From the NCBI GenBank assembly GCA_963726255.1, contig CAVSBL010000002.1:1952001-2016000 (forward strand): a DNA stretch of 64,000 bases, written 5' to 3'. This DNA is from Candidatus Bathyarchaeota archaeon (GTDB lineage: Archaea > Thermoproteota > Bathyarchaeia > 40CM-2-53-6). Below are positions 1 to 64,000 of the stretch, piece by piece (position 1 is the first letter of the stretch; every line of letters begins with the position of its first letter). Position numbers and translations under genes: made by a program. The notes beneath the pieces were generated by a model that made no database searches, was not told the origin of the DNA, and saw only the letters and a list, made by a program, of their open reading frames with translations.

Positions 1-275
1 CTGTAGACCTTTCTCCTAAATTGCGAAACGTTCGACAAGTCCAGAGGCTCCGGTTTTCCTTTACGCTTGCCTGAATAGATTTCGAAGATTTCTTGGAATA
101 TACTTGAGTCAACCGAGCCGCTTTCAATCTGTGACTTGGGAACCATCCGCTTGACCGATTTCTCAGCTTCGCTTCTACTGGAGTCCGAAAATGCGCAAGC
201 AACCAACTGGTCTTTCTCATTCAGCGCCACGGTGAACCACACACCATCTTTCTGTTGGGATCGGATTCGAATCAT
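1..275 (-). CDS. ogt: Probable methylated-DNA--protein-cysteine methyltransferase (MGMT/Ogt), N-terminal part, truncated by window edge
   Basis: Manual translation from ATG 275: MIRIRSQQKDGVWFTVALNEK...IFEIYSGKRKGKPEPLDLSNVSQFRRKVY; 'LDL..vs.FrrKVy' is the typical start of the MGMT DNA-binding domain; catalytic PCHR lies outside the window. Confidence 0.65.
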   Translation of the reverse strand, partial: MIRIRSQQKDGVWFTVALNEKDQLVACAFSDSSRSEAEKSVKRMVPKSQIESGSVDSSIFQEIFEIYSGKRKGKPEPLDLSNVSQFRRKVY

Positions 276-386
276 GCAAGTCGCCGACCCGGTCTATGTT
301 TGTGAGCGTAGATAAAATGTGGGCCGGCGGTGGACGAGTAGTTTCATTAGCCTCTCTGGCTGATTAAAGAGGCCCATCAGATTTCA

Positions 387-1721
387 GTGGTCCTGATGGG
401 CTTGGGCTCGCTCCAGAACCTTGAGTGGATTCAGAAGAGAACCGGCCTAGACCCTGCCCAGAACCATGAATCTCTTACCTTCATCACAACAACTTCCTCC
501 ACCATCTGCATGCAATGCCGCGGTAGCCGCATGCTTTGCGGAAAAGCCTCCTGCCCAATCCTATCAAAAGCGGAATTGCTTGTTAAGCATCTGCCGGAGT
601 TGGGTAGGTCGGAGATTGATGGCTCAAGCCCGCCTGGTGCGTTCGTGGGGCATGTCGGTTACCCGAAAGTCTACGTTGGCCCATTGATTCCGCCCACGAA
701 AGGCGACACGCATCTTCTTGATACGCCTGAATTATGGCTCGGCAAGGATATCCAGACGATTATTGACTTCAGGTTCAGCTTGATTCGCGGAAAATCGCTG
801 CTAGATATTCACGACGCCACCGACCCTAACTCGTACCTACTCGACCTGCATGACCTTGCTCTTTCGTCGGCTTCGGTTGATGTGGACGCGAAGTTTCGCA
901 AGAAACCGCGAATGGCTGTGACCCTAAGCAACGAAACGCAACCCTTCGGCCCGTCGGCGATGATTGAGAAGCTGCAGGTCTCGCCGAGTACCGGTGAACG
1001 GCGGCTTGAGGCTGTGTACTACGATGGGGATGAGTTGGCGGTGGAAGGCATGTTCGATCTTTACACGGACGGGGTTGAGGTTTCGCGCATCCAACGCACG
1101 CTAAGCCTTGGCATGCTCGGCGTGCAGAAGCAGAGGAAAATTGTTCCAACCCGCTGGAGCATCACCGCTGTCGATGACACACTCTCAAAACGGCTGCTTC
1201 GTTCAGTGAGAAATTACCCGCCCATCGACAAATACCAAGTCTACACATACCAGTATCTCGATAATGTGTACGAGGTCCTACTGTCACCGAGGAATTGGGA
1301 GTACGAGTCGATTGAAGCTTGGTTCCCAGGGACGGCTTGGAACGAGAATGGCACGATGCCCGCAATCATGGGCGACCACGAGCCATACGAAGGTAGAACA
1401 ACTTACGCCTCTATCGGAGGCTGTTACTACTCATGCAGGCTGGCGGCCTCGGAAGCACTCGAGAGAGTGCAACGGCAGGCCGCGGTCCTAGTTCTTCGGG
1501 AAGCACGACCAGGCTACATCCTTCCCGTCGGCGTTTGGAACGTCAGGGAAAGCGTGCGCGCGGCCCTCAAAACAAAACCAGCAACCTTCGACACCTTCCA
1601 GCAAGCGCTACACTACGCCTGCACCAATTTCATAATCCCGCAAAAAACCTGGATTGCGAATAGCGTTCTCATCCGCAACGAGATGTTTCAGCGACGCCTC
1701 AACCAATACTTCGCCAACTAA
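387..1721 (+). CDS. nreA: Nre family DNA repair protein
   Basis: N-terminal CxxC...CG...CP, GSSPP, YPKVYVGPL, RKIVPTRWSITAVD, GGCYY, GVWNVRE motifs; C-terminal PIP box QRRLNQYF. Confidence 0.9.
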   Translation: MVLMGLGSLQNLEWIQKRTGLDPAQNHESLTFITTTSSTICMQCRGSRMLCGKASCPILSKAELLVKHLPELGRSEIDGSSPPGAFVGHVGYPKVYVGPLIPPTKGDTHLLDTPELWLGKDIQTIIDFRFSLIRGKSLLDIHDATDPNSYLLDLHDLALSSASVDVDAKFRKKPRMAVTLSNETQPFGPSAMIEKLQVSPSTGERRLEAVYYDGDELAVEGMFDLYTDGVEVSRIQRTLSLGMLGVQKQRKIVPTRWSITAVDDTLSKRLLRSVRNYPPIDKYQVYTYQYLDNVYEVLLSPRNWEYESIEAWFPGTAWNENGTMPAIMGDHEPYEGRTTYASIGGCYYSCRLAASEALERVQRQAAVLVLREARPGYILPVGVWNVRESVRAALKTKPATFDTFQQALHYACTNFIIPQKTWIANSVLIRNEMFQRRLNQYFAN

Positions 1722-1763
1722 TGTTCAAATCTTCGTAGAGCACGAGAAAGGATACTCTTTTTC

Positions 1764-2870
1764 GTGAACGAAGCCGTTGTAACCAGCGCACAGGAGTCTC
1801 GCGGATCGTTGATCGAAATAGCAGGCGACATGCTGGAGGGAGGAGGCCAGATTGTTCGTACAACAGTAGCCCTCTCCGCCCTCACGGGGAAGGACGTCAG
1901 AATCACGAAGATACGAGATAAACGGCCTAACCCTGGCTTGCAAGCGCAACACGTGACAGCGGTGCGGTCGGTTGCAGCTGTTGCTGGTGCGGAAACCGAG
2001 GGCCTATTGCCGGGGTCTAGGGAGTTAGTGTTCAGACCCCGCAAGTATGTTGCGGGCCGCTTCAGTTTCAATGTGGGAACAGCCGGTAGCATTCCGCTTA
2101 TCCTGCAAGCTGTGATGCCTTCAGCCGCCTACGCCCCAGGCCAAGTTGAGTTCGAGTTGACAGGCGGGACAGACGTGCCTTGGAGCCCCACGATTGACTA
2201 CATTCGCCTAGTCGAGCTCCCGATATTGAAGTTGATGGGTTACCGGGCTGATTTAACCGTTGACCGACGGGGACATTATCCCAAGGGAGGAGGCCGCGTT
2301 ACAATAGTGGTTGACCCACCAAGAGTCCTGAAGGCCGTTAGACTGCTTGAACACGGCGAGCTAACAGGTGTGGAGGGAATTAGCCATTGCGTGAAACTTC
2401 CCAGCCACGTAGCCCAGAGGCAAGCGACTGCTGCGACGGAGAGGCTGAATGCGAGCGGAATTCACGCGGTGAACATAGCCATCGAAACCCACTCACCAGC
2501 CCAAGATCCACACTTCGCTCCGGGAAGCGGCATAGCCCTGGCCATGAAATTCACAAACGGCCCTATACTCGGTGCAGATAGCATTGGGGAAAGGGGCAAA
2601 CCAGCTGAACGAGTAGGAGAGGAAGCCGCAAGCAAATTGCTTACAGAGTTCGATTCCAAAGCCGCCGTGGACCAGCACATGGGCGACATACTCATACCAT
2701 ACATCGCCGTAGCCGAAGGGCGCTCCGAGCTACAAATCTCAGCAATCACAACCCACACATTGACCAACATCAAGGTAGCCGAGATTCTTTCGGGCGTAAA
2801 ATTCCAAGTTCAAGGGTCGCTGCATGAACCTGGAAGAATTAGTGTTGAAGGAATAGGTTTGAGAACATGA
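1764..2870 (+). CDS. rtcA: RNA 3'-terminal phosphate cyclase
   Basis: EGGGQIVRT, RPNPGLQAQH, GGTDVPWSP, RGHYPKGGG, VDQHMGD motifs. Confidence 0.95.
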   Translation: MNEAVVTSAQESRGSLIEIAGDMLEGGGQIVRTTVALSALTGKDVRITKIRDKRPNPGLQAQHVTAVRSVAAVAGAETEGLLPGSRELVFRPRKYVAGRFSFNVGTAGSIPLILQAVMPSAAYAPGQVEFELTGGTDVPWSPTIDYIRLVELPILKLMGYRADLTVDRRGHYPKGGGRVTIVVDPPRVLKAVRLLEHGELTGVEGISHCVKLPSHVAQRQATAATERLNASGIHAVNIAIETHSPAQDPHFAPGSGIALAMKFTNGPILGADSIGERGKPAERVGEEAASKLLTEFDSKAAVDQHMGDILIPYIAVAEGRSELQISAITTHTLTNIKVAEILSGVKFQVQGSLHEPGRISVEGIGLRT

Positions 2871-2945
2871 AATGAGCTGAGGACTAGAGGGTAGGGATAA
2901 AATAACGGCTTCACGTGGTACGAAAGCCTACTTGGCGAATCCACT

Positions 2946-3374
2946 ATGTTGGCTAACTTCATCCAAGTTCTCATTGTGATTCTGCTTGGTGTCCTATTCG
3001 CGTACCTGTACGGCTTCATTGAGCATGGTTACATTCCTCCAGCCGAGCACCTTCGGCTGCGTTTTTTCAATCATTTCGCGAATTACCATATCATCATGTT
3101 CGGGTTGTTTTCAGCGCTGCCCTTAGTGGTTCTAGTCTTCGAGCCAAACATACTGGGCATCTTGCTGAGCTTCGGCTTGTGGGCTTTCCTACCGGTAGGA
3201 GAAGATATTTCCTGGTACCATTTCGCAGGTACCTGGCCCACACCTGAAGATTGGACCTCATGGGGAGGCGGCTACCACATCAGAAAAAGATGGGTGCCCA
3301 GATGGTACGTTACTAATTTGGTGTTAACGGGCCTGTTCTTCGGACTAGCTTTAGCCCTTCCCCTTTTCCAATAG
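2946..3374 (+). CDS. Small integral membrane protein, unknown function
   Basis: 142-aa ORF with about 4 hydrophobic segments; AT-rich TATA-like stretch upstream. Confidence 0.7.
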   Translation: MLANFIQVLIVILLGVLFAYLYGFIEHGYIPPAEHLRLRFFNHFANYHIIMFGLFSALPLVVLVFEPNILGILLSFGLWAFLPVGEDISWYHFAGTWPTPEDWTSWGGGYHIRKRWVPRWYVTNLVLTGLFFGLALALPLFQ

Positions 3375-3402
3375 CTTCGCCTATCAGGGGACAGCGGCCG
3401 AT

Positions 3403-3630
3403 CTAGAGGCGTTTCACGATTTCGGCAAACACGTGGCGTGCCGAACACATTGTTATTCGAGCCTTGACTTTCTCCCCTGCCTTCGCGCCTTTCACAAAAA
3501 CGATGCAGCCATGCATCCGGCCTATCCCATCGCCTGAGCGTGAAATCTCCTTGATTTCCAAGTCAACCTCGTCTCCAACCTTCAACCCATGCCAAGCAGC
3601 CAACAAAACCAACCTCGACGTGCAATTCAA
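3403..3630 (-). CDS. TRAM-domain RNA-binding protein (true start uncertain)
   Basis: LKVGDEVDLEIKEISRSGDGIGRMHGCIVFVKGAKAGEKVKARI...FAEIV is a canonical single-TRAM sequence. Confidence 0.85.
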   Translation of the reverse strand: MNCTSRLVLLAAWHGLKVGDEVDLEIKEISRSGDGIGRMHGCIVFVKGAKAGEKVKARITMCSARHVFAEIVKRL

Positions 3631-3763
3631 CAGACTCGTACTTTGCTATCAACCTGTCCCTGAGATCGAACTCTTCGCACGTGATGTGCTGCCCAGCTTC
3701 ATCTGATGCCATGTTGGACTCCAATCCATCTGCCTGGAATGCCTGGGCATGTTAGTTGCATGT

Positions 3764-3870
3764 GCGCGCACGCTTGGAGGGACCCCCCGGGGGTGGTACA
3801 TTTTTTGAGGTCAAGGGGGGTTGATTTTGCGGTTTTCTTGGAGTGGCGCGTACGCTTGCGGGGACCCCCC
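3764..3870. repeat. Imperfect GC-rich direct repeat (2 x 25 bp) with G/C homopolymer runs
   Basis: GCGCGCACGCTTGGAGGGACCCCCC (3764-3788) vs GCGCGTACGCTTGCGGGGACCCCCC (3846-3870), 22/25 identical. Confidence 0.6.
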
Positions 3871-4065
3871 CTGGTGGGGGGGCTAGCCCATGCAGGGTGG
3901 GGCATCCTCGCTTCCTACCATGCACATGGTCGCCAGCGACCAGGTGCATTGTTCCGCGGTCAAACCACTGAAGCATAACATATGCTAGACATCATTCGCG
4001 CTTGGTAAGGGTAAAAGAACTTGCACGGGGAACGTTGCTGGGACCATGCCGCGGCTAGAGGTTCC

Positions 4066-4923
4066 TTACTTCTTTCTTTTTCTGTCTTCTTTGTTCTTGC
4101 TGGTTCCCTTGTAGGTTAGTACTCTGCCCCAGAGGTCCTTTGTTCCCCAGATTCCTCTGCGCAGAGTTTCTAAGTGAACAATTTGGCTGTGGTCTACGAA
4201 CAGGTTCACTTCCGGACCGTAATTCTTGATGTACCAGCCGAACACCTCAGGGTCTGCGGCTTCAAACATTACCTTTTCCAATCCCAACGCATCGATTATT
4301 TTTGGCGGCACGTCGGTCCGCCAGGTTTTGACATTTTCCGTTATTCCTTCCGATTCAATCATGATCATGTACGCGCCTGCGTCTAGGAAACGCTTAGCCT
4401 CTGAGATTGCCCAAGCTGGGTCCTTTGTTCCTTCAGCTTCGAGTTCTGCGATTGATGTGGCGCCGCCGGAGCCGAATTGGATTCCAACTTCAGGTTTCGG
4501 CTTCAACCCAGCTTTCTTGACAAGCTCCACCAGTTGGACCCAATCGTCGACAGGTATTGTGATGAAACCGCAGGAAATCTCAATTATGTCAAAGCCAATA
4601 TCCTTGCATTCCTTCACGTAGCGTTCCACGGCCTCAGGGCCCTGTGTCAAAACGTATTCCATCCACCCGCCCGTCGAGACGAGCACGTTGTACCGGTGCG
4701 CGGTGTCGATAATCTCCTTGAGCACGTCTCTCTTCATGAGGCTGAAGGATCCGGCTGCGAACTTTAGTGAGTCCACGTATTCGCCCATTGTCTCCAGAAC
4801 GTCTTCGAGGTACCGTTTCCCCATGACCGTGTAGTATGGGCCACGGATCTCAGTAACTCCTTTCGTTCGGGGCTTTCCAGGCCGTTCGTTCATTTTGATA
4901 AAGGAAAACGCTCTGCCGCTCAA
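4066..4923 (-). CDS. comA: Phosphosulfolactate synthase (ComA) family protein
   Basis: KPRTKGVTE, YVDSLKF, GFDIIEISCG, KPEVG, MIESEG, FEA, GPEVNL, LETLRRG motifs. Confidence 0.85.
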   Translation of the reverse strand: MSGRAFSFIKMNERPGKPRTKGVTEIRGPYYTVMGKRYLEDVLETMGEYVDSLKFAAGSFSLMKRDVLKEIIDTAHRYNVLVSTGGWMEYVLTQGPEAVERYVKECKDIGFDIIEISCGFITIPVDDWVQLVELVKKAGLKPKPEVGIQFGSGGATSIAELEAEGTKDPAWAISEAKRFLDAGAYMIMIESEGITENVKTWRTDVPPKIIDALGLEKVMFEAADPEVFGWYIKNYGPEVNLFVDHSQIVHLETLRRGIWGTKDLWGRVLTYKGTSKNKEDRKRKK

Positions 4924-6335
4924 CGCTTTGTTCCTCTTTTAGGGTCGGGAATATTTTCCAAAAGCTCCGTAAGGTCTGTGACATATAGGTCTTCCATCTG
5001 ACTGATGCAATCCACGATTTGCTTTCGCAAATTCTTGTCAACATATCGCGTGCTGAGGCTGTCAAATTTCTGAACCGCCCTCTCCCAGCCCATGGGACGT
5101 GTGAAGAAGCCCTCGTAGTCCCGTTTCTCCTTCTCAACCATCCGCCCGCCCTTCAAATGAACTATCAGGTGGGACGGCATCTCATTCGGAAACCTACGGC
5201 TGTAATCTTCTCGGGGTCTGACGACGATCTTCTGTAGAAGTTCCTGAACGTCGCTTCTGTTAATTCGGTCAGGATAATATTGCTCGGGCATGACTGTCCC
5301 ATCCAGAATCGCCGTAGCAACAATGTAGGGGAGACTGTGGTCTGCTTCTTCTTTCGTACGGATGTGTTTCTTTTCGCCTTCTTCTCCGCCGCCGATTATG
5401 TTGTAGGCTACGTCGAAGACTTCGACCTCGACTTTCTCGATGTCCGCCGGGGCAAAGCCCTGTTCCCTCTTGAGGTTTAAGATGCCTTCAATTGAAGATT
5501 GGGAATGAACCTCGGCATTGTACTTCTTTATGATTGTGCGTGTAACCCGCTCCAAGTTCTCCTTAGACCAGTCAATTTCGAATTTTCCAGCAATCGAATC
5601 CATGAATCCCTTGTTTCCTTCAAAAACCTCAGCCGGCCCAGTAATGCCGCGCATTGCCAAGAAGGCTGCATGAGTCGCGCCGAAGCCAGTGAAAGGATAA
5701 GCCAGCCCCTTCCAGTGGGACAGTTTCCCAGTACGCGTTACGCGAAGTGCGTTTAGGGCTGTGCCGCTGATAGCGATCGCATTCGCCGTCTTCTCAACAT
5801 CTAAGCCTAAAGCCTTGGAGACGCCTGCGGCTGCAGCGTACGATCCCTGTGTTGTATGGTCGAAGCCTTTGCTTCGGACCGGGGCCACGTCGCTGAGGCG
5901 GCATTGCACTTGGTAGGCTACAGCGAGCGCCAGCAGGAAATCGGTTCCCTTCGCCTTCGCGTACTCCGCCGCAGCTAGAACGGCGCCAACATTATCGTTA
6001 GGATGGCAAGTCTCCCCTTTTGCTAAGTAGCTGTCGTTGAAGTCCAAATAGCGAACCAGCGCCCCGTTGTACAACGCTGCAAGGTCGGGAGCCGTCTTCC
6101 CACCACCAACAAGCGTGCAATGCGCTTTTCCCCCGAAATCATCCAGCTGCGCCTGCAGCATGCGAATTGGTTCGCCTTCGAGGGCACCAATCGCACACCC
6201 GAGGGCATCCAAGACTCGGATCTTCAGCTCCTGCTTAGCCGCTGGTGACAAGTCTTTGAAAGACGCTTTCGTCACAAATTGCGCAAGTTCATGAACTTTG
6301 GTTGATTTCTGAGACAAGGCTGAAGCCGCCAGCAA
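4920..6335 (-). CDS. MmgE/PrpD family protein (2-methylcitrate dehydratase-like)
   Basis: LVRYLDFNDSY, CHPNDN, GKLSHWKG, EEADHSLPY motifs; overlaps comA start by 4 bp. Confidence 0.9.
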   Translation of the reverse strand: MLAASALSQKSTKVHELAQFVTKASFKDLSPAAKQELKIRVLDALGCAIGALEGEPIRMLQAQLDDFGGKAHCTLVGGGKTAPDLAALYNGALVRYLDFNDSYLAKGETCHPNDNVGAVLAAAEYAKAKGTDFLLALAVAYQVQCRLSDVAPVRSKGFDHTTQGSYAAAAGVSKALGLDVEKTANAIAISGTALNALRVTRTGKLSHWKGLAYPFTGFGATHAAFLAMRGITGPAEVFEGNKGFMDSIAGKFEIDWSKENLERVTRTIIKKYNAEVHSQSSIEGILNLKREQGFAPADIEKVEVEVFDVAYNIIGGGEEGEKKHIRTKEEADHSLPYIVATAILDGTVMPEQYYPDRINRSDVQELLQKIVVRPREDYSRRFPNEMPSHLIVHLKGGRMVEKEKRDYEGFFTRPMGWERAVQKFDSLSTRYVDKNLRKQIVDCISQMEDLYVTDLTELLENIPDPKRGTKR

Positions 6336-6384
6336 TTATCAGCACTAAGCTATCTTTGTTACCATGTGCTCGGTCCGAGGGAGT

Positions 6385-6516
6385 TCACGATTTCTGGCAG
6401 GTCTTCTCATGCTCAGGCAAGCATTTCTCGCACATGGTGTTACCGCAGTTCTTACACATTTTGAGCGGGCCTTCGAGTGGTTGACCGCAAAAGCCGCAAT
6501 AGTTACCAGACAGCAA
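6385..6516 (-). CDS. 43-aa AN1/B-box-like zinc-finger microprotein (absent from ORF track)
   Basis: Manual translation MLSGNYCGFCGQPLEGPLKMCKNCGNTMCEKCLPEHEKTCQKS: three CxxC plus HxxxC. Confidence 0.65.
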   Translation of the reverse strand: MLSGNYCGFCGQPLEGPLKMCKNCGNTMCEKCLPEHEKTCQKS

Positions 6517-6684
6517 AGGATTGCAACTCTTTCTTTCTACCTTCAACGGTTAATGTTTAGACCTAATAATCTGCCCGTTAATCGCGGCAGTTGACGATTG
6601 GAGAGGAGACTCCATCACGAACGTGATGCGGTAACTTGACGCATTCGAAGTTTGAGCGTTGGGGGCCGCCCGAGACTAAACAGC

Positions 6685-6837
6685 CTACTTGACTACGACC
6701 CGGTACGCTCGTAGGACCTTTTGTGAGCCGCGGCAGGCTGGGCATTCTTCAAAGCATCCAATGTCCTTGATTATCTCCCATCGGCCGCCAGACCCGTGGC
6801 ACCATGGGCAGTCAATTTCCCCAAGCTCCTCAATCAT
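6685..6837 (-). CDS. 50-aa DnaJ-type CxxCxGxG zinc-finger microprotein (absent from ORF track)
   Basis: MIEELGEIDCPWCHGSGGRWEIIKDIGCFEECPACRGSQKVLRAYRVVVK; its ATG overlaps the upstream TGA (ATGA). Confidence 0.7.
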   Translation of the reverse strand: MIEELGEIDCPWCHGSGGRWEIIKDIGCFEECPACRGSQKVLRAYRVVVK

Positions 6838-7007
6838 AGGTCCAACTCCGCTCGGCGGGCCTTTCGCTCCAACTTGTTACCGATCTTCACCCATGTTTGA
6901 AGGCAATCAGGGCACGAATAACCAGCTGAGACCTCAATGCCTCTCGCATGCCAACTGTATTCTATGCTTTCCAATTCCAAGGTACAGATGCATTGTGGGC
7001 AAATCAT
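6834..7007 (-). CDS. Small zinc-ribbon protein
   Basis: MICPQCICTLE...YSCPDCLQTW, two CxxC; coupled to the next gene; start placed at the internal Met of the 6834..7043 ORF. Confidence 0.65.
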   Translation of the reverse strand: MICPQCICTLELESIEYSWHARGIEVSAGYSCPDCLQTWVKIGNKLERKARRAELDL

Positions 7008-7146
7008 GAGCTTGAGCCTGCCGAGAAAGAAAGTTAACCGCATAGGTGAGTGAATTCCTTCGACAGAGACAGCTGAAAGAAGTGGCTCATCTTGGAGGAT
7101 TCACCGTGTTTCAGTCGAGTTCACCAAGATAGTTTCGAGGGGCTTG

Positions 7147-7428
7147 TCAAGCTTCATTGGGTCTAGTTTTTCGGCTCACCCACAGAGTTGAATCGTCGAC
7201 TGTGTTACGTATCTCTAGGATTCTATGAAACGGGATTAGTGTCTCATCGCCTTCGTGCGATTCCTGTATCGTGAAGTAGGATTTTCCGAGTGAATGAATC
7301 TCAGACGCTTTGATTTGCTTCACGTCGCCTGGCGCTCCCCGGTGGCGGTACGTGATGACATAATCGTCAGGGTTCTCCTTCTCATCCCAGCGGAGCCTGT
7401 TGAGAACGTTCTTCAGCGGATGAACCAT
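7147..7428 (-). CDS. DUF504 / MJ1316-type RNA-repair domain protein
   Basis: LKNVLNRLRWD...ITYRHRG...IPFHRILEI motif. Confidence 0.85.
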   Translation of the reverse strand: MVHPLKNVLNRLRWDEKENPDDYVITYRHRGAPGDVKQIKASEIHSLGKSYFTIQESHEGDETLIPFHRILEIRNTVDDSTLWVSRKTRPNEA

Positions 7429-7558
7429 GAACCATCTTCAGCTTTGCCTATGTTTGCTAGCGTAGGAGGCGGCGTTCTAGATATTGCTCTCGAAATTGGT
7501 TGCTGTCAAGTCAGCTTAAAACCCTGACTGGCGCAAGGGTTGTTGGGTTTAGAGAACG

Positions 7559-7975
7559 TTGGCTAGCCAGAAACTTCTTGACATGTTGAACAAGGCAATT
7601 GCTGGGGAGCTTCAAGCCATAATTCAGTACATGTGGCAGCACATCCAGTGGAAAGGAATTGAGCACTACGCGGTCAGCAAAGGATTCGAGGAAACCGCGA
7701 TGGCAGAAATGAAACATGCCGAGAAGATTGCTGAGAGGCTCTGGTACCTAGGCGCAAAGCCAACAATACAACCTGCCCCCATCTTCGTCGGAAATTCACT
7801 CGAAGAGATGATTCAATCCGACGTGAAAGCAGAGTTAGAAACAATAGCTCTATACAAAGAAATCATGGAACAGGCACAAAAGGAAGGCGACGTTGCCACA
7901 AAGGAAATCTTCGAAGAGATAGAGGAAGACGAAGAAGAACACCACGACTTCTTCTCAAGCCTACTCGAAAAATAA
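7559..7975 (+). CDS. Bacterioferritin/ferritin-like protein
   Basis: ELQAIIQY, EMKHAE, E..TIALY, DEEEHH diiron motifs. Confidence 0.9.
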   Translation: MASQKLLDMLNKAIAGELQAIIQYMWQHIQWKGIEHYAVSKGFEETAMAEMKHAEKIAERLWYLGAKPTIQPAPIFVGNSLEEMIQSDVKAELETIALYKEIMEQAQKEGDVATKEIFEEIEEDEEEHHDFFSSLLEK

Positions 7976-8189
7976 GCGCCCCCCTTCGCTTTCGCGATAA
8001 TGCGCTCCTGCGTTCGCGCCGCGAGAATCTAATGGCGTTCGAAGAATGCAACTGTCTCCTACGAGGAGGGTCAGCAAAGTCCATGAATTGTCCAGAACCC
8101 TTCACGTTTAACCCTCTTCGAGGTACCGTAAATGAACAAATACTTGCCGCAAGCTTTTTTCAACAGGTCCACTAAGAGCGGCGATAGCC

Positions 8190-8300
8190 TTGTATCCAGA
8201 ACCTTCCCGCCGCAATTGCCCCAAATGTGCTCGGTGCGGTGGATGCACACAATGGTCAAACGGAAGATGGTTCTGCTTGTTCTGTAGAATCTACTACTAA
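8190..8300 (+). CDS. Possible 36-aa zinc-ribbon microprotein
   Basis: TTG-start MYPEPSRRNCPKCARCGGCTQWSNGRWFCLFCRIYY with a W(F)CxxC..Y ribbon ending. Confidence 0.4.
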   Translation: MYPEPSRRNCPKCARCGGCTQWSNGRWFCLFCRIYY

Positions 8301-8434
8301 GCATCCTTCATGCTACCGGTGGTTTCTGGTTGGGCGAGTTGCGGTTTGCGTCAATCTGTAGGTGTGACTAGGTTTGAGGCTTCCAATACCTTATTAGTCC
8401 GCTTGCGGGGGGATTCCCGAATCGGTGTTTCTGA

Positions 8435-9040
8435 TTGAGTGAATACTACTTGCCAGGCGCAACAACGATCGGCATCGTCTGCAAAGATGGCGTAATACTC
8501 GCTGCCGAACGGCGCGTCACATACGGATATTTCGTCATGAGCAAGAGCGGTAAGAAGGTCTTCAAGATCGCTGACAAGATTGGCGCAGCATGCGCCGGCA
8601 TAGTTGCTGACATGCAAATCCTGACCCGCGAAGTCGGCGCCTACCTCAACCTCTACACCTACGAACGGGAGCAAAGCGTGACCGTCCGCACAGCCGCCAA
8701 GCTGATGGGTAGCATGCTCTTCGAGCGACGCTACTTCCCATACCTCGCACAAACAATCGTTGGCGGAATCGACGAGGGCGGCCCGAGATTGTTCGTTCTC
8801 GACCCGTTGGGATCAGTTATCGAAGACAAGTATACAGCGGTGGGCTCCGGGTCGGAAATCGCTATGGGTCTTCTTGAAAGCGAATTCAAGGAAGGCCTCT
8901 CCATTGAGGAAGCGAAGGGTCTTGCAAGGAAGGCCGTGAAGGCTGCTTCGGCCCGGGATATAGGCAGCGGCGAAGGCCTTGACATGCTCATCATAACAAA
9001 CAACGGCGTGCTCGAAGAACAAGAACTGCCCGCCAAGTAG
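8435..9040 (+). CDS. psmB: Proteasome beta subunit, probably the non-catalytic paralog
   Basis: GATTIGIVCKDGVILAAERR, KKVFKI, GIVADMQ, AVGSGS, RDIGSG; Thr1 position occupied by Ala. Confidence 0.92.
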   Translation: MSEYYLPGATTIGIVCKDGVILAAERRVTYGYFVMSKSGKKVFKIADKIGAACAGIVADMQILTREVGAYLNLYTYEREQSVTVRTAAKLMGSMLFERRYFPYLAQTIVGGIDEGGPRLFVLDPLGSVIEDKYTAVGSGSEIAMGLLESEFKEGLSIEEAKGLARKAVKAASARDIGSGEGLDMLIITNNGVLEEQELPAK

Positions 9041-9095
9041 CCAGCGAGCAACCTTATTTCAAAGGAAGATTCCTCGCAGCCAGCCAGCGAGCCCT

Positions 9096-9743
9096 ATGCT
9101 CTCCAAGAGCGACGTTGAAAAAATCCAGGCCGAGTTACTCTCCTACGACAAGGCAAGGGAGAAACTTCAAACATTAACCCGTAACGCGACTAGGTTATGC
9201 AGCTGGGCGATAATACAAGTTCACCGCGGAAAACTTGGCGAAGCCATCAAAACCCTCAACGAAGCAAAACGCTCACTCGACGAACTCCAAAGTCTCCTCA
9301 CCGCCCACTCTGAGCTGCCGCAATTCGGGCAAGTTCTCGTCGCTTTCCAAGAGTACGCGGAAGCAAAACTACTCTTCCACTTGAAAAAGAAAGGCACCAT
9401 AGCGTCCCTGCAAGACGTTGGCACTAGCAGCACGGCCTACCTCCTCGGCATGTTAGACTTCATCGGCGAAATGCGCCGAATGATCCTCGACGCGCTCAGG
9501 CGGGCGGACGCTGACCAAGCTCAGAACCTACTCACAAAGATGGAGAGCCTATACGAAGAACTCATGTCCCTCGACCGAACATCAATCCTTCCGAACTTTC
9601 GAAGAAAACTTGATGCAGACCGGAGGATACTAGAGACTACGCGCGGCGATGTAGCAACCGACCTACGCCGCGTCTCCCTGGAAAAAGCACTCCGCAGCGT
9701 AGAACGCAAGCTTAGTTCCAGCGGCAAAACTAAACGCGGTTGA
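9096..9743 (+). CDS. Translin/Trax (C3PO) family protein
   Basis: DKAREK, AIIQVHRG, QEYAEA, YLLGMLDFIGEMRR motifs. Confidence 0.85.
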   Translation: MLSKSDVEKIQAELLSYDKAREKLQTLTRNATRLCSWAIIQVHRGKLGEAIKTLNEAKRSLDELQSLLTAHSELPQFGQVLVAFQEYAEAKLLFHLKKKGTIASLQDVGTSSTAYLLGMLDFIGEMRRMILDALRRADADQAQNLLTKMESLYEELMSLDRTSILPNFRRKLDADRRILETTRGDVATDLRRVSLEKALRSVERKLSSSGKTKRG

Positions 9744-9744
9744 A

Positions 9745-10407
9745 ATGCCAATCCGGATTCCAAGCAGGATCTCACCTCGCGCAGCGATAGCCCTTCAGGA
9801 GAAACTCGCGTCACTCGTCAGTGAGACCACCGACCTTCCAGAGAAGACTGCCGGCCTAGTAGGTTGCGATGCGACATACTTCCGCGAGACGACTGTAGCC
9901 GCAGCGACGCTCGTCGATTACGACAACCTTGCACTTCTCAAAACCAAGTGCCTAAGGGAGCGGACTAGGTTCCCCTACATCCCTGGCTTGCTGGCATTTA
10001 GAGAAGGCCCGGCTGTCTTGCGAGCGATTCGAGCATTGAGAACCAAATCATACGTTTGCCTAGTGGACGCGCATGGGTTAGCCCATCCACGAAAATTTGG
10101 CTTAGCTTGCTTTGTCGGCGTAGCTTTGAACCGTCCCACAATTGGAGTGGCAAAAAGCCTGCTCTATGGTTGGGTTCGGGGAAAACAGGTAGTTGATCGT
10201 GAAGGTTATCCGATCGCAGAGCTCGTCCCGTTGCCGCAGAGTGAGAAAATGGTCTATGTGAGCGTCGGACACAAAGTATCCTTAAAGGACGCTGTGGAAA
10301 TTATCAAACACTGCCTTACCGCACGAGGGCCGGCTCCAATCATCTTCGCACACGATGAGGTAACGAAAAGCAAATGGCAACTCAAGAAATCAAACCCAGC
10401 CTCCTAA
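9745..10407 (+). CDS. nfi: Endonuclease V
   Basis: GCDATY, FPYIPGLLAFRE, VDAHGLAHPRKFGLA, PTIGVAK, YVSVGH. Confidence 0.95.
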   Translation: MPIRIPSRISPRAAIALQEKLASLVSETTDLPEKTAGLVGCDATYFRETTVAAATLVDYDNLALLKTKCLRERTRFPYIPGLLAFREGPAVLRAIRALRTKSYVCLVDAHGLAHPRKFGLACFVGVALNRPTIGVAKSLLYGWVRGKQVVDREGYPIAELVPLPQSEKMVYVSVGHKVSLKDAVEIIKHCLTARGPAPIIFAHDEVTKSKWQLKKSNPAS

Positions 10408-11078
10408 TCACGCTTTACAAACTGATCGAAGTCGGCGCTTACCCAGACGAAGTAATTTTCACAACAAGCGAGCTAGCAAAGCTTCTCGGCGCGTCCCAGC
10501 AAACCGCCTCCCGGCACTTAATTGAACTTGAAAAGATGGGGTTAATTCACCGCGTCCGCTTGGGCAGGCGGGAATCAATCAAGATTACCACTGGCGGCGT
10601 CAAACACCTCGACAACATGTTCCTAACCTTGAAGCGGGCTTTTGAGATGAAGAAAACTGAAATCGTGTTCGAAGGCGCCGTCTTTTCGGGGCTCGGGGAG
10701 GGCGCGTACTACATGAGTCAGGAGGGTTACCGGAAACAGTTCACTGAGAAGCTAGGTTTTGAGCCATACCCTGGGACCTTGAACCTTCGAGTACGGAAAG
10801 AGAACCAGGAAGAAGTGCGCATGCTTGAGGCTTCACCATTCATACTCATTGAAGGCTTTACGGACGGAAACCGGAGCTTCGGCCCTGCAAAATGTTTCCA
10901 CGGAAAAATCGCCGACAAAATAGAAGGAGCACTCATCTTCCCCGTTAGAACCCATTATTCGGGGGACGTAGTTGAAATCATCTCACCCGAACAGCTGCGA
11001 AAGGCGTTGCACTCAAAAGACGGGGACACGGTCAAAGTTAGGGCGTTTACCTCAGTTCCTAAACGACCTTCCAACTAA
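10374..11078 (+). CDS. ribK: CTP-dependent riboflavin kinase with N-terminal wHTH (RbkR-type)
   Basis: HTH SQQTASRHL; SGLGEGAYY, PYPGTLN, PVRTHY, EIISP. Confidence 0.93.
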   Translation: MATQEIKPSLLITLYKLIEVGAYPDEVIFTTSELAKLLGASQQTASRHLIELEKMGLIHRVRLGRRESIKITTGGVKHLDNMFLTLKRAFEMKKTEIVFEGAVFSGLGEGAYYMSQEGYRKQFTEKLGFEPYPGTLNLRVRKENQEEVRMLEASPFILIEGFTDGNRSFGPAKCFHGKIADKIEGALIFPVRTHYSGDVVEIISPEQLRKALHSKDGDTVKVRAFTSVPKRPSN

Positions 11079-11201
11079 CCGACACATACCGTCGAACTAG
11101 ACATCTACTCGCACGTGAATGTATTGGCCAGAATACACATTCAATGGTAAGGTGTCCTACACCCCAATGCCGTCTCTAAGCAATTGAAACCGAGTTGGCT
11201 G

Positions 11202-11834
11202 TTAGCGGGGTTCCTCAGAGAACTTCTGCCTGAGCGACGAGGAGCTTGCATATTTCTCATGATCGAATTTTGAGAGCTTCACGATCTGAATCTGTAGCTT
11301 GTGCCTTTCAATGATTTCACGTACGGTGTTCTCTAGTTTTTCTTGATCGTAGCCAAAGGCTACTATGTTTGGCATGACCTCCATCAAAACTTGCTCAAAA
11401 CCAAACCCAACGTCCTCATAACCCAAGATTGCCTTGTCAACGGGCTTCAGGCCCTCGACGAGTGCCCGTCTATCATTTTCTGGGAAGAGGGGTTTGCGGC
11501 CCTTCAACACTTCAACCGTCACATCGGTCGCGACAACTGCGACCAGGACGTCGCCGAGAGACTTCGCTTCGCTCAATGCAGCTAGGTGGCCTAAGTGAAG
11601 GACATCATAAACTCCGCCGGCCAAGATGACTTTGATTTGGCTGCGGCCTTTATCTGTCAACGAGTAGTGGAGGTCGCCGCTCTCATCCTTCGTCAGATAC
11701 CCAAGGTTTAGGAGATTTTGAAGTTCAGATCTGCCCGCCGATATTTCAAACTCTTGCTGGGTGAAGGGTCCGTGCCTGAGCTGCAAAAGGTATGCTGCTT
11801 TGATGAAGGATTTTAGATCCTCTGAGCTCATCAC
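11202..11834 (-). CDS. ribL: FAD synthase (cytidylyltransferase family) with N-terminal wHTH-like extension
   Basis: GGVYDVLHLGH, KPVDKAILG, GYDQ, SSS motifs; next to ribK. Confidence 0.85.
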   Translation of the reverse strand: MMSSEDLKSFIKAAYLLQLRHGPFTQQEFEISAGRSELQNLLNLGYLTKDESGDLHYSLTDKGRSQIKVILAGGVYDVLHLGHLAALSEAKSLGDVLVAVVATDVTVEVLKGRKPLFPENDRRALVEGLKPVDKAILGYEDVGFGFEQVLMEVMPNIVAFGYDQEKLENTVREIIERHKLQIQIVKLSKFDHEKYASSSSLRQKFSEEPR

Positions 11835-11888
11835 GCCACAGCCGCCAAATATACTCGTGCCCTAGAGACAAAATCTCCACTAAAGGGC

Positions 11889-12173
11889 TTATTGGGTTTC
11901 TGTCTCGACATTTCTGGTCAGGTTCAGAAATTTCAACGCGTCGAGCAACCCTTCTGCATATGCGATTGATGCCAACGCTGTTGTGGGTTTACCGCTCGTG
12001 AGATAGAAGCGGGCGTCTTGCAAATAGCGATGTATGGCGTCTGAAACCTTTGCAATGTTTGCAACTTCTACCACTCTGCATTCTTTCAGGGGATTATTTT
12101 GTTGAAGGGCCTTCTCCATGGTAGCGATGTATCTGCGTGCGCGTTCCGCCGAGTCTTCGCTAGGCTGGCTCAT
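11889..12173 (-). CDS. DUF357 family protein
   Basis: YLQDARFY...ALASIAYAEGLLDA. Confidence 0.85.
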   Translation of the reverse strand: MSQPSEDSAERARRYIATMEKALQQNNPLKECRVVEVANIAKVSDAIHRYLQDARFYLTSGKPTTALASIAYAEGLLDALKFLNLTRNVETETQ

Positions 12174-12973
12174 TGCCCTATTGTCACCAGTTCTTTTCGG
12201 GCTCCGCAGAGTAGCTGAAGTGCTTCTGCTTCAACAAAGTGGAGTTGGCCTGGGAAAATCATGACGTAAGGTGGTCCCCCGAAATCAGTTTGCTCCAGTT
12301 CTGAGACGGTGCCAGCTTTGATTTTCATGTCGGGTGCTTCGAGGCGGGAGATTCCCACTGCCAGCGTTTCGGTGCCGATTGGGCTGATTGAGCTCTGCTT
12401 GGAGGCGTTGAGGAGTTGCCTTAGGGCTTCGGGGATTGTGATGTGGTGTTTGTTCTCGACATCCACTTCCAAGAGCACGAGCGAATGCAGCCCCGAAGAG
12501 AAGTTGCCCTTTATGGCTATGTGGACGCTTTCGGGAAATTCCCCCTGCCAAGAAGCGGGGATGGTTACAGTTCTGCCGAACTTATACGACTGCAGCCCCG
12601 CTACTCCTGCGGCTGCTGAGCCAACAGAGGCAGCGTGAACTATGCTCGTTCGGACCCCAGCTTTGTGTGCACGTAGTCGCAGGTCCACATGGGTCGTTGC
12701 AACCATGGGATCACCTGGAACCAGAAATCCAACCTTCCCACCCTTAGCCTTGGACAGTATTACCTGCTCAGCTCGTTCTTCGACGTCAACACGTGAGAGA
12801 ACCTGCACCGTTTTTCCAACGGTTTTCATAAGATTCTCCAGGTTCAGGCCGGGCATCACACTGGTATAGAATTCCGCAAAGAGATAGGTGCATGATTTCG
12901 CCTCCGTTAGGCCTCGAAGCGATAGCCCAAATTCGTCGTATAGGCCTAGACCGATGAAGACTAGCTCTGCCAA
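12170..12973 (-). CDS. dph5: Diphthine synthase
   Basis: FIGLGL, EFYTS, GDPMVATTH, GLQSYKFGRTVT, GLHSLVLL, DFGGPP. Confidence 0.95.
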   Translation of the reverse strand: MAELVFIGLGLYDEFGLSLRGLTEAKSCTYLFAEFYTSVMPGLNLENLMKTVGKTVQVLSRVDVEERAEQVILSKAKGGKVGFLVPGDPMVATTHVDLRLRAHKAGVRTSIVHAASVGSAAAGVAGLQSYKFGRTVTIPASWQGEFPESVHIAIKGNFSSGLHSLVLLEVDVENKHHITIPEALRQLLNASKQSSISPIGTETLAVGISRLEAPDMKIKAGTVSELEQTDFGGPPYVMIFPGQLHFVEAEALQLLCGARKELVTIGQ

Positions 12974-13046
12974 CGCAAACCACTCTGGCTTGACCTTTAC
13001 GCGAACAAGGCTTTAATGCGTGGGGAAACTTTCAGAAGCTTCCGGT

Positions 13047-13173
13047 GGGTCCGTAGCTCAGCCAGGTAGAGCGGCGGATCGGGCGCGAGCCGAAGCTCTT
13101 AGCAACCTGAGGGATACCCGAAGGTCGAGAGCCATCAAAGGCCGACAGGGTTCAAATCCCTCCGGACCCGCCA
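13047..13173 (+). tRNA. tRNA-Lys(CTT) with three introns, CCA encoded
   Basis: Removing 13078-13094, 13102-13115 and ~13130-13148 gives 77-nt GGGTCCG TA GCTC AGCCAGGTA GAGC G GCGGG CTCTTAA CCCGA AGGTC GAGGG TTCAAAT CCCTC CGGACCC GCCA. Confidence 0.88.
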
Positions 13174-13364
13174 TCAAATCCGGATTCAAAAGACGTGAGC
13201 TAGAGTAACCCGCTTAAGATCGGCCTGGCTTCCGAGTTATGCCTGTTACACACTCCGCAGGGATAGAGGCCTTCCCTCCTAACTCATATCGTGCAATTTT
13301 TTGTGGGCTTCCCTAATGGTGCGCACACATACAGAACTGTGAAATTCATGACTAGATCTCTGTC

Positions 13365-14291
13365 TTGATGTGGGCTGGAAGGATGGGCTGGCTGAACGAT
13401 GTCTACGGACGGACGATTGTGACACGAACCGATTGGTGGAAGACGTTGCCTCGGAAGATCTACTCGGAACTTCAGAAACTCGAATCCGACCAATTATGGT
13501 TCGAAGTCTACAAGATTGAACCCGACATCTACGTCTTCTACGAGTCTGGCCAGTACGAGGAAGCGATATCCTACCTTGTAGTCGGAAATGGAAAGGCAGC
13601 CCTAATCGATACTGGATGCGGGATAGGTAACGTAAAGCTGCTCGCTGAAGGGTTTACACAATTGCCCATCGTGGTCGTGAACACACACAGCCATTACGAC
13701 CACGTAGCACAGAACTATATGTTCAAGGAAATTGCACTGTTTGATGCGCCGAATGCACGCCAAGCCGCCGAAAACGGTTACAGCAAGGCCGAGATGTCTC
13801 ATCTTCTCGCCGAAGGGATGCTTTGGAAGACTCTGCCTCAGGGTTTTGATTCAGAGAACTACCACGTGCCCCCCTTCACGGTGACCTCATGGCTGCAGGA
13901 TGGCGATATTATCGATCTGGGGGACAGGAAGCTGGAGGTCATCCATACTCCAGGCCACAGCCCTGACTCCATATGCCTGCTCGACAGAGAGGCTAAGCTG
14001 CTCTGGACAGGGGATACTTTCTACACTGGTGCACTCTTCGTTCACCTGCCAGGTAGTGACCTCAACCTCTTCATCAATAGCTACGAGAAACTGATTGCTC
14101 TCTCTCGTCTTTACCAGAGACTTATGCCCAGCCACAACGAACCCTGGGTTGACAAGACGATTCTTGAGGAAGTCCTTGGAGGGGCCCGAGAGATTAGGGC
14201 TGGCAGGACAGGATACACCGAAGACCTCGAAGGCACTAGGATCCGTAGGTACGACTACTCACGTTTTTCAATCATAACCAAAGCCCGATGA
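13365..14291 (+). CDS. MBL-fold metallo-hydrolase
   Basis: IDTG, THSHYDH, HTPGHS, GD, PSH motifs. Confidence 0.9.
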   Translation: MMWAGRMGWLNDVYGRTIVTRTDWWKTLPRKIYSELQKLESDQLWFEVYKIEPDIYVFYESGQYEEAISYLVVGNGKAALIDTGCGIGNVKLLAEGFTQLPIVVVNTHSHYDHVAQNYMFKEIALFDAPNARQAAENGYSKAEMSHLLAEGMLWKTLPQGFDSENYHVPPFTVTSWLQDGDIIDLGDRKLEVIHTPGHSPDSICLLDREAKLLWTGDTFYTGALFVHLPGSDLNLFINSYEKLIALSRLYQRLMPSHNEPWVDKTILEEVLGGAREIRAGRTGYTEDLEGTRIRRYDYSRFSIITKAR

Positions 14292-14396
14292 GTAAGCCAG
14301 GCCTAGCGCCAGGCCCCTCTAACCCATTTCTCAAGCTCGTCTCGAACGTGCATTTAGCCGCTAGCATGCCAGCTGGGTAAATCTCTAGAAGCTGCG

Positions 14397-14618
14397 ATGA
14401 TGTATGCTATGGCGGGAGTAACTATGACTGAGGACAAAGGTGCTGTTTTGGCTAAGATGGACGCTGCAGCGGAGGAAGCAGAAAAAGAGCTCGCAACATT
14501 GGACCAAAAAGCTGTCGAAGTTTTAGCCGCATGGTGGCTTAAGTGGTACATTACCGCGGGACACAAACGTTTAGGTAGATTGCTCGTAAAGATAGCAAAG
14601 TCTGCAGCTAAGAAATGA
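14397..14618 (+). CDS. Small helical hypothetical protein (start possibly the internal MTEDK)
   Basis: Protein-like composition; AWWLKWYITAGHKRLGRLL motif. Confidence 0.6.
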   Translation: MMYAMAGVTMTEDKGAVLAKMDAAAEEAEKELATLDQKAVEVLAAWWLKWYITAGHKRLGRLLVKIAKSAAKK

Positions 14619-14757
14619 AAGATGACCGGTCTTTTCTTAGAGCACAGGCATCTCGATGGTCAACGAGCACACCATTAGACCCATGCACAATCCGATACTA
14701 TCCAGTACCGATAAGTAGTGAAATGCACGTTTTCCATTTCACTAAGGCGAATCCGAA

Positions 14758-15201
14758 TTGACAGGAAAAGCGTTTGCATTATTCACTTCGAGAACAATCA
14801 TCGTTCACATCATCACCTACGTGATCGCGGGCATCGTGGCTTACTGGGTTCAATGGGGCGGTGTGTATGGTGGGCCTGCAATGCAAACGTACATGAAAGC
14901 TCCAGGCGAATTCGCCCCGTGGGTGATTCCCTCTCTGGTTCTGCGGGGATTCATTTTGGCGGTAGCGCTCTACCCGTTTCTCGGCAGAATTCTTGAAATG
15001 AAACGGTGGGGTTGGCTGTCCGTCTCCTCACTCTACCTACTCATTGGGACAGTAGCTGGAAGCGGCGGTATCATCGTTCACATCGTCTTCACAACTACTC
15101 CCATACTCTTTACTTTGGAAACGCTTCCGGAGATAACTGCGCAAGGGTTGATGTTCGGATATCTACTGGTGTACTGGGAGCAGCGGTCGCATCGGAAATG
15201 A
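14758..15201 (+). CDS. Membrane protein, unknown function
   Basis: 147 aa, about 4 hydrophobic helices. Confidence 0.7.
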   Translation: MTGKAFALFTSRTIIVHIITYVIAGIVAYWVQWGGVYGGPAMQTYMKAPGEFAPWVIPSLVLRGFILAVALYPFLGRILEMKRWGWLSVSSLYLLIGTVAGSGGIIVHIVFTTTPILFTLETLPEITAQGLMFGYLLVYWEQRSHRK

Positions 15202-15264
15202 ATTGTCTATTTAAACCGTCGTTGGTTTGACGGTGTGTGGCACTATTCGTGTGTCGCTGAGTGA

Positions 15265-15303
15265 ACCCACGATATTGGTGGGTTCGTATCCCACCGGCCC
15301 CAC
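15265..15303 (+). repeat. att-like copy 1 (tRNA T-arm/acceptor 3' end preceded by an inverted core arm)
   Basis: ACCCACGATATTGGTGGGTTCGTATCCCACCGGCCCCAC, near-identical to 51410-51448; its 3' part matches 15901-15926. Confidence 0.85.
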
Positions 15304-15335
15304 AATTGTTCGCTATGAGAGATAATTCATTGGCC

Positions 15336-15587
15336 TCAAAGGTACGCTGTTTCGCGTCTAGCGATTTTGAAAACGAGAATTTCATCTTTTGTCAGTGTTG
15401 CGTACAGGATTCTATAGTCGCCAACTCTGACCCTGTAGGCATTTGGTGCTCCTCTGAGTTTTCTGCAACCTGCGGGATAAGGCGTTCGGGAGAGTTCGGA
15501 TATCTTCTCTTCGAGCCGCCTTCTTACGTCTGAGGAGGTTTCCCGAAGAGCTTTCGCTGCCTTGCGTGACAGAAAGACCCTGAACGC
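15336..15587 (-). pseudogene. RelE/ParE-family toxin lacking a canonical start codon
   Basis: (A)FRVFLSRKAAKAL...KLRGAPNAYRVRVGDYRILY...VFKIARRETAYL; GCG sits where GTG/ATG is expected, with an in-frame TAA six codons upstream. Confidence 0.7.
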
Positions 15588-15766
15588 TTGCGGGTCCTTG
15601 ATTTAAGCGGCCTGAAAGTGACAGTCCTGCCTTCGCGATGTTCCTTCATCGCTTCCTCAAGCGCCTTCTTATCGTCAGCTGTCATTTCTTCCCCGAGTAC
15701 CTCTTCTATTGCTTCAAGCCTTTCCCTAATGAGATGAAGCTCCTTTTCGAGAATTAGCTTCGACAT
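15524..15766 (-). CDS. Antitoxin of the RelE-type module
   Basis: LEKELHLIRERLEAIEE...DDKKALEEAMKEHREGRTV, typical archaeal RelB-like; lies upstream of and overlaps the toxin. Confidence 0.7.
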   Translation of the reverse strand: MSKLILEKELHLIRERLEAIEEVLGEEMTADDKKALEEAMKEHREGRTVTFRPLKSRTRKRSGSFCHARQRKLFGKPPQT

Positions 15767-15900
15767 GGCAACTTAACAATCCGGCTCCCGTCTTTAAATC
15801 GTTCTCCTCAAGTGCCAAACCAGACAGCGCACCCACGGGTTGTTTGATTTCCGTTACTAGCCGTCTAGTGGTGGAAGAAGTTGTCTGAACCCACTATGTC

Positions 15901-15946
15901 GTGGGTTCGTATCCCACCGGCCCCACCACTCTCGTGGGTACAATCA
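15901..15946 (+). repeat. attL-side repeat plus inverted arm
   Basis: GTGGGTTCGTATCCCACCGGCCCCACCACT (15901-15930), then TCGTGGGTACAATCA (15932-15946), the reverse complement of 51403-51417. Confidence 0.88.
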
Positions 15947-15951
15947 GCAAC

Positions 15952-15959
15952 TATATAAG
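15952..15959 (+). promoter_or_regulatory. Putative TATA box of the integrase
   Basis: TATATAAG about 30 nt upstream of TTG 15990. Confidence 0.5.
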
Positions 15960-15989
15960 TCCAATACAGACATCGCGCCTCGATGTCAG

Positions 15990-17489
15990 TTGCCGTACAA
16001 AGGCCTTGATGCACTGAAGGTGAGGATTGACGACCCTACCGTCCGAGCGTGGGCGGACAAGCTCAAACCCAAGTCACACACAAAACTGCACTCGTTCATT
16101 CTGTTCTGGGAGTGGGCGAAGAAAAGGAAGGAAGAAGACCCTAAGACCGGGAAGATGCGGCGAGTGGGCTATTGGGCCACAGCTCACGAGATGCTTGCCG
16201 ACCATTGGCGATGCATGCAGTCCAAGCAAGCCGAACGACCCTACAAGCACCTTGAGATCGTCAAGAAATACTTGAAGAGCAAAGGTACAAGCCCGAGTGA
16301 CCGCAAGATTGCTCTGAGCTCCATTCGGGCTTTCTACCGCGCTCACAAGCGACCATTGCAGGAGTTAGACAGCACGGAGTGGGAGGACGTTTTCGAACCA
16401 ACAGCGGTTGATTTGGAGCGGAAAAGGGAGCTAACACGCCCTCTCACGACGGCGGAGGTAGCCATGCTAGTTCGCGCCGCCAAGATGCCCTACAAAGCAG
16501 TTTTCCTAGTAATGTTTCAAGGAGCTATGGACGCGGCCGCCTTAGAGCAGTTTAGTGGCAGTCTCTGGCATGACAAGGACAACTTTGACGTGAAAGATCT
16601 CGACCGACTTGGCCCAACCAAGATTGGAGGTTTGATTCGGACGAAGACTATGAGTCGCCAGACAGCGTGCGGAGGCGACATCGACGTTTACTACACTTTC
16701 CTTAGCGAAGATGGAAAGCGCCACCTGAAGCAGTGGTTCGAGGAGAGGCGCGAAATGTTGCAACAGGCAGGGTTGACCGATTCGCCGTATCTTTTCCTGA
16801 ACTGGCGGCGCGGCGGACGGCAGAAATTCCATTCCGATCTCGCGCCGGTCAGCGGAAATACCATTGGTAAGACGGTTACAGGTCTAATCAAGAGACTCGG
16901 TCTCGTTCATCCACCTGAGAAGGCAAAGCGGTCTTCCCGGGTCAGATATTATTTCCACGGCCATGAGCTGAGAGACTGCTTCAAGAGCCAATGCTCGCCC
17001 CTCGGGGTAAGTGAGATTGCCAGCGAGTTCTTCATGGGGCACAATATTGATCGGCTTGGTTACAATAAGTCACCCTACAGCGACGAAGGCTTCAACTTTT
17101 TCCGTGGAGAATACAAGAAAGTGATGCAGAGCCTCGAGATCATTTCCTATCCACCAACTGCGGAGGGTAAGTTCCAACGCAAAGAGACTCTAGCTGAGAT
17201 TAATCGTCAAAACCTCCTGCTCAACAAGGTTCCGCGAAAGGTGGTTGACGGATACACTGTCGAGCAGTTAGCATCAATGACGGTCGAGGAAATGCGACGG
17301 TTGATACGGACGGGCGGGAAGGACACTCAGTCAGACACGGCGACGGACGGAAACGGCTGGGAGTCGGGGCAGCAGAAGGTCGTAACGGCCACAGTGCTGC
17401 GAGAGTGGATAGAACGCGGCTGGCGCTACGTAGACACCATTCCATCTACGGGCGAGGTCATCATCCGCTACCCGGAGAGTTCTTCGTAG
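15990..17489 (+). CDS. Tyrosine recombinase/integrase
   Basis: YYTFLS, HELRDCFKS (HxLR), FFMGH, YNKSP (catalytic Tyr); adjacent to att site. Confidence 0.9.
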   Translation: MPYKGLDALKVRIDDPTVRAWADKLKPKSHTKLHSFILFWEWAKKRKEEDPKTGKMRRVGYWATAHEMLADHWRCMQSKQAERPYKHLEIVKKYLKSKGTSPSDRKIALSSIRAFYRAHKRPLQELDSTEWEDVFEPTAVDLERKRELTRPLTTAEVAMLVRAAKMPYKAVFLVMFQGAMDAAALEQFSGSLWHDKDNFDVKDLDRLGPTKIGGLIRTKTMSRQTACGGDIDVYYTFLSEDGKRHLKQWFEERREMLQQAGLTDSPYLFLNWRRGGRQKFHSDLAPVSGNTIGKTVTGLIKRLGLVHPPEKAKRSSRVRYYFHGHELRDCFKSQCSPLGVSEIASEFFMGHNIDRLGYNKSPYSDEGFNFFRGEYKKVMQSLEIISYPPTAEGKFQRKETLAEINRQNLLLNKVPRKVVDGYTVEQLASMTVEEMRRLIRTGGKDTQSDTATDGNGWESGQQKVVTATVLREWIERGWRYVDTIPSTGEVIIRYPESSS

Positions 17490-17659
17490 ACGAGGTCGTT
17501 CCAGCCCTCCAGCTTTGCGCGGAGCACGGCCAGCGGGAGTTCATCCGGCTCGTCCAGCACTCTTTGAACCAGCCTGCTAGTTGGAGCTAGTCGACCCTGC
17601 GTTTGTAGTCCGCGGAGAAACGCCTTGTAAGGTCGCAGATCGACCATATCCTCGGGCAA
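17468..17659 (-). CDS. Small hypothetical protein
   Basis: 63-aa ORF directly downstream of 17669..17926, convergent with the integrase. Confidence 0.5.
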   Translation of the reverse strand: MPEDMVDLRPYKAFLRGLQTQGRLAPTSRLVQRVLDEPDELPLAVLRAKLEGWNDLVYEELSG

Positions 17660-17668
17660 CGTGCGACA

Positions 17669-17926
17669 CTACTGCTTCTTCTCGTCTGGCTCATGGAAAG
17701 GCTTGGTCCGGATGTCGTCCTTGATGAAGCTCTTCGCGGCCTCGTCCATGACCTTTGTGCGGATGAGTTCACTCATGCTTTCTTGAGTGAGCTTGCCGAG
17801 GTCTCCGAGTCCGACAATGTCTGCCGGAGAGTAACCCGCGAACATCAGATGATACTTGTTTATCTGCGCGAGAGTCTTTGTCTTGCTCGGCTGCTTTTCT
17901 TGCTCCGGGTCCATCGGCTCTGTCAC
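17669..17926 (-). CDS. Small protein resembling the integrase C-terminal helical segment
   Basis: KTLAQINKYHLM...LGKLTQESMSELIRT vs integrase ETLAEINRQNLL...LASMTVEEMRRLIRT. Confidence 0.65.
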   Translation of the reverse strand: MTEPMDPEQEKQPSKTKTLAQINKYHLMFAGYSPADIVGLGDLGKLTQESMSELIRTKVMDEAAKSFIKDDIRTKPFHEPDEKKQ

Positions 17927-18341
17927 TATCTTGTTGATGCAGACTGGTGTCTTATTTGGGTTTCAAGGGGGCGAGTTTGGACTAGCCTGTTACCTTGAAA
18001 ACTGAATGGGGGTGGCAGTATCCCTATACGAAAACGTATGGGGATGACGAGAATTTCGCCTACTTCTCGCAAGGCGCAAGGCTTTCAATAGTCGATTTCA
18101 TCGGTGCGCAGTCCGGAGGGATTCATCACTTTTTTAGTGCCGAATCCGATATTTCCAACTCCCTTTCACTGCAGAATACGTCGGCTGATTGAATCCCGGC
18201 TGTAATTTCAAGCTACATTTCTGCGTTAATTCTGTTTCGACAGCTAGTAGGTCCGAAGGAACTCACTAGCGTATACGTATGCGTATACGCGGTGGGTCTT
18301 CACAATCCTCAGATTAGGAGAAGACAAAGCTCTTCCGAGCC

Positions 18342-19118
18342 TCACTTTTCCGTAATGAGGCTCCGTTTCCCTTTAGCTTTGTCCCAACGTAAGTTTCCTG
18401 CTTCGGCGGCCTTTCGATTGATCTCGTCTTCCGTAAAGCCTCTCTCCCGGAGGCGGGATCGCAATTTGGTCGATAAAACACACGGTAACAGGAAAACAGT
18501 TCCCTTGCTCAAGATTGGCATCTCAAGCTCCTGACCGCCGCTTTTCTCCCAAGCTTTCAGGATCATAATCCCATAATATCCGTGGTGCACCTTGTTGACG
18601 TAATCTGTACTAGGCGCCTTAGTGTAGTTGATCTTTCCACGACGCTTCCGATAGAGCCAGCGGTCAACACCCGCCTTCCGTTTCCGGATTCTACCCCGCA
18701 AATACACTCTTTCTCCGTTCTCCAGTCCGAGAATCTGCGGAATAACTCCGAGGTGTCGCTGACCGCACTTCGTGCACATAGGCACCTCTCCCTTTCTCGT
18801 CCTCTTCAGTGCTAGCGTTGCGTCTGTCCTCCCGACAACTTGATAATAGCGTCGAATTTCACTGGGCCCCCCAGCGATCCCTCGAATCTCTAGCAGCATC
18901 CCAACCTCGACTCGGGTGGCATCGCCCCAAAGATGCTCGGCCCTCTGGTTTTCTAAATCAATCCAATACTTGGTTCCCGAAGGTTTCGGGTAGCAGATAC
19001 GAACAGACACAACCACATATCTTCCGTATCTGCCTGGTAACCTAAACTTGTCTTTCCTGATGGGGCAATTGACATGGTCTCGGCCCAGGGAGGTCCGATC
19101 AACAGGGAGGATAATCAT
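18342..19118 (-). CDS. Basic hypothetical protein with a CxxC...H motif
   Basis: 258-aa ORF, Arg/Lys-rich, CTKCGQRH. Confidence 0.6.
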   Translation of the reverse strand: MIILPVDRTSLGRDHVNCPIRKDKFRLPGRYGRYVVVSVRICYPKPSGTKYWIDLENQRAEHLWGDATRVEVGMLLEIRGIAGGPSEIRRYYQVVGRTDATLALKRTRKGEVPMCTKCGQRHLGVIPQILGLENGERVYLRGRIRKRKAGVDRWLYRKRRGKINYTKAPSTDYVNKVHHGYYGIMILKAWEKSGGQELEMPILSKGTVFLLPCVLSTKLRSRLRERGFTEDEINRKAAEAGNLRWDKAKGKRSLITEK

Positions 19119-19218
19119 CCCTCTACCTTTGCCAAAGCGTTCTGAGAATGCCGTGGTGTGCTCATCGCCCTATGTCTTGATCTTCTATGCTTACAGGCAA
19201 CAATTCACGATTCTGGAA

Positions 19219-19974
19219 TCAGTATGCAATTCCAAATTTCTGCAGGCGTACCTGCGCTCGTTGCTTAACCCAGTGCGCATCGAATCCAAGTCTAGACGTT
19301 AATCTGGTCAATCGGACCGCTTCCTCAGATTCAGTTATTTCATCCGTGATTTTTTCCAATTGTGATTCAATGTCTCGACGAGTGATTACGCCCCATTTCA
19401 ATATTGAACGGAGTGCTTTCACAACTGTGTTGAGGGACTCTCTGTGTACGTAGGCGCGTCTGCGTCTCATTACGTAGGCGCTCGCTTTTCCCTTGCAATA
19501 TGCGACTTCCCAATCTGCGTTCTGCCTTGCCCGAAGTTTTTTCAGTGCTTGCTCATCTTCCTCTATCCTTCTGTTGAGCCAGCGTATGTCAGATTTTGCG
19601 TCGGGAACATGCTTCAGGACTGCTCGTTCGGATTTCCAGATGCGAATCGACCGCTTAAAATCTGATAACCATGCTGCTCTCAATCGCCGCTGCTGACGTA
19701 GATATGATGCGTGTTTCGTGGGTCTCGGTCCGATTGTAAATTCAGCATTGTTTGCCCTCAGGATGCGTTTCACATCGTCGAGATGCCTCTTGCGAGTCCA
19801 CATTGTGCCATGAGACTGGTGAGTCACATACCGACTGAGAATGCCTTTCTTTTTCTTTGGATGTTTTCTTCCGAACAGCTTCTCATGTATAGTTGATTTG
19901 TTCTTCGCGGGGAGGCGATAACTAATCATTATGTCCGATTTTGACAAACTTGGACCGAATATTGTCCTAGTCAT
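19219..19974 (-). CDS. Basic hypothetical protein with a coiled-coil C-terminus
   Basis: 251-aa ORF divergent from the MTase; true start may be the internal MISYRLP. Confidence 0.6.
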   Translation of the reverse strand: MTRTIFGPSLSKSDIMISYRLPAKNKSTIHEKLFGRKHPKKKKGILSRYVTHQSHGTMWTRKRHLDDVKRILRANNAEFTIGPRPTKHASYLRQQRRLRAAWLSDFKRSIRIWKSERAVLKHVPDAKSDIRWLNRRIEEDEQALKKLRARQNADWEVAYCKGKASAYVMRRRRAYVHRESLNTVVKALRSILKWGVITRRDIESQLEKITDEITESEEAVRLTRLTSRLGFDAHWVKQRAQVRLQKFGIAY

Positions 19975-19986
19975 TTCGCTTTAAAA
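19937..19986 (+). promoter_or_regulatory. Duplicated promoter/operator, copy A
   Basis: 50 bp, 48/50 identical to 21149-21198; GGAC-N8-GTCC inverted repeat plus TTTAAAA about 27 nt before ATG 20007. Confidence 0.75.
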
Positions 19987-20006
19987 ACATCCTGCCTAAC
20001 AATTTT

Positions 20007-20843
20007 ATGACAATATTAGAGATCGATCGCGGGCCCGTCAAGAGGCTGCGGTTTTTCGGATATCTCGGTGGTAAGCAACGGCTAATCAAAACCATTCTAC
20101 CCCTCATCCCTAAGCACTCTCGATATGTGGAAGTGTTCGGTGGATCCGCAGCGATTCTACTGAACAAGCCTCCAAGCGCTGTCGAGGTTTTCAACGACAT
20201 AGATGCCGAACTAATCAACCTCTTCATGACCGTCCGAGACCATCCCAAACAGTTTGCACGCTATGTCCAAAGCCTGCCATACAGTCGGGAACTGTATGAA
20301 CGTTGGCAACGGCAAATCAAGAACGAGGGCTTACACGGGACCCAGCTTGAACACGCAGCCGAGTTCTACTACCTACTTCGGAGTTCCTTTTTCTGCCATG
20401 TTGAGAAAGGTTGGCGCTTCGCAACCAAAACAGACGAAGCGAGCCGACTCTATAACTGCATTGGTGAAGTTGAAACCATCGCACGGCGATTGCAGAGTGT
20501 TTACATTGATCACTTGGATTTCCGGCGCTGCATCAAGAATTGGGATAGGCCGGACACTTTCTTCTTCCTGGACCCCCCATACTATGGCGCCGTTCCGTAC
20601 CGGAAAGGTGTCCCCGCATTCACCGTCCAGGATCATGAGGACCTAGCATCTCTGCTTCATCACACCAAGGGCAAGTGGCTGCTCACATACAACGACCACC
20701 CGAGAGTTGTGGAGTTGTACGCTGGCGACAGGCGCATAGCAGTTTCCACGGCTTTGAACACGGACAAGATGGCTGCCAACCGCAGGCTTCAGCGGCAACT
20801 AATCATTCTAAAAAATAGTCAGAAAGAAGAAGGGCTTCACTGA
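20007..20843 (+). CDS. Dam-family (D12 class) N6-adenine DNA methyltransferase, orphan
   Basis: YLGGK, YVEVFGGS, VFNDID, FFLDPPY, LLTYND. Confidence 0.92.
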   Translation: MTILEIDRGPVKRLRFFGYLGGKQRLIKTILPLIPKHSRYVEVFGGSAAILLNKPPSAVEVFNDIDAELINLFMTVRDHPKQFARYVQSLPYSRELYERWQRQIKNEGLHGTQLEHAAEFYYLLRSSFFCHVEKGWRFATKTDEASRLYNCIGEVETIARRLQSVYIDHLDFRRCIKNWDRPDTFFFLDPPYYGAVPYRKGVPAFTVQDHEDLASLLHHTKGKWLLTYNDHPRVVELYAGDRRIAVSTALNTDKMAANRRLQRQLIILKNSQKEEGLH

Positions 20844-20856
20844 GGAAGGATATGGC

Positions 20857-21156
20857 ATGATCACCTTAGAGCTGAGCAAGAGGACCTTGCAATGGCTTGT
20901 TGATTGCCTGGAAGCCACTGTGCCCACGGTCTGCCGAGGATGTGGAAGAGAGATAATCCGCTGCCCCCTCTGCGGCGATTGGACATTGTACTACGCGAAC
21001 CCCGATTGCAGGTACGGCGGCTTGTCGGTTTCCGACATGCTAAAAACGCCATTCCACATTCACATTGGGGAGTCTTCTTCTTTCTTCTCCCTTAGGAGGG
21101 GTAAGAGAATCCACTCACACCACCCTCTGAAATCCTCAACATGCCACGGATTTTGA
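20857..21156 (+). CDS. Small Cys-rich (zinc-ribbon) protein
   Basis: CRGC, CPLC; purine-rich SD-like GAGGAAGGA upstream. Confidence 0.55.
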   Translation: MITLELSKRTLQWLVDCLEATVPTVCRGCGREIIRCPLCGDWTLYYANPDCRYGGLSVSDMLKTPFHIHIGESSSFFSLRRGKRIHSHHPLKSSTCHGF

Positions 21157-21198
21157 CAATCTCGGACCGAATATTGTCCTAGTCATTTCGCTTTAAAA
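21149..21198 (+). promoter_or_regulatory. Duplicated promoter/operator, copy B
   Basis: GATTTTGACAATCTCGGACCGAATATTGTCCTAGTCATTTCGCTTTAAAA; TATA about 28 nt before GTG 21220. Confidence 0.75.
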
Positions 21199-21219
21199 GC
21201 ATTTGAAACAGCGCTTACG

Positions 21220-21756
21220 GTGAAACCGGTGGCAATAAGGGGAATAACGAAAGGAAAACTGAAGGTAAGCGCATCAGGGATCAAACACGCTCGTCAGTCT
21301 CCTGGGCGAGGCTGGTCAGATTCTACAATCCCAGAGTTGTGGAACTATTGCGACCTCTGGTTAGAGGATAGGAAGTGTGACTACTGGCGAAAGTTCCCCT
21401 GCCCAAAGTGCGGTGCCGACGCCTGGGAGTCGTTGACGGAGAGAGTAACCGACGACAACGGGTTCGGTGAAGAATGGGTTATTGAACAGGGAGGGGAGTG
21501 CGACCACGTCCCCTACGACAAATATGTTTTGGTCACGTGCCAAGCAGTCGATGTGGTCGAAAACGGCAAAACCGTAGCGGTTGTCGAACCCGACTCTTAC
21601 GATCCGGTTGACTGGCTAAGGTACGAGTACAAGAGGAATGGACCAGACGTAGATTACCGCCGTCCGGTCGCTGCCTTTGGCACTCTCTTCCAAGCGACGA
21701 CGGCGACGGTCGTGGAAAGCCGGGCCTTAGCGCTCGCCGAGGACGAGACCAATTGA
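21220..21756 (+). CDS. Hypothetical protein with a zinc ribbon
   Basis: CPKCG...CDH; stop overlaps the next start. Confidence 0.65.
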   Translation: MKPVAIRGITKGKLKVSASGIKHARQSPGRGWSDSTIPELWNYCDLWLEDRKCDYWRKFPCPKCGADAWESLTERVTDDNGFGEEWVIEQGGECDHVPYDKYVLVTCQAVDVVENGKTVAVVEPDSYDPVDWLRYEYKRNGPDVDYRRPVAAFGTLFQATTATVVESRALALAEDETN

Positions 21757-24227
21757 GTCGCACGAAGGACGCCTCCACGTATTCGGAAATGAACTCGGTC
21801 GGGAGATTTGACGTGGGCTTTGCAGCTTTTGTTGCGTCTATAATATCGATTTTTGTCGTCCTCGTTCTTTTCTCATACACCGAAATCTTGTTTGTACTTC
21901 TTCTCCTCGCTCCTCTTTGGGTGCTTACGGGTTGGGTTGCAAACAGGCACATCGCACAGCACAACAAGCAGCCGAACGCTCAAACAATCATGGTTTGTCC
22001 CGGCTGTACTGTCGAAGAGAAATGGAAGACACTCGGTTACAGCATGATTGTTGCAGCGGTTCCAAACTACATCGCAAGCGCAGTCCTGACGGAAATCGAA
22101 GCGGTCAGAGTCCCACTCACAGGATGGCCCATCACCTTATCGCCCCTATTTCATGTGTTCACAGCGCTGTTCTTGATCTTGGCGATATTTACCATCCTTA
22201 AGGCGCGAAGTTACTCACATGACCTTGCGGAGTTCAAGACCGCCTACGCCTCCTCTACCACTTATCAAACATTAGAAATGGCAAAAGATGGGCGTGTCGT
22301 ACTCGGTCATGAATTTCGTTATGCCATACAAACTTCAGTACCGACCGCTGCTGATTCACTGCACCCTCTGCCTGGTGAGATTAGGACTAGAACCGTTAGA
22401 CAATGGATTGGAAAAGACGGTCCCTTCACAGTGGATCTGGAAAAGGAGAGAAACCCGCACTGTGTGGTCTTCGGCAGCTCGGGGACAGGGAAAAGCGAAA
22501 CCGTCAGAGCCCTCGTCCTCCGTTACTGGTTAGCGAAGCAGATTCCCTCTCTGATTATAGATTGGCAAGGAGAATACGCTTCTTTCGTGAGGAAGATTGG
22601 AGGAGTGGTTTGGTCGGTTCCGCAGGAATTCACTGTGAACCCACTTCGTCTGGAAGGATTCAGACCATCACAACGAGCTGCTGAAATCGAAGAATCGCTG
22701 ATTGTCAACCTAGAACTTACTGCTTTACAGGCATCCGAGGTGCGGAAAATTGTCTCTGAAGCCTACCGAGAAGCCGGCATAGAGGAAGAAGACAAGGAAA
22801 CATGGAAACTTCCTCCTCCAGTATGGGGCGACATCATCGAGATAATGAGCGCCAAACTGCGAAGCGGGCAATACACGGGCGAAAAAATCCAATGGATCGA
22901 TTGGGCTATTCTCAGGCTGCAACGGGCTGACCGTATCTTCGGCGAAGAAACGCAAGAATTCTTTGGCGTGGCATTGAAGGTGCCGACGTGCATCGACCTA
23001 TCAGGTCTCTCGGGCGCAGATGTCGCCAAGGCTCTGGTCACCTACACAATTTTCCAGCGCATATATGACCAGTTCGATATTAGAGGATTTAGCGTTCTCA
23101 AGCTCCTAGTTGTTTTGGAGGAAGCACACCAAATCCTGCAAAGCCAAATTGGAAAGACGAATAGTACTCAAGAGTCATTGATTGTCAGAATCATAAGACT
23201 CGGTCGAAAATATGGTTACGGAGTAATCCTTGCCAGTCATCAACCCACAGACATACCACAAGCAGCAATCTCGAATGCGGCAACCATAGTCGCCATGATG
23301 CTGGATGAACCACAACAGGTCAACTATGTAAGAAGATTCGTCAACCTCTCAAAACCTGAGAGAGAGATATACGCTACCCTACCGCAAGGCGGGGCATTCA
23401 TCAAACACCTGGGCGAGCCGCACTCGCACCTCGTCAAGACCCAGATGGTGTCTGTCGATGAAATTCAGTTCTCAAGGTCACTCACCGAAAAAATACGCAA
23501 TGAAGTACTGAAGCCTCCCACGCTGCAGCCGCTATCAATGAGGTCAACAGACCCTCCTGCAACCGAGACTACACAAGCACGTTCAGTTCGTGTATCCTCC
23601 AGTCCATCTCTGAATGAAGTGGACGAGGCTCTGACTATGCTCCAGAAAAGAATCCAGCATTTTCTGGAGGGCGGTCCAACGACAATGAAAAAACTGCTTA
23701 AAGCATTTCCTAATGTAGCTTACCGAGAATTGTTGACGTACCTCAGTGATTTGGAGAATCATGGCTTTGTCCAAGAAGAAAAAGTTGCAAACCTTGAAGG
23801 AAAGGGGACAGTCTTCTATGCTGCGCTCAAGTCGGAATGGCTTCAAAGCGAAAGCATAGAACACAGAGCAATGCTTCTGATGATTTCAGAAGCTCTGAAC
23901 CACCTCCGCCCGGTCCCGTATATGCGATCCGAAGCGAATGCGCCGGACTTGGGTTTGGAACTTACAAATCCAAAGATTGCCATAGAAGTTGAAACCGGGC
24001 GGAAAAAACTAACATTCGCTGAACTTGACAAGTGGGCGACAGATGTCAAAATCCGTAACATTAAACTCGGTTACAGAGATATACTAGTTGTCGTGCCAAA
24101 TGCATCTGTCGAAGCTCACTACAAAGAGGCGTGCGAAAAAACCGGATTAGAACTGACAACAATGGCGAAACTCGGAGCCAAACCATGTGACAGCGACAAA
24201 GGAGACGCGGAAAGCAACGCAGGTTAA
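21753..24227 (+). CDS. Membrane-anchored HerA/FtsK/VirB4-VirD4-like ATPase with C-terminal wHTH and PD-(D/E)xK-like domain
   Basis: About 4 N-terminal TM helices; PHCVVFGSSGTGKS; IIDWQGEY; VVLEEAH; RLGRKYG; ASHQP; C-terminal EHRAM...PDL...IAIEVETG. Confidence 0.8.
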   Translation: MSRTKDASTYSEMNSVGRFDVGFAAFVASIISIFVVLVLFSYTEILFVLLLLAPLWVLTGWVANRHIAQHNKQPNAQTIMVCPGCTVEEKWKTLGYSMIVAAVPNYIASAVLTEIEAVRVPLTGWPITLSPLFHVFTALFLILAIFTILKARSYSHDLAEFKTAYASSTTYQTLEMAKDGRVVLGHEFRYAIQTSVPTAADSLHPLPGEIRTRTVRQWIGKDGPFTVDLEKERNPHCVVFGSSGTGKSETVRALVLRYWLAKQIPSLIIDWQGEYASFVRKIGGVVWSVPQEFTVNPLRLEGFRPSQRAAEIEESLIVNLELTALQASEVRKIVSEAYREAGIEEEDKETWKLPPPVWGDIIEIMSAKLRSGQYTGEKIQWIDWAILRLQRADRIFGEETQEFFGVALKVPTCIDLSGLSGADVAKALVTYTIFQRIYDQFDIRGFSVLKLLVVLEEAHQILQSQIGKTNSTQESLIVRIIRLGRKYGYGVILASHQPTDIPQAAISNAATIVAMMLDEPQQVNYVRRFVNLSKPEREIYATLPQGGAFIKHLGEPHSHLVKTQMVSVDEIQFSRSLTEKIRNEVLKPPTLQPLSMRSTDPPATETTQARSVRVSSSPSLNEVDEALTMLQKRIQHFLEGGPTTMKKLLKAFPNVAYRELLTYLSDLENHGFVQEEKVANLEGKGTVFYAALKSEWLQSESIEHRAMLLMISEALNHLRPVPYMRSEANAPDLGLELTNPKIAIEVETGRKKLTFAELDKWATDVKIRNIKLGYRDILVVVPNASVEAHYKEACEKTGLELTTMAKLGAKPCDSDKGDAESNAG

Positions 24228-24746
24228 TTCCAGCCAATCTGAGGTCGTGGGTGTTGATTGCAGACCAGGTAGGTTTCCTGTGCGCCTGTCCCCTTGCCCC
24301 TGCATGATCCCCTCTTAATAGTGATTGACAACTTGCACTCTTTCTCCTCGGTTAATTGACCTCGTGTCCGTGCAATGCCTCTCCGGCAGTTGGCAGCCTC
24401 CCCGAGGGCATCTCTTTCTTAGCTTTCCGCTGCGAGCATGTCCAGGTCGCTTTTCGCTCTTTGTCTATGGCAGCTTACCGAGATGCTTGGAAGATGGGGC
24501 AGCGCCCCAGCCCCTCAACGCGGAGAGACGCCCACGGTACCCTGATGGGGGTGGCGACAAACCAACATTCTGCCAGGACAACTGGCGATTAAGTTCCAGT
24601 TCAAGTTGGGGGATTTCTCCCGCCTCATGCTGAGCAACTGCTGGGGCTGCTTGAGAAGGCGGCGGAAGAACAGAGGTACAACTAATCGAATATCTTTCCC
24701 GCCTCTATACACAGCGCTATGCGCTCTTTCAAGAAAACGCTGCATC

Positions 24747-25007
24747 TCATGATTCAGATGTCTTATCAGAAGACCAGTCGGAAAAGACATGAGGTTTACC
24801 TTCTGTTGTGAACTTTCCTTCCGTCCCCTTGATTCCTCCCCCCTTCAAGATTCCCTCATACTGTTCGTGCTCACATTTGTCACACTTGAATTGTCTGTAT
24901 TGTTGCCTAGCGCCGCTAGCTTCACCTTTGTCAAACGTTTGCCCTGTAGGATTTAGATGCCCTTCTCTGCATTTCGGGCAAAGGTCACCTGCTGGCAACT
25001 TGACCAC
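24747..25007 (-). CDS. Small zinc-ribbon protein
   Basis: CPKC...FKCDKCEH. Confidence 0.55.
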   Translation of the reverse strand: MVKLPAGDLCPKCREGHLNPTGQTFDKGEASGARQQYRQFKCDKCEHEQYEGILKGGGIKGTEGKFTTEGKPHVFSDWSSDKTSES

Positions 25008-25083
25008 TAGATTGGAGAACCTTGCTTGTCGAATCCAAATCGGAGAATACCGGACGGCTGGACAATCCCTTTTCGTGTTCTTC

Positions 25084-25668
25084 TCAGTTGTTATGTGTGA
25101 AGATGTTGGTTACAGGTTTATGCCTCGGGTAGGGTGGAAGAAGGGCTGGGAATGTATCCGGCTTGCCTTTCAGGGTTAGCGATGCCCTCACGGCACTTTC
25201 TATTCGGCCACCAATGATACGCTCCACAGTTTTCGTTAATCGTTCCTGCCAGTCTGGCATATATGCGGAGAGCAGGTTCTTGAAGAGCTTGTTGTGTCGC
25301 CGCACCTTTAAGTGAAGAAGCTCGTGACAGATCACATATTCTACGAACTGCTTGGGCATGTTCAGAAGCTTTTCATTCAACGTAATGTTCCGCGACGGCG
25401 AGCAGGAAGCCCACTTGTTTCTTAGTCTTCTTACCTGAACGTTCCCAGTTTTGACGCCAAGCTTGTTTTTCCACGACTGAACCATTTGTCGGATTTCTCG
25501 GTTGGTCAGGCAACCGGTTAGGCCGTTTGTGTTGGTTTCCGAGACGGCTGACTCCAGGAGCTCTCTTGATTCCGCGGTCAAGGATTCAGGGAGAGCTATT
25601 GTCAGCACCTCAGGTGATAAGTAGTAACCGATTGAGTTTCGGGTTTCTTTCCTGAGCCTAATCTTCAT
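25084..25668 (-). CDS. YgjP/DUF45 (M48-like) metallo-protein associated with type I R-M
   Basis: KWASCS, YVICHELLH, HNKLF...YMPDW; ATGA overlap with the hsdR stop. Confidence 0.85.
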   Translation of the reverse strand: MKIRLRKETRNSIGYYLSPEVLTIALPESLTAESRELLESAVSETNTNGLTGCLTNREIRQMVQSWKNKLGVKTGNVQVRRLRNKWASCSPSRNITLNEKLLNMPKQFVEYVICHELLHLKVRRHNKLFKNLLSAYMPDWQERLTKTVERIIGGRIESAVRASLTLKGKPDTFPALLPPYPRHKPVTNIFTHNN

Positions 25669-28553
25669 GGCCCGATCATCCTCCTGTGAACGTCGAGAAT
25701 TGAGTTGACTACTTCCGGGAGTTTTTCCGGTGAAGCCTTCCCAAGCAATAGCTTGTAGACTCGCATTCTCACGTCCATCTCCTTCTTCTTGTCCAAGGGC
25801 CAAGTCTTGTTGCTTTCAAGGAGCTTGAAGATTTGTCGTGACAAGGCTGTGATGTCATTTGGGATTTTGTATTCTCTGAGCGACCAGAACACGCCGTATT
25901 CCCCTGTGCTTAGCTTCAGCTGAATCCTTTCTGCTTCGGACTTTGCAATTCTGTCGGCGATCTCTAGAAGATGATTGAGAGCCTCTTTACTTTCGATTTG
26001 TCTTTCTTCGAATTTCCTGATTACCTGCTCAGCTATGACTCCGATCGAAAACAGATAAGGCTCTCGCTTCGCTCCAGTCTGGACGTGTATCACTATGCTT
26101 CTGTAGAGGTTCACAACCTTGGCTTTTTCAGGGATTCTTTCACCCTGAAGTTTCTCAACGACTTTGTCATCAATCCTGTAGGCCGGGAGGCTTGCAATTG
26201 CTGACTGCAGATCGACGTGCTTCCTAATCAGTTCCTTAGTCTTGTTTCTTAGGTCTCTGTAGAGATCCGCCTCTTTCGGTCGGAACATATTCTGGATTAT
26301 CTTGTATAGCTCGCCGAGCGCTGCATAGTCCTCAATGTAATCACGCAAAAACACGTCAGGAGAGAGAATTTCGAACAGCGCTTCAATTTGCTTGAACAGC
26401 TTCGAGAACTTCTCTCTTTCCTTCGGATCAACGAATCTCTCTGCAATTGCACCGAGCGTCTTGTCGTCAATGCCCCCTTTTATGAGCGCTAGGTAATCGC
26501 GTCCTTGCTTCATTAGTTCGACGAATCTCTCTTTGAGCACGGTGAGGTCTGTGAGAGCGCCTTCGACAGTCTCTGAGTCAAAGCTAAGTGCTCTTTTGAG
26601 GTCTTCGAGGACTCCGACAAAATCTACTATCAGACCCGCCGATTTCTTTTGGCCCGCTTCGTCATCCAATGGCCTGTTTACTCTTGCTATCGCTTGGAGA
26701 AGTGTGTGGTCCTTGAATGGCTTGTCCAGATACATGCAGTAGAGAATCGGTGCGTCAAAACCCGTAAGCAGCTTTTGAGTTACTATGAGAATCTTGGGAA
26801 GCTTGTCTGCAGACTTGAAGCTGGTTCTGACGTTTTCCTCCTGCTCCTCGGACAGGTGAAAGGTCTTGAGTAACTGTGAATCCCTCTGGTCCGGGGTGAA
26901 GACGACGGCAGAACAATCCGGCGGAAGATACTTGTCCAGCGCACGCTTGTAGAGCGCACAGCCCTCTCTGTCAACGGCGACGATGAAGGCTTTCAATCCC
27001 AACGGTTCTACGTATTGCCTGAAATGGTTAGCCATGAACTTCGCAACTTTGTCGACCCTGTCTTCCGACTTGAGAAAGTTCTTGAGCTTGACTGCTCTGT
27101 CAAGCACCTTGTCAAGTTCTTCGATGCTTGCGATGCCTTCCTTTTCAACAAGCGCGAAGAACTCTTTTTCGAGCAGTTCCTTGTCGACGCGCATGTCTTG
27201 AGGCGCTAATGCGTAATAGAGCGGCACTGTCGTGCGGTCTTGTATCGATTCCCTGATGGAATATTTGTCCAAATATCCTTGCGGGTCATGCTTGCCGAAC
27301 ACAACAAAGGTTCCTTTGCCGATGTTGCTTCTGTCGATCGGCGTTCCCGTGAAACCGAAATAGGAGGCACGAGGCATCGCTGCACGCATGTAAGTTCCTA
27401 GATTGCCTTCCTGAGACCGGTGCGCCTCGTCGACCAGTACGATTATGTTCTTTCGGGTGTTGATGTCTTTCTCGATGCCTTCGAATTTCTGTATCGTTGT
27501 TACAATCAGTCCTCTGTAGTCGCTCTTGAGCAAGTCGCTGAGATGTTCCTTGTTGTCGGCCAGTTTACAGTTTGGAAAACCGAACGAGACCAGGTTCTTC
27601 CACATTTGGCTCTCTAGTTCGGTCCTATCAATGACCACCAGGATGGTTGGCTTCTCAAGGGAACTCTGCTTTCTGAGCCTGTGCGCCGCCACAATCATGG
27701 TAAATGTCTTGCCTGAACCCTGAGTATGCCAAACGAGGCCTGAGTCAAGTCCCTCAGAAATCACGCGGCTGACTATTTTCTCAACAGCTCTCATCTGATG
27801 TTGATCGAGCACGAATTTGTAGAGCTCTTCATCCTTCGTGAAGAAGAAAGTATAGTCCTCTAGCAATCGAAGAATCCTGGATTTGTCGAAGAAGTCTTTG
27901 ACAAGGTTCTCTAGGTTTACATCATCGCCGAGTTTCCATTTGTGAATGTTCCTCTCATCCAGATTCCAAGTAGGTCCAAACTTAAGTTGAATCCCATCGC
28001 TCAAGGCGAAAAGCTGGACTACTTTCATGAGGTCAGGAATTTCCTCGTGATATCGTTGGACCTGTGCCTTCGCTTCCCTAATGGGATCCGAAACAGCAGG
28101 TGACTTCGTTTCGATGAGTGTCAGAGGGATGCCGTTGACGAAAAGTGTGATGTCGGCGCGGTCTGTCTCTATGTCAGAGAACTCAAATTCCTTTGTAGCA
28201 TGGAAATCGTTGTTCTCAGGATGGTCGAAATCGATGAGTTTGATGTTGAGTTCCCTTCTTTCCTTCTCGATATAAATCGTCTTCTCTCCTCGAAGATACT
28301 GCAGGAATTCCTGGTTGCCCCCAAGATTCGCGCGTACATTCTTCAGCTTCTTGACGACTTCGTCAACCTGCTCGTCTGTAGTTATGACGCCCTTGTTGAG
28401 TTCCTTGATCTTCTGACTCAATATAGGCAGGAGAAAGTGTTCGGTGATATTGTCGCGGAGTTCGAGGCACCTGTCTGGCTCTAAGTATTTCCAACCTATC
28501 TCGTCTAGGTACTTAATGATTGGATCCCGTACGGCTTTGAATTCAAGAGGCAT
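25665..28553 (-). CDS. hsdR: Type I restriction enzyme R subunit
   Basis: RADITLFVNGIPLTLIETK, WHTQGSGKT, DEAHRSQ, FTGTP, LLTGFDAP, LLQAIARVNR. Confidence 0.95.
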   Translation of the reverse strand: MPLEFKAVRDPIIKYLDEIGWKYLEPDRCLELRDNITEHFLLPILSQKIKELNKGVITTDEQVDEVVKKLKNVRANLGGNQEFLQYLRGEKTIYIEKERRELNIKLIDFDHPENNDFHATKEFEFSDIETDRADITLFVNGIPLTLIETKSPAVSDPIREAKAQVQRYHEEIPDLMKVVQLFALSDGIQLKFGPTWNLDERNIHKWKLGDDVNLENLVKDFFDKSRILRLLEDYTFFFTKDEELYKFVLDQHQMRAVEKIVSRVISEGLDSGLVWHTQGSGKTFTMIVAAHRLRKQSSLEKPTILVVIDRTELESQMWKNLVSFGFPNCKLADNKEHLSDLLKSDYRGLIVTTIQKFEGIEKDINTRKNIIVLVDEAHRSQEGNLGTYMRAAMPRASYFGFTGTPIDRSNIGKGTFVVFGKHDPQGYLDKYSIRESIQDRTTVPLYYALAPQDMRVDKELLEKEFFALVEKEGIASIEELDKVLDRAVKLKNFLKSEDRVDKVAKFMANHFRQYVEPLGLKAFIVAVDREGCALYKRALDKYLPPDCSAVVFTPDQRDSQLLKTFHLSEEQEENVRTSFKSADKLPKILIVTQKLLTGFDAPILYCMYLDKPFKDHTLLQAIARVNRPLDDEAGQKKSAGLIVDFVGVLEDLKRALSFDSETVEGALTDLTVLKERFVELMKQGRDYLALIKGGIDDKTLGAIAERFVDPKEREKFSKLFKQIEALFEILSPDVFLRDYIEDYAALGELYKIIQNMFRPKEADLYRDLRNKTKELIRKHVDLQSAIASLPAYRIDDKVVEKLQGERIPEKAKVVNLYRSIVIHVQTGAKREPYLFSIGVIAEQVIRKFEERQIESKEALNHLLEIADRIAKSEAERIQLKLSTGEYGVFWSLREYKIPNDITALSRQIFKLLESNKTWPLDKKKEMDVRMRVYKLLLGKASPEKLPEVVNSILDVHRRMIGP

Positions 28554-29877
28554 ACTGAGCCCCCAAATCAAAATCCTTGAGTCGAATTATCCCAATCGCA
28601 AGCTTCCGGAGCATCGTGTTGAACAGTTGCTGAAGAATGCTTTTCCGGTTTTCTTCAACCTTGATTTTTCTGTCTAGAGACATCAACAAGTTAACTATTT
28701 CCTGTTGCTCGGGGATTGGCGGCAATGGAATCTGAAAGGTCCTTAGTCTTGTGGCGCTGATATTTGATTGACCGACTGCCCTGCTTGCGAGACCCTTGAG
28801 TCTTCGTTGGCTATTGGCCCAGTTCAGATAGTAGTTTACAAACTGTGGAAGGACTTGCTTTGGGTCGGTTTGTAGTCTTATCAGATAGGATGCGAAAACG
28901 AGCTCGCCTTCAAGGTCGAAAAACGATGTCTTCCCAACCAAATCAATGCTGTTCGTTCTATTGAACAATAGATCGCCTTTCTTCAACCGAAATCGGCGAA
29001 ATGTTTCCTCATCAAGATCTACATATTGCACATCGTCTAGCACCAAATCTCCATCTTCGAGGTTGTTCATCCGAAGTATAGGATACTGGCCTTCTTTACT
29101 TCCCTTCAAGGATAGACCATATTGAGCGACGGTAAGGACTTCGCTCAGAGTTGTAGGTTTCCATTTCTCAGGTACCGCGCCAATTTCTCCCCCTTCTTTG
29201 TACTTGGTAGGGTAAACGCCGCTAGTCAATAGCTTGTGCATAAGCGATTTCTTCAGATTTCTGATGGCCAGGAGCAATAGATCTTGCTTGTATACTGCCT
29301 GCTGGATCTTGGAAAGGACAAGAGAGATACTTTGTTGCTCATGAAGAGGCGGTTTCGGCAACACAAACGACTGAAGCCTACCCTGCGAGAGGTTAGGTAT
29401 TGTTGTCTTGATCCCTTCACCTGCATAGAGTCCGAGTTGAAGAAAAGCAGTCTGCATCCAGTACATGTAATATTCTGGACAAATGTCATCCCTCCGCTTG
29501 CGCAGACGATGAATGTGGTTCTGATGGGCACAGACTTCTAACTCGCCCCTCCAGATCGCCGTTCGACCAACTTCGCCCCCTTCGCAAACAAGAATGTCAT
29601 TTGGCTCAAGCCGTAATCTCGAAAGTTCCTGAGCAGTAAAATGCATATGATCCAGTGTTGAGAGGTCAATGCGGCCCCAAAGGACGTTCAGCGTGCGAAG
29701 AAAGGGATACTGCGGTTGTCTTGCGCGGCCCGCTGGCGACATAGCTTTTCCTTGTTGAATGTCAAATGCGTCGCCGAGCGCAACAGTTTCCCAATCTTCC
29801 GGTATTGGGCCGACTTCGCTATCCTTTACTCCCTCTGTTCTAGCTGCCAGAACTTCCATGCTCAATGTAACCTCCAT
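28543..29877 (-). CDS. hsdS: Type I specificity subunit
   Basis: IPEDWE, two TRDs, PPLHEQ and PPIPEQQEIV conserved repeats. Confidence 0.95.
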   Translation of the reverse strand: MEVTLSMEVLAARTEGVKDSEVGPIPEDWETVALGDAFDIQQGKAMSPAGRARQPQYPFLRTLNVLWGRIDLSTLDHMHFTAQELSRLRLEPNDILVCEGGEVGRTAIWRGELEVCAHQNHIHRLRKRRDDICPEYYMYWMQTAFLQLGLYAGEGIKTTIPNLSQGRLQSFVLPKPPLHEQQSISLVLSKIQQAVYKQDLLLLAIRNLKKSLMHKLLTSGVYPTKYKEGGEIGAVPEKWKPTTLSEVLTVAQYGLSLKGSKEGQYPILRMNNLEDGDLVLDDVQYVDLDEETFRRFRLKKGDLLFNRTNSIDLVGKTSFFDLEGELVFASYLIRLQTDPKQVLPQFVNYYLNWANSQRRLKGLASRAVGQSNISATRLRTFQIPLPPIPEQQEIVNLLMSLDRKIKVEENRKSILQQLFNTMLRKLAIGIIRLKDFDLGAQYAS

Positions 29878-31408
29878 AATTCATCTTTCGAAGAATCGAA
29901 TCCAACTCAACATCAATCTCCCTTCTCTCTTCTTCGGCTTGAGTGAGCTCGGCGATGGCCTCGTCTATCGGGAGATACTCCTCTTCGCTGTCAACTGCAA
30001 CGTACTTAGCAGGCCCCAGATTGTAATCATTCTTGGTGGCCTGTTCGTTAGTGATGACTTTGCTGATTTTTTCCATGTCTTTCCAATTCGCGAAAACGTC
30101 CAGGATTCTATCGATGCATTTGCCAGTAAGATAGTTCTTAGGTCCTTCCTTGATGAACTCTTTAGAAGCATTGACCAGTAGAATCTGACCCTTGTGTTTC
30201 TTGGCTTTGTTAATGACTACAATGTTTCCTGGAGCGGTCGTGTTATAGAACAGGTTCTCGGGGAGGAGTATGACGGCCTCCAGGAAATCCTTGTCCACGA
30301 ATTCCTTTCTGATTTGCTTCTCCTTGTCAGTTCCGGCTTTTCCACTGCCTCTTGACACTGTTCCCGTATCTATGACTACAACAAGTCTGCCGCCATCTTC
30401 AAGAGAGGCGAACATGTGTTGGATCCACCCCCAGTCTGCAGAGCTCTTGGGTGGCATGCCGAAAAGGAACCTGTTATAGGAGTCGCTCTTGTAGAAATCA
30501 TCATCATAACCAGGTTGCCTCCACATGGGATTTGCAGTAACCTTGTGGAATGTCTTGAGAGCATTTTCGTGCAAGAATTTTGGATTCTTCAGCGTGTCGC
30601 CGACTCTTATCTCTCCCTCCATATCGTGAATGAACATGTTCATCCTTGCCATGGCATATGTTACAGGATTGAGCTCTTGACCGAAGAGACGCAAGGGTAC
30701 CTTCTCGGAACCGTTCCTCTCTTTGAGAACTAGCTGACATTTTATGAGCAGCCCTCCAGACCCGCATGCGGGGTCGTAAATCTCCTCGCCTTCCTTTGGA
30801 TCTGCAAGATGGGCCATCAGCCAGCCCACTTCTTTCGGCGTGTAGAACTCTCCGGCGCTTGAACCGGAACCCTCCGCAAATTTTCTCAAGAGATACTCGT
30901 AGGCCCTACCAAGTATGTCGGGCTCGACATCTTTCAGTCCCAACCTGTGGCGATTCAGGATTTCGATTAAGCTGCTTATTCTTCCGTCATCGAGAATTCT
31001 TTCCCCGCTGATTGTAGCATTGAAGTCTACGACATCGACGACGCCTTGTAGTTTGGGATTCTCCTTTGCGATTAGGCGCAGGGTCTTGCTGAGTTCCTCG
31101 CCGATGTTCTGCGTGAGCTTTCTGATGTCACGCCAAGTACAATTCGGGGGGAGGTAGAATCGTATGAGATTCCTGTCGTTTTCAATCAGTTCTCTAACGG
31201 CATTCTCGTCTCCAAGTTCAGTTTTGAGTCCACTGATTTCGTCCTCAAACACATCCGACAATCTCTTGAAAAACAGCAGCGGCAGAATGTAATCCTTGAA
31301 TTTAGGGGCATCCACCGGTCCCCTGATACTGCAGGCTGCATCCCACAACCACTGCTCCAGTTCTCGCAGGTTTAGCTTACCAACAGCCAGTTTTTCTTGC
31401 ATGCTCAT
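29840..31408 (-). CDS. hsdM: Type I modification methyltransferase
   Basis: LWDAACSIRG, GEFYTP, YDPACGSGG, ANPMW (motif IV), LPENLFYNT. Confidence 0.95.
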   Translation of the reverse strand: MSMQEKLAVGKLNLRELEQWLWDAACSIRGPVDAPKFKDYILPLLFFKRLSDVFEDEISGLKTELGDENAVRELIENDRNLIRFYLPPNCTWRDIRKLTQNIGEELSKTLRLIAKENPKLQGVVDVVDFNATISGERILDDGRISSLIEILNRHRLGLKDVEPDILGRAYEYLLRKFAEGSGSSAGEFYTPKEVGWLMAHLADPKEGEEIYDPACGSGGLLIKCQLVLKERNGSEKVPLRLFGQELNPVTYAMARMNMFIHDMEGEIRVGDTLKNPKFLHENALKTFHKVTANPMWRQPGYDDDFYKSDSYNRFLFGMPPKSSADWGWIQHMFASLEDGGRLVVVIDTGTVSRGSGKAGTDKEKQIRKEFVDKDFLEAVILLPENLFYNTTAPGNIVVINKAKKHKGQILLVNASKEFIKEGPKNYLTGKCIDRILDVFANWKDMEKISKVITNEQATKNDYNLGPAKYVAVDSEEEYLPIDEAIAELTQAEEERREIDVELDSILRKMNYGGYIEHGSSGS

Positions 31409-31601
31409 TGCAACATTCCCTCTTGTTTCAAGACCTTAGAAAATACACTGTTCACAAAATGTCCACAAGACTCTACACGGTTCCTCTTGGCCTCGCAAGT
31501 CATACTTACTATTTTCCCACGATGTCTCAAAAAGCTTGGCGGTACTTCTATTGTTCTAGACGAACGGACGATGATATTGTGCATGCAGAAGCAACGCCGC
31601 C

Positions 31602-33011
31602 TCATTCCAGCGCTGCACTCGCTACAGTGCCAGTTACATCTGTAAGCTTCAGTTCGAAATCCCTGGTAACATCGTCGGCGCCACTGAGTGCATGAGATGC
31701 TTCGTGCAATAGCGTCCCAGCATACTTGTCGAGAGAGCGGAGAGCGCTTCGCTTGACGATAATTCTGCCACTTCCAGCCTCCCATAACCCATCGTCTTCA
31801 ACAAACGACCCTAGCTTCTTCCTCATCGTCTCCGAAACCTTGATCTCCTTGACAATTCTTGGCTTGCCGCCAATGAGTCTGAGAATTTCGTCAGTCTTGT
31901 CAAACACTTTTCTCTCTGATTCCTTCAACTCTCTGGGATTTACAAACTTGAATTGGAAACTTTCGTGGTATTCGGTCACGAACTGGCCCAGGTCTCTAAT
32001 CGGATTTCCAGCGACATCCACCGAGCCGTGTATCCGTTCCCTGAGGTTTTCCGGTATGGTAACTATCTTGTAATGTGCGGCCCTTGCTTCGTCGACCATC
32101 ATGGTTTCGGTAATCATCTGATTTGGGGTGAGGAATACAACCTTCTCCAGCGAATTGAGGATTTTGACCGCATGCTCCTGAACGTCCATCCATTTTAATT
32201 CGTCATGCGTAGTTCCAGCGTCGAAGTTCTTCAGGTCGTCTGTTAATGCCTGCGCGACTTCCTTGCCGCTGCATGACAATAGGATGGCTCTTATCCGTTC
32301 AGAATAGGCGCTTCTTCCAACATTGGACCGCTCCCTGTTCAGAGCCCTCTTGATTGCTTCTGTGATTGAGATTATGTTGTAACTGAAAAGAAAATTCTCT
32401 TCTTCAGCGACCTTCACTCCGTTGATGTAGATTCTTCCATTCTTTCCTTTCTTCCTGAGGACGTCGCCGTATTTCGCTCCTTCAATCGAAGCTTCTCCTG
32501 AAAACTTCAAGAACAGGTCTTTCGCCTTCTCGACATCTTCGCGGGTCACCCCATGGAAAATGAATTCCGTGCCGGTGAATTTCGGGTCGGATGGTGGCGA
32601 TATGTATGCATGAAGCGTCTTTACGTCCTCGAAGCCATGCTTCTGCACTCTGCCTAGCGTGATATCTCCGTGCTTGGATCTGATGAAGACCTTCACGTCG
32701 TGCCTGTCGAAAGTTGCGAGAGCATCTTTGAGTCCTATTCCGAATTTGCCAATCATGTTCGGGTTTGACAATTTCTCTGCGTTTTCATTTTGAGTCAGAT
32801 GGTCGTGCCGAAGCCCTCGTCCATAATCTCTGATGTGCCAGTTGCCTGACGAATCTTCCGTTATCTCTATGTCTTTCGTGTTAGTGAGTAATTGCTCGTC
32901 CAATGCGTTTGCAATCACTTCCCGCAGTCCATGATGGACTTCCCAATCTTCCAGAATCTTCTCTATGTTAAGGTCAAACGGCTTCGCGTCCGCAGCGCTC
33001 ATTGTCGACAT
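31602..33011 (-). CDS. GHKL (HATPase/MORC/Hsp90-like) ATPase with C-terminal HEXXH motif
   Basis: REVIANALD, IRDYGRG, IGKFGIGLK, GTEF; C-terminal LLHEASH; ATG 1 bp after the rad50 stop. Confidence 0.8.
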   Translation of the reverse strand: MSTMSAADAKPFDLNIEKILEDWEVHHGLREVIANALDEQLLTNTKDIEITEDSSGNWHIRDYGRGLRHDHLTQNENAEKLSNPNMIGKFGIGLKDALATFDRHDVKVFIRSKHGDITLGRVQKHGFEDVKTLHAYISPPSDPKFTGTEFIFHGVTREDVEKAKDLFLKFSGEASIEGAKYGDVLRKKGKNGRIYINGVKVAEEENFLFSYNIISITEAIKRALNRERSNVGRSAYSERIRAILLSCSGKEVAQALTDDLKNFDAGTTHDELKWMDVQEHAVKILNSLEKVVFLTPNQMITETMMVDEARAAHYKIVTIPENLRERIHGSVDVAGNPIRDLGQFVTEYHESFQFKFVNPRELKESERKVFDKTDEILRLIGGKPRIVKEIKVSETMRKKLGSFVEDDGLWEAGSGRIIVKRSALRSLDKYAGTLLHEASHALSGADDVTRDFELKLTDVTGTVASAALE

Positions 33012-33012
33012 C

Positions 33013-35046
33013 TCATGATCCAGCTCCTGATTGGATTTTGGATTTACCATTTGCCTTGTCGACTCTGATGATTTGGTCGGCAAAGCTTTCGAGTTCTGTT
33101 TCATGGGAGACAAGTACGACTTGCGGACACTGCAGCTCGTGAAGGATATCACGAATTTTGTACAGCTGCTCCTTGCTGAAACCATCAGTCGGTTCGTCCA
33201 ATATGAGAAGGTTCGACTTCATGCCGATTGAGACTTGCTGCACGACACTATTGAGAGCAAGTCTGTAGGCAAGCGCGGCGCTCGTCTTCTCTCCACCGCT
33301 TAGGAAGTCTACATCCTGGTCATAGCCGTCCTGCGTAACGGTCGGCGTGAAATCTTCGTCTATTCCAACATCTTTCGTTGGGTCCTCTACAAGAAGGTTG
33401 AACCACTTCTGGAACTGGCTGCTGAACCCTTGATTGATTGCAACAAGCACCTGCCTTTCGATAAGCGCCAAGGTATTGACGAAATAGTCGTTCAACCAGA
33501 CGTGGAAATCCTTGAGCCTCATCGCAGCGTTCTTCGCGTCATCCATCTTCTTGATAGCCTTGTTCAAATCATCAATTTCATTCGCCAGGTCGGTGATTCT
33601 CTGCCTGAATGAGGAGAGATTGTTTCGGGTTTCCTTCAGCGATTCCTCTTTCCCAACGATTGACTTGTCCAGTTCATCGATCTTTATTTGGACGTCCTTG
33701 AGACTTTCTGCTTCCTTCTTCTTTCCTCCGAGTTCTTTGCCGAGCTCATCCGTCTTTTCTTTCAGCTTGGAGATCTGCGGCCCATTAGTGCCCAGAGTAT
33801 GTTTGTATTCTTTTGCTCGCTCGCTGAGTTGATTCAACGTTTCCTGATTGGCGTCAAACTTCTCCAGAACTTTGAGCAATCCACGCGCTCTTTTCGTTTC
33901 GTCCTCACAGTCCTTGAGGGCTTTGCTGGCCTTGCGCAGTTCCTCCTGCTTCTTCTTCACAAGCGCGTGAAAGTCCTTCCCTGTTGCGGGTCTGTCGCAG
34001 GTCGGACATTTCTTGTCCTTCTCTATCTTTTCATAGTCTTCGAGTTTGTCGCTTATCCTGTTCTCGGCTTTTCCGAGCTTCTTCTCCTGTGTTTGGAGGT
34101 CCTCGATTCTCTTTTCGAGTTGGTCGGTCGTCTGTGTAGTTGGGCGTTTTTCCTTCTCAAGCGGTTCCATCTTCTTTTGGAGTTCCGCGAGTTTTGTCTT
34201 GGCTTCGTCAGAGGCGTCGGTGAGGGTTTTGACGTCGAAGGTTTTGTCATCAATTTGCTTCTGAATTTGCGGCATCTCAGCCTGAAGCTTGTTGAGCTTG
34301 ATCTTATCGTCCTGCAGTCTACCTAAATCCTTACCCAGTCGATCAATGTCGCCTTGCAATCCAGTTTCTGTCTTTTCGAATTCGCCAACCTTCTTCGTCT
34401 TCTCGGTCTTCTCTGCGTCTCTGTCACCCAGTGTCTTCTTCTTGTCTTCGAGTCCCTTGGCTTCCGTGTCTAGCTGCGTTATTTTGTGTTCAATTCTAAG
34501 GTCCAACTTGCCCGCATTGTCCTGAGCAGTCTTGTATTCTTCAAGTCTGAACGCTTTCCTCAGGGTCTGAAGTCTCATGTCGGGCTTGTAGGATAAGATA
34601 GCCTTCATTTCCTCCTGGGGGGTAAAAACTGCGTATCTGTAAATCCAGCTCTGTGCCTTCGGGTCTTCCGGCTCATTGAAGTGGAGAATTTCGAGAATCC
34701 TTTGCTTCAGCTCAGAAGCTTCTAGGCTCAGCTTGCCGCTCGGCTCGATGATATGTCCGGAGCCCTGATGGATTGACTTTGACTTGCGTTCGAGGGTCCT
34801 GTGGACCGTGTAGTTCTGGCCATTTACTTCGAAAGTCAGCGTGACGTTACCTTCCTTTTGGCCAAGCCTGAGCAATGAGCCTCCCTTCAGAGATCCCAGA
34901 CCGAAGAGAGCGAACTCAATAGCCATGAGCACGGTCGATTTGCCCGAGCCGCTGGCGCCTTCAAAGAGGATGGTCCCTTGCGGGAAATCCAGTTTGAGCT
35001 TGTCATAGCTGCGGATGTTTTCGAGTTCAAGGCTCTTGAGCATCAT
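33013..35046 (-). CDS. rad50: Rad50/SbcC ATPase (short, 677 aa)
   Basis: NIRSY, GASGSGKST, Q-loop FTPQEE, zinc hook CPTC, LSGGE, LILDEPT, VSH. Confidence 0.93.
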   Translation of the reverse strand: MMLKSLELENIRSYDKLKLDFPQGTILFEGASGSGKSTVLMAIEFALFGLGSLKGGSLLRLGQKEGNVTLTFEVNGQNYTVHRTLERKSKSIHQGSGHIIEPSGKLSLEASELKQRILEILHFNEPEDPKAQSWIYRYAVFTPQEEMKAILSYKPDMRLQTLRKAFRLEEYKTAQDNAGKLDLRIEHKITQLDTEAKGLEDKKKTLGDRDAEKTEKTKKVGEFEKTETGLQGDIDRLGKDLGRLQDDKIKLNKLQAEMPQIQKQIDDKTFDVKTLTDASDEAKTKLAELQKKMEPLEKEKRPTTQTTDQLEKRIEDLQTQEKKLGKAENRISDKLEDYEKIEKDKKCPTCDRPATGKDFHALVKKKQEELRKASKALKDCEDETKRARGLLKVLEKFDANQETLNQLSERAKEYKHTLGTNGPQISKLKEKTDELGKELGGKKKEAESLKDVQIKIDELDKSIVGKEESLKETRNNLSSFRQRITDLANEIDDLNKAIKKMDDAKNAAMRLKDFHVWLNDYFVNTLALIERQVLVAINQGFSSQFQKWFNLLVEDPTKDVGIDEDFTPTVTQDGYDQDVDFLSGGEKTSAALAYRLALNSVVQQVSIGMKSNLLILDEPTDGFSKEQLYKIRDILHELQCPQVVLVSHETELESFADQIIRVDKANGKSKIQSGAGS

Positions 35047-36302
35047 GGCGAGAGCACCTCCCCGAGTCCGAGTGTTTCGATTGCCTGCTCTTTCATATGC
35101 TCATCGTAGCTTTGCTTCGACTCCCCAGCCTTTGCCGCTCTTCGGAGGACTTTCAGCAAAGTGATGGCAAGCTTGGCCCCATCTTCCTCCTTGAGAGAAT
35201 TCTCCGAGACCTTGACAGTGCCGATGTTTTCCTGCAGCAGCCTGCTCTCGATTGTCTCGACGTCTTCTCCGGCAGCTTTGATTGCGGCAAACTCCTTCGA
35301 TGTCAGGCCATGCCTGTTTACGTACGCCGAGATTGCGCCTCGTTCCAGGAGGTTTTGTCTTAGCCTTGCAAAATTGATATCAGACGTCTTTCCGCCAGAG
35401 AGCTCGCCTCTCACTCGGAGCATCATGACTTTATTCTTGACATCGAGCGAGTCCAAGCTTTCCTCCAGCCAAGCTTCTGACTCATGCGCGTTTCTGTCCT
35501 CTACGTCAAAATCCTTGAAAACAAAGTCGCAGACCTGGATGGGTACGAACCGGACAGAATCGATTGTGCTGCCGAAAGAGACTATGTAGAAGCCACGTTT
35601 TGCGCCTTTGCCGCTCGCCTCATGGTCGCGAGTCTGGCTTCCAAAGAGGGCTCCTGGAAAAACCACATGATTGTAGCCTGGCAGATTCTTCTCAAGTCTT
35701 TCATGTATGTGACCGCCGGCATAGTAGTCGAATCCCTTGGGTAGCAGAGAGATCGGAATAGACTCCATGTCCGACAGATACTCGGGCTTTAACTCGTCTA
35801 AGCCTGCGTGAAATGCGAAAATCCTGAAGCCTTTTTCGGCCTCCAGACTCGCACGATCGAGCATCTCATAGTATTCGCGGTCGAGTCCGCCTTTTCTCCC
35901 AGAGATACCCACTAGCTTTGCTCCGGTCTTGGGATCAACAAAAAAATGAAGTCTGAGCTTCTCTTCTTCTATGTCGCCGCTTACTATCCTCTTGATGAGA
36001 CCGGCGCTCTCAATGATGTCGACAACAGACTTGCCATTCGGAGTAAAGTCATGGCTCCCGTAGATCACATAAACGGGAATGCCGCGGTCGGCGATTTGTT
36101 TCAGCTTACGAATTGCATCGTCGACAACTCCGAGGTCTGGAATGCTGACGTGAAACAAGTCCCCGCAAATCAGGATAAAGTCTACGTTCTCTTTGAAGCA
36201 TTCGTCAACTGCTTGCTCGAAAGCTCGCATCTCAAACTTCGATAGCACCGGGTCCGAGTTCGCTCCCAAGTGAATATCTGCGATGTGTGCAAATTTCGCC
36301 AT
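35043..36302 (-). CDS. mre11: Mre11/SbcD nuclease
   Basis: ADIHLG, CGDLFH, GSHD, FH, YYAGGHIH, FPG motifs. Confidence 0.93.
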   Translation of the reverse strand: MAKFAHIADIHLGANSDPVLSKFEMRAFEQAVDECFKENVDFILICGDLFHVSIPDLGVVDDAIRKLKQIADRGIPVYVIYGSHDFTPNGKSVVDIIESAGLIKRIVSGDIEEEKLRLHFFVDPKTGAKLVGISGRKGGLDREYYEMLDRASLEAEKGFRIFAFHAGLDELKPEYLSDMESIPISLLPKGFDYYAGGHIHERLEKNLPGYNHVVFPGALFGSQTRDHEASGKGAKRGFYIVSFGSTIDSVRFVPIQVCDFVFKDFDVEDRNAHESEAWLEESLDSLDVKNKVMMLRVRGELSGGKTSDINFARLRQNLLERGAISAYVNRHGLTSKEFAAIKAAGEDVETIESRLLQENIGTVKVSENSLKEEDGAKLAITLLKVLRRAAKAGESKQSYDEHMKEQAIETLGLGEVLSP

Positions 36303-36308
36303 CTGGAA

Positions 36309-37847
36309 TCACCTTGTGAATTGAACCTTCTGCTTCTTCCCTTGCTCAGTGTGCTGGCTGGCCACGTAGTCCTCAAACTTCGGAATCTGAATGGGGACGG
36401 CGAACTTCGCGAACACGCTACTGAGGATCGCTTCGCCCTTGTCCAAGCTTGCTATGTTCCTGTCGTCCTGCGAAAGGTCTTGTGAAGCGCTGTCAATGAT
36501 TGAATGCCGCTCTGCAGACATCTCATTGCCCAGAATGATCTTCGTGTTGAGATTGGTCAAGATGTCCCTGGGTATCGCACTAGTGATTTGCGTTACCGCA
36601 ATCAGGCCTATCTTGAATTTTCTTCCCTCGCGCGCTATGGTGCTGTATACATTGTCGCCGGCTTTCTCCAGCCTGTCCTGACCGAGAACCCTGGGCGCTT
36701 CTTCTATGGCTATGCTCACAACTGGCTTGTCATCGAGACTTCCCTCCGCCTTGTAGCTTTGGTATCTGTCTAGAATTTCGTTGGCGATAATGCTCCCAAC
36801 GAGTAGTTCGGCTTCATCACCGATCTTTGAAGTGTCAACGACAACTATCTTTCCCTTCTCAAGGGCGTTCACAATATCGGATATTGTCGACTCTCCAGCG
36901 CTGTCTGAAAAGATCCTGTTCGAGCAGATGAGATTTCCATCGGAGTCTACCCGAATGCCGAACTTGGTCCTGAAGATTCTTTGGAGTACCGTTTTTGTTG
37001 TATCCTTCACCCCGTTGACGTCCGTTCCTCGTACTATGTTGTCGATCCAGTCTTGTCGGAACTCTTGGAAGTAGGCTGTGAAGGCTTGTTCCTGTGCATC
37101 TGTCAATCTCACAATGCCGTTGAGATGGTCGGGCGTGATAGAACGGAGATTTATGACAAGGGTGTTTGTACCTGCAGGAGCATTCACTGAATAATAGAGC
37201 AGGTTCCCTTTCGCATCATTGTGGTCTTTCAGGCCGATGGAACTTCTACCGTAATACTCGTCGTGCGGATCGAGTACGAGAATCCCAAATTTCTTCTGCC
37301 CTAGAACGCTCCAAAGCATGACTTTGACTAGATTGCTTTTTCCACGGCCGGTCGTCGACGGGATGAGTACGTGGTGTCGGAGCGCTTCCTCTCCGTCAAG
37401 ATACACATCAGCATCGATTATCTTGCTTCCGCTTCTGACCTTTCCAAGGTACAGAGGATTTGCAGGGCGGGTAAGGAACTTGAGGTCATCTGCGTTGACA
37501 GACCTCACTGTACCAAAGAACTCGGGGAGAATCTTCGGCGAATGAGGAGTTTCCTTGATATCAAGGACGGCCTTGCATTCGGCCAAGATGTAGTTGCGCA
37601 ATCCTGGCTCAAGGAACTCAAGGCTTGCACCGAGTCCCTCAAGCTTCATGCCAGCAAGGTGTTCCCTTGTGGACTGTGGAATCTGACTGCCGTAGAGCAG
37701 ATTATAGACTTGAAGAATAAGAAAACCTTCACTCGTCTCAGCGACGAGGAGGTCACCCAGTTCGATTTTTGTGCCGCTCTTCTCACGAATAATGACCTGA
37801 GCGACTTGCCCGCCGACAATCTGGCCACAAATATCTGTATCTTCCAT
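36309..37847 (-). CDS. herA: HerA helicase/translocase
   Basis: HAS barrel; [37 protein letters not shown]. Confidence 0.93.
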
Positions 37848-37850
37848 TTC

Positions 37851-38966
37851 TTACCACTCCTTCAAATTATCAAGAACGTCATGAGCATCGAGCGATTCAA
37901 TGTGACGGGAGAATTTTGGCCACGAGCCATTCTTGGAAATCTCGGAAAGCAGCATCACACGATGCAGCTCTACATCCGAACCGATGACCTTTGCATTTGC
38001 ATCCGCATCAACGAGCCCGTACGGATAGCCTGGAAAAGCTATGTCACAAGAGTTTTCGGACAGCCCTGAAAAGATCTCACATAATTGCTCTTCAGTGAGT
38101 TTTCCTGCCTGATTGGCCTGAATCTCGTATCTGAAGATGCGCATGCTTTCCGGCCTGAGCCTAAGCAGGAAGATCGCAGCCTCATGTTCAGGGCTCTTCG
38201 ACTTGGCAATCGGATAGTAGTACCAAGGCGGCTCGACGCTCTTGTCTTCCGCGAGCTTCCTGACAGCTCCTAGCAAAGACAGACCTGTGGTGGTGAACAA
38301 ATTGCTGGTTTTGGCCAGACCAGTGTAGAGCACGCCTCTCTTTCTCGCTGCGGAATATCCCTCCCTCGCGTAGTTGTCCTCATTCTTGAAAGCGGTCCTA
38401 AGCGTACCATCCATTACGATAATGTCGCCATCAGATAGTACATTCTCGACTACGCTGGTCGCTAGCCTCCATTCCGCGAATCTCCGTGCGATGGTCGCAA
38501 CTCTTCTGATATCAGCTCTTGATGTGCCCTGCATTAATCGCTGGTCGAACGAGCTAAAAGAAAGGTCCGCTTGGTCGGGCAGAAACGCCTCATTGCCTTC
38601 AACAAGCGGGAACAACGATGTCTCGAAGACTATCTCATTACCTTCGAAACGAGCCACGGTTGCAGAAACGAACTCGACCTTCTGAGGTATGCTTGCCTCG
38701 TGATTCACCCGCTTAGGTCCGCAGAAGACATTGAAGTACAGCCTATTGAACTGGACCGAGAAGTTGGGTGCCTGCAGCAGCGGCTGATTACCGCCGTCCA
38801 CGAAGGCAATCCTCCGTGCTGAATGTGAGTGCTTGAGAGGATGAAAATTCGACAAACCAAGAGGAACGGTGTCGTAGTTGTGGCTGCTTAGGTCGGGGTT
38901 TCCGAGATCCATCTCGCTAACTCGTGCGTCAAGATCTTGTGCAACCCTTTCGGCAAATTGGCTCAT
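37851..38966 (-). CDS. nurA: NurA 5'-3' nuclease
   Basis: AFVDGG, RRFAEW, VMDGTL, GLAKTS, PGYPYGLVDADANA. Confidence 0.9.
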   Translation of the reverse strand: MSQFAERVAQDLDARVSEMDLGNPDLSSHNYDTVPLGLSNFHPLKHSHSARRIAFVDGGNQPLLQAPNFSVQFNRLYFNVFCGPKRVNHEASIPQKVEFVSATVARFEGNEIVFETSLFPLVEGNEAFLPDQADLSFSSFDQRLMQGTSRADIRRVATIARRFAEWRLATSVVENVLSDGDIIVMDGTLRTAFKNEDNYAREGYSAARKRGVLYTGLAKTSNLFTTTGLSLLGAVRKLAEDKSVEPPWYYYPIAKSKSPEHEAAIFLLRLRPESMRIFRYEIQANQAGKLTEEQLCEIFSGLSENSCDIAFPGYPYGLVDADANAKVIGSDVELHRVMLLSEISKNGSWPKFSRHIESLDAHDVLDNLKEW

Positions 38967-38977
38967 ACCATTCTCAC

Positions 38978-41272
38978 CTATAGCAACACCATGTTATCTT
39001 GAACCATGACGCCAGCAGAGATGTTCTCGCCGAGGTTCTGCGTCAGTATCTGAGGGAGGGCAAACTTGCCCTGCCTGAAAATCGAAGACCAATTCAAATG
39101 AGTAAGCCTGTAGTATTCATCGATGATCTGTTTGATGTGGGGTCTTGGTGTGGCTTCACAATTGATGCAAAGATGCTTCTTGAGCGATATCTCGATGGGC
39201 TGTGCGGTTCCAAACGGAGCTGCGCACGAAACGAGCAAACCTACATTATCGTTGTAGGCAATGGCGGTGCCTTCTCGAACATTGGTCGTCGAATCACCGG
39301 TCTGTTCGATGATGCGCTTGTTGGGGGACTTGTTTACTCCTATGACGTCAATGATCAAGCTCTTCGGATAAGTCTCCTTTCTGCTCAAGAGGCTTGGTAT
39401 CGGTTCCTTTCTCTCTTCTGGGATGCCGTGTAGTATGACGCTCTCAATCATGTCTGCCTCGTCTTCTCTTATGACGCCGTCTTTGGCGAACACGAGACGG
39501 CGGAATGAAAATACTCGACCGTCGATGTGGCCGAACTTCTGGCCAAAAAGTGCTATCTTGCTGAGCAGGTCGATGAGAACGTCGTAGAAACCAGACGGAG
39601 TCAGCTTTTCGCCGCCAATCGGCTTGGTGCCGGTAGCGATGTATCTTCCGTAGGAGTCAGTCATGGCACTATAGGCGGTCGCAGAGGCCTTGAGCTTAGG
39701 TCTTCTAGATACGTCGTGATATGCATAGCATGAACAGCCGGGGGTTATGCCAAAGATTGCTGAGTCAGCGGGCTCCTTCAGAATCCACGCCGCAGTCCCC
39801 GTTCCTCCGAACTTGATGTAGCACTGAGAAGCGGTGTTCACTTTAATGCCGTACGATGCTGCAGATGATGAAAGGATTTTTCGAAGCGTTCCAAGCGCGA
39901 TTGCTTGTGAGGGGAAAGGTTCCGTTCCGAACAGTCTTTCAAAGAGTTTCTCGCGTGAGCGATAGTAGACTTCGGACGCAAAAGTGTCTGGAAGTACAAT
40001 GAAGGCAAGCACTCTCTGGTTTGTCTCGGCTCGGAGTTGGGTTATTGCTGAGGTGTAGTCCGCAACGCTCTCTCCACCTGTATCTATGAAGCCGTCCTCG
40101 CCGATCGTGGTTGCTCTTTGAAGCGTTCCAAAACCTAGTTCACCGTACGTGTCCTCAAGCGAGTTCAGAGCAACCGAAATTTCGTCTCTAGTGCCGTTGT
40201 GGATTACGATGTATTTGCCGTCCAGCGACCCAGCAAAAGGACCATGTTGTTTGAGAGAGGCGTGTATCGAAGCGACGGGTGTGATTGCTTCATTGCCGAC
40301 AACCAACGCAAGTTGTGAACGTGGAGCAAGAGATAATTCCTCGAATCTGACGGAAGACGGGCTCGATGGGCCTTCGAGCTCAATTCTCTCGCCGATGAAT
40401 TTCAGGTCGGCTAGCTTCTCGCGTACAAAATCCGTTGCGAAGTTAATTCGCAAAGCTGGGTCTTTCTTGAGATTGCTTGGTAGTGGTTCTCCCTGCCTAA
40501 ACTCTTTGAACACGCATGACTTCGGGTAGGAAACCTTGGACCGAAAGAGAGGGACGAATACTTCGAGCATTTCTTCATTCGGGTCAACAAAGTCAACATG
40601 ATGTTTGATGCGCCAGTAATCAGAAGTCTTGCACTTGCCTTCGCCAAGAGGGAATTCGAGCTGATCTGCTTTCTCAGATTTCCTCCCAACGAGCACTCCA
40701 TAGATCCAATGCGGGAGAACACGGACTTTCACTTCAGACTCTTCTGCCATGTGTACGGCTTCTGCAATTTGTGACTCTGAAATGGGGGTCATGATTCGAG
40801 TTCTGATATCTACCCAAATCGAAAGGCGCGAATCAACAATTTCTGATTGAATTCGGTAGGCGCGTTTCATGTTCGAGGATTTATCTTGAATGTCGCGGGC
40901 CAGAACGTAGCGATCCCCCGTCTTGAGGAAGCCTCTGCTGAGAATATGGTACCTAACTCGGTTCTGCCAGGCCATCTCCACTGCAGCCATCGGGACTGAG
41001 CTCATGGGTTCAACCTTTAGTCCGAGGCTGTCGAACCTGACTAACATTTTCACGAGTTGCTGTGGCTCTGCGTCTAGGACAACAATGTCAGACTCCTTGG
41101 TCTGGAAAACCGCAGCGTCAAAACCATTTCTGATGATTGTGGCACAAACCGCTTGGAGCTTGGCCCGCTTCTCCTGCTCCATCTCCATAACGATGGAAGA
41201 GAATTTGATGCTGCTGCCTGAGACTTGTTGCGGGACTCGAGTTTTTGATTTGTACAAGTTGAGCACTTTCAC
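38978..41272 (-). CDS. ago: Long prokaryotic Argonaute (N-L1-PAZ-L2-MID-PIWI)
   Basis: L1 SIWVDIRTRI; PAZ-like SDYWRIKHHVDFVDPNEEML...YPKSC; MID VYYRSR...PSQ...N.ASQCYIKFGG; PIWI HDVS, GGE, FAKDG, VNK...R, GTAQP, YRLTHLNW; hydrophobic C-terminus. Confidence 0.88.
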   Translation of the reverse strand: MKVLNLYKSKTRVPQQVSGSSIKFSSIVMEMEQEKRAKLQAVCATIIRNGFDAAVFQTKESDIVVLDAEPQQLVKMLVRFDSLGLKVEPMSSVPMAAVEMAWQNRVRYHILSRGFLKTGDRYVLARDIQDKSSNMKRAYRIQSEIVDSRLSIWVDIRTRIMTPISESQIAEAVHMAEESEVKVRVLPHWIYGVLVGRKSEKADQLEFPLGEGKCKTSDYWRIKHHVDFVDPNEEMLEVFVPLFRSKVSYPKSCVFKEFRQGEPLPSNLKKDPALRINFATDFVREKLADLKFIGERIELEGPSSPSSVRFEELSLAPRSQLALVVGNEAITPVASIHASLKQHGPFAGSLDGKYIVIHNGTRDEISVALNSLEDTYGELGFGTLQRATTIGEDGFIDTGGESVADYTSAITQLRAETNQRVLAFIVLPDTFASEVYYRSREKLFERLFGTEPFPSQAIALGTLRKILSSSAASYGIKVNTASQCYIKFGGTGTAAWILKEPADSAIFGITPGCSCYAYHDVSRRPKLKASATAYSAMTDSYGRYIATGTKPIGGEKLTPSGFYDVLIDLLSKIALFGQKFGHIDGRVFSFRRLVFAKDGVIREDEADMIESVILHGIPEERKEPIPSLLSRKETYPKSLIIDVIGVNKSPNKRIIEQTGDSTTNVREGTAIAYNDNVGLLVSCAAPFGTAQPIEISLKKHLCINCEATPRPHIKQIIDEYYRLTHLNWSSIFRQGKFALPQILTQNLGENISAGVMVQDNMVLL

Positions 41273-42012
41273 TTTCTCCCCTCCAGCTTGGTTTGGAACG
41301 TTGATGCCTGAGTTCGTGTCAAGTATGGGCCTAGGATTCTGTCGGCGACGTACCTCAGAATCGCCGCCTGTTCCGAGAGAGTGAATGTGTCGGCGGCTGC
41401 GTGAATGGTCACTACCCCCGTCTCACGGAAACCCACTCTCGGCTCAGAATCGAGCTGGGTAAGCGGCACTTTCACAAATGCAAGCGGCTCGCCGCCGTAG
41501 GCCGCCCAGAATTCAGTCTCGGTGACGGACGCTCGGCTCGTGGCTGAAATCAGATCAGGTTCCTGTTTCTTCGACGGTTTGACGTCCACCTTGATGACTT
41601 CTGGCACGGAATCGATGACAGCTTTCAGAGTGCTTTGGTTGAACTTCAGTATGGAAGTCGCAAGGCCTGGCAAAAGATTATGCTCCATTACGGACTGGAG
41701 ACGGTCTGCTATGGTGCTGGGGCATACCCCGACGAATAGAAAACCAGAGTCAAGGATAACTACCGGCACTCTCTTGAGTTCAACAATCGATTTCTTTGCC
41801 ACGCTTCCTTTCTCGATGGTCTCGTATTCATGCGGATACGCGAATCCCAGTTCGAACACAATTCCTCCCTCAACTTGGTGAATGCTGTCAGGCATTGTCC
41901 CCTCGGTAAAATCCGGAATTTCGGACTCGACCTGAATCGACTTCACTTTCTGGGATAGAGAACGGTCTTTTGCAACATTCTTCGGGATTGGTGTGATGTT
42001 GTAGCTAGGCAA
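41269..42012 (-). CDS. Argonaute-associated protein of unknown function (247 aa)
   Basis: TTG start with GGAGG SD overlapping the upstream stop; its TGA overlaps the Ago GTG; C-terminus QTKLEGRK. Confidence 0.75.
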   Translation of the reverse strand: MPSYNITPIPKNVAKDRSLSQKVKSIQVESEIPDFTEGTMPDSIHQVEGGIVFELGFAYPHEYETIEKGSVAKKSIVELKRVPVVILDSGFLFVGVCPSTIADRLQSVMEHNLLPGLATSILKFNQSTLKAVIDSVPEVIKVDVKPSKKQEPDLISATSRASVTETEFWAAYGGEPLAFVKVPLTQLDSEPRVGFRETGVVTIHAAADTFTLSEQAAILRYVADRILGPYLTRTQASTFQTKLEGRK

Positions 42013-43126
42013 GAAACTCGCCCTCCTGTGCAACTTTCGTCTGAACAAACGGGACGACTTCTGTTTTCACTTTGTAAAATGCGGAACGACCTATCCTCTC
42101 GGTTGTCAGGAGCTTCATTGATGAAAGAGTCGATAGATGATACGAGATTGTTGCCTTATCTTTGCCAAACTTCTCGGTCAGGGTCGAGGGTCTGGTACCC
42201 CGCTCATCATGTTCGAGCAGCATGTGCTTGAGCAATAGCGTGTGAAATTCTGAAAGCTGGGACAGACGTTCCTGAATGCCCTTTATGCCCAACCTGTCCG
42301 CAGCGCTTTCTATCGATTCGCGGTCGACAGTCTTCTTGTGCTGGAGGAAAGTCTCTTCAAGTCCTTGAACGAAAAGCCGCAGTGCCACTCCAGGCACTCC
42401 GAAAGATAATCGAAATACTGCATCGGCAACTTCCTCGGGGACTGTGAACTCTGCGTTGCTAATTATGGCAGAGAAAGAATCGATGATCTCGGTGATGTCG
42501 TCCTTGGACAGCGGATCCAAGTAGACCTGTTTGCTGACAGGTATCACGTCGCTCAGTGAGTCTCGCTGGACGTTCCATGATTCCGGAGTCCATGCGGTGA
42601 TGATGACCCCATGCCCCATAGCTCGAACGATCTCTTTGATGGAACTCGCTGGGTCTTTGTCCTTGTCGAATGAATCCACAACCAGCAGATCCAGTTTCTC
42701 TTTTCGAATCTCGTCAAGAAAGGTGAAGAACCAATTCGGCTCTTCTTTTTGTTCGTCGATTTCCACGAACCTACACGCATCAACGAGTCGCTTCTTAATT
42801 TTTGATTGGATTTTTTCCAGGGAAGAACAGAGCGCGTTCAGGAGAGCAGTCTTTCCGGACTGCTCGACACCTATAACAGGAATATGATAGATGCCTTCCC
42901 GTTCTTTCTCAAAGTAGCCGATGAACTCGGCAGTCTTCTGTAGAGCTTCTTCGCGATCCGCGAGAAGGCTCGGGTTCTCGGTAATCGATTTCGTGAGGTC
43001 GGTTGTCGTCAACAAGCGAGGCTCGATTCGCTGCTCCTTTAGCCAGACCTGCAGGCTGCTGACTTCGCCACGCAGACCCTTCTCGTACGCTTCTTCGAAC
43101 AAATCCAACGTTTGACGTTTATTCAT
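42005..43126 (-). CDS. P-loop (AAA-like) NTPase fused to a C-terminal ArsR-like wHTH, putative operon regulator
   Basis: GVEQSGKT, LLVVD, GVPG; C-terminal KATISYHLSTL...GRSAFY. Confidence 0.75.
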   Translation of the reverse strand: MNKRQTLDLFEEAYEKGLRGEVSSLQVWLKEQRIEPRLLTTTDLTKSITENPSLLADREEALQKTAEFIGYFEKEREGIYHIPVIGVEQSGKTALLNALCSSLEKIQSKIKKRLVDACRFVEIDEQKEEPNWFFTFLDEIRKEKLDLLVVDSFDKDKDPASSIKEIVRAMGHGVIITAWTPESWNVQRDSLSDVIPVSKQVYLDPLSKDDITEIIDSFSAIISNAEFTVPEEVADAVFRLSFGVPGVALRLFVQGLEETFLQHKKTVDRESIESAADRLGIKGIQERLSQLSEFHTLLLKHMLLEHDERGTRPSTLTEKFGKDKATISYHLSTLSSMKLLTTERIGRSAFYKVKTEVVPFVQTKVAQEGEFLA

Positions 43127-43274
43127 ACCAATCAAACTATATTTAAGCTGTTCTTACTAATCAAACAATTATTGCTTCAAGTATTTAAATCTATCATCGG
43201 CCGGTTCTGTCTAATCTTCGGTAGCTTCGGGTTCTTCTTCGGGCTGTCCAAACTCGGTTGCTGGCAGTAGTTGA

Positions 43275-43748
43275 TTACTTCATTTGCCGCTTCTTGCGGG
43301 CAAAAGCCCGGAGCATCGGGACGTCCTCCCGGAAGGCCTGCGCCAGCATCCCCCTCATCTCGTCCGCGAGCGCCTTCGGGGCCAGCACGTAGACATCGAT
43401 TCCGGTCTTTTTCCCCTTTGGAGTGTAAATGAAGACCATCTTCGAGCCCGCGTAGGAACCCTCCAGGTCCTCGGTGATGCGGACAAAGGGAGGAATGGTC
43501 GTTAAACGCACCTTCAGCTTCATCCACCTGCCTCCCCTCACGACTTCGCAGTCGGCTAAGCCCGTTCTCTCATCGATTTTCTTCCACTTCATGTTTCGCA
43601 GGCTCTTACTGTGAGCCTGTGGGTGGAACTCTTCGTCGTTCAGCATGAAATCCCAGACCACGCCGATGGGGGCGTCGAGGACGCTTCCCTTGTCCTCGAA
43701 GTAGACGAAGTCCTTGGGATCTTTTGCCTTTGCGGGGCGGGTCGCCAT
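43275..43748 (-). CDS. Hypothetical protein, possibly SRPBCC/START-like fold
   Basis: LDAPIGVVWDF N-terminal motif, C-terminal helix. Confidence 0.55.
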   Translation of the reverse strand: MATRPAKAKDPKDFVYFEDKGSVLDAPIGVVWDFMLNDEEFHPQAHSKSLRNMKWKKIDERTGLADCEVVRGGRWMKLKVRLTTIPPFVRITEDLEGSYAGSKMVFIYTPKGKKTGIDVYVLAPKALADEMRGMLAQAFREDVPMLRAFARKKRQMK

Positions 43749-43959
43749 GACAGGAGATGTGGTAGGGGGACTATAAAGAGCCCACGAGGCCGAACTACCG
43801 AAGATTAGACAGAACCCATCGGCCGTCATTGCGGCCTTCGTCCAGACGAAATCACGGGGGGCTACACTAGCAAGAATTTCGCCATGCAGTCCAGAGGGAG
43901 ACGATGCTTCTTGCCGCTGCTGGCGAAGCTGACAGCGGAGCTGAGCTGACTAGCAACAA

Positions 43960-46326
43960 TCAGCTTCGTTCAAGAAACCTATGGAAATAGGCCGTTTTCT
44001 TCGGGTTCATGGGGGGGATGTCAGCTAACTTTCTCTCAGTATCACCGATCGAGAAATCCAATGCAAATCGGTGGCTGTCCTTGATCGCTAGCAACATCCT
44101 GCCGAGCACTTGGATACTATCTGGTTCTGTTTGAGAAATCAAGTTGTCGCATAACCTAGCCACCTCGTCATCCACGTCATTGGGGCTGAGGAAATGGGTT
44201 AACATCCCGCAGTAGGTTTCTATGAAGTCCTCTTCGTCGAATCCTTTCTCGGGATAATACCGCTCGGATAGCTCCTTCACGAATTCTCTTGTTTCATGAT
44301 AATTGCTTCCAATCGTCATTTCGGAGCACGAAACCAGGTCCCTCAAGTACAGGTGCGGAAACGGATAGCCGTAGCAGTAGGACGCGGCAAGCAATCGGGC
44401 GCAGAAGCTTACAATGTCTGACTTGGCGCAGTCACTTCCTTGTATGTTCTGGAGGTTTGTGTCGATGGTCTGGGAAAGCCTGTCCAGCATATAGGCATCA
44501 ACGCCTTGCCTGAAGATTCTCAGGAAAAAATCCATGAGGATAGATTGAGCGTTAAGGATCGAGTTGGACGGTGTCGGGCTCTTCACGGTGGAGGCTGAAA
44601 GCATGATGATCTTGTTCAGGTTGGACAGTATTCTCACCACGAGTTTTGTCCGCTCTTCCTCCTGATCCAAGTAGCTTGGGTATCTAGGGTGAGGCGATAG
44701 CTCCTCCTCATCGCCTGAAAATGATGTCTCGGTGTCCCTGAGCATACTCTTCTTGGAGTTTGTCCAGCGCAGTAATGCTTCAAGGTCGCGCAAAAGCGAG
44801 TCCGGACTTGATATTCCGCTCATTCTGCTGGGTAGATAATGCTTCCTCTCCTCCTTCGTCTCGCTGGGAGCGCTCGTTGTCATCTCTGGTTCAAGCGTTC
44901 TCCTTGCAAGCCCGCTGATGATTGCCAACACTTCTGAAATGTCCACCGAGAAATCCCGGTACAGTTTCCTAGAGATTTCTTCAAAGGAGGCTTGGGACCT
45001 TGCAATTCGCTTGATGAAGTAGTGCTTGTCGAAGAATATGCGCCTCCGTCCGCTCCTTCCTCCGCATGTGACCACGACCTCCTTGGGATTTCCCTGCGGT
45101 ATGTCCAAAGCAATCTCACGCGTGACGGGACCAAATTCGCCTTCAATTGTTCCCGCTGTTTCCTCCATCGTAACTACGGCCGTTGCTGGGCCCTTCAATG
45201 GCTCGGTTCTCACCGTGAGAGTGCGTGAAATGTCGTCGAAATCGGCAGAGAGTATCCTTAACGAGTCACTGGCAGGCGACTCCATTGGTCCGGATGCTCT
45301 GAGCAGGCTCCGGACATCCTTGGGCTCTGTGAGAGCGATGCTATCCAGAATTTCGGCGAAATCTTGCCCTCTATGCAGCACTGCACATTCGAGATTTCCG
45401 GATTTAGCCGTCGCAAGCAGTGCGCTTGATGTCAGATTCGGAGAACCCACGAGAAGATGCTTCTCAGGCCCGTCAATGCAAATCACCTTTGAGTGGAACT
45501 GGCGTGAGGGTTCGCTGAACTTAGCTTCCACCACGCGAAATCTAACCCCTTTTGATGCCAGGAGCTGTTCGTAGCGTGATATGTCTGTCAAGTTGTGATT
45601 ACCTCTCTGGAGCGCCAGCGTAACGCTCTCGGTCTTGACTCCGTCAGTAAGCTTGTCCACGACTATGGGATCTTGCGAAAGAAAAGGAGCCATCAGAAAT
45701 ACATCTGTGGTCTTTGCTTGTCCCAAAAGCTCCAGCATCTGCTCCAGAATCGGTCTATTCAGGTTGTGCATAATCGAAAAGCTTCTGTCATTCGGTTCGG
45801 CTGTGACTTTTGCCAGTTGGAATGCTTTAATCAAGTCTTGAAAGAGGGAGGTGACCTTCCGTTCCTCAACGTAACCTTGCAATAGGCCCGCAACCAGTTC
45901 TCCCAGGGTCCTGTACAATGCCCCGTCGTTGGCCGCGCCTAAGCTGACTTTGGTGATGAGTTCCGCATTGCTTGTGAAACCGTGCAGCGTGATATTTCCG
46001 CTTCCTATGTATAATGTGCCTGTGCGTCCGTTTTCCGACAGGAAAAGGAACAGCTTCGGGTGAAATACTCCATTAGAAAGATAAACCGGGACGAGATGGT
46101 AGCTCCTTCCGGTGTGATTCGTAAATCTGTCATAGCTTCTTTCGTATTGTGCGCCGTCGACCAGAACGACGATTTCTGCTCCCGGATTGTTCTCTTGAAG
46201 GGCTTTCAGCAGGCAGATGTCGAAAAAGAAAGGATCGAAGCAGTAAGTAGTCAACACAATGTAGTCGTTGTTCTTCTGCTTCTCTGTAAGTTCCTCGATG
46301 AGGTCTATTCGATGCGCTTTAGCCAT
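43960..46326 (-). CDS. Large protein with two PLD-like (HxK) domains, putative nuclease
   Basis: VFHPKLFL...GSGNIT...N.E and FHSKVI...GSPNLT...NLE. Confidence 0.8.
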   Translation of the reverse strand: MAKAHRIDLIEELTEKQKNNDYIVLTTYCFDPFFFDICLLKALQENNPGAEIVVLVDGAQYERSYDRFTNHTGRSYHLVPVYLSNGVFHPKLFLFLSENGRTGTLYIGSGNITLHGFTSNAELITKVSLGAANDGALYRTLGELVAGLLQGYVEERKVTSLFQDLIKAFQLAKVTAEPNDRSFSIMHNLNRPILEQMLELLGQAKTTDVFLMAPFLSQDPIVVDKLTDGVKTESVTLALQRGNHNLTDISRYEQLLASKGVRFRVVEAKFSEPSRQFHSKVICIDGPEKHLLVGSPNLTSSALLATAKSGNLECAVLHRGQDFAEILDSIALTEPKDVRSLLRASGPMESPASDSLRILSADFDDISRTLTVRTEPLKGPATAVVTMEETAGTIEGEFGPVTREIALDIPQGNPKEVVVTCGGRSGRRRIFFDKHYFIKRIARSQASFEEISRKLYRDFSVDISEVLAIISGLARRTLEPEMTTSAPSETKEERKHYLPSRMSGISSPDSLLRDLEALLRWTNSKKSMLRDTETSFSGDEEELSPHPRYPSYLDQEEERTKLVVRILSNLNKIIMLSASTVKSPTPSNSILNAQSILMDFFLRIFRQGVDAYMLDRLSQTIDTNLQNIQGSDCAKSDIVSFCARLLAASYCYGYPFPHLYLRDLVSCSEMTIGSNYHETREFVKELSERYYPEKGFDEEDFIETYCGMLTHFLSPNDVDDEVARLCDNLISQTEPDSIQVLGRMLLAIKDSHRFALDFSIGDTERKLADIPPMNPKKTAYFHRFLERS

Positions 46327-47990
46327 TCTCTCCCCTTATCGGTGAGTGTCAGTTTCGACCTACTTTCTTGAACGAATCCTGCGTCGTTGAGCAGGCTTCG
46401 TATGGCGTCCCAGCGGTTGTCGCGAGTTCGGAAGTCGACTGGCTCTGTTCTTGCAAAGAAAAGGCGGCCTCCGTCCTCCGTAAATATCCAGTTTTTGGTG
46501 CCGTTGTTCGCGAATCTGTTCGCTGCCTCAAAGAGGTGTCTGTTAACGATCATGAGGGCCAGGTTGACGAGAAAGTCGTGCGCTTTCACGCTGTTGCGAT
46601 CAGAGAATGAGATGATATTGTGGATCGAGATGGGGTCCTCAGTGAGTTCAGCCTTGTTCGACGTGCCGTATTCTCGTAAAATCTGCTCCGTGTCCAAGTA
46701 CCGTTTATGCAGAAGGCATAGCATGACGGCGATTGCCCCCAGCGTGTCCTCCGGCTTCTCGGCATTGTAAAGCAAGTCGTACACTTGCGACTCGTTTATG
46801 CGCGACCGAGTGCTCGTCCTCCGGCTGTGTCCGTTGCGCTTCTCTACGAGTCTGATCAGGTCATCCATGGTCGAGTTAGAATCGATGTGGGCTGAAAGCG
46901 TCCGTGACAAGCCGCTGTAGACGGCGTTCCATTTGATGACGGAAAGAACCCTTGATTTCTCAATGCCGTGGTAGTTGGCAACTACTCTCTGGATCACATC
47001 TAAGAGCATCTCAATCGCGAAGACGTAATAGACGTTCAGTTGAAAGAATTCCCAGAAGTTCCTGGCTTTCTCAAGTCGACCAAAATCAATCTTGGCACGC
47101 GTGTTCCTGTTCTCCGAGAAGTAGATGGCGTCCCATAAATAGCGTTCAAATCCTGCGACAGGCGGATTGGTCTCGTCAATAACGTTCATGAACAAAAAGA
47201 GCGTATTTCTTCTGCGCAGACCCCATTGTCTCACAAACTCGGCATCCTCGAAAGTTAGAATATTCTCCAGGCTAATCGAGTCCTGAGGCAATCTGTCCTC
47301 GAATTCAAGCTGAATCTTACCTTTCTTGAATGCGAGATATTCGTGGTCATCTATGTCCCAGTTATCACCCTTCTTGCTCAAGAAGCCAAAGAGTAGTTTC
47401 GACATGACCTCCTTCTCGCTCTCATTGCGAGGCGTTGAGCAAATACACAGGCTCCTGAAATCCAGCAGCTCCTTCCGACGAAATTTTGTCTTCCTGAAGA
47501 ACTTGGTGTCCGGGGCGTTAAGGCACGAGGCGAGCTTCGAATTTATCGGCGATGTCTGCAGTCCGCCGAGGTAGGTCCAAGCACACCTAAGAATCTCCAG
47601 TTGCCTGCTGTAGTATGTTCTGGCAAAGCCATTGATGGCGAAGCCGAGATCGAACTGGTTGGTTGCGCTCCACTTTCCCCTGAACCGTTGCTTGTTGAAC
47701 ACATTTCTCAGGCTAGGATCAGTATCGTCTCCATTATGGTGCGCCAGGCATGAGAGTATGAATATTCGTTCGTAGTCTAACATGTCAATGGTTTGGCTTC
47801 GAGCCAGGTTTTCAAAATACCAGGCGAGGAGAGTGTAGTACCGAATGCGCCTCGTTACTGAGGTAATCCCTGGCGTGAAATCTTCTTGGATTTTGAGATG
47901 TCGCCCCCACAAGCCCAGCAGGTTGACAGCGCGCGAATCCGATGGGATTCTTTCAGACCAGTCCAGCGTGGTGCGCTCGTCAAGCTGCAT
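46305..47990 (-). CDS. Hypothetical partner of the PLD protein
   Basis: 561-aa ORF overlapping the PLD gene start; N-terminal LLGL...PGITSVTRRIRYY; C-terminal wing motif LTDKGREWL. Confidence 0.75.
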   Translation of the reverse strand: MQLDERTTLDWSERIPSDSRAVNLLGLWGRHLKIQEDFTPGITSVTRRIRYYTLLAWYFENLARSQTIDMLDYERIFILSCLAHHNGDDTDPSLRNVFNKQRFRGKWSATNQFDLGFAINGFARTYYSRQLEILRCAWTYLGGLQTSPINSKLASCLNAPDTKFFRKTKFRRKELLDFRSLCICSTPRNESEKEVMSKLLFGFLSKKGDNWDIDDHEYLAFKKGKIQLEFEDRLPQDSISLENILTFEDAEFVRQWGLRRRNTLFLFMNVIDETNPPVAGFERYLWDAIYFSENRNTRAKIDFGRLEKARNFWEFFQLNVYYVFAIEMLLDVIQRVVANYHGIEKSRVLSVIKWNAVYSGLSRTLSAHIDSNSTMDDLIRLVEKRNGHSRRTSTRSRINESQVYDLLYNAEKPEDTLGAIAVMLCLLHKRYLDTEQILREYGTSNKAELTEDPISIHNIISFSDRNSVKAHDFLVNLALMIVNRHLFEAANRFANNGTKNWIFTEDGGRLFFARTEPVDFRTRDNRWDAIRSLLNDAGFVQESRSKLTLTDKGREWLKRIE

Positions 47991-48188
47991 AGATGATTTA
48001 TTGTGAGGCCGTGCTTTAATGAATTGCCGGACGAATCCTGTGAAAGAAGTACGAAAACTGGAAGCGGATTTTGAAGCTTATTGACCATCACGATGAACAC
48101 TATGCGATTTAAGAGGAATTGGCGCGCCTGGCCAGGAGTGGCGAAATTTCCGACTGAGTTTTCACGCCTTTTCCTTGTGATTTTGCTT

Positions 48189-48803
48189 TCACAGCCACTT
48201 GGAAAGGTGCACTCTCGTGTGGGGGACGTTGATCGGGTAAATCGGTAAACAAGTATAAAGGCAGTCGACTTTCCCGTAGGGCATTTTGATTTCCTTGTTT
48301 TCTCCTGTTCTTGGTTTCGCAGTCCACTCCCTCACGTCTGAGCAGAATGATGCAACAGCTTCCTTGGCTATGCCGCCGAGGAGGCAGATTCTCGGAGCGG
48401 CCAATTCCTCAACTTCTCTGCCCAGGAATCTTGGGACGCATGCCTCTAGCGCTAATCGCGAAAATGGTGTGCCGGCCTTCAATGTTCCACTGGACTTTGT
48501 CGCGCACTTCAGAGCATGAACCAGAAAAAAGCCCTTGCTAAGAAATTGGGATGTGTCCTTCATCTTTAGAATGTCAAGCAGATTGTTTCGGAGAGTATCA
48601 CCGGAGTTGTTCCAGAAGTTGTCGCTGGCTTGAGTCTTGGCGCTCGTGTTAGGCGGGTTCCAAGAAACAAACAGGCAGTCCAGGCGGTTTGGGGGCGCTG
48701 GAATGCCAATCGAGGTACGAGGACATGCGACTTCTGAAGTCCATTCGGAACAGGCGATACATCGGTCTGCCTGCATTTGCAGATTATCCCAGTCCGTCGA
48801 CAA
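48189..48803 (-). CDS. Uracil-DNA glycosylase superfamily-like protein
   Basis: N-terminal CIAC, LFVSWNPP, HALKCA, ACVPRFLGREV, ICLLGGIA as in UDG families 4/5-like folds. Confidence 0.6.
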   Translation of the reverse strand: MSTDWDNLQMQADRCIACSEWTSEVACPRTSIGIPAPPNRLDCLFVSWNPPNTSAKTQASDNFWNNSGDTLRNNLLDILKMKDTSQFLSKGFFLVHALKCATKSSGTLKAGTPFSRLALEACVPRFLGREVEELAAPRICLLGGIAKEAVASFCSDVREWTAKPRTGENKEIKMPYGKVDCLYTCLPIYPINVPHTRVHLSKWL

Positions 48804-48866
48804 ATTTCCGCTCGGTTACAGTAGTCTTAAGCGCCGGATATGTAGGCTTGGATGATGTGACGCTGT

Positions 48867-49472
48867 TTGTCGAGGCAGGCGCCGAGCAGTTACATGAAAC
48901 AGCCGCCGACAAAGAAGCAAGTTTTGCGGCTAATCGAATCCTGTGACAGTCCAGGGGCTAGATTGGCGGTCGCGCTGGCAGCCTTCTCTGGGCTAGACCC
49001 GGGGCAGATCAGAGCGCTTGTCTTTCAGAATCTGGTGGAGTTTTCGACGGCGCGGAAGCAGTTCTCGCAGGTGCCCGCCAGGATCGAGTTGTGGAATCAT
49101 CGTTCACCTCTCAGGAGGAAGTACTACACTTTCTTGTCGACGCATGGGTGTCGATACGCGCTCGATGAGTTGAAGGCGAGAAATCAGACTCTTTCCACGG
49201 GCTCACCGGTAGTTCCCCCGCAAGCGTTCAAGGAGGCAGATCGGGCGCTTCACGATGCGGCAATGAAATGGCACGTGCTGCGAGACTTCTTCGCTTCGTC
49301 GTTTCTTCGACGCTTCGTAACGTTGGGCACGTCTTCAATCGATCTCCGTTTCAAATTCGGTCATGCGGTCAAGGAGGATGATCTGACTCATGTGTGGCAG
49401 TTCTTCAATCCAGACAGGATTGAGTGGATGAGAGACAGGTACACTCAAGTCGAGAAGCAGTTCTTCATTTGA
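48867..49472 (+). pseudogene. Truncated/degenerate tyrosine recombinase (catalytic domain only)
   Basis: AFSGLD, YYTFLS (shared with the main integrase), HVLRDFFAS, KFGH; no N-terminal domain and no clear catalytic Tyr. Confidence 0.65.
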
Positions 49473-50323
49473 GTCGAACCTTGAAAACCCCGACATTGCC
49501 CTCGACTCGCATCTACGTAGTCGCATTTCACGCGGCGCCTGTCAGCACGACCGCGACCTTGGCAGGAAACGAGTGGCCTTACGACAACGGTGACGATCCT
49601 TCGTTCCGCGCCATGCGAAAGTTCAGTGGGCAATTGACTTGGGGAGTATGCCGACAGGACGTCAGGAATGCGATTAGGGAGGGCGACGTCGCAGTCTTCT
49701 TTTCGTTTCGCAAATGCAGCAAAAATGGAGAAGCGGATTATCGTTTCTGCAGCGTCGCTACCGTCCGGCGAAAGGTGAGCCAGTCTGACATCTGGCAAAA
49801 AGAAAGTTTGAGGGTATTCAGAAAGTATTGCAACCTCTTGATCCGACCTCCGAAATCAAAGGAAATTTGGAAATATTTTGAACCGAGTTTCCAAGGCGCG
49901 CGTCCCCACGAGGACTGGCTTTGGCGAATCGCCGATCACGACGGTCTAAGAAAGAAGGACTTCAGGAATATCGAGAAGACTAACCGTTTCAAACAAGGTA
50001 CCCATATGGGGGATTTCTTGGTTGAAATTGCCCCAAATTACGTTATCTTTTCTTCAGACCCCACCAAAACGGTTACTCTCTCCAATCCCCCTGTAGTAGC
50101 CAGCCACATCAAAGGCCAACAGCACGAGAATTGGAAAAAGGACGACTTGAGTAAAGAAATCAAGAGGCTCACCCTCGAAGAGAGCGAGCGTGTCAATGGC
50201 ACAAGGAGGTGGCTCCGAACGACTAACCTCTATAACCCTCACCGTCAGATTGTCTTTGAACTACCGAAACGTGTTGCGGAGAAATGGCGGGCGCGCCTTT
50301 TGCGATGCGTTAGAACACGATGA
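49469..50323 (+). CDS. Nmad2-like (nucleotide modification associated) protein
   Basis: YDNGDDPSF...LTWGVCRQDVRNAIREGD resembles the D.G..P...T...C...IR....GD pattern; TTG overlaps the upstream TGA. Confidence 0.55.
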   Translation: MSRTLKTPTLPSTRIYVVAFHAAPVSTTATLAGNEWPYDNGDDPSFRAMRKFSGQLTWGVCRQDVRNAIREGDVAVFFSFRKCSKNGEADYRFCSVATVRRKVSQSDIWQKESLRVFRKYCNLLIRPPKSKEIWKYFEPSFQGARPHEDWLWRIADHDGLRKKDFRNIEKTNRFKQGTHMGDFLVEIAPNYVIFSSDPTKTVTLSNPPVVASHIKGQQHENWKKDDLSKEIKRLTLEESERVNGTRRWLRTTNLYNPHRQIVFELPKRVAEKWRARLLRCVRTR

Positions 50324-50377
50324 TTTATCCATGCCGATAGTGCCAATCAGACAAGTAATTAAATTGGAGGCATCGGA

Positions 50378-50923
50378 ATGTCTCAAATCGAAATAAAGAA
50401 AACGATTCAGCGACTCGAAACTTTTCCCTTTAGAATACGGCAGGAATACTATGATTGGTGCATCCCAGCAAACATTGAAGCAGTAACGAAATATTATCAA
50501 CCCGATTCAAACGTAACACAGGGCTATCTCGTTACTCAGTTTGGCGATATGCCGCACATAGGATTCGAATCCATTAAGACCAAAGTTCTAGACGTGGACA
50601 AGAACTTCTCTTGGGCTAGAATAATGTATTTCAAGGATTCCGATTTCAATCAATCATTTGACAAATTCGCTGATTTCGTTCAGAAATGTGTGGACGACAG
50701 TACGCCGCCAATGATTTCGGTACCTGCCGGTGGAGGATCGTGGCATATTCTAACGGTGGTTGGGTACGGTGACGAACATTTCTTGGTCTACAACCCAGCC
50801 CCGCATATCATAACAAGCCAAGTGCCAATCTCGAAAGGTGGGATACAAACCGCACTCGGGGCAGCCAAGAACCTTCAAGAGGCTGCAACCGACAGTCTCG
50901 TATTAAGTCGCAAGAGTGGCTAG
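50378..50923 (+). CDS. Papain-fold C39-like peptidase
   Basis: Q...WCIPA (Cys), WHILTVVGY (His), VYNPA. Confidence 0.6.
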   Translation: MSQIEIKKTIQRLETFPFRIRQEYYDWCIPANIEAVTKYYQPDSNVTQGYLVTQFGDMPHIGFESIKTKVLDVDKNFSWARIMYFKDSDFNQSFDKFADFVQKCVDDSTPPMISVPAGGGSWHILTVVGYGDEHFLVYNPAPHIITSQVPISKGGIQTALGAAKNLQEAATDSLVLSRKSG

Positions 50924-51073
50924 AAATTTAGACAAAACCAGAGAGACAGACAAAAGCTGCGGTTATCTCGAAACCCTGCGAGAATCGTCGTTGATTTTCC
51001 AGATGAAATTCTGGGGTCTAAAGAGCCTCGCAGCCTCAAATATCAGAAACCCCGCTTCAACATCAAGTAGCGG

Positions 51074-51346
51074 ATGGTGCCGATGCCCGACGATTACGAG
51101 TTCGGTGAGGACGAGATAGAGACGGCTTTCCTGAGGGCGGGAGGACACTGTGAGTGTTGCGATAAGGAACTTGTCTGGGAGCGAAGTCGCGCGAACCCAG
51201 GACGAGGCAGTTGGGAGGCACATCACGGTAATCGTGACTCTCCCGTAATCCTATGTACCGGAGGAGTTGAGAACTGCCATCTTAACTGCGGTCACAATGG
51301 AGACTTTCGCAATCCGGGCATCACGCCACGTCACAGGAGCGCCTAA
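51074..51346 (+). CDS. Small HNH-endonuclease-like protein
   Basis: RAGGHCECC...WEAHH...ILC...NCH. Confidence 0.6.
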   Translation: MVPMPDDYEFGEDEIETAFLRAGGHCECCDKELVWERSRANPGRGSWEAHHGNRDSPVILCTGGVENCHLNCGHNGDFRNPGITPRHRSA

Positions 51347-51402
51347 GCTCTTTCTCGGCAATCCTTGAATCGTCAGCAAATACGCAGGCCATGCCTGCTT
51401 AT

Positions 51403-51452
51403 TGATTGTACCCACGATATTGGTGGGTACAAATCCCACCGGCCCCACCACT
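51403..51452 (+). repeat. attR-side repeat with inverted arm
   Basis: TGATTGTACCCACGA, palindromic core TGTACCCAC-GATATTG-GTGGGTACA, then ...ATCCCACCGGCCCCACCACT. Confidence 0.88.
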
Positions 51453-51576
51453 TTAGTGGATCGGATTGAAACGAATATGGACGGCCATGGACTAATTCGT
51501 TTTCTTTAGGTTTGCGTTGTCTTCATCGAATGATACTTGTAATTGTGCAAGTACAGCATCTTTAGTTCTCTGCTCG

Positions 51577-51819
51577 TCATGTTAGTCGCTCCTCAAGAGG
51601 CCGGGAGTGGTAATCTGCAGATTCGTGGTTTTCCTCCTTGACTCGTAGGCGAATTAGCTCTGGTGTAACTGTGAGAAGGCCTTTCTCGTCAAGATAGAGT
51701 TGGACTTCTCCAATCGCCTGCTTGAGGATAGATGGAAAATCGAACATATCGTAATAGTGCGCTAAGATTCCACCCAAGTCGAATAGAATTGTGTTCCTCA
51801 ACTTAATGACCAAACTCAT
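51577..51819 (-). pseudogene. Truncated HAD-family hydrolase
   Basis: TILFDLGG HAD motif I only; ends after 80 aa, just outside attR. Confidence 0.55.
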
Positions 51820-51821
51820 CT

Positions 51822-52385
51822 TTAATGAACGGTTAGAGTTGCAAGTGTCATTAGTGCGCCTGCTGTGATCGGCATTGTGAGATTGTCATCGGGCATGTCG
51901 AGAATCTCCATGAGCATGGCCGATGTTGAGCCAACAAAGGCTACGAATGGAGAGACGATCACAACCGATAGGAGTAGGGAGACCATTAATCCTGCTATTG
52001 AGCCTTCCAGCGTTTTCTTGCGCGTAATATGCTTACGACCAAATTTTCCCCCGACGTAGGCGGCGACAGGGTCGCCGACGGCAACGATAGCTATTGACGC
52101 GTAGGCAATCATCTTGGGAAAAAGAAACAATGCAAGAATGATTCCTACTGCGAGGTATAACGGTCTAACCACGAAATGCGTCGTTTCGTTAGGACGGCTC
52201 ATCCTCAACGTGAATGCTGTGATTATCGGCAATCGATGGCCTTTAAGTCGCAGCACTTCCTCCAGAGCGTAAATAATCGTAATTATGATCAGTGCTATCA
52301 GAATCACAGCCTTGGAGGTTATTTCAGCAAGGACGGGGGCCAGTAAGGCTAAGAGATGAACGACTTTCCGCAAGTTTTCAGTCAA
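51822..52385 (-). CDS. Dolichol/phytol kinase-like membrane protein (SEC59/DGK1/VTE5)
   Basis: RKVVH, GDPVAAYVG, KKTLEGS, DDNLTMP. Confidence 0.85.
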   Translation of the reverse strand: MTENLRKVVHLLALLAPVLAEITSKAVILIALIIITIIYALEEVLRLKGHRLPIITAFTLRMSRPNETTHFVVRPLYLAVGIILALFLFPKMIAYASIAIVAVGDPVAAYVGGKFGRKHITRKKTLEGSIAGLMVSLLLSVVIVSPFVAFVGSTSAMLMEILDMPDDNLTMPITAGALMTLATLTVH

Positions 52386-52413
52386 GATGTGTACTCTCTT
52401 CGCTTTGAGCCTC

Positions 52414-52998
52414 TCAGAGAACTGCGAAGTAAATTATGAGTTGCAGCCATGTCGTGGCTACAGTCAACAATGCTCCAGCGAGAACCTGCTCTGTCGTATG
52501 CCCCCTCAATTTTATTCTCGCCCATCCAACAGGAACAAGGAGACTAAGGAAAATAGCCGCCCAGATTCCCAGACCATATATCAAAACAGTCACAGGGCCT
52601 GCAATGCCTGAGGCATGAACGCTGATCTTCCATCGGAGAGTTATGAGCATCATTATCAGAGTGTTGCCAGCATAACAGAGCATCAAAGCTGTAACTATTG
52701 TAGGCGCTCTCAGCAGCAATAACGAAACACTACCAACAAGGTAGCTCGATATTGCTCCTTCGAAGACTTTTGCTCGTTCTTTTTTCTCCGAGACGTAGAA
52801 ATCCGATATTAGGCCGCGCTCTGAAAGTACATAGATAATCGCAAGCGGGACCAAAGTTCCAAATGTGAAACATATTCCCATCAGTACGAGAAAGTTCTGC
52901 GTGTTTTCCCGGTACAAGAGGATGAGGAACGTGAATGCCGCTATTACTGCCGGGTTAAACGCCAAAGAAACTATTGAGGCTGTGTTTTCGGATGTCAT
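52414..52998 (-). CDS. PAP2-family membrane phosphatase-like protein
   Basis: WKISVH, WARIKLRGHT..QV.AG. Confidence 0.75.
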   Translation of the reverse strand: MTSENTASIVSLAFNPAVIAAFTFLILLYRENTQNFLVLMGICFTFGTLVPLAIIYVLSERGLISDFYVSEKKERAKVFEGAISSYLVGSVSLLLLRAPTIVTALMLCYAGNTLIMMLITLRWKISVHASGIAGPVTVLIYGLGIWAAIFLSLLVPVGWARIKLRGHTTEQVLAGALLTVATTWLQLIIYFAVL

Positions 52999-53021
52999 AA
53001 AGAAACTCGGGTCTTGTCATT

Positions 53022-54170
53022 TTAGTGCTTCTTTCTTCGCGAGAAATCTCTTTGCGGGGATAATGCGTCGAAAAGGTAAGTTTCGAGGTGGGGGGTGCCT
53101 CGTGCAATGTGGTGAGCCATGTTTCTGGCGATGCCGGAGCCCATCATGAAACCCTGGCCGCATAAGCCGGCTGCAATGTAGAAGCCGCTCACGTTGGGGG
53201 CTTCTCCGATTATTGGCAACCCGTCAGGTGTCATGGGGTAGAGTCCCCGCCATAGCCTGCGGATGACGAGATGTTTGAACCTGGGAATCAATTCCAGCAG
53301 CCTTTTCGCAATAATGGGGAGAAACTGTGACGTGCCTCGCCTGTCCTCGCCTGGAATTATGGGGAATGGGGTGTAACAGAAGATCACGGAGCCGTCATGT
53401 GTCTGTCCGAAGTAGAAGTTGGCGCTCTTTCCATCAGGCCCCGGTCGTATATCAACCACCAGGGGGTCTAGGAATTGGCTCACTGGCATCGATATTCCTG
53501 CTTCATGGGAATCAGGAGATACAGGAACAGGCACGTTAACGGTGGCAGCGATTTGGCTTGCCCGGGAGCCAGCTGCGTTCAGAACGTAATCCGCTGGAAT
53601 AATTCCCTTGTCGGTTTTCAATCCGACTACTCGATCGTTTTCCACAAGTATTTGTTCGACGTTTTCCCCCAGCCGAAACTCAACTCCCAACTTCTTGCAT
53701 TCCTCGGTGAGCGATGAAGCGAAGAGCAGCGGCGAAGCTTGCCCATCTTCAATTGAGAGTGTTCCGCCTCTCAGTCCGTCACCATTTATTCCCGGGATGA
53801 CTTTCTTGATGCCATCAGCGTCTAGCCAGTCGATTTTCAAACCGTACTTGTGCTGTATCGGAAACATGCCCTTCAGTAGACTTTCGTCCTGTTCGCGGTA
53901 GACTGGGAAGCAGTATCCCCCCATCTTCCAGCCAATCTCAGTACCCGTTTTCTCCTTCCACGTTGAGAATATCTTTAGGCTGTCTTTGCAGATGGCTATC
54001 TTGGCTGGTTCTGAATGTGTTGCCCTAATTCCGCCGATTGCTGCCTTGAAGCTTCCTTGCGCGGGGGCAGGCTCCATATCGACTACTGTAACCTGCATGC
54101 CTTCTTGGGCTAGGAAGTAGGCCGACGGCAGTCCTACTGCTCCGGCTCCAATCACTACTATGTCCGTCAC
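53022..54170 (-). CDS. FAD-dependent oxidoreductase (DAO family; sarcosine oxidase beta / proline dehydrogenase-like)
   Basis: VVIGAGAVG, WRGLYPMTPDGLPIIG, GQGFM; GTG start overlaps the upstream TGA. Confidence 0.88.
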   Translation of the reverse strand: MTDIVVIGAGAVGLPSAYFLAQEGMQVTVVDMEPAPAQGSFKAAIGGIRATHSEPAKIAICKDSLKIFSTWKEKTGTEIGWKMGGYCFPVYREQDESLLKGMFPIQHKYGLKIDWLDADGIKKVIPGINGDGLRGGTLSIEDGQASPLLFASSLTEECKKLGVEFRLGENVEQILVENDRVVGLKTDKGIIPADYVLNAAGSRASQIAATVNVPVPVSPDSHEAGISMPVSQFLDPLVVDIRPGPDGKSANFYFGQTHDGSVIFCYTPFPIIPGEDRRGTSQFLPIIAKRLLELIPRFKHLVIRRLWRGLYPMTPDGLPIIGEAPNVSGFYIAAGLCGQGFMMGSGIARNMAHHIARGTPHLETYLFDALSPQRDFSRRKKH

Positions 54171-56275
54171 GTTCGTTCCTCCCGGAGAAGGGCTGTTAAC
54201 GGGACTTCCATCGTGAACGGTCGCTTCACATATCCAGTCACGGAATCCAGTGGGATGCCTTGTTCCTGGAAAACTTGCTTGACCAGATTTTCGCAGGTCT
54301 TCCCGTTGCATGCACCCATGCCGCAACGGGTGGCGGCCTTGATGGCGTTCAGGTCTCTGATGCCCAACTCTACTAGCTTAGTGATCTGCTTCTTGCTTAC
54401 TCGTTCGCAAAGGCATACCATTATCTCATCATTCGCCCAGCCGTATTCTGGTGTGACAGGCAATCCTTGTTCTGGCGATTGGATTCTGATGCCTGCAACT
54501 TTTGTTGCAAGCTTCGAATCCACTTCGACCTGCACCATTCTCCTTTTGTCCATCCACTTGAGAGTTCGAACATGTCGCACGGTTCCGACGCCAACATCTT
54601 CACCTTCGAAGCCGGTGAGCGTGACTTCGTTTCCAATTCTCACGGTGTTGTCGTCGAGCTCCCAAGGGATCCAGACCTGCGCCTTCTTCCCTGTTGAATC
54701 GAACCTTCTGTCAACTACAGTGATGGCTAAGCCCGGGCACACGACAGCGCACTTCAAGCATCCAACGCATTCCTGATCCCAGCGGGGAAGGGACATGATG
54801 CTTTCACCTTCCAACTGAACCCAACCTTTGGGGCAGGCTTCGACGCAGGGGTTACAGGGAATCTCTTGCACGCACCGAATTACCGGAAAGACCTTTGCCG
54901 CATCGTAGTCAGCTTCTTTCAATTCATGAATTTGGCCAGGCTTGCCTCGTAGGACCTCAAGCATCCTCAGCCATTCCGGTGGGATAGTGGATTCTCTTCC
55001 CATGTCTTGGAGCATTCTTCTCGCGATAACCTTGCCAGAGAACATCGCGGCCGAAGCTTCAGCAATCAATTCAGCGTCACCCGCCTCGTAGGTTGGAATT
55101 CCCATCCGCCGGGCTTCTTGCGCCAATTCATTAACAGGGTTCAGGCCGACAGCGACTAGCACGGTGTCAACTTCGAATCTCCGTTCGGTTCCATGGAGCG
55201 GCTTGAATTTCTCATCAATCCGTGTGATCACAACCCCCTCAACACGGCCGTTTCCATAGGCTTTGGTTACAGTGTGCGAGGTGTAGACGGGAACTCCAAG
55301 CCTCTTGATTTTGTCTAGGTGAACCTTGTACCCGCCAACCTTCGGCAATGCCTCCACTAAGCCGACAACATGAATGCCCGCTTGCATGGCATGGTACGCG
55401 GCGATTAAGCCAACATTGCCACCGCCAATGATGAACACTCGGCTTGAAGGCTTGACAAGGTCCCTGTTCACGATAGTCTGGAAGGCGCCTGCGCCGAAAA
55501 CCCCTGGCAGGTCGTGCCCTGGAAATGCCAGAACCTTCTCTCTTGCTCCGGTAGCCGACAAGAATTGTTTTGGTTTAACAAGATGGTATTTCCCGTTACG
55601 GAGCACTGCAATCTTGCCGTCAGAGAAAACTCCCACCACTGGCGAGTCTAACCAGACTTGCACATTCTTGATTTCCGCTAATTCCGCCGCGAGCTGCTTT
55701 GCTATGTTGATGCCTCTCGTTCCGGCACGGCATTCACGTACGGACCCGAAGAAGTTGTGAGTTTGGAGGGTGAGTTTTCCGCCTATCTCATGTTTGTCGT
55801 CGCAAACAATCACATCGACTCCGCTCTTGCCGAGTTCGAGGGCTGCGTTGAGTCCAGCGGGGCCTGCCCCCGCTATCAGGACATCCACCGAAATTTCTGG
55901 AACCTCGACAGGTCTCGCTGGAGTATCGTCGTCTAATAGTTTGGGTAACCCGTCGACCGCGCGAACGTCCATTCCTTGATGGACCGGGGTAATGCATGCT
56001 TTCACTGGAATACCATCGGCTATAACTAGGCAGTGCGAACACTGTCCGTTGGCGCAGAAAATTCCTTGAGGCGCACCATCCTTGTGATGATGCCCGAAAC
56101 AATCTATCCCATGTGCGATTAACCCGGAAGATATCATCTCTCCGTCTTTGGCTGGAAGCGATTCTCCCTGCCAGCGAAAACTGATATCCCGTTTTTGTGG
56201 AACTTCCAGTATCGGATGTGAAGAAATTCGTCCGGCTGGAACGTCTGGATTCATGTGAAGATTCCACAGCACCAA
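54167..56275 (-). CDS. Fused 2Fe-2S / FAD-NAD oxidoreductase / 4Fe-4S / BFD-like protein (sarcosine oxidase alpha / PDH-like)
   Basis: FCANGQCSHC...KAC, GAGPAG, ATGA, GGGNVG, CNPCVEACP, CVGCLKCAVVCP, CLCE...CGMGACNGKTC. Confidence 0.88.
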   Translation of the reverse strand: MVLWNLHMNPDVPAGRISSHPILEVPQKRDISFRWQGESLPAKDGEMISSGLIAHGIDCFGHHHKDGAPQGIFCANGQCSHCLVIADGIPVKACITPVHQGMDVRAVDGLPKLLDDDTPARPVEVPEISVDVLIAGAGPAGLNAALELGKSGVDVIVCDDKHEIGGKLTLQTHNFFGSVRECRAGTRGINIAKQLAAELAEIKNVQVWLDSPVVGVFSDGKIAVLRNGKYHLVKPKQFLSATGAREKVLAFPGHDLPGVFGAGAFQTIVNRDLVKPSSRVFIIGGGNVGLIAAYHAMQAGIHVVGLVEALPKVGGYKVHLDKIKRLGVPVYTSHTVTKAYGNGRVEGVVITRIDEKFKPLHGTERRFEVDTVLVAVGLNPVNELAQEARRMGIPTYEAGDAELIAEASAAMFSGKVIARRMLQDMGRESTIPPEWLRMLEVLRGKPGQIHELKEADYDAAKVFPVIRCVQEIPCNPCVEACPKGWVQLEGESIMSLPRWDQECVGCLKCAVVCPGLAITVVDRRFDSTGKKAQVWIPWELDDNTVRIGNEVTLTGFEGEDVGVGTVRHVRTLKWMDKRRMVQVEVDSKLATKVAGIRIQSPEQGLPVTPEYGWANDEIMVCLCERVSKKQITKLVELGIRDLNAIKAATRCGMGACNGKTCENLVKQVFQEQGIPLDSVTGYVKRPFTMEVPLTALLREERT

Positions 56276-56378
56276 AGAAAACTTGGCCTATTCGACTAAC
56301 TAAAGATGAACAACCTATTCTATAGAGAGTTAGGCCGGACCTCAGCGTGGGCCCTTAGCGCTGAAAGGTCGTCCTGGT

Positions 56379-58451
56379 TCATCTTTGCTCTTGGGTCTTG
56401 CGTCGCCTCGCTATGGCTAGAGCCACACCAAGAATCAGTCCAACAACAATTGACTCCAAGGTGAACCCAGGGATTGGGGGCATCGCCTCAGGCACGGAAA
56501 CCAGAGTCGAATTAGATGTTGGCGATGTCGTACTGGTTGTTGAAGGCGTACTCGTCAGCGCAGAAGTTACGGCGCTCGATGTGCTAACCACGGTTGTCGG
56601 CTGTGTAACGGCTGTCGTCCAGGTAGAGGACGTTGGCGTAGTACTGCTGCTTGTTACAGTAGTTGTCTGTGTCAGGGATTGATCAACTGTGAAAGTAGCG
56701 ATGGCCGAATCTCCAACCTGAGTCCCAGTCACTTTGATCGCGTACATGGCGGCCGTCACGTTAGCAACCACAAATGAGCCAGTAATTGTACCAGCGGAGA
56801 TAGAGCATGCCGGTGACGAAATGGAACCACTACTGCCCGCTATCGTACATGCCGAGTTGGTTGAAGCGAAACCGGAACCGGACACGGTAACGGTGGCTCC
56901 AGCTTGCGCAGAATTGGGATTCACCGTGATGGATGGAGTCGAAGCGGTTAGTTGGAAGTTGACTGCCGCCGAATCGCCAGCAGGGCTGCCAGTAGCAGTA
57001 ACCCCATAAACTCCGGCTCCGGCGGTAGAAACAACAAAGGTACCCGTCAAAGTGCCGCCTGAGATTGTGCATGTGTAACTCGTGATCGAGCCGCCAGTCA
57101 AAGTGCAAGAGTTATCCGTTGGAGAAAATCCCGAGCCGGATACAGAAACGGTGGCTCCGGCTGATGCCGATGAAGGATTGAGCGTGATCGCGGAACCGAT
57201 AACCGTCAAAGTGGTAGAAGCAGAATCGCTTCCTGGGCTTCCTATGGTGGTAATCCAGTAAGAGCCTGCTCCAACGCCGCCGACAACGAACGACCCTGTC
57301 AACATGCCGTTGGAAATCGAACAGGTAGACGCGCCAACCGGGCTCCCTGAGAATGAGCAGCCTATGTCGCCTGTCAAGAACCCTGAACCGGAGACGTAAA
57401 CGGTCATCCCAGTAGAAGCTGAACTTGGGGTAAGCGCGATAGATGGATTGTTGACAATTGAGGTCGTTGTTTGGCTTGAACTTGTCGTGACGTGCGTTGA
57501 AGTTATGCTTGTTTGACCTGTTGAGGTAGTACTGGTTTGAGAGGAGGAGGCAGCAAAGTCTACTTTGGCGTTTACGCCGGTAAGCGTTACTGTCTTGGTG
57601 ATTGGGCCAAAGCCTAGGCCTGAAGCTGTTACCGTGATGGTTCCAGATGTGCCAATGGGGATAGCGTAGCCGCCTGATGATGATGAGACGGCGAAGTAAC
57701 CGCCTGCGCTGGTGGTTATCGTTACGCCAGCTATGCCTTCACCGATGTCGTAGAAATTGTTGTGACTCCTATCATTGTAGACGACGCCGAGCAGGAACGG
57801 GCCGGTGTTCCCCGTGGCCCCGAAATCCTCTGTGATAAAGTCTGCAGCGATACTGTTCGGAGTGTTCCCTGCGTAGTATCCGATTCCGACTTCGTAGTAG
57901 ACGCAGGGGGCATTAGTGCAAGGGTAGGGGGTGATGAGGTCTAGGAGGTTGACGCGGTGTGGGCGCCCAGCGTTGCCAGAATCAATCATCATCAGATCCT
58001 CTAGCTCTGTGGCGGGTGCACTTGTGCTCGCGGCCATGTTTTCACCCGCCCGTACGTAATCGTAACCTGCGTGTATCATGCGCTCGAACGGAGTTGTGCC
58101 GTTCGGGTCTGTGTGGGAGAAATAGTTCAGATTGTACATATCTCGGCTGTGCGCTTCGGCTATGCCCAGCAGCATCTTATTCATGGCGAGCGGCGGACGA
58201 GGGCCCACGAGACTTGGATTCGATAGACCCTCGTGTATATCAATACCGAGACGCTGGCCCTCAGCGATGGGATTCGCTCGAGCCCGGTTAATGTACTCCA
58301 GTACGAGTTGCTCCTCGGCGGTCGGGTTGCCGGAATCGTATAGTACGGCGCCCGTGACCTTGGGCGCAATAGGGCCTAGGGAGAGCGAAAATGTAACCGA
58401 CATTAGAAGAATGAAGGCAAGAGGAGTAGCAAATCTACGTTGAATGGACAT
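56379..58451 (-). CDS. Secreted/surface CAP (SCP) domain protein with Ig-like repeats and a PGF-type C-terminal anchor
   Basis: Signal peptide; INRAR, HSRDM..YFSH, GEN, HRVNLL; three ~85-aa repeats (VSGSGF...C...C.IS.G.LTGSFVV); S/T linker; IPGF-TM-RRRK. Confidence 0.85.
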   Translation of the reverse strand: MSIQRRFATPLAFILLMSVTFSLSLGPIAPKVTGAVLYDSGNPTAEEQLVLEYINRARANPIAEGQRLGIDIHEGLSNPSLVGPRPPLAMNKMLLGIAEAHSRDMYNLNYFSHTDPNGTTPFERMIHAGYDYVRAGENMAASTSAPATELEDLMMIDSGNAGRPHRVNLLDLITPYPCTNAPCVYYEVGIGYYAGNTPNSIAADFITEDFGATGNTGPFLLGVVYNDRSHNNFYDIGEGIAGVTITTSAGGYFAVSSSSGGYAIPIGTSGTITVTASGLGFGPITKTVTLTGVNAKVDFAASSSQTSTTSTGQTSITSTHVTTSSSQTTTSIVNNPSIALTPSSASTGMTVYVSGSGFLTGDIGCSFSGSPVGASTCSISNGMLTGSFVVGGVGAGSYWITTIGSPGSDSASTTLTVIGSAITLNPSSASAGATVSVSGSGFSPTDNSCTLTGGSITSYTCTISGGTLTGTFVVSTAGAGVYGVTATGSPAGDSAAVNFQLTASTPSITVNPNSAQAGATVTVSGSGFASTNSACTIAGSSGSISSPACSISAGTITGSFVVANVTAAMYAIKVTGTQVGDSAIATFTVDQSLTQTTTVTSSSTTPTSSTWTTAVTQPTTVVSTSSAVTSALTSTPSTTSTTSPTSNSTLVSVPEAMPPIPGFTLESIVVGLILGVALAIARRRKTQEQR

Positions 58452-58625
58452 GAGTCTGGTTCACCTCTCCCGGGGTCTACTATTCGAAACTGCTGTCGCA
58501 CGGCAACAATTTTCACGCGTCGATTCCTGCGTAAAAAGAATAGACCTTCCTACAAACAAGCCGAATGTAACAGTCATCGCTCCGATCGTTGAAAAATTAC
58601 AGGATCGTGTGTGAACCCGGAAGAG

Positions 58626-59561
58626 CTAGGCTGCGTCGGGCAGAACATTTCCCTTGCCCAGAACACGCATCTTCTTGGCATTTAGGTTCAATAAGAGGAA
58701 ATTATCGTCAGGTGTGTACGCGATCGGTTTCTCAGATTCGATGGCGACGGACGTTGCGTCCATCTCGGCGATCTTGATCGGAACTGTTTGCATGCCCAAG
58801 GTGGCATGGAAAGTACCTTCACTCAGGTCATCTGAATAGAATGGGCTTTTCTGGAAAGCGAGCTTAAACGACGTGCCTGTCATAGCACTGCCAGGAGCGC
58901 ATAGGACGGAACCTCTCTTCATCTCTTCAACGGTCGCGTCTTTGATTGCTAGGCCGACTCTCGACCCAGCTTCAGCTTGGTCGTAGTCTTCGTCCTGCAT
59001 TTGTATGGAGCGAACCAATACTTCCTTGTTTGCCGGAAGCAACGTGAGCTTGTCATATTTTCTCACAACACCTCTCCTAACGAAACCAAGTATCACTTCG
59101 CCGACGCCCTTAACACTGAACGAATGGTCTACCACAATCAGGGCTGACGAAGTAGTATCCCTTTTCGGCCGGTAACTCTTGAGATCTTCAAGTATCTTGA
59201 TTGGGTCTCTTTCTTCGACAATGAATGATTTGAGCGATGTATCCTTGATCATGCCGGCAATTCGGTTCGAGGTCGCGTAGGGTGACGTTACCGCAATTCC
59301 ATTAGCGACGCCAAGCAGGTCAAGCATTACCAGAGTCTCACCCAATTCCCTAGTCATTCCTGAGAATGCGACTATGGCTGCGTCTATGCTGGAGATTATC
59401 TCGCTCTTTGCCGCTAACTTGTCTCCGACAGGAGACAAGAAAGTGAAAATCTCCTCGCCCATCTTCCTGTTGAACATGGCGAGGTCGGATTCTGTGCCCT
59501 TCTTTGCCAATTCGGGGTCAAGTGTGTCGTCATGGAAGACCCCAACGGTAAGGTGATTCAT
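58626..59561 (-). CDS. SelB-like / EF-Tu domain 2 protein with a degenerate G domain
   Basis: LAKKGTESD, VDHSFSVKGVGEVILG, VRSIQMQD, RVGLAIK. Confidence 0.8.
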   Translation of the reverse strand: MNHLTVGVFHDDTLDPELAKKGTESDLAMFNRKMGEEIFTFLSPVGDKLAAKSEIISSIDAAIVAFSGMTRELGETLVMLDLLGVANGIAVTSPYATSNRIAGMIKDTSLKSFIVEERDPIKILEDLKSYRPKRDTTSSALIVVDHSFSVKGVGEVILGFVRRGVVRKYDKLTLLPANKEVLVRSIQMQDEDYDQAEAGSRVGLAIKDATVEEMKRGSVLCAPGSAMTGTSFKLAFQKSPFYSDDLSEGTFHATLGMQTVPIKIAEMDATSVAIESEKPIAYTPDDNFLLLNLNAKKMRVLGKGNVLPDAA

Positions 59562-59707
59562 GCGGCTTCGAAGGCAATTTGAGACATATCAATGCTCACC
59601 TGCTTGACCTTAATGTTCCCTGACGGACCGGATAGGATTATTCACTGGGGTACAACTGATGGTCAAAGTCGGTATGGAAAATCCCCTAATCCCAAATAAC
59701 CCAATCA

Positions 59708-60076
59708 ATGTGGTTCAATTTTCAGCTGACGTCAGTCGAGGCGAACCATGTGGAAGAAGACCATGAAATTACCGTGAAGGAGCTGAAGCGTTTGCTCGAC
59801 AGCGGCGCTCACGTGAACCTAATTGACGTAAGAGAATCGCAAGAGTATGAATTGTGCCATATGCCTGGCAGCCGACTAGTACCCATAGACCAGGTCCTGA
59901 ACTGTGTCAATGAGTTCGATCCTGCCGAAGAATACATTTTCTACTGTCACGTAGGAGAGCGAAGCGGATGGGCCGTCCATTTCCTACGCCAACGGGGATT
60001 CAAAAAGATCAAGAATGTGTTAGGCGGCATCGATGCGTGGGCAGTGGAAATAGACCCATCGATGCCCCGATACTAA
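59708..60076 (+). CDS. Rhodanese-domain protein
   Basis: IDVRE..EY, YCHVGERS, GGIDAW...DPSMPRY. Confidence 0.9.
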   Translation: MWFNFQLTSVEANHVEEDHEITVKELKRLLDSGAHVNLIDVRESQEYELCHMPGSRLVPIDQVLNCVNEFDPAEEYIFYCHVGERSGWAVHFLRQRGFKKIKNVLGGIDAWAVEIDPSMPRY

Positions 60077-60160
60077 ATCAAACCCAACATGACTCATTCG
60101 GCGTAATTACGAGTCTGTCCTCATTTGTAGTCGACAAACCCTTATTTCTACACAGCCTTC

Positions 60161-61942
60161 TTGCTCGCGACGTGCTTCGTCATGCAATATTCTTTCGGTG
60201 GCATAGATGAAATATCGCAGTATATGCAAACGGCGCTCGGCCAACAGAAACCAACGCTGATCATAAACGACGCCAACATCGTGGACGTGTATCAAGGCAC
60301 AACATACGAAGGAAATGTTTGGGTATGTAATGATCGAATAGTGTCCGTTACGAAGAAAGAGAGCGAAGGTCTTGTTGTAATTGACGGCCGCGGAATGTAC
60401 CTTGCCCCCGGTTTCATGGACGCACATATGCACATTGAACCTACAATGTTGCTTCCCAGCGAATTAGCGAGGCTTGTACTTCGATGCGGGGTTACTGCAA
60501 TTTTCGCTGACCCCCACGAAATTGCAAACGTCTTTGGCGGCGACGGCGTAAGGGAACTTGTCAGGTTAAGCGAAGGCGTACCGCTGCGAATCTTCGTGCA
60601 GGTTCCTTCGAGGGTTCCGACGGCGGAGGGCCTCGAAGATAGTGGCGCCTCGTTCGACCTCGAAACAATACGCCAACTTCTTTCGATCAAGAACGCGGCC
60701 ACCCTTGGAGAGCTAAACTATCAGAACCTGTTCTCAAACCCCCGGAAGTTCATCGGCGAGATACACGTCGCGGATATGCTGGGAAAGATGGTCAACGGGC
60801 ATTTGGCTGGGGCATCCCTTGAACAAATAGATGCAGCAGCCTCAGTTGGGCTCGCCGATGATCACGAATGCGTTTCAGCCGAGGAAGCAATCGAGAGGGC
60901 AAAAAGAGGGGTCGCGGTCTTAGTTAGGGAAGGTAGCGCTGAGAGAAACCTAAGAGACATAATGAGCAATCTCAAGATCAATGACTACCGATCCTATCTC
61001 ATGTGCAGCGATGACAAGCATCCTGATGATATTCTGGCGGAAGGTCACGTAGACTTCAACGTGCGATTGGCCATTAAGTCTGGCGTGGACCCCATAGTCG
61101 CAATCCAAATGGCTACGATAAACACGGCACAACACTTCGGCTTAGAACATCTGATCGGGTCAGTTGCTCCGGGACGAAAGGCGGATTTGGTCCTCTTCAA
61201 GGGATTAGATCAAATTGACGTTAAGGCATCGATCTTTGACGGCAGAATAGCGTACAAAGACGGTAAGGTTCTTTTTTCTCATGAAGCGCCGAAACCGTCG
61301 CCTAAGTTTCTAGATTCCATCAAAGTCAATCCCGAGATCAAGGCCACGGATTTGGCGATAGAGCATGGTGGCCGAAGCGCGGAGGTCTACGTGATTGAAG
61401 TCACCGAGGGGCAAATTCTGAAAGGAAAGGGTGTTGCGAACTTGCCGGTGGAACACGGGCTAATCGCTTCAGACCCATCTTCTGACGTTGTGCACGTCGC
61501 GGTTGTTGAAAGGCATCGGGGACTGAAGTCTATTGGCCGCAGTTTCGTTAAGGGCTTCTCGGTGAAGGACGGAGCCATGGGGTCTTCCGTATCTCACGAC
61601 CACCACAACATCATAATCGTCGGGGATAATGTTGGCGACATGTACTTGGCGCTTAAGGAATTGGAGAAGATCAGAGGAGGGTTCACTTGCATATCAAAAG
61701 GTAAGATTCTTCATTCAATTCCGCTCCAGTTCGGTGGCTTGATTTCTCTCGAACGATACGAAACGCTCTTGGAGAGTCTCAAGAGACTGAATGAAATGGC
61801 TAAGTCTGTTGAGACAAAAATGAAAAGTCCGTTTATGCAACTCGAGTTTCTGTCTCTCCCTTCCGTTCCCGAGCTTGGAATAACGAACAGAGGGTTGATA
61901 GACGTCAGAAATTGGAGGATTATCAATCCGGTCTTGTCCTGA
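60161..61942 (+). CDS. ade: Adenine deaminase
   Basis: PGFMDAHMHIE, DPHEIANV, DHE, REGS, CSDD, SHDHHN. Confidence 0.93.
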   Translation: MLATCFVMQYSFGGIDEISQYMQTALGQQKPTLIINDANIVDVYQGTTYEGNVWVCNDRIVSVTKKESEGLVVIDGRGMYLAPGFMDAHMHIEPTMLLPSELARLVLRCGVTAIFADPHEIANVFGGDGVRELVRLSEGVPLRIFVQVPSRVPTAEGLEDSGASFDLETIRQLLSIKNAATLGELNYQNLFSNPRKFIGEIHVADMLGKMVNGHLAGASLEQIDAAASVGLADDHECVSAEEAIERAKRGVAVLVREGSAERNLRDIMSNLKINDYRSYLMCSDDKHPDDILAEGHVDFNVRLAIKSGVDPIVAIQMATINTAQHFGLEHLIGSVAPGRKADLVLFKGLDQIDVKASIFDGRIAYKDGKVLFSHEAPKPSPKFLDSIKVNPEIKATDLAIEHGGRSAEVYVIEVTEGQILKGKGVANLPVEHGLIASDPSSDVVHVAVVERHRGLKSIGRSFVKGFSVKDGAMGSSVSHDHHNIIIVGDNVGDMYLALKELEKIRGGFTCISKGKILHSIPLQFGGLISLERYETLLESLKRLNEMAKSVETKMKSPFMQLEFLSLPSVPELGITNRGLIDVRNWRIINPVLS

Positions 61943-61993
61943 ATAGTTCCGAATTTTTCCTACGACAAACCTAGCGAACGGGCTAGCGACTTT

Positions 61994-63151
61994 GTGCCAA
62001 GCTTTAATAGCGCCGAACCGAGCATCGTGTCCATGCGACGGGTTGTTTTTCCCGGAAAACGTGGAATAACTAGAGTAGCCTTAGCTGCCATCGTAATTGT
62101 CGTTGTCGTCGTGGCAGCAGTCGGTGTCTACTTCTATAGCAGTAGTTTGGTTACCCCACCGCCCCCAGTGACCCAGAAAACGACGCTTAAGGTCGCCATC
62201 TTGCTACCCGGACAGAAGAACGACCTTTCTTGGAACCAGGCCGCTTACGAGTCGTACTTGAAGATGATTGCAGACCTGAATGCTGAGGGGAAGTACAATT
62301 TGGTTACGTCTGCTGCCGAGGGGCTCTACACGTCTGCCGACATCACGCCCGCATTGACCAGTCTGGGGTCCCAGGGATATGATCTTGTCATAGGAGATGG
62401 TTTCCAGTATACTGGGCCCGCGATTCAACTATCATCCACCTACCCGAACACAGGGTTCTTGATATCTGGCGGATATGAGTCAGCCAGGAACGTGGCGGTA
62501 CTTCTGCCCGCAACAGGGGAGGCTGGTTTCATCTTAGGCGTGTTGGCGGCGAGACTATCTCATACTGGAAAGGTTGGAATCATTGGTGGCGAAGATGTCT
62601 CTGAGATTACATGGGCGACCAAAGGTTTCTTGTTGGGAGTGACTTATGCCAACCAAAACTTCGGGTTGAATGTTCAGGCAATAAACACGTTCCTGGGGAA
62701 CTTCAATGACCCGGCTGGCGCGAGGGCAGCTGCAGCCGCCGACGTCGCCCAAGGCGTAGATGTACTCTACACTACTGGTGACGGAATATCGGTTGGAGTT
62801 GCAAGCGAAGCGGAATCTGCGCATGTAGCATTCATCTATAATGACTGGAACGAAACTGCGCTCGCGCCCACCGCAACAGTTGGCGGGCTCTCGTACTCGA
62901 TCGCACCCATATACGAAGAGGCACTAAACGATTGGCTCACGAATCACACGTTTAGCGCACTCCCGTATTACGCCACATTTCCAAATCAAGGCCTTTCGCT
63001 GGAGCTCACAAGCAGAGTATCTAGCAGTGATGCGGCCGTAATACACACACTCCTCCAAGCAGTCCTTGCGAACAAGATAAGAGTGTACCAAGAGTTAACG
63101 AACGGAACTCTGGTTTATTCACCTGTGACCCCCGCTTTCAACTCACTTTAG
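61994..63151 (+). CDS. BMP-family ABC substrate-binding protein (nucleoside/purine)
   Basis: N-terminal TM anchor, DLSWNQAAYE, GYDLVIG.GFQY, EAGFILG, GNFNDP. Confidence 0.85.
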   Translation: MPSFNSAEPSIVSMRRVVFPGKRGITRVALAAIVIVVVVVAAVGVYFYSSSLVTPPPPVTQKTTLKVAILLPGQKNDLSWNQAAYESYLKMIADLNAEGKYNLVTSAAEGLYTSADITPALTSLGSQGYDLVIGDGFQYTGPAIQLSSTYPNTGFLISGGYESARNVAVLLPATGEAGFILGVLAARLSHTGKVGIIGGEDVSEITWATKGFLLGVTYANQNFGLNVQAINTFLGNFNDPAGARAAAAADVAQGVDVLYTTGDGISVGVASEAESAHVAFIYNDWNETALAPTATVGGLSYSIAPIYEEALNDWLTNHTFSALPYYATFPNQGLSLELTSRVSSSDAAVIHTLLQAVLANKIRVYQELTNGTLVYSPVTPAFNSL

Positions 63152-63172
63152 TTAGTTGATTGTGATGGTCGA

Positions 63173-64000
63173 ATGGTTGCATACGCCAGAGTATTCCTGA
63201 TAGTCTTCTTTACACTCTTGGCGGTCTTTCTCAGTTCTCTTCTTTTCTTGCTCTTCGATCTTTCACCTATCACCGGCTTGCTCTCCCTCTTTCAGATCGG
63301 CTTCGGTTCGCGGCAAGGGTTAATCTCCACAGTTGGTGGGGCCGTGCCGCTCCTAATCGTGGCTGTGGGGCTCTCAGTTCCCTTTACGGCACGAGTGTGG
63401 AACATTGGCGGGCAAGGGCAATTTGTAATCGGCTCGATAGCGGCTACATGGGTCGGCTTGAAGTTAGCGGGAACTCTTCCGCCCGGGTTCATCATAATAC
63501 TAGCCATGTTCGGCTCATTCCTTGGCGGTGTTGCGTGGATTCTTCCCCCCACACTGATGAAAATCCGGCTGGGGATCAATGAGGTAATTACGACATTAAT
63601 GATGAATTTCATCGCCGTTTTCTTACTGGACTATCTAATTGCGGGGCCCATGGAGGGTGCTGCAGCCGCTGTCTCGCATGAACCGTCGAGTGCACCAATA
63701 CCTCCGTCTCTGTTGCTCCCAGCGGTTGTGCCTAGAACGAACATCGGTGTTGGGCTCTTGATAGCGCTCTTGCTGGCTCTAGGTCTCTTTTTCTTATTGA
63801 AGTTCACCAGGTTGGGCTATGAGCTACGGGTGATAGGGCAAAGTCATGATGTTGCCAAGTATGCTGGCATACCGATTGCGAGGGACATACTGCTCTCGAC
63901 GGTGATCAGCGGGGGAATTGCTGGCATAGCGGGTATGGTTGACATCTTCGGCGCCACGGGCATCTTGCTTCCACAAGTCTTCAGCGACATTACAACAAGC
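63173..64000 (+). CDS. Nucleoside ABC transporter permease, truncated at window end
   Basis: Manual translation MVAYARVFL...VWNIGGQGQF...INEVITTLMMNF...TRLGYELRVIG. Confidence 0.85.
   Translation, partial: MVAYARVFLIVFFTLLAVFLSSLLFLLFDLSPITGLLSLFQIGFGSRQGLISTVGGAVPLLIVAVGLSVPFTARVWNIGGQGQFVIGSIAATWVGLKLAGTLPPGFIIILAMFGSFLGGVAWILPPTLMKIRLGINEVITTLMMNFIAVFLLDYLIAGPMEGAAAAVSHEPSSAPIPPSLLLPAVVPRTNIGVGLLIALLLALGLFFLLKFTRLGYELRVIGQSHDVAKYAGIPIARDILLSTVISGGIAGIAGMVDIFGATGILLPQVFSDITTS

Follow-up and report, generated by a model that had tools for sequence, protein, structure and literature searches.

The window analysed here is a 64,000-nucleotide stretch of DNA from a Candidatus Bathyarchaeota archaeon. 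On its minus strand, eight tightly packed ORFs occupy positions 31602-43135. The first encodes an AAA-type ATPase with a C-terminal winged helix (AAA-wHTH; 376 aa, 42005-43135), followed by a 259-aa protein with a predicted RdgC-like fold (41269-42048) and a long Argonaute (Ago; 764 aa, GTG start, 38978-41272). Next come the nuclease NurA (371 aa, 37851-38966), the hexameric translocase/helicase HerA (512 aa, 36309-37847), the nuclease Mre11 (419 aa, 35043-36302) and a Rad50 ATPase with short coiled coils and a zinc hook (677 aa, 33013-35046). The series closes with a GHKL-type ATPase bearing a C-terminal HExxH motif (31602-33185 in its longest ORF).

According to the ORF coordinates, the stop of the 259-aa gene overlaps the start of ago by 4 nt; ago and nurA are separated by 11 nt, nurA and herA by 3 nt, and herA and mre11 by 6 nt; mre11 and rad50 overlap by 4 nt. 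The longest GHKL ORF runs into rad50, and an internal methionine at residue 59 would shift its start to 1 nt past rad50, so that the true start is probably near 33011. Every ORF of the close-set, same-strand series listed in a first-pass annotation, from AAA-wHTH to GHKL-HExxH, is present on the minus strand. From this operonic packing, ago, NurA-HerA, Mre11-Rad50 and the accessory genes are predicted to be one co-transcribed operon.

The Ago protein matches the PADLOC pAgo model PDLC02436 (E = 1.5e-44) and has no Pfam match at E ≤ 0.01. In a profile search it matches the PAZ region of VbAgo, and its sequence similarity to CbAgo is undetectable. Its AF2 model (pLDDT 80.1, pTM 0.77) retrieved full-length long Argonautes in Foldseek, with 174 structural matches at E ≤ 0.001, among them PliAgo (7r8i; E = 4e-29, TM 0.60-0.63) and CbAgo (6qzk; E = 2.8e-26). 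The alignments with PliAgo, KmAgo, CbAgo, hAgo2 and Siwi extend over ~800-900 columns. The model, the Foldseek matches and the profile search together reveal the full N-L1-PAZ-L2-MID-PIWI architecture; the earlier reading of the 764-aa protein as a long pAgo is thus supported by a predicted full-length Argonaute fold. A short-pAgo system (SPARTA/SPARSA/SPARDA) was ruled out, the protein being full-length and its neighbours having no APAZ, TIR or SIR2 match in PADLOC or Pfam.

The PIWI residues D520, E555 and D598 are each kept in 46 of 46 clade sequences, and in the AF2 model they are located at strand ends or in a pre-helix loop, as expected. The fourth residue of the DEDX tetrad is placed by position only, the candidates being E719 (45/46) and H700 (44/46). 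The MID-pocket residues Y436, Q456 and Q483 are each found in all 46 sequences. The conservation of the acidic triad and of the MID pocket suggests that the enzyme is catalytically competent; its fourth catalytic residue and guide type are putative assignments from the same conservation. The clade is rare and divergent: only 100 representatives among 1.84 billion were retrieved at E ≤ 1e-3.

Together, the four proteins NurA, HerA, Mre11 and Rad50 form a machine for the resection of broken DNA ends. Their order here is nurA-herA-mre11-rad50; the order in thermophiles is herA-mre11-rad50-nurA. NurA carries the NurA domain (PF09376, 39 bits, cut-off 21) and scores 18.7 bits against the NCBIfam equivalog NurA_Sulf (cut-off 400); homologues 39-60% identical to it directly follow Ago in related loci. 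HerA is recognized by PF01935 (97.4 bits, cut-off 23.2), by a Walker A motif GRGKS at 167 and by PADLOC HerA models, staying below the HerA_Thermprot equivalog (102.5 bits against 800); it is 54-68% identical to its counterparts in Ago-linked loci. The Mre11/SbcD assignment follows from Metallophos PF00149 (59.3 bits) and the motifs DIH, GDLFH, GSHD and GHIH, with 122 bits against NF041029 (equivalog cut-off 600). Rad50/SbcC is identified by AAA_23, SMC_N (residues 2-668) and SbcC_Walker_B matches, a Walker A GASGSGKS, an LSGGE motif and a CxxC hook, CPTC, at 347-350; it reaches 202 bits against NF003034 (equivalog cut-off 700).

The AAA-wHTH protein has a Walker A motif GVEQSGKT and matches PF01637 (E = 0.0097); its C-terminus is of ArsR/Csa3 type, with the ArsR/SmtB HTH NF033788 at E = 3.5e-8 and further Csa3/CasR-type matches. 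In related loci, 32 homologous ORFs adjoin Ago, either co-directional or divergent, and the protein is likely a regulator or loader.

For the 259-aa protein there is no match in Pfam (E ≤ 0.01), PADLOC, NCBIfam or PHROGs. The best Foldseek match of its AF2 model (pLDDT 84.8) is E. coli RdgC (2owl; E = 1.5e-7, probability 1.00, TM 0.50), followed by CENP-L, and among named ESM Atlas clusters CENP-L (0.84) and RdgC (0.82) come closest, which we treat as leads only. RdgC is a recombination-associated DNA-binding ring that restrains RecA. The predicted fold is shared with the E. coli protein (259 against about 300 aa) and the sequence is not, placing the protein outside the RdgC family PF04381 (Pfam, E ≤ 0.01); we call it RdgC-like in the sense of fold similarity only. 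Twenty-one homologues lie immediately upstream of Ago in related loci.

The GHKL protein matches HATPase_c at E = 0.006 only and phrog_6077 at E = 1e-23; it displays Bergerat-like motifs (EVIANALDE, DYGRG) and HEASH at 494. Similar genes follow rad50 in loci L049, L055, L051 and L052, the last two matching HATPase_c_3 and L051 also having a weak WLM match. Across loci the slot after rad50 is variable, being occupied by a GHKL, OLD, HNH or SMC-like gene.

The operon is part of an insertion of ~36.4 kb that the closest congener, G021, does not have. Homology with G021 is interrupted between 15212 and 51580, and the genes on either side are separated by 2.8 kb there and 38.7 kb here. Att-like direct repeats of 46 nt (family D1) occur in three copies, at 15258, 15881 and 51403. 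The left repeat (15258-15303, plus strand) resembles a tRNA 3' half and has its second copy at 15881-15926; the right repeat (51403-51448, plus strand) is 89% identical to the left one, and no intact tRNA was found at the repeats. Beside the second copy lies an integrase-like gene (15990-17489, plus strand) with a weak match to phrog_1 (E = 4.6e-6, residues 26-351) and none in Pfam. Directly downstream of the operon, the same island carries a type I R-M system, hsdR/hsdS/hsdM (25665-31408, minus strand; Pfam HSDR_N/SWI2_SNF2, Methylase_S, N6_Mtase), and PLD-like neighbours are also present. The insertion, its flanking repeats and the integrase, the last by a weak match, are those of an integrative element or genomic island. 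The proposed att-bounded mobile defence island beside type I R-M is borne out by an insertion absent from G021, repeats at its edges and other defence genes.

We compared 60 related Ago loci collected with tblastn and jackhmmer, 44 of which extend at least 3 kb downstream. In 37 of these 44, at least one of nurA, herA, mre11 and rad50 directly follows Ago on the same strand, a raw count that overstates independence because many loci are related metagenome contigs. After clustering at 70% identity, resection genes are found in 18 of the 22 informative Ago clusters; the linkage of ago to nurA, herA, mre11 and rad50 recurs. Both branches of the deepest split in the Ago tree show the linkage, and Pfam confirms a NurA in L077, L044, L053 and L042, which are divergent loci. 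Gene order varies by group, Ago-NurA-HerA-Mre11-Rad50 versus Ago-Mre11-Rad50-NurA-x-HerA, and Ago is consistently upstream of the cassette, never within it. The HerAs linked to Ago belong to at least five lineages, and loci L058 and L059 share 89.6% DNA identity across the Ago gene only, their cassettes being different.

Elsewhere the cassette is substituted. In L035, Ago is followed by a Cas4-nuclease/SF1-helicase protein (weak Dna2 match), Mre11 and Rad50; in L037, by an AddA-like UvrD/PD-(D/E)XK protein of 1000 aa. Such replacement by non-homologous, analogous helicase-nucleases would be expected if Ago and resection enzymes form a functional unit. The Ago clusters L038/L060, L040 and L063 have no such resection neighbour. 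The clade is distributed over archaeal phyla and two bacterial MAGs, and one stand-alone member sits amid SNF2/DUF1156/GmrSD genes (DISARM-like, GmrSD). Ago was found in none of 40 relatives and in none of a phylum sample of 400 other genomes, 49 of which encode this HerA type. Association with end-resection genes is conserved in this Ago clade and not a chance neighbourhood; as it recurs across many distant microbes, Ago probably works with the resection machine.

The cassette also exists without Ago. An Ago-less chromosomal operon of the same type and order is found in two further families of the same phylum, in 28 of 32 genomes of f27 and 18 of 56 of f21. The congeners G014 and G002 carry Ago-less copies that nest inside the Ago-linked HerA clade; genes for an OLD-family nuclease and for methyltransferases come next, and in G002 there is an integrase close by. 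Mre11-Rad50 of any kind was found in only 7 of 23 genomes of the genus (the cassette type in our host genome G000, G014 and G002; a G011 type in four others), and is thus not a fixed housekeeping need there.

A separate housekeeping mre11/rad50 locus was not found in G000 (98.5% complete), whose only Mre11-Rad50 is the Ago-linked pair; the Ago-linked cassette is likewise the sole source in G437 and G439. A second Mre11 exists only in some hosts (Halobellus clavatus, G438, G440), and in H. clavatus it is the Ago-linked Mre11 and NurA that are the second, divergent copies. The initial idea of a resectosome dedicated to Ago finds partial support at most: the second copy in H. clavatus speaks for it, the sole Mre11-Rad50 of the host and the Ago-less cassettes elsewhere against it. 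Being the only Mre11-Rad50 of its host, the cassette may also perform repair.

On balance, we favour a reading in which Ago is a DNA-guided nuclease that receives guides from the resection machine or has its targets degraded by it; between guide generation and target degradation, the choice is pure inference. Mre11-Rad50 and HerA-NurA would process the ends of invading or multicopy DNA, whether free or created by Ago, and the short single-stranded products would be loaded into Ago as 5'-phosphate guides. Ago would then cut complementary DNA, every cut offering a new entry point for the resection machine. Guide production and target destruction would in this manner reinforce each other, as host RecBCD does for CbAgo. 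More speculatively, and we would not count on it, the clade could be an obligate add-on to resection machines, docking on HerA-NurA or Mre11-Rad50, perhaps with the RdgC-like ring, and receiving DNA guides directly.

It seems unlikely that the locus is instead a recombination-repair unit, in which Ago and the RdgC-like protein are accessories of homologous recombination or chromosome processing. Ago might then make cuts at forks that have stalled or converge, or clear entangled DNA, passing the ends to Mre11-Rad50 and HerA-NurA. G000, G437 and G439 have no other Mre11-Rad50, so that their cassette might serve mainly in repair; in other members of the phylum this cassette type forms an ordinary operon of the chromosome, the upstream partner shares the predicted fold of a recombination-associated DNA-binding protein, and a review cites a part played by TtAgo in the completion of replication (PMC7776575). 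This view is at odds, however, with the location in an inserted island beside type I R-M and further genes of defence type, with the patchiness of Ago (0/40 relatives, 0/400 in the phylum sample) in a clade that spans archaeal phyla and two bacterial MAGs, with the stand-alone member among DISARM-like and GmrSD genes, and with Mre11-Rad50 of any kind in only 7/23 genomes of the genus.

Mere island clustering would not lead one to expect that 18 of 22 Ago clusters share a gene order with gaps or overlaps of 4-25 nt, that the linkage persists when either Ago or the cassette is exchanged, or that Dna2-like or AddA-like resection enzymes take this place instead. These findings make it rather improbable that a self-sufficient, mobile NurA-HerA-Mre11-Rad50 module has Ago land beside it in islands with no mechanistic cooperation. 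Independence would suit the Ago-less cassettes of G014 and G002 with their OLD-family nuclease, methyltransferases and, in G002, integrase, as well as the variable slot after rad50; a review moreover describes bacterial NurA-HerA as anti-viral alone (PMC13748450). Least probable in our view is hitch-hiking, whereby an AAA-wHTH/RdgC-like/Ago module settles upstream of resection operons for their damage-induced or constitutive transcription, gaining regulation and not a biochemical partner. Ago does move as a discrete unit and is always upstream of the cassette, but hitch-hiking explains neither why the alternatives are unrelated helicase-nucleases (Dna2-like, AddA-like) nor why the whole unit, cassette included, was inserted in the host genome.

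We found no paper describing an operon of Ago with NurA-HerA-Mre11-Rad50. Among the closest parallels to the cooperation favoured here is CbAgo, whose guides arise at double-strand breaks in a RecBCD-linked manner (bioRxiv 10.1101/2020.03.01.971358): a DNA-guided Ago nuclease is paired there, as proposed here, with a helicase-nuclease end-processing machine. RecBCD, however, is a host housekeeping enzyme encoded elsewhere, whereas archaeal-type end-processing genes here lie in the Ago operon and travel on an island. The same four protein families are tightly linked in the archaeal herA-mre11-rad50-nurA double-strand-break repair operon, for which the available text of two sources describes no Ago, AAA-wHTH, RdgC-like or GHKL genes (PMC2288612, PMC3326311). 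In contrast to that operon, the four proteins here are far below the NCBIfam equivalog cut-offs and Rad50 is short (677 aa).

Ryazansky et al. (2018, mBio, PMC6299218) described long pAgos encoded together with putative helicases and nucleases, which are proposed to process their targets; outside the MID-OH type, no defined operon structure was derivable for long pAgos. The main text of that paper makes no mention of Mre11, Rad50, SbcC, HerA, NurA or SMC. The UvrD-type helicase/PD-(D/E)XK pAgo operons in that text have an exact counterpart in L037. HerA translocases acting with a nuclease or effector against phage DNA are known from bacterial NurA-HerA (PMC13748450), Sir2-HerA and DUF4297-HerA, which are two-gene systems without Ago or Mre11-Rad50.

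The ways in which DNA-guided pAgos acquire guides and distinguish foreign DNA from self are still debated; cooperation with host break-processing enzymes is the best answer at present, and it is based on a few bacterial models. Here such cooperation appears to be written into the genome: the Ago clade has kept its link with resection machinery even as both partners were exchanged, and Dna2-like or AddA-like enzymes can stand in for the usual ones. It offers a defined gene set for studying guide biogenesis, with one example in a cultured haloarchaeon, H. clavatus. If the more speculative docking of Ago on the resection machine is correct, this would be the first prokaryotic Argonaute system to encode its own guide-biogenesis factory, and where its Mre11-Rad50 is the sole one, a single machine would serve both repair and immunity. 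The findings also bear on the function of the archaeal NurA-HerA-Mre11-Rad50 operon, which can move between genomes, can be unevenly distributed in a genus and can have a link to immunity.

The 764-aa protein encoded at 38978-41272 on the minus strand is a long pAgo, as the first-pass annotation had claimed. It has no Pfam match at E≤0.01, and searched against the PDB as a single sequence it yields only chance-level matches; its profile retrieves one weak PDB match, to the PAZ region of VbAgo. The PADLOC pAgo profile covers residues 339-753 (E=1.5e-44). An AlphaFold2 model built from 32 homologues (pLDDT 80, pTM 0.77) matches long Argonautes over its whole length in Foldseek, with PliAgo ranked best (E=4e-29, TM 0.60-0.63), followed by KmAgo, CbAgo, Siwi and human Ago2.

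Because the PDB searches by sequence and profile gave no usable match, catalytic residues were assigned from conservation and predicted secondary structure. Across 46 full-length members of the clade, D520, E555 and D598 are invariant, while E719 is kept in 45 and H700 in 44. Candidate residues of the MID pocket are Y436, Q456 and Q483 (46/46) and K487 (45/46). From these positions and the predicted fold, we read the protein as a putatively catalytically competent, 5'-end-binding long pAgo; its fourth catalytic residue and guide chemistry we infer. Few sequences belong to this isolated clade: of 1.84 billion cluster representatives, just 100 match at E≤1e-3 and 33 at E≤1e-30.

ORF calling in the window places ago in a head-to-tail run of eight minus-strand ORFs (31602-43135). 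A 259-aa gene overlaps the start of ago by 4 nt; nurA, herA and mre11 follow at gaps of 11, 3 and 6 nt, respectively, and mre11 and rad50 again overlap by 4 nt. For the last gene, encoding a GHKL-HExxH protein, the likely start is an internal Met codon 1 nt past rad50. In Pfam, NCBIfam and PADLOC searches, NurA matches PF09376 (39 bits), HerA PF01935 (97 bits), Mre11 PF00149 (59 bits) and Rad50 both AAA_23/SMC_N and NF003034 (202 bits for the latter). All four stay well under the NCBI equivalog cut-offs; they belong to their families without being close orthologues of the Pyrococcus, Sulfolobus or Haloferax proteins that have been studied. Their motifs are intact: DIH, GDLFH, GSHD and GHIH at the active site of Mre11, the Walker motif GRGKS in HerA, and Walker A, LSGGE and a CPTC zinc hook (residues 347-350) in Rad50, which is just 677 aa long.

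The 259-aa protein upstream of Ago has zero matches across four profile libraries (Pfam, PADLOC, NCBIfam and PHROGs). Its model, built from 17 homologues (pLDDT 84.8), has E. coli RdgC as its top Foldseek match (E=1.5e-7, probability 1.00, TM 0.50), with CENP-L next, so the modelled protein is RdgC-like, a predicted DNA-binding protein, by fold and not by sequence. In a protein-language-model search, the named clusters closest to it are CENP-L (0.84) and RdgC (0.82), to be taken as leads only. One may speculate that the protein holds DNA or restrains recombination of resected ends. The operon's first gene product combines a Walker-A ATPase with a winged helix of ArsR/Csa3 type and is, speculatively, a regulator or loader. 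The product of the last gene carries Bergerat-fold motifs and HEASH at residue 494; the gene is also found at four Ago-relative loci (L049, L051, L052 and L055) and might, again speculatively, be a variable add-on.

Different effectors seem to accumulate in the position that follows rad50: a GHKL-HExxH, OLD, HNH or SMC-like gene. At two Ago-less cassettes of congeners, L028:15286-17310 (genome G014) and L029:15281-17161 (G002), an OLD-family nuclease (AAA_15 and TOPRIM) sits within ~10-75 nt of rad50, and at the Ago-linked locus L051 such a nuclease comes after the GHKL gene (19828-21636). At two further Ago-linked loci, an extra Mre11/Rad50-like pair or SMC-like ATPase lies a few kb past the first Rad50 (L057:13383-15400, L082:17235-19676).

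Relatives of the Ago were collected at 60 loci, 15 from species genomes and 45 from metagenomes. The source MAGs are labelled Nitrososphaerales, Bathyarchaeia, Hydrothermarchaeota, Archaeoglobales, Halobellus and Haloquadratum, with two bacterial ones, Dehalococcoidia and Gammaproteobacteria. By tblastn and iterated HMM search, homologues of NurA, HerA, Mre11 or Rad50 directly follow Ago on the same strand in 37 of the 44 loci that extend 3 kb or more past it, and in 44/53 when at least 1.2 kb is required, these counts drawing on metagenome contigs, some of them related to each other. Family labels at L041 and L072-74 were given by analogy with L042, and those at L079-81 with L077, from same-sized ORFs in the same slot. 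The same searches found no such homologue after Ago in the other seven of the 44 (L037, L038, L040, L045, L060, L063 and L086), of which L038 and L060 are one contig and L045 and L086 have broken Ago genes.

Since many of these loci are closely related, the 46 full-length Agos were grouped at a 70% identity threshold into 24 clusters, 22 of them informative. The first-pass annotation had suggested looking for conserved synteny; of the 22, 18 have such resection genes, one further cluster has an AddA-like gene and three have none of the kind. The linkage is present on either side of the deepest split in the Ago tree, with differing gene orders: Ago-NurA-HerA-Mre11-Rad50 in the group of L077 (28-30% identity), and Ago-Mre11-Rad50-NurA-(207 aa)-HerA in the haloarchaeal and gammaproteobacterial group, whose 899-aa Rad50 has the Pfam zinc hook.

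Two of the loci lacking the cassette have surroundings of their own. At L040 (1566-13709, Dehalococcoidia), the clade Ago stands alone in a DISARM-like defence setting, among an SNF2 helicase with a NOV_C domain, a DUF1156 protein, an M78 peptidase and a GmrSD-like nuclease. At L038 (Archaeoglobales), an Ago-sized 773-aa ORF without Pfam match, a candidate for another divergent Ago, lies 4 kb downstream on the opposite strand (16119-18440, minus).

The partners of Ago are also replaced and shuffled. In the Bathyarchaeia locus L035, the gene after Ago encodes a 901-aa protein that combines a Cas4 nuclease and an SF1 helicase and has a weak Dna2 match; Mre11, Rad50 and an HNH gene come next. In L037 (Hydrothermarchaeota), the place after Ago is taken by an AddA-type UvrD/PD-(D/E)XK protein of 1000 aa. 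On two metagenome contigs, the Ago genes (L058:6107-8394 and L059:1555-3842) are 89.6% identical in DNA; the identity stops exactly at the ends of the gene, with none detectable beyond them, and the contigs have different NurA-HerA-Mre11-Rad50 cassettes. This resembles a recent exchange whose breakpoints fall at the borders of the Ago gene. The HerAs linked to Ago belong to five lineages or more, and the Ago and HerA trees disagree; at L057, for example, HerA groups with those of L047-49 and Ago does not. These are quick trees with long branches, unsure in detail and trustworthy only in their well-supported groupings; within those limits, the HerA trees reject a single dedicated lineage of Ago-linked cassettes. 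The pattern points to a functional requirement for an end-resection helicase-nuclease beside Ago, and not to simple co-inheritance.

In the host, the whole operon lies within an insertion of ~36.4 kb. The genes flanking it are 38.7 kb apart here and 2.8 kb apart in the closest congener, G021 (92-93% protein identity), and DNA homology to G021 ends at 15212 and resumes at 51580. Direct repeats of 46 nt, resembling the 3' half of a tRNA, occur just inside the edges, at 15258, 15881 and 51403; neither ARAGORN nor Rfam finds an intact tRNA at them. The second copy is followed by an integrase-like ORF (phrog_1, E=4.6e-6), for which a sequence search of the PDB returned nothing. The empty site in G021 contains part of another gene and not a clean attB. 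Together with the type I R-M system aboard, the insertion and its att-like repeats agree with the earlier description of a mobile, att-bounded defence island.

Its other cargo includes a YgjP/SprT-like peptidase, a Dam-type methylase, an 824-aa HerA-like protein and a 788-aa PLD-like protein. The 824-aa HerA/FtsK-like ATPase (DUF87, AAA_10) is encoded together with a 178-aa ORF (21220-24227, plus strand), and the two may constitute a HerA-based defence pair of their own. The 788-aa protein has two PLD-like domains; its gene and that of a 561-aa protein without family match immediately precede the Ago operon, likewise on the minus strand (43960-47990), and may make up a further defence module. 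The methylase gene (20007-20843) is flanked on both sides by copies of a 54-nt direct repeat (19937-19990 and 21149-21202; 94% identity), which may be a promoter or regulatory region that has been duplicated. Just outside the island, a 124-nt tRNA match missed by ARAGORN (13047-13170, plus strand; Rfam, 31.5 bits) suggests, by its length, an intron-containing archaeal tRNA.

Whether the resection genes are dedicated to Ago, as first proposed, receives a divided answer. The host, an archaeon by its SSU and LSU rRNA, has other HerA/NurA pairs, whereas no further Mre11 or Rad50 is found elsewhere in its genome (98.5% complete, 9.3% contamination), a statement limited, like any 'only copy', by MAG incompleteness. 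HerA of the same type (41-61% identity) was detected in 49 of the 400 other genomes of a sample from the phylum, among them 28/32 and 18/56 genomes of two other families; each of the 29 loci fetched from that sample has nurA, herA and mre11 collinear in this order, and rad50 was seen in 26. This Ago was found in none of the 400 genomes, nor in 40 closer relatives. Linkage is thus the rule seen from Ago and the exception seen from the cassette. The operon's primary role may be repair, especially where the cassette is the only Mre11-Rad50, as in the host; in two other Ago carriers, G437 and G439, the sole Mre11 is likewise the Ago-linked one. On the other side, Halobellus clavatus has both Mre11 and NurA twice, the Ago-linked ones (Mre11 at 69 bits) in addition to a housekeeping Mre11 (635 bits, above the cut-off) and another NurA; a second Mre11 is also present in G438 and G440.

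We set aside, as a sufficient account, that the cassette is simply the lineage's housekeeping operon: its type occurs in just 3/40 relatives, the whole unit sits within an insertion, and a different Mre11-Rad50 pair, which the host genome lacks, occupies a conserved site in congeners. Ago-less cassettes (37-66% identity) are found in congeners G014 and G002 and in G034, of another family; those of G014 and G002 are followed by an OLD-family nuclease and methyltransferases, with an integrase nearby in G002, and in the quick trees their HerAs nest inside an Ago-linked clade. The different pair (Mre11 ~385 aa, Rad50 ~771 aa) was seen in congeners G011, G001, G018 and G007. In G011 and G001 it adjoins genes conserved in the host, where the corresponding site (G000:C2:2250127-2253087, compared with L092 of G011:C9, L093 of G001:C32 and L094 of G023:C25) holds an unrelated 382-aa ORF. 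Within the genus, this Mre11 (4/22 congeners) and the cassette (host, G014, G002) were in no case found together, and with the queries used 16/23 genomes have neither.

The first-pass annotation knew of no characterized system with this architecture, and in the full-text literature outside subscription journals we likewise found no description of a pAgo operon with Mre11, Rad50, HerA or NurA. The main text of the 2018 pAgo survey by Ryazansky (PMC6299218) does not name these four; near long pAgos it reports helicases, PD-(D/E)XK nucleases and unspecified 'hydrolases and phosphatases', with no consensus operon, and its supplementary orthogroup tables may already list Mre11-like 'phosphatases' beside long pAgos. 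Ago-associated nucleases and helicases, and the link between Ago and RecBCD, are known in principle.

The best-supported reading is a composite system of Ago and a resection machine. Both would act on the same DNA: the resection machine would convert DNA ends to short single strands that load Ago, and cuts by Ago would supply it with new ends. The role of the machine may be either guide generation or target degradation. A loop of this kind between cuts and resection would mirror in an archaeon the interplay of CbAgo and RecBCD described in bacteria (bioRxiv 10.1101/2020.03.01.971358).
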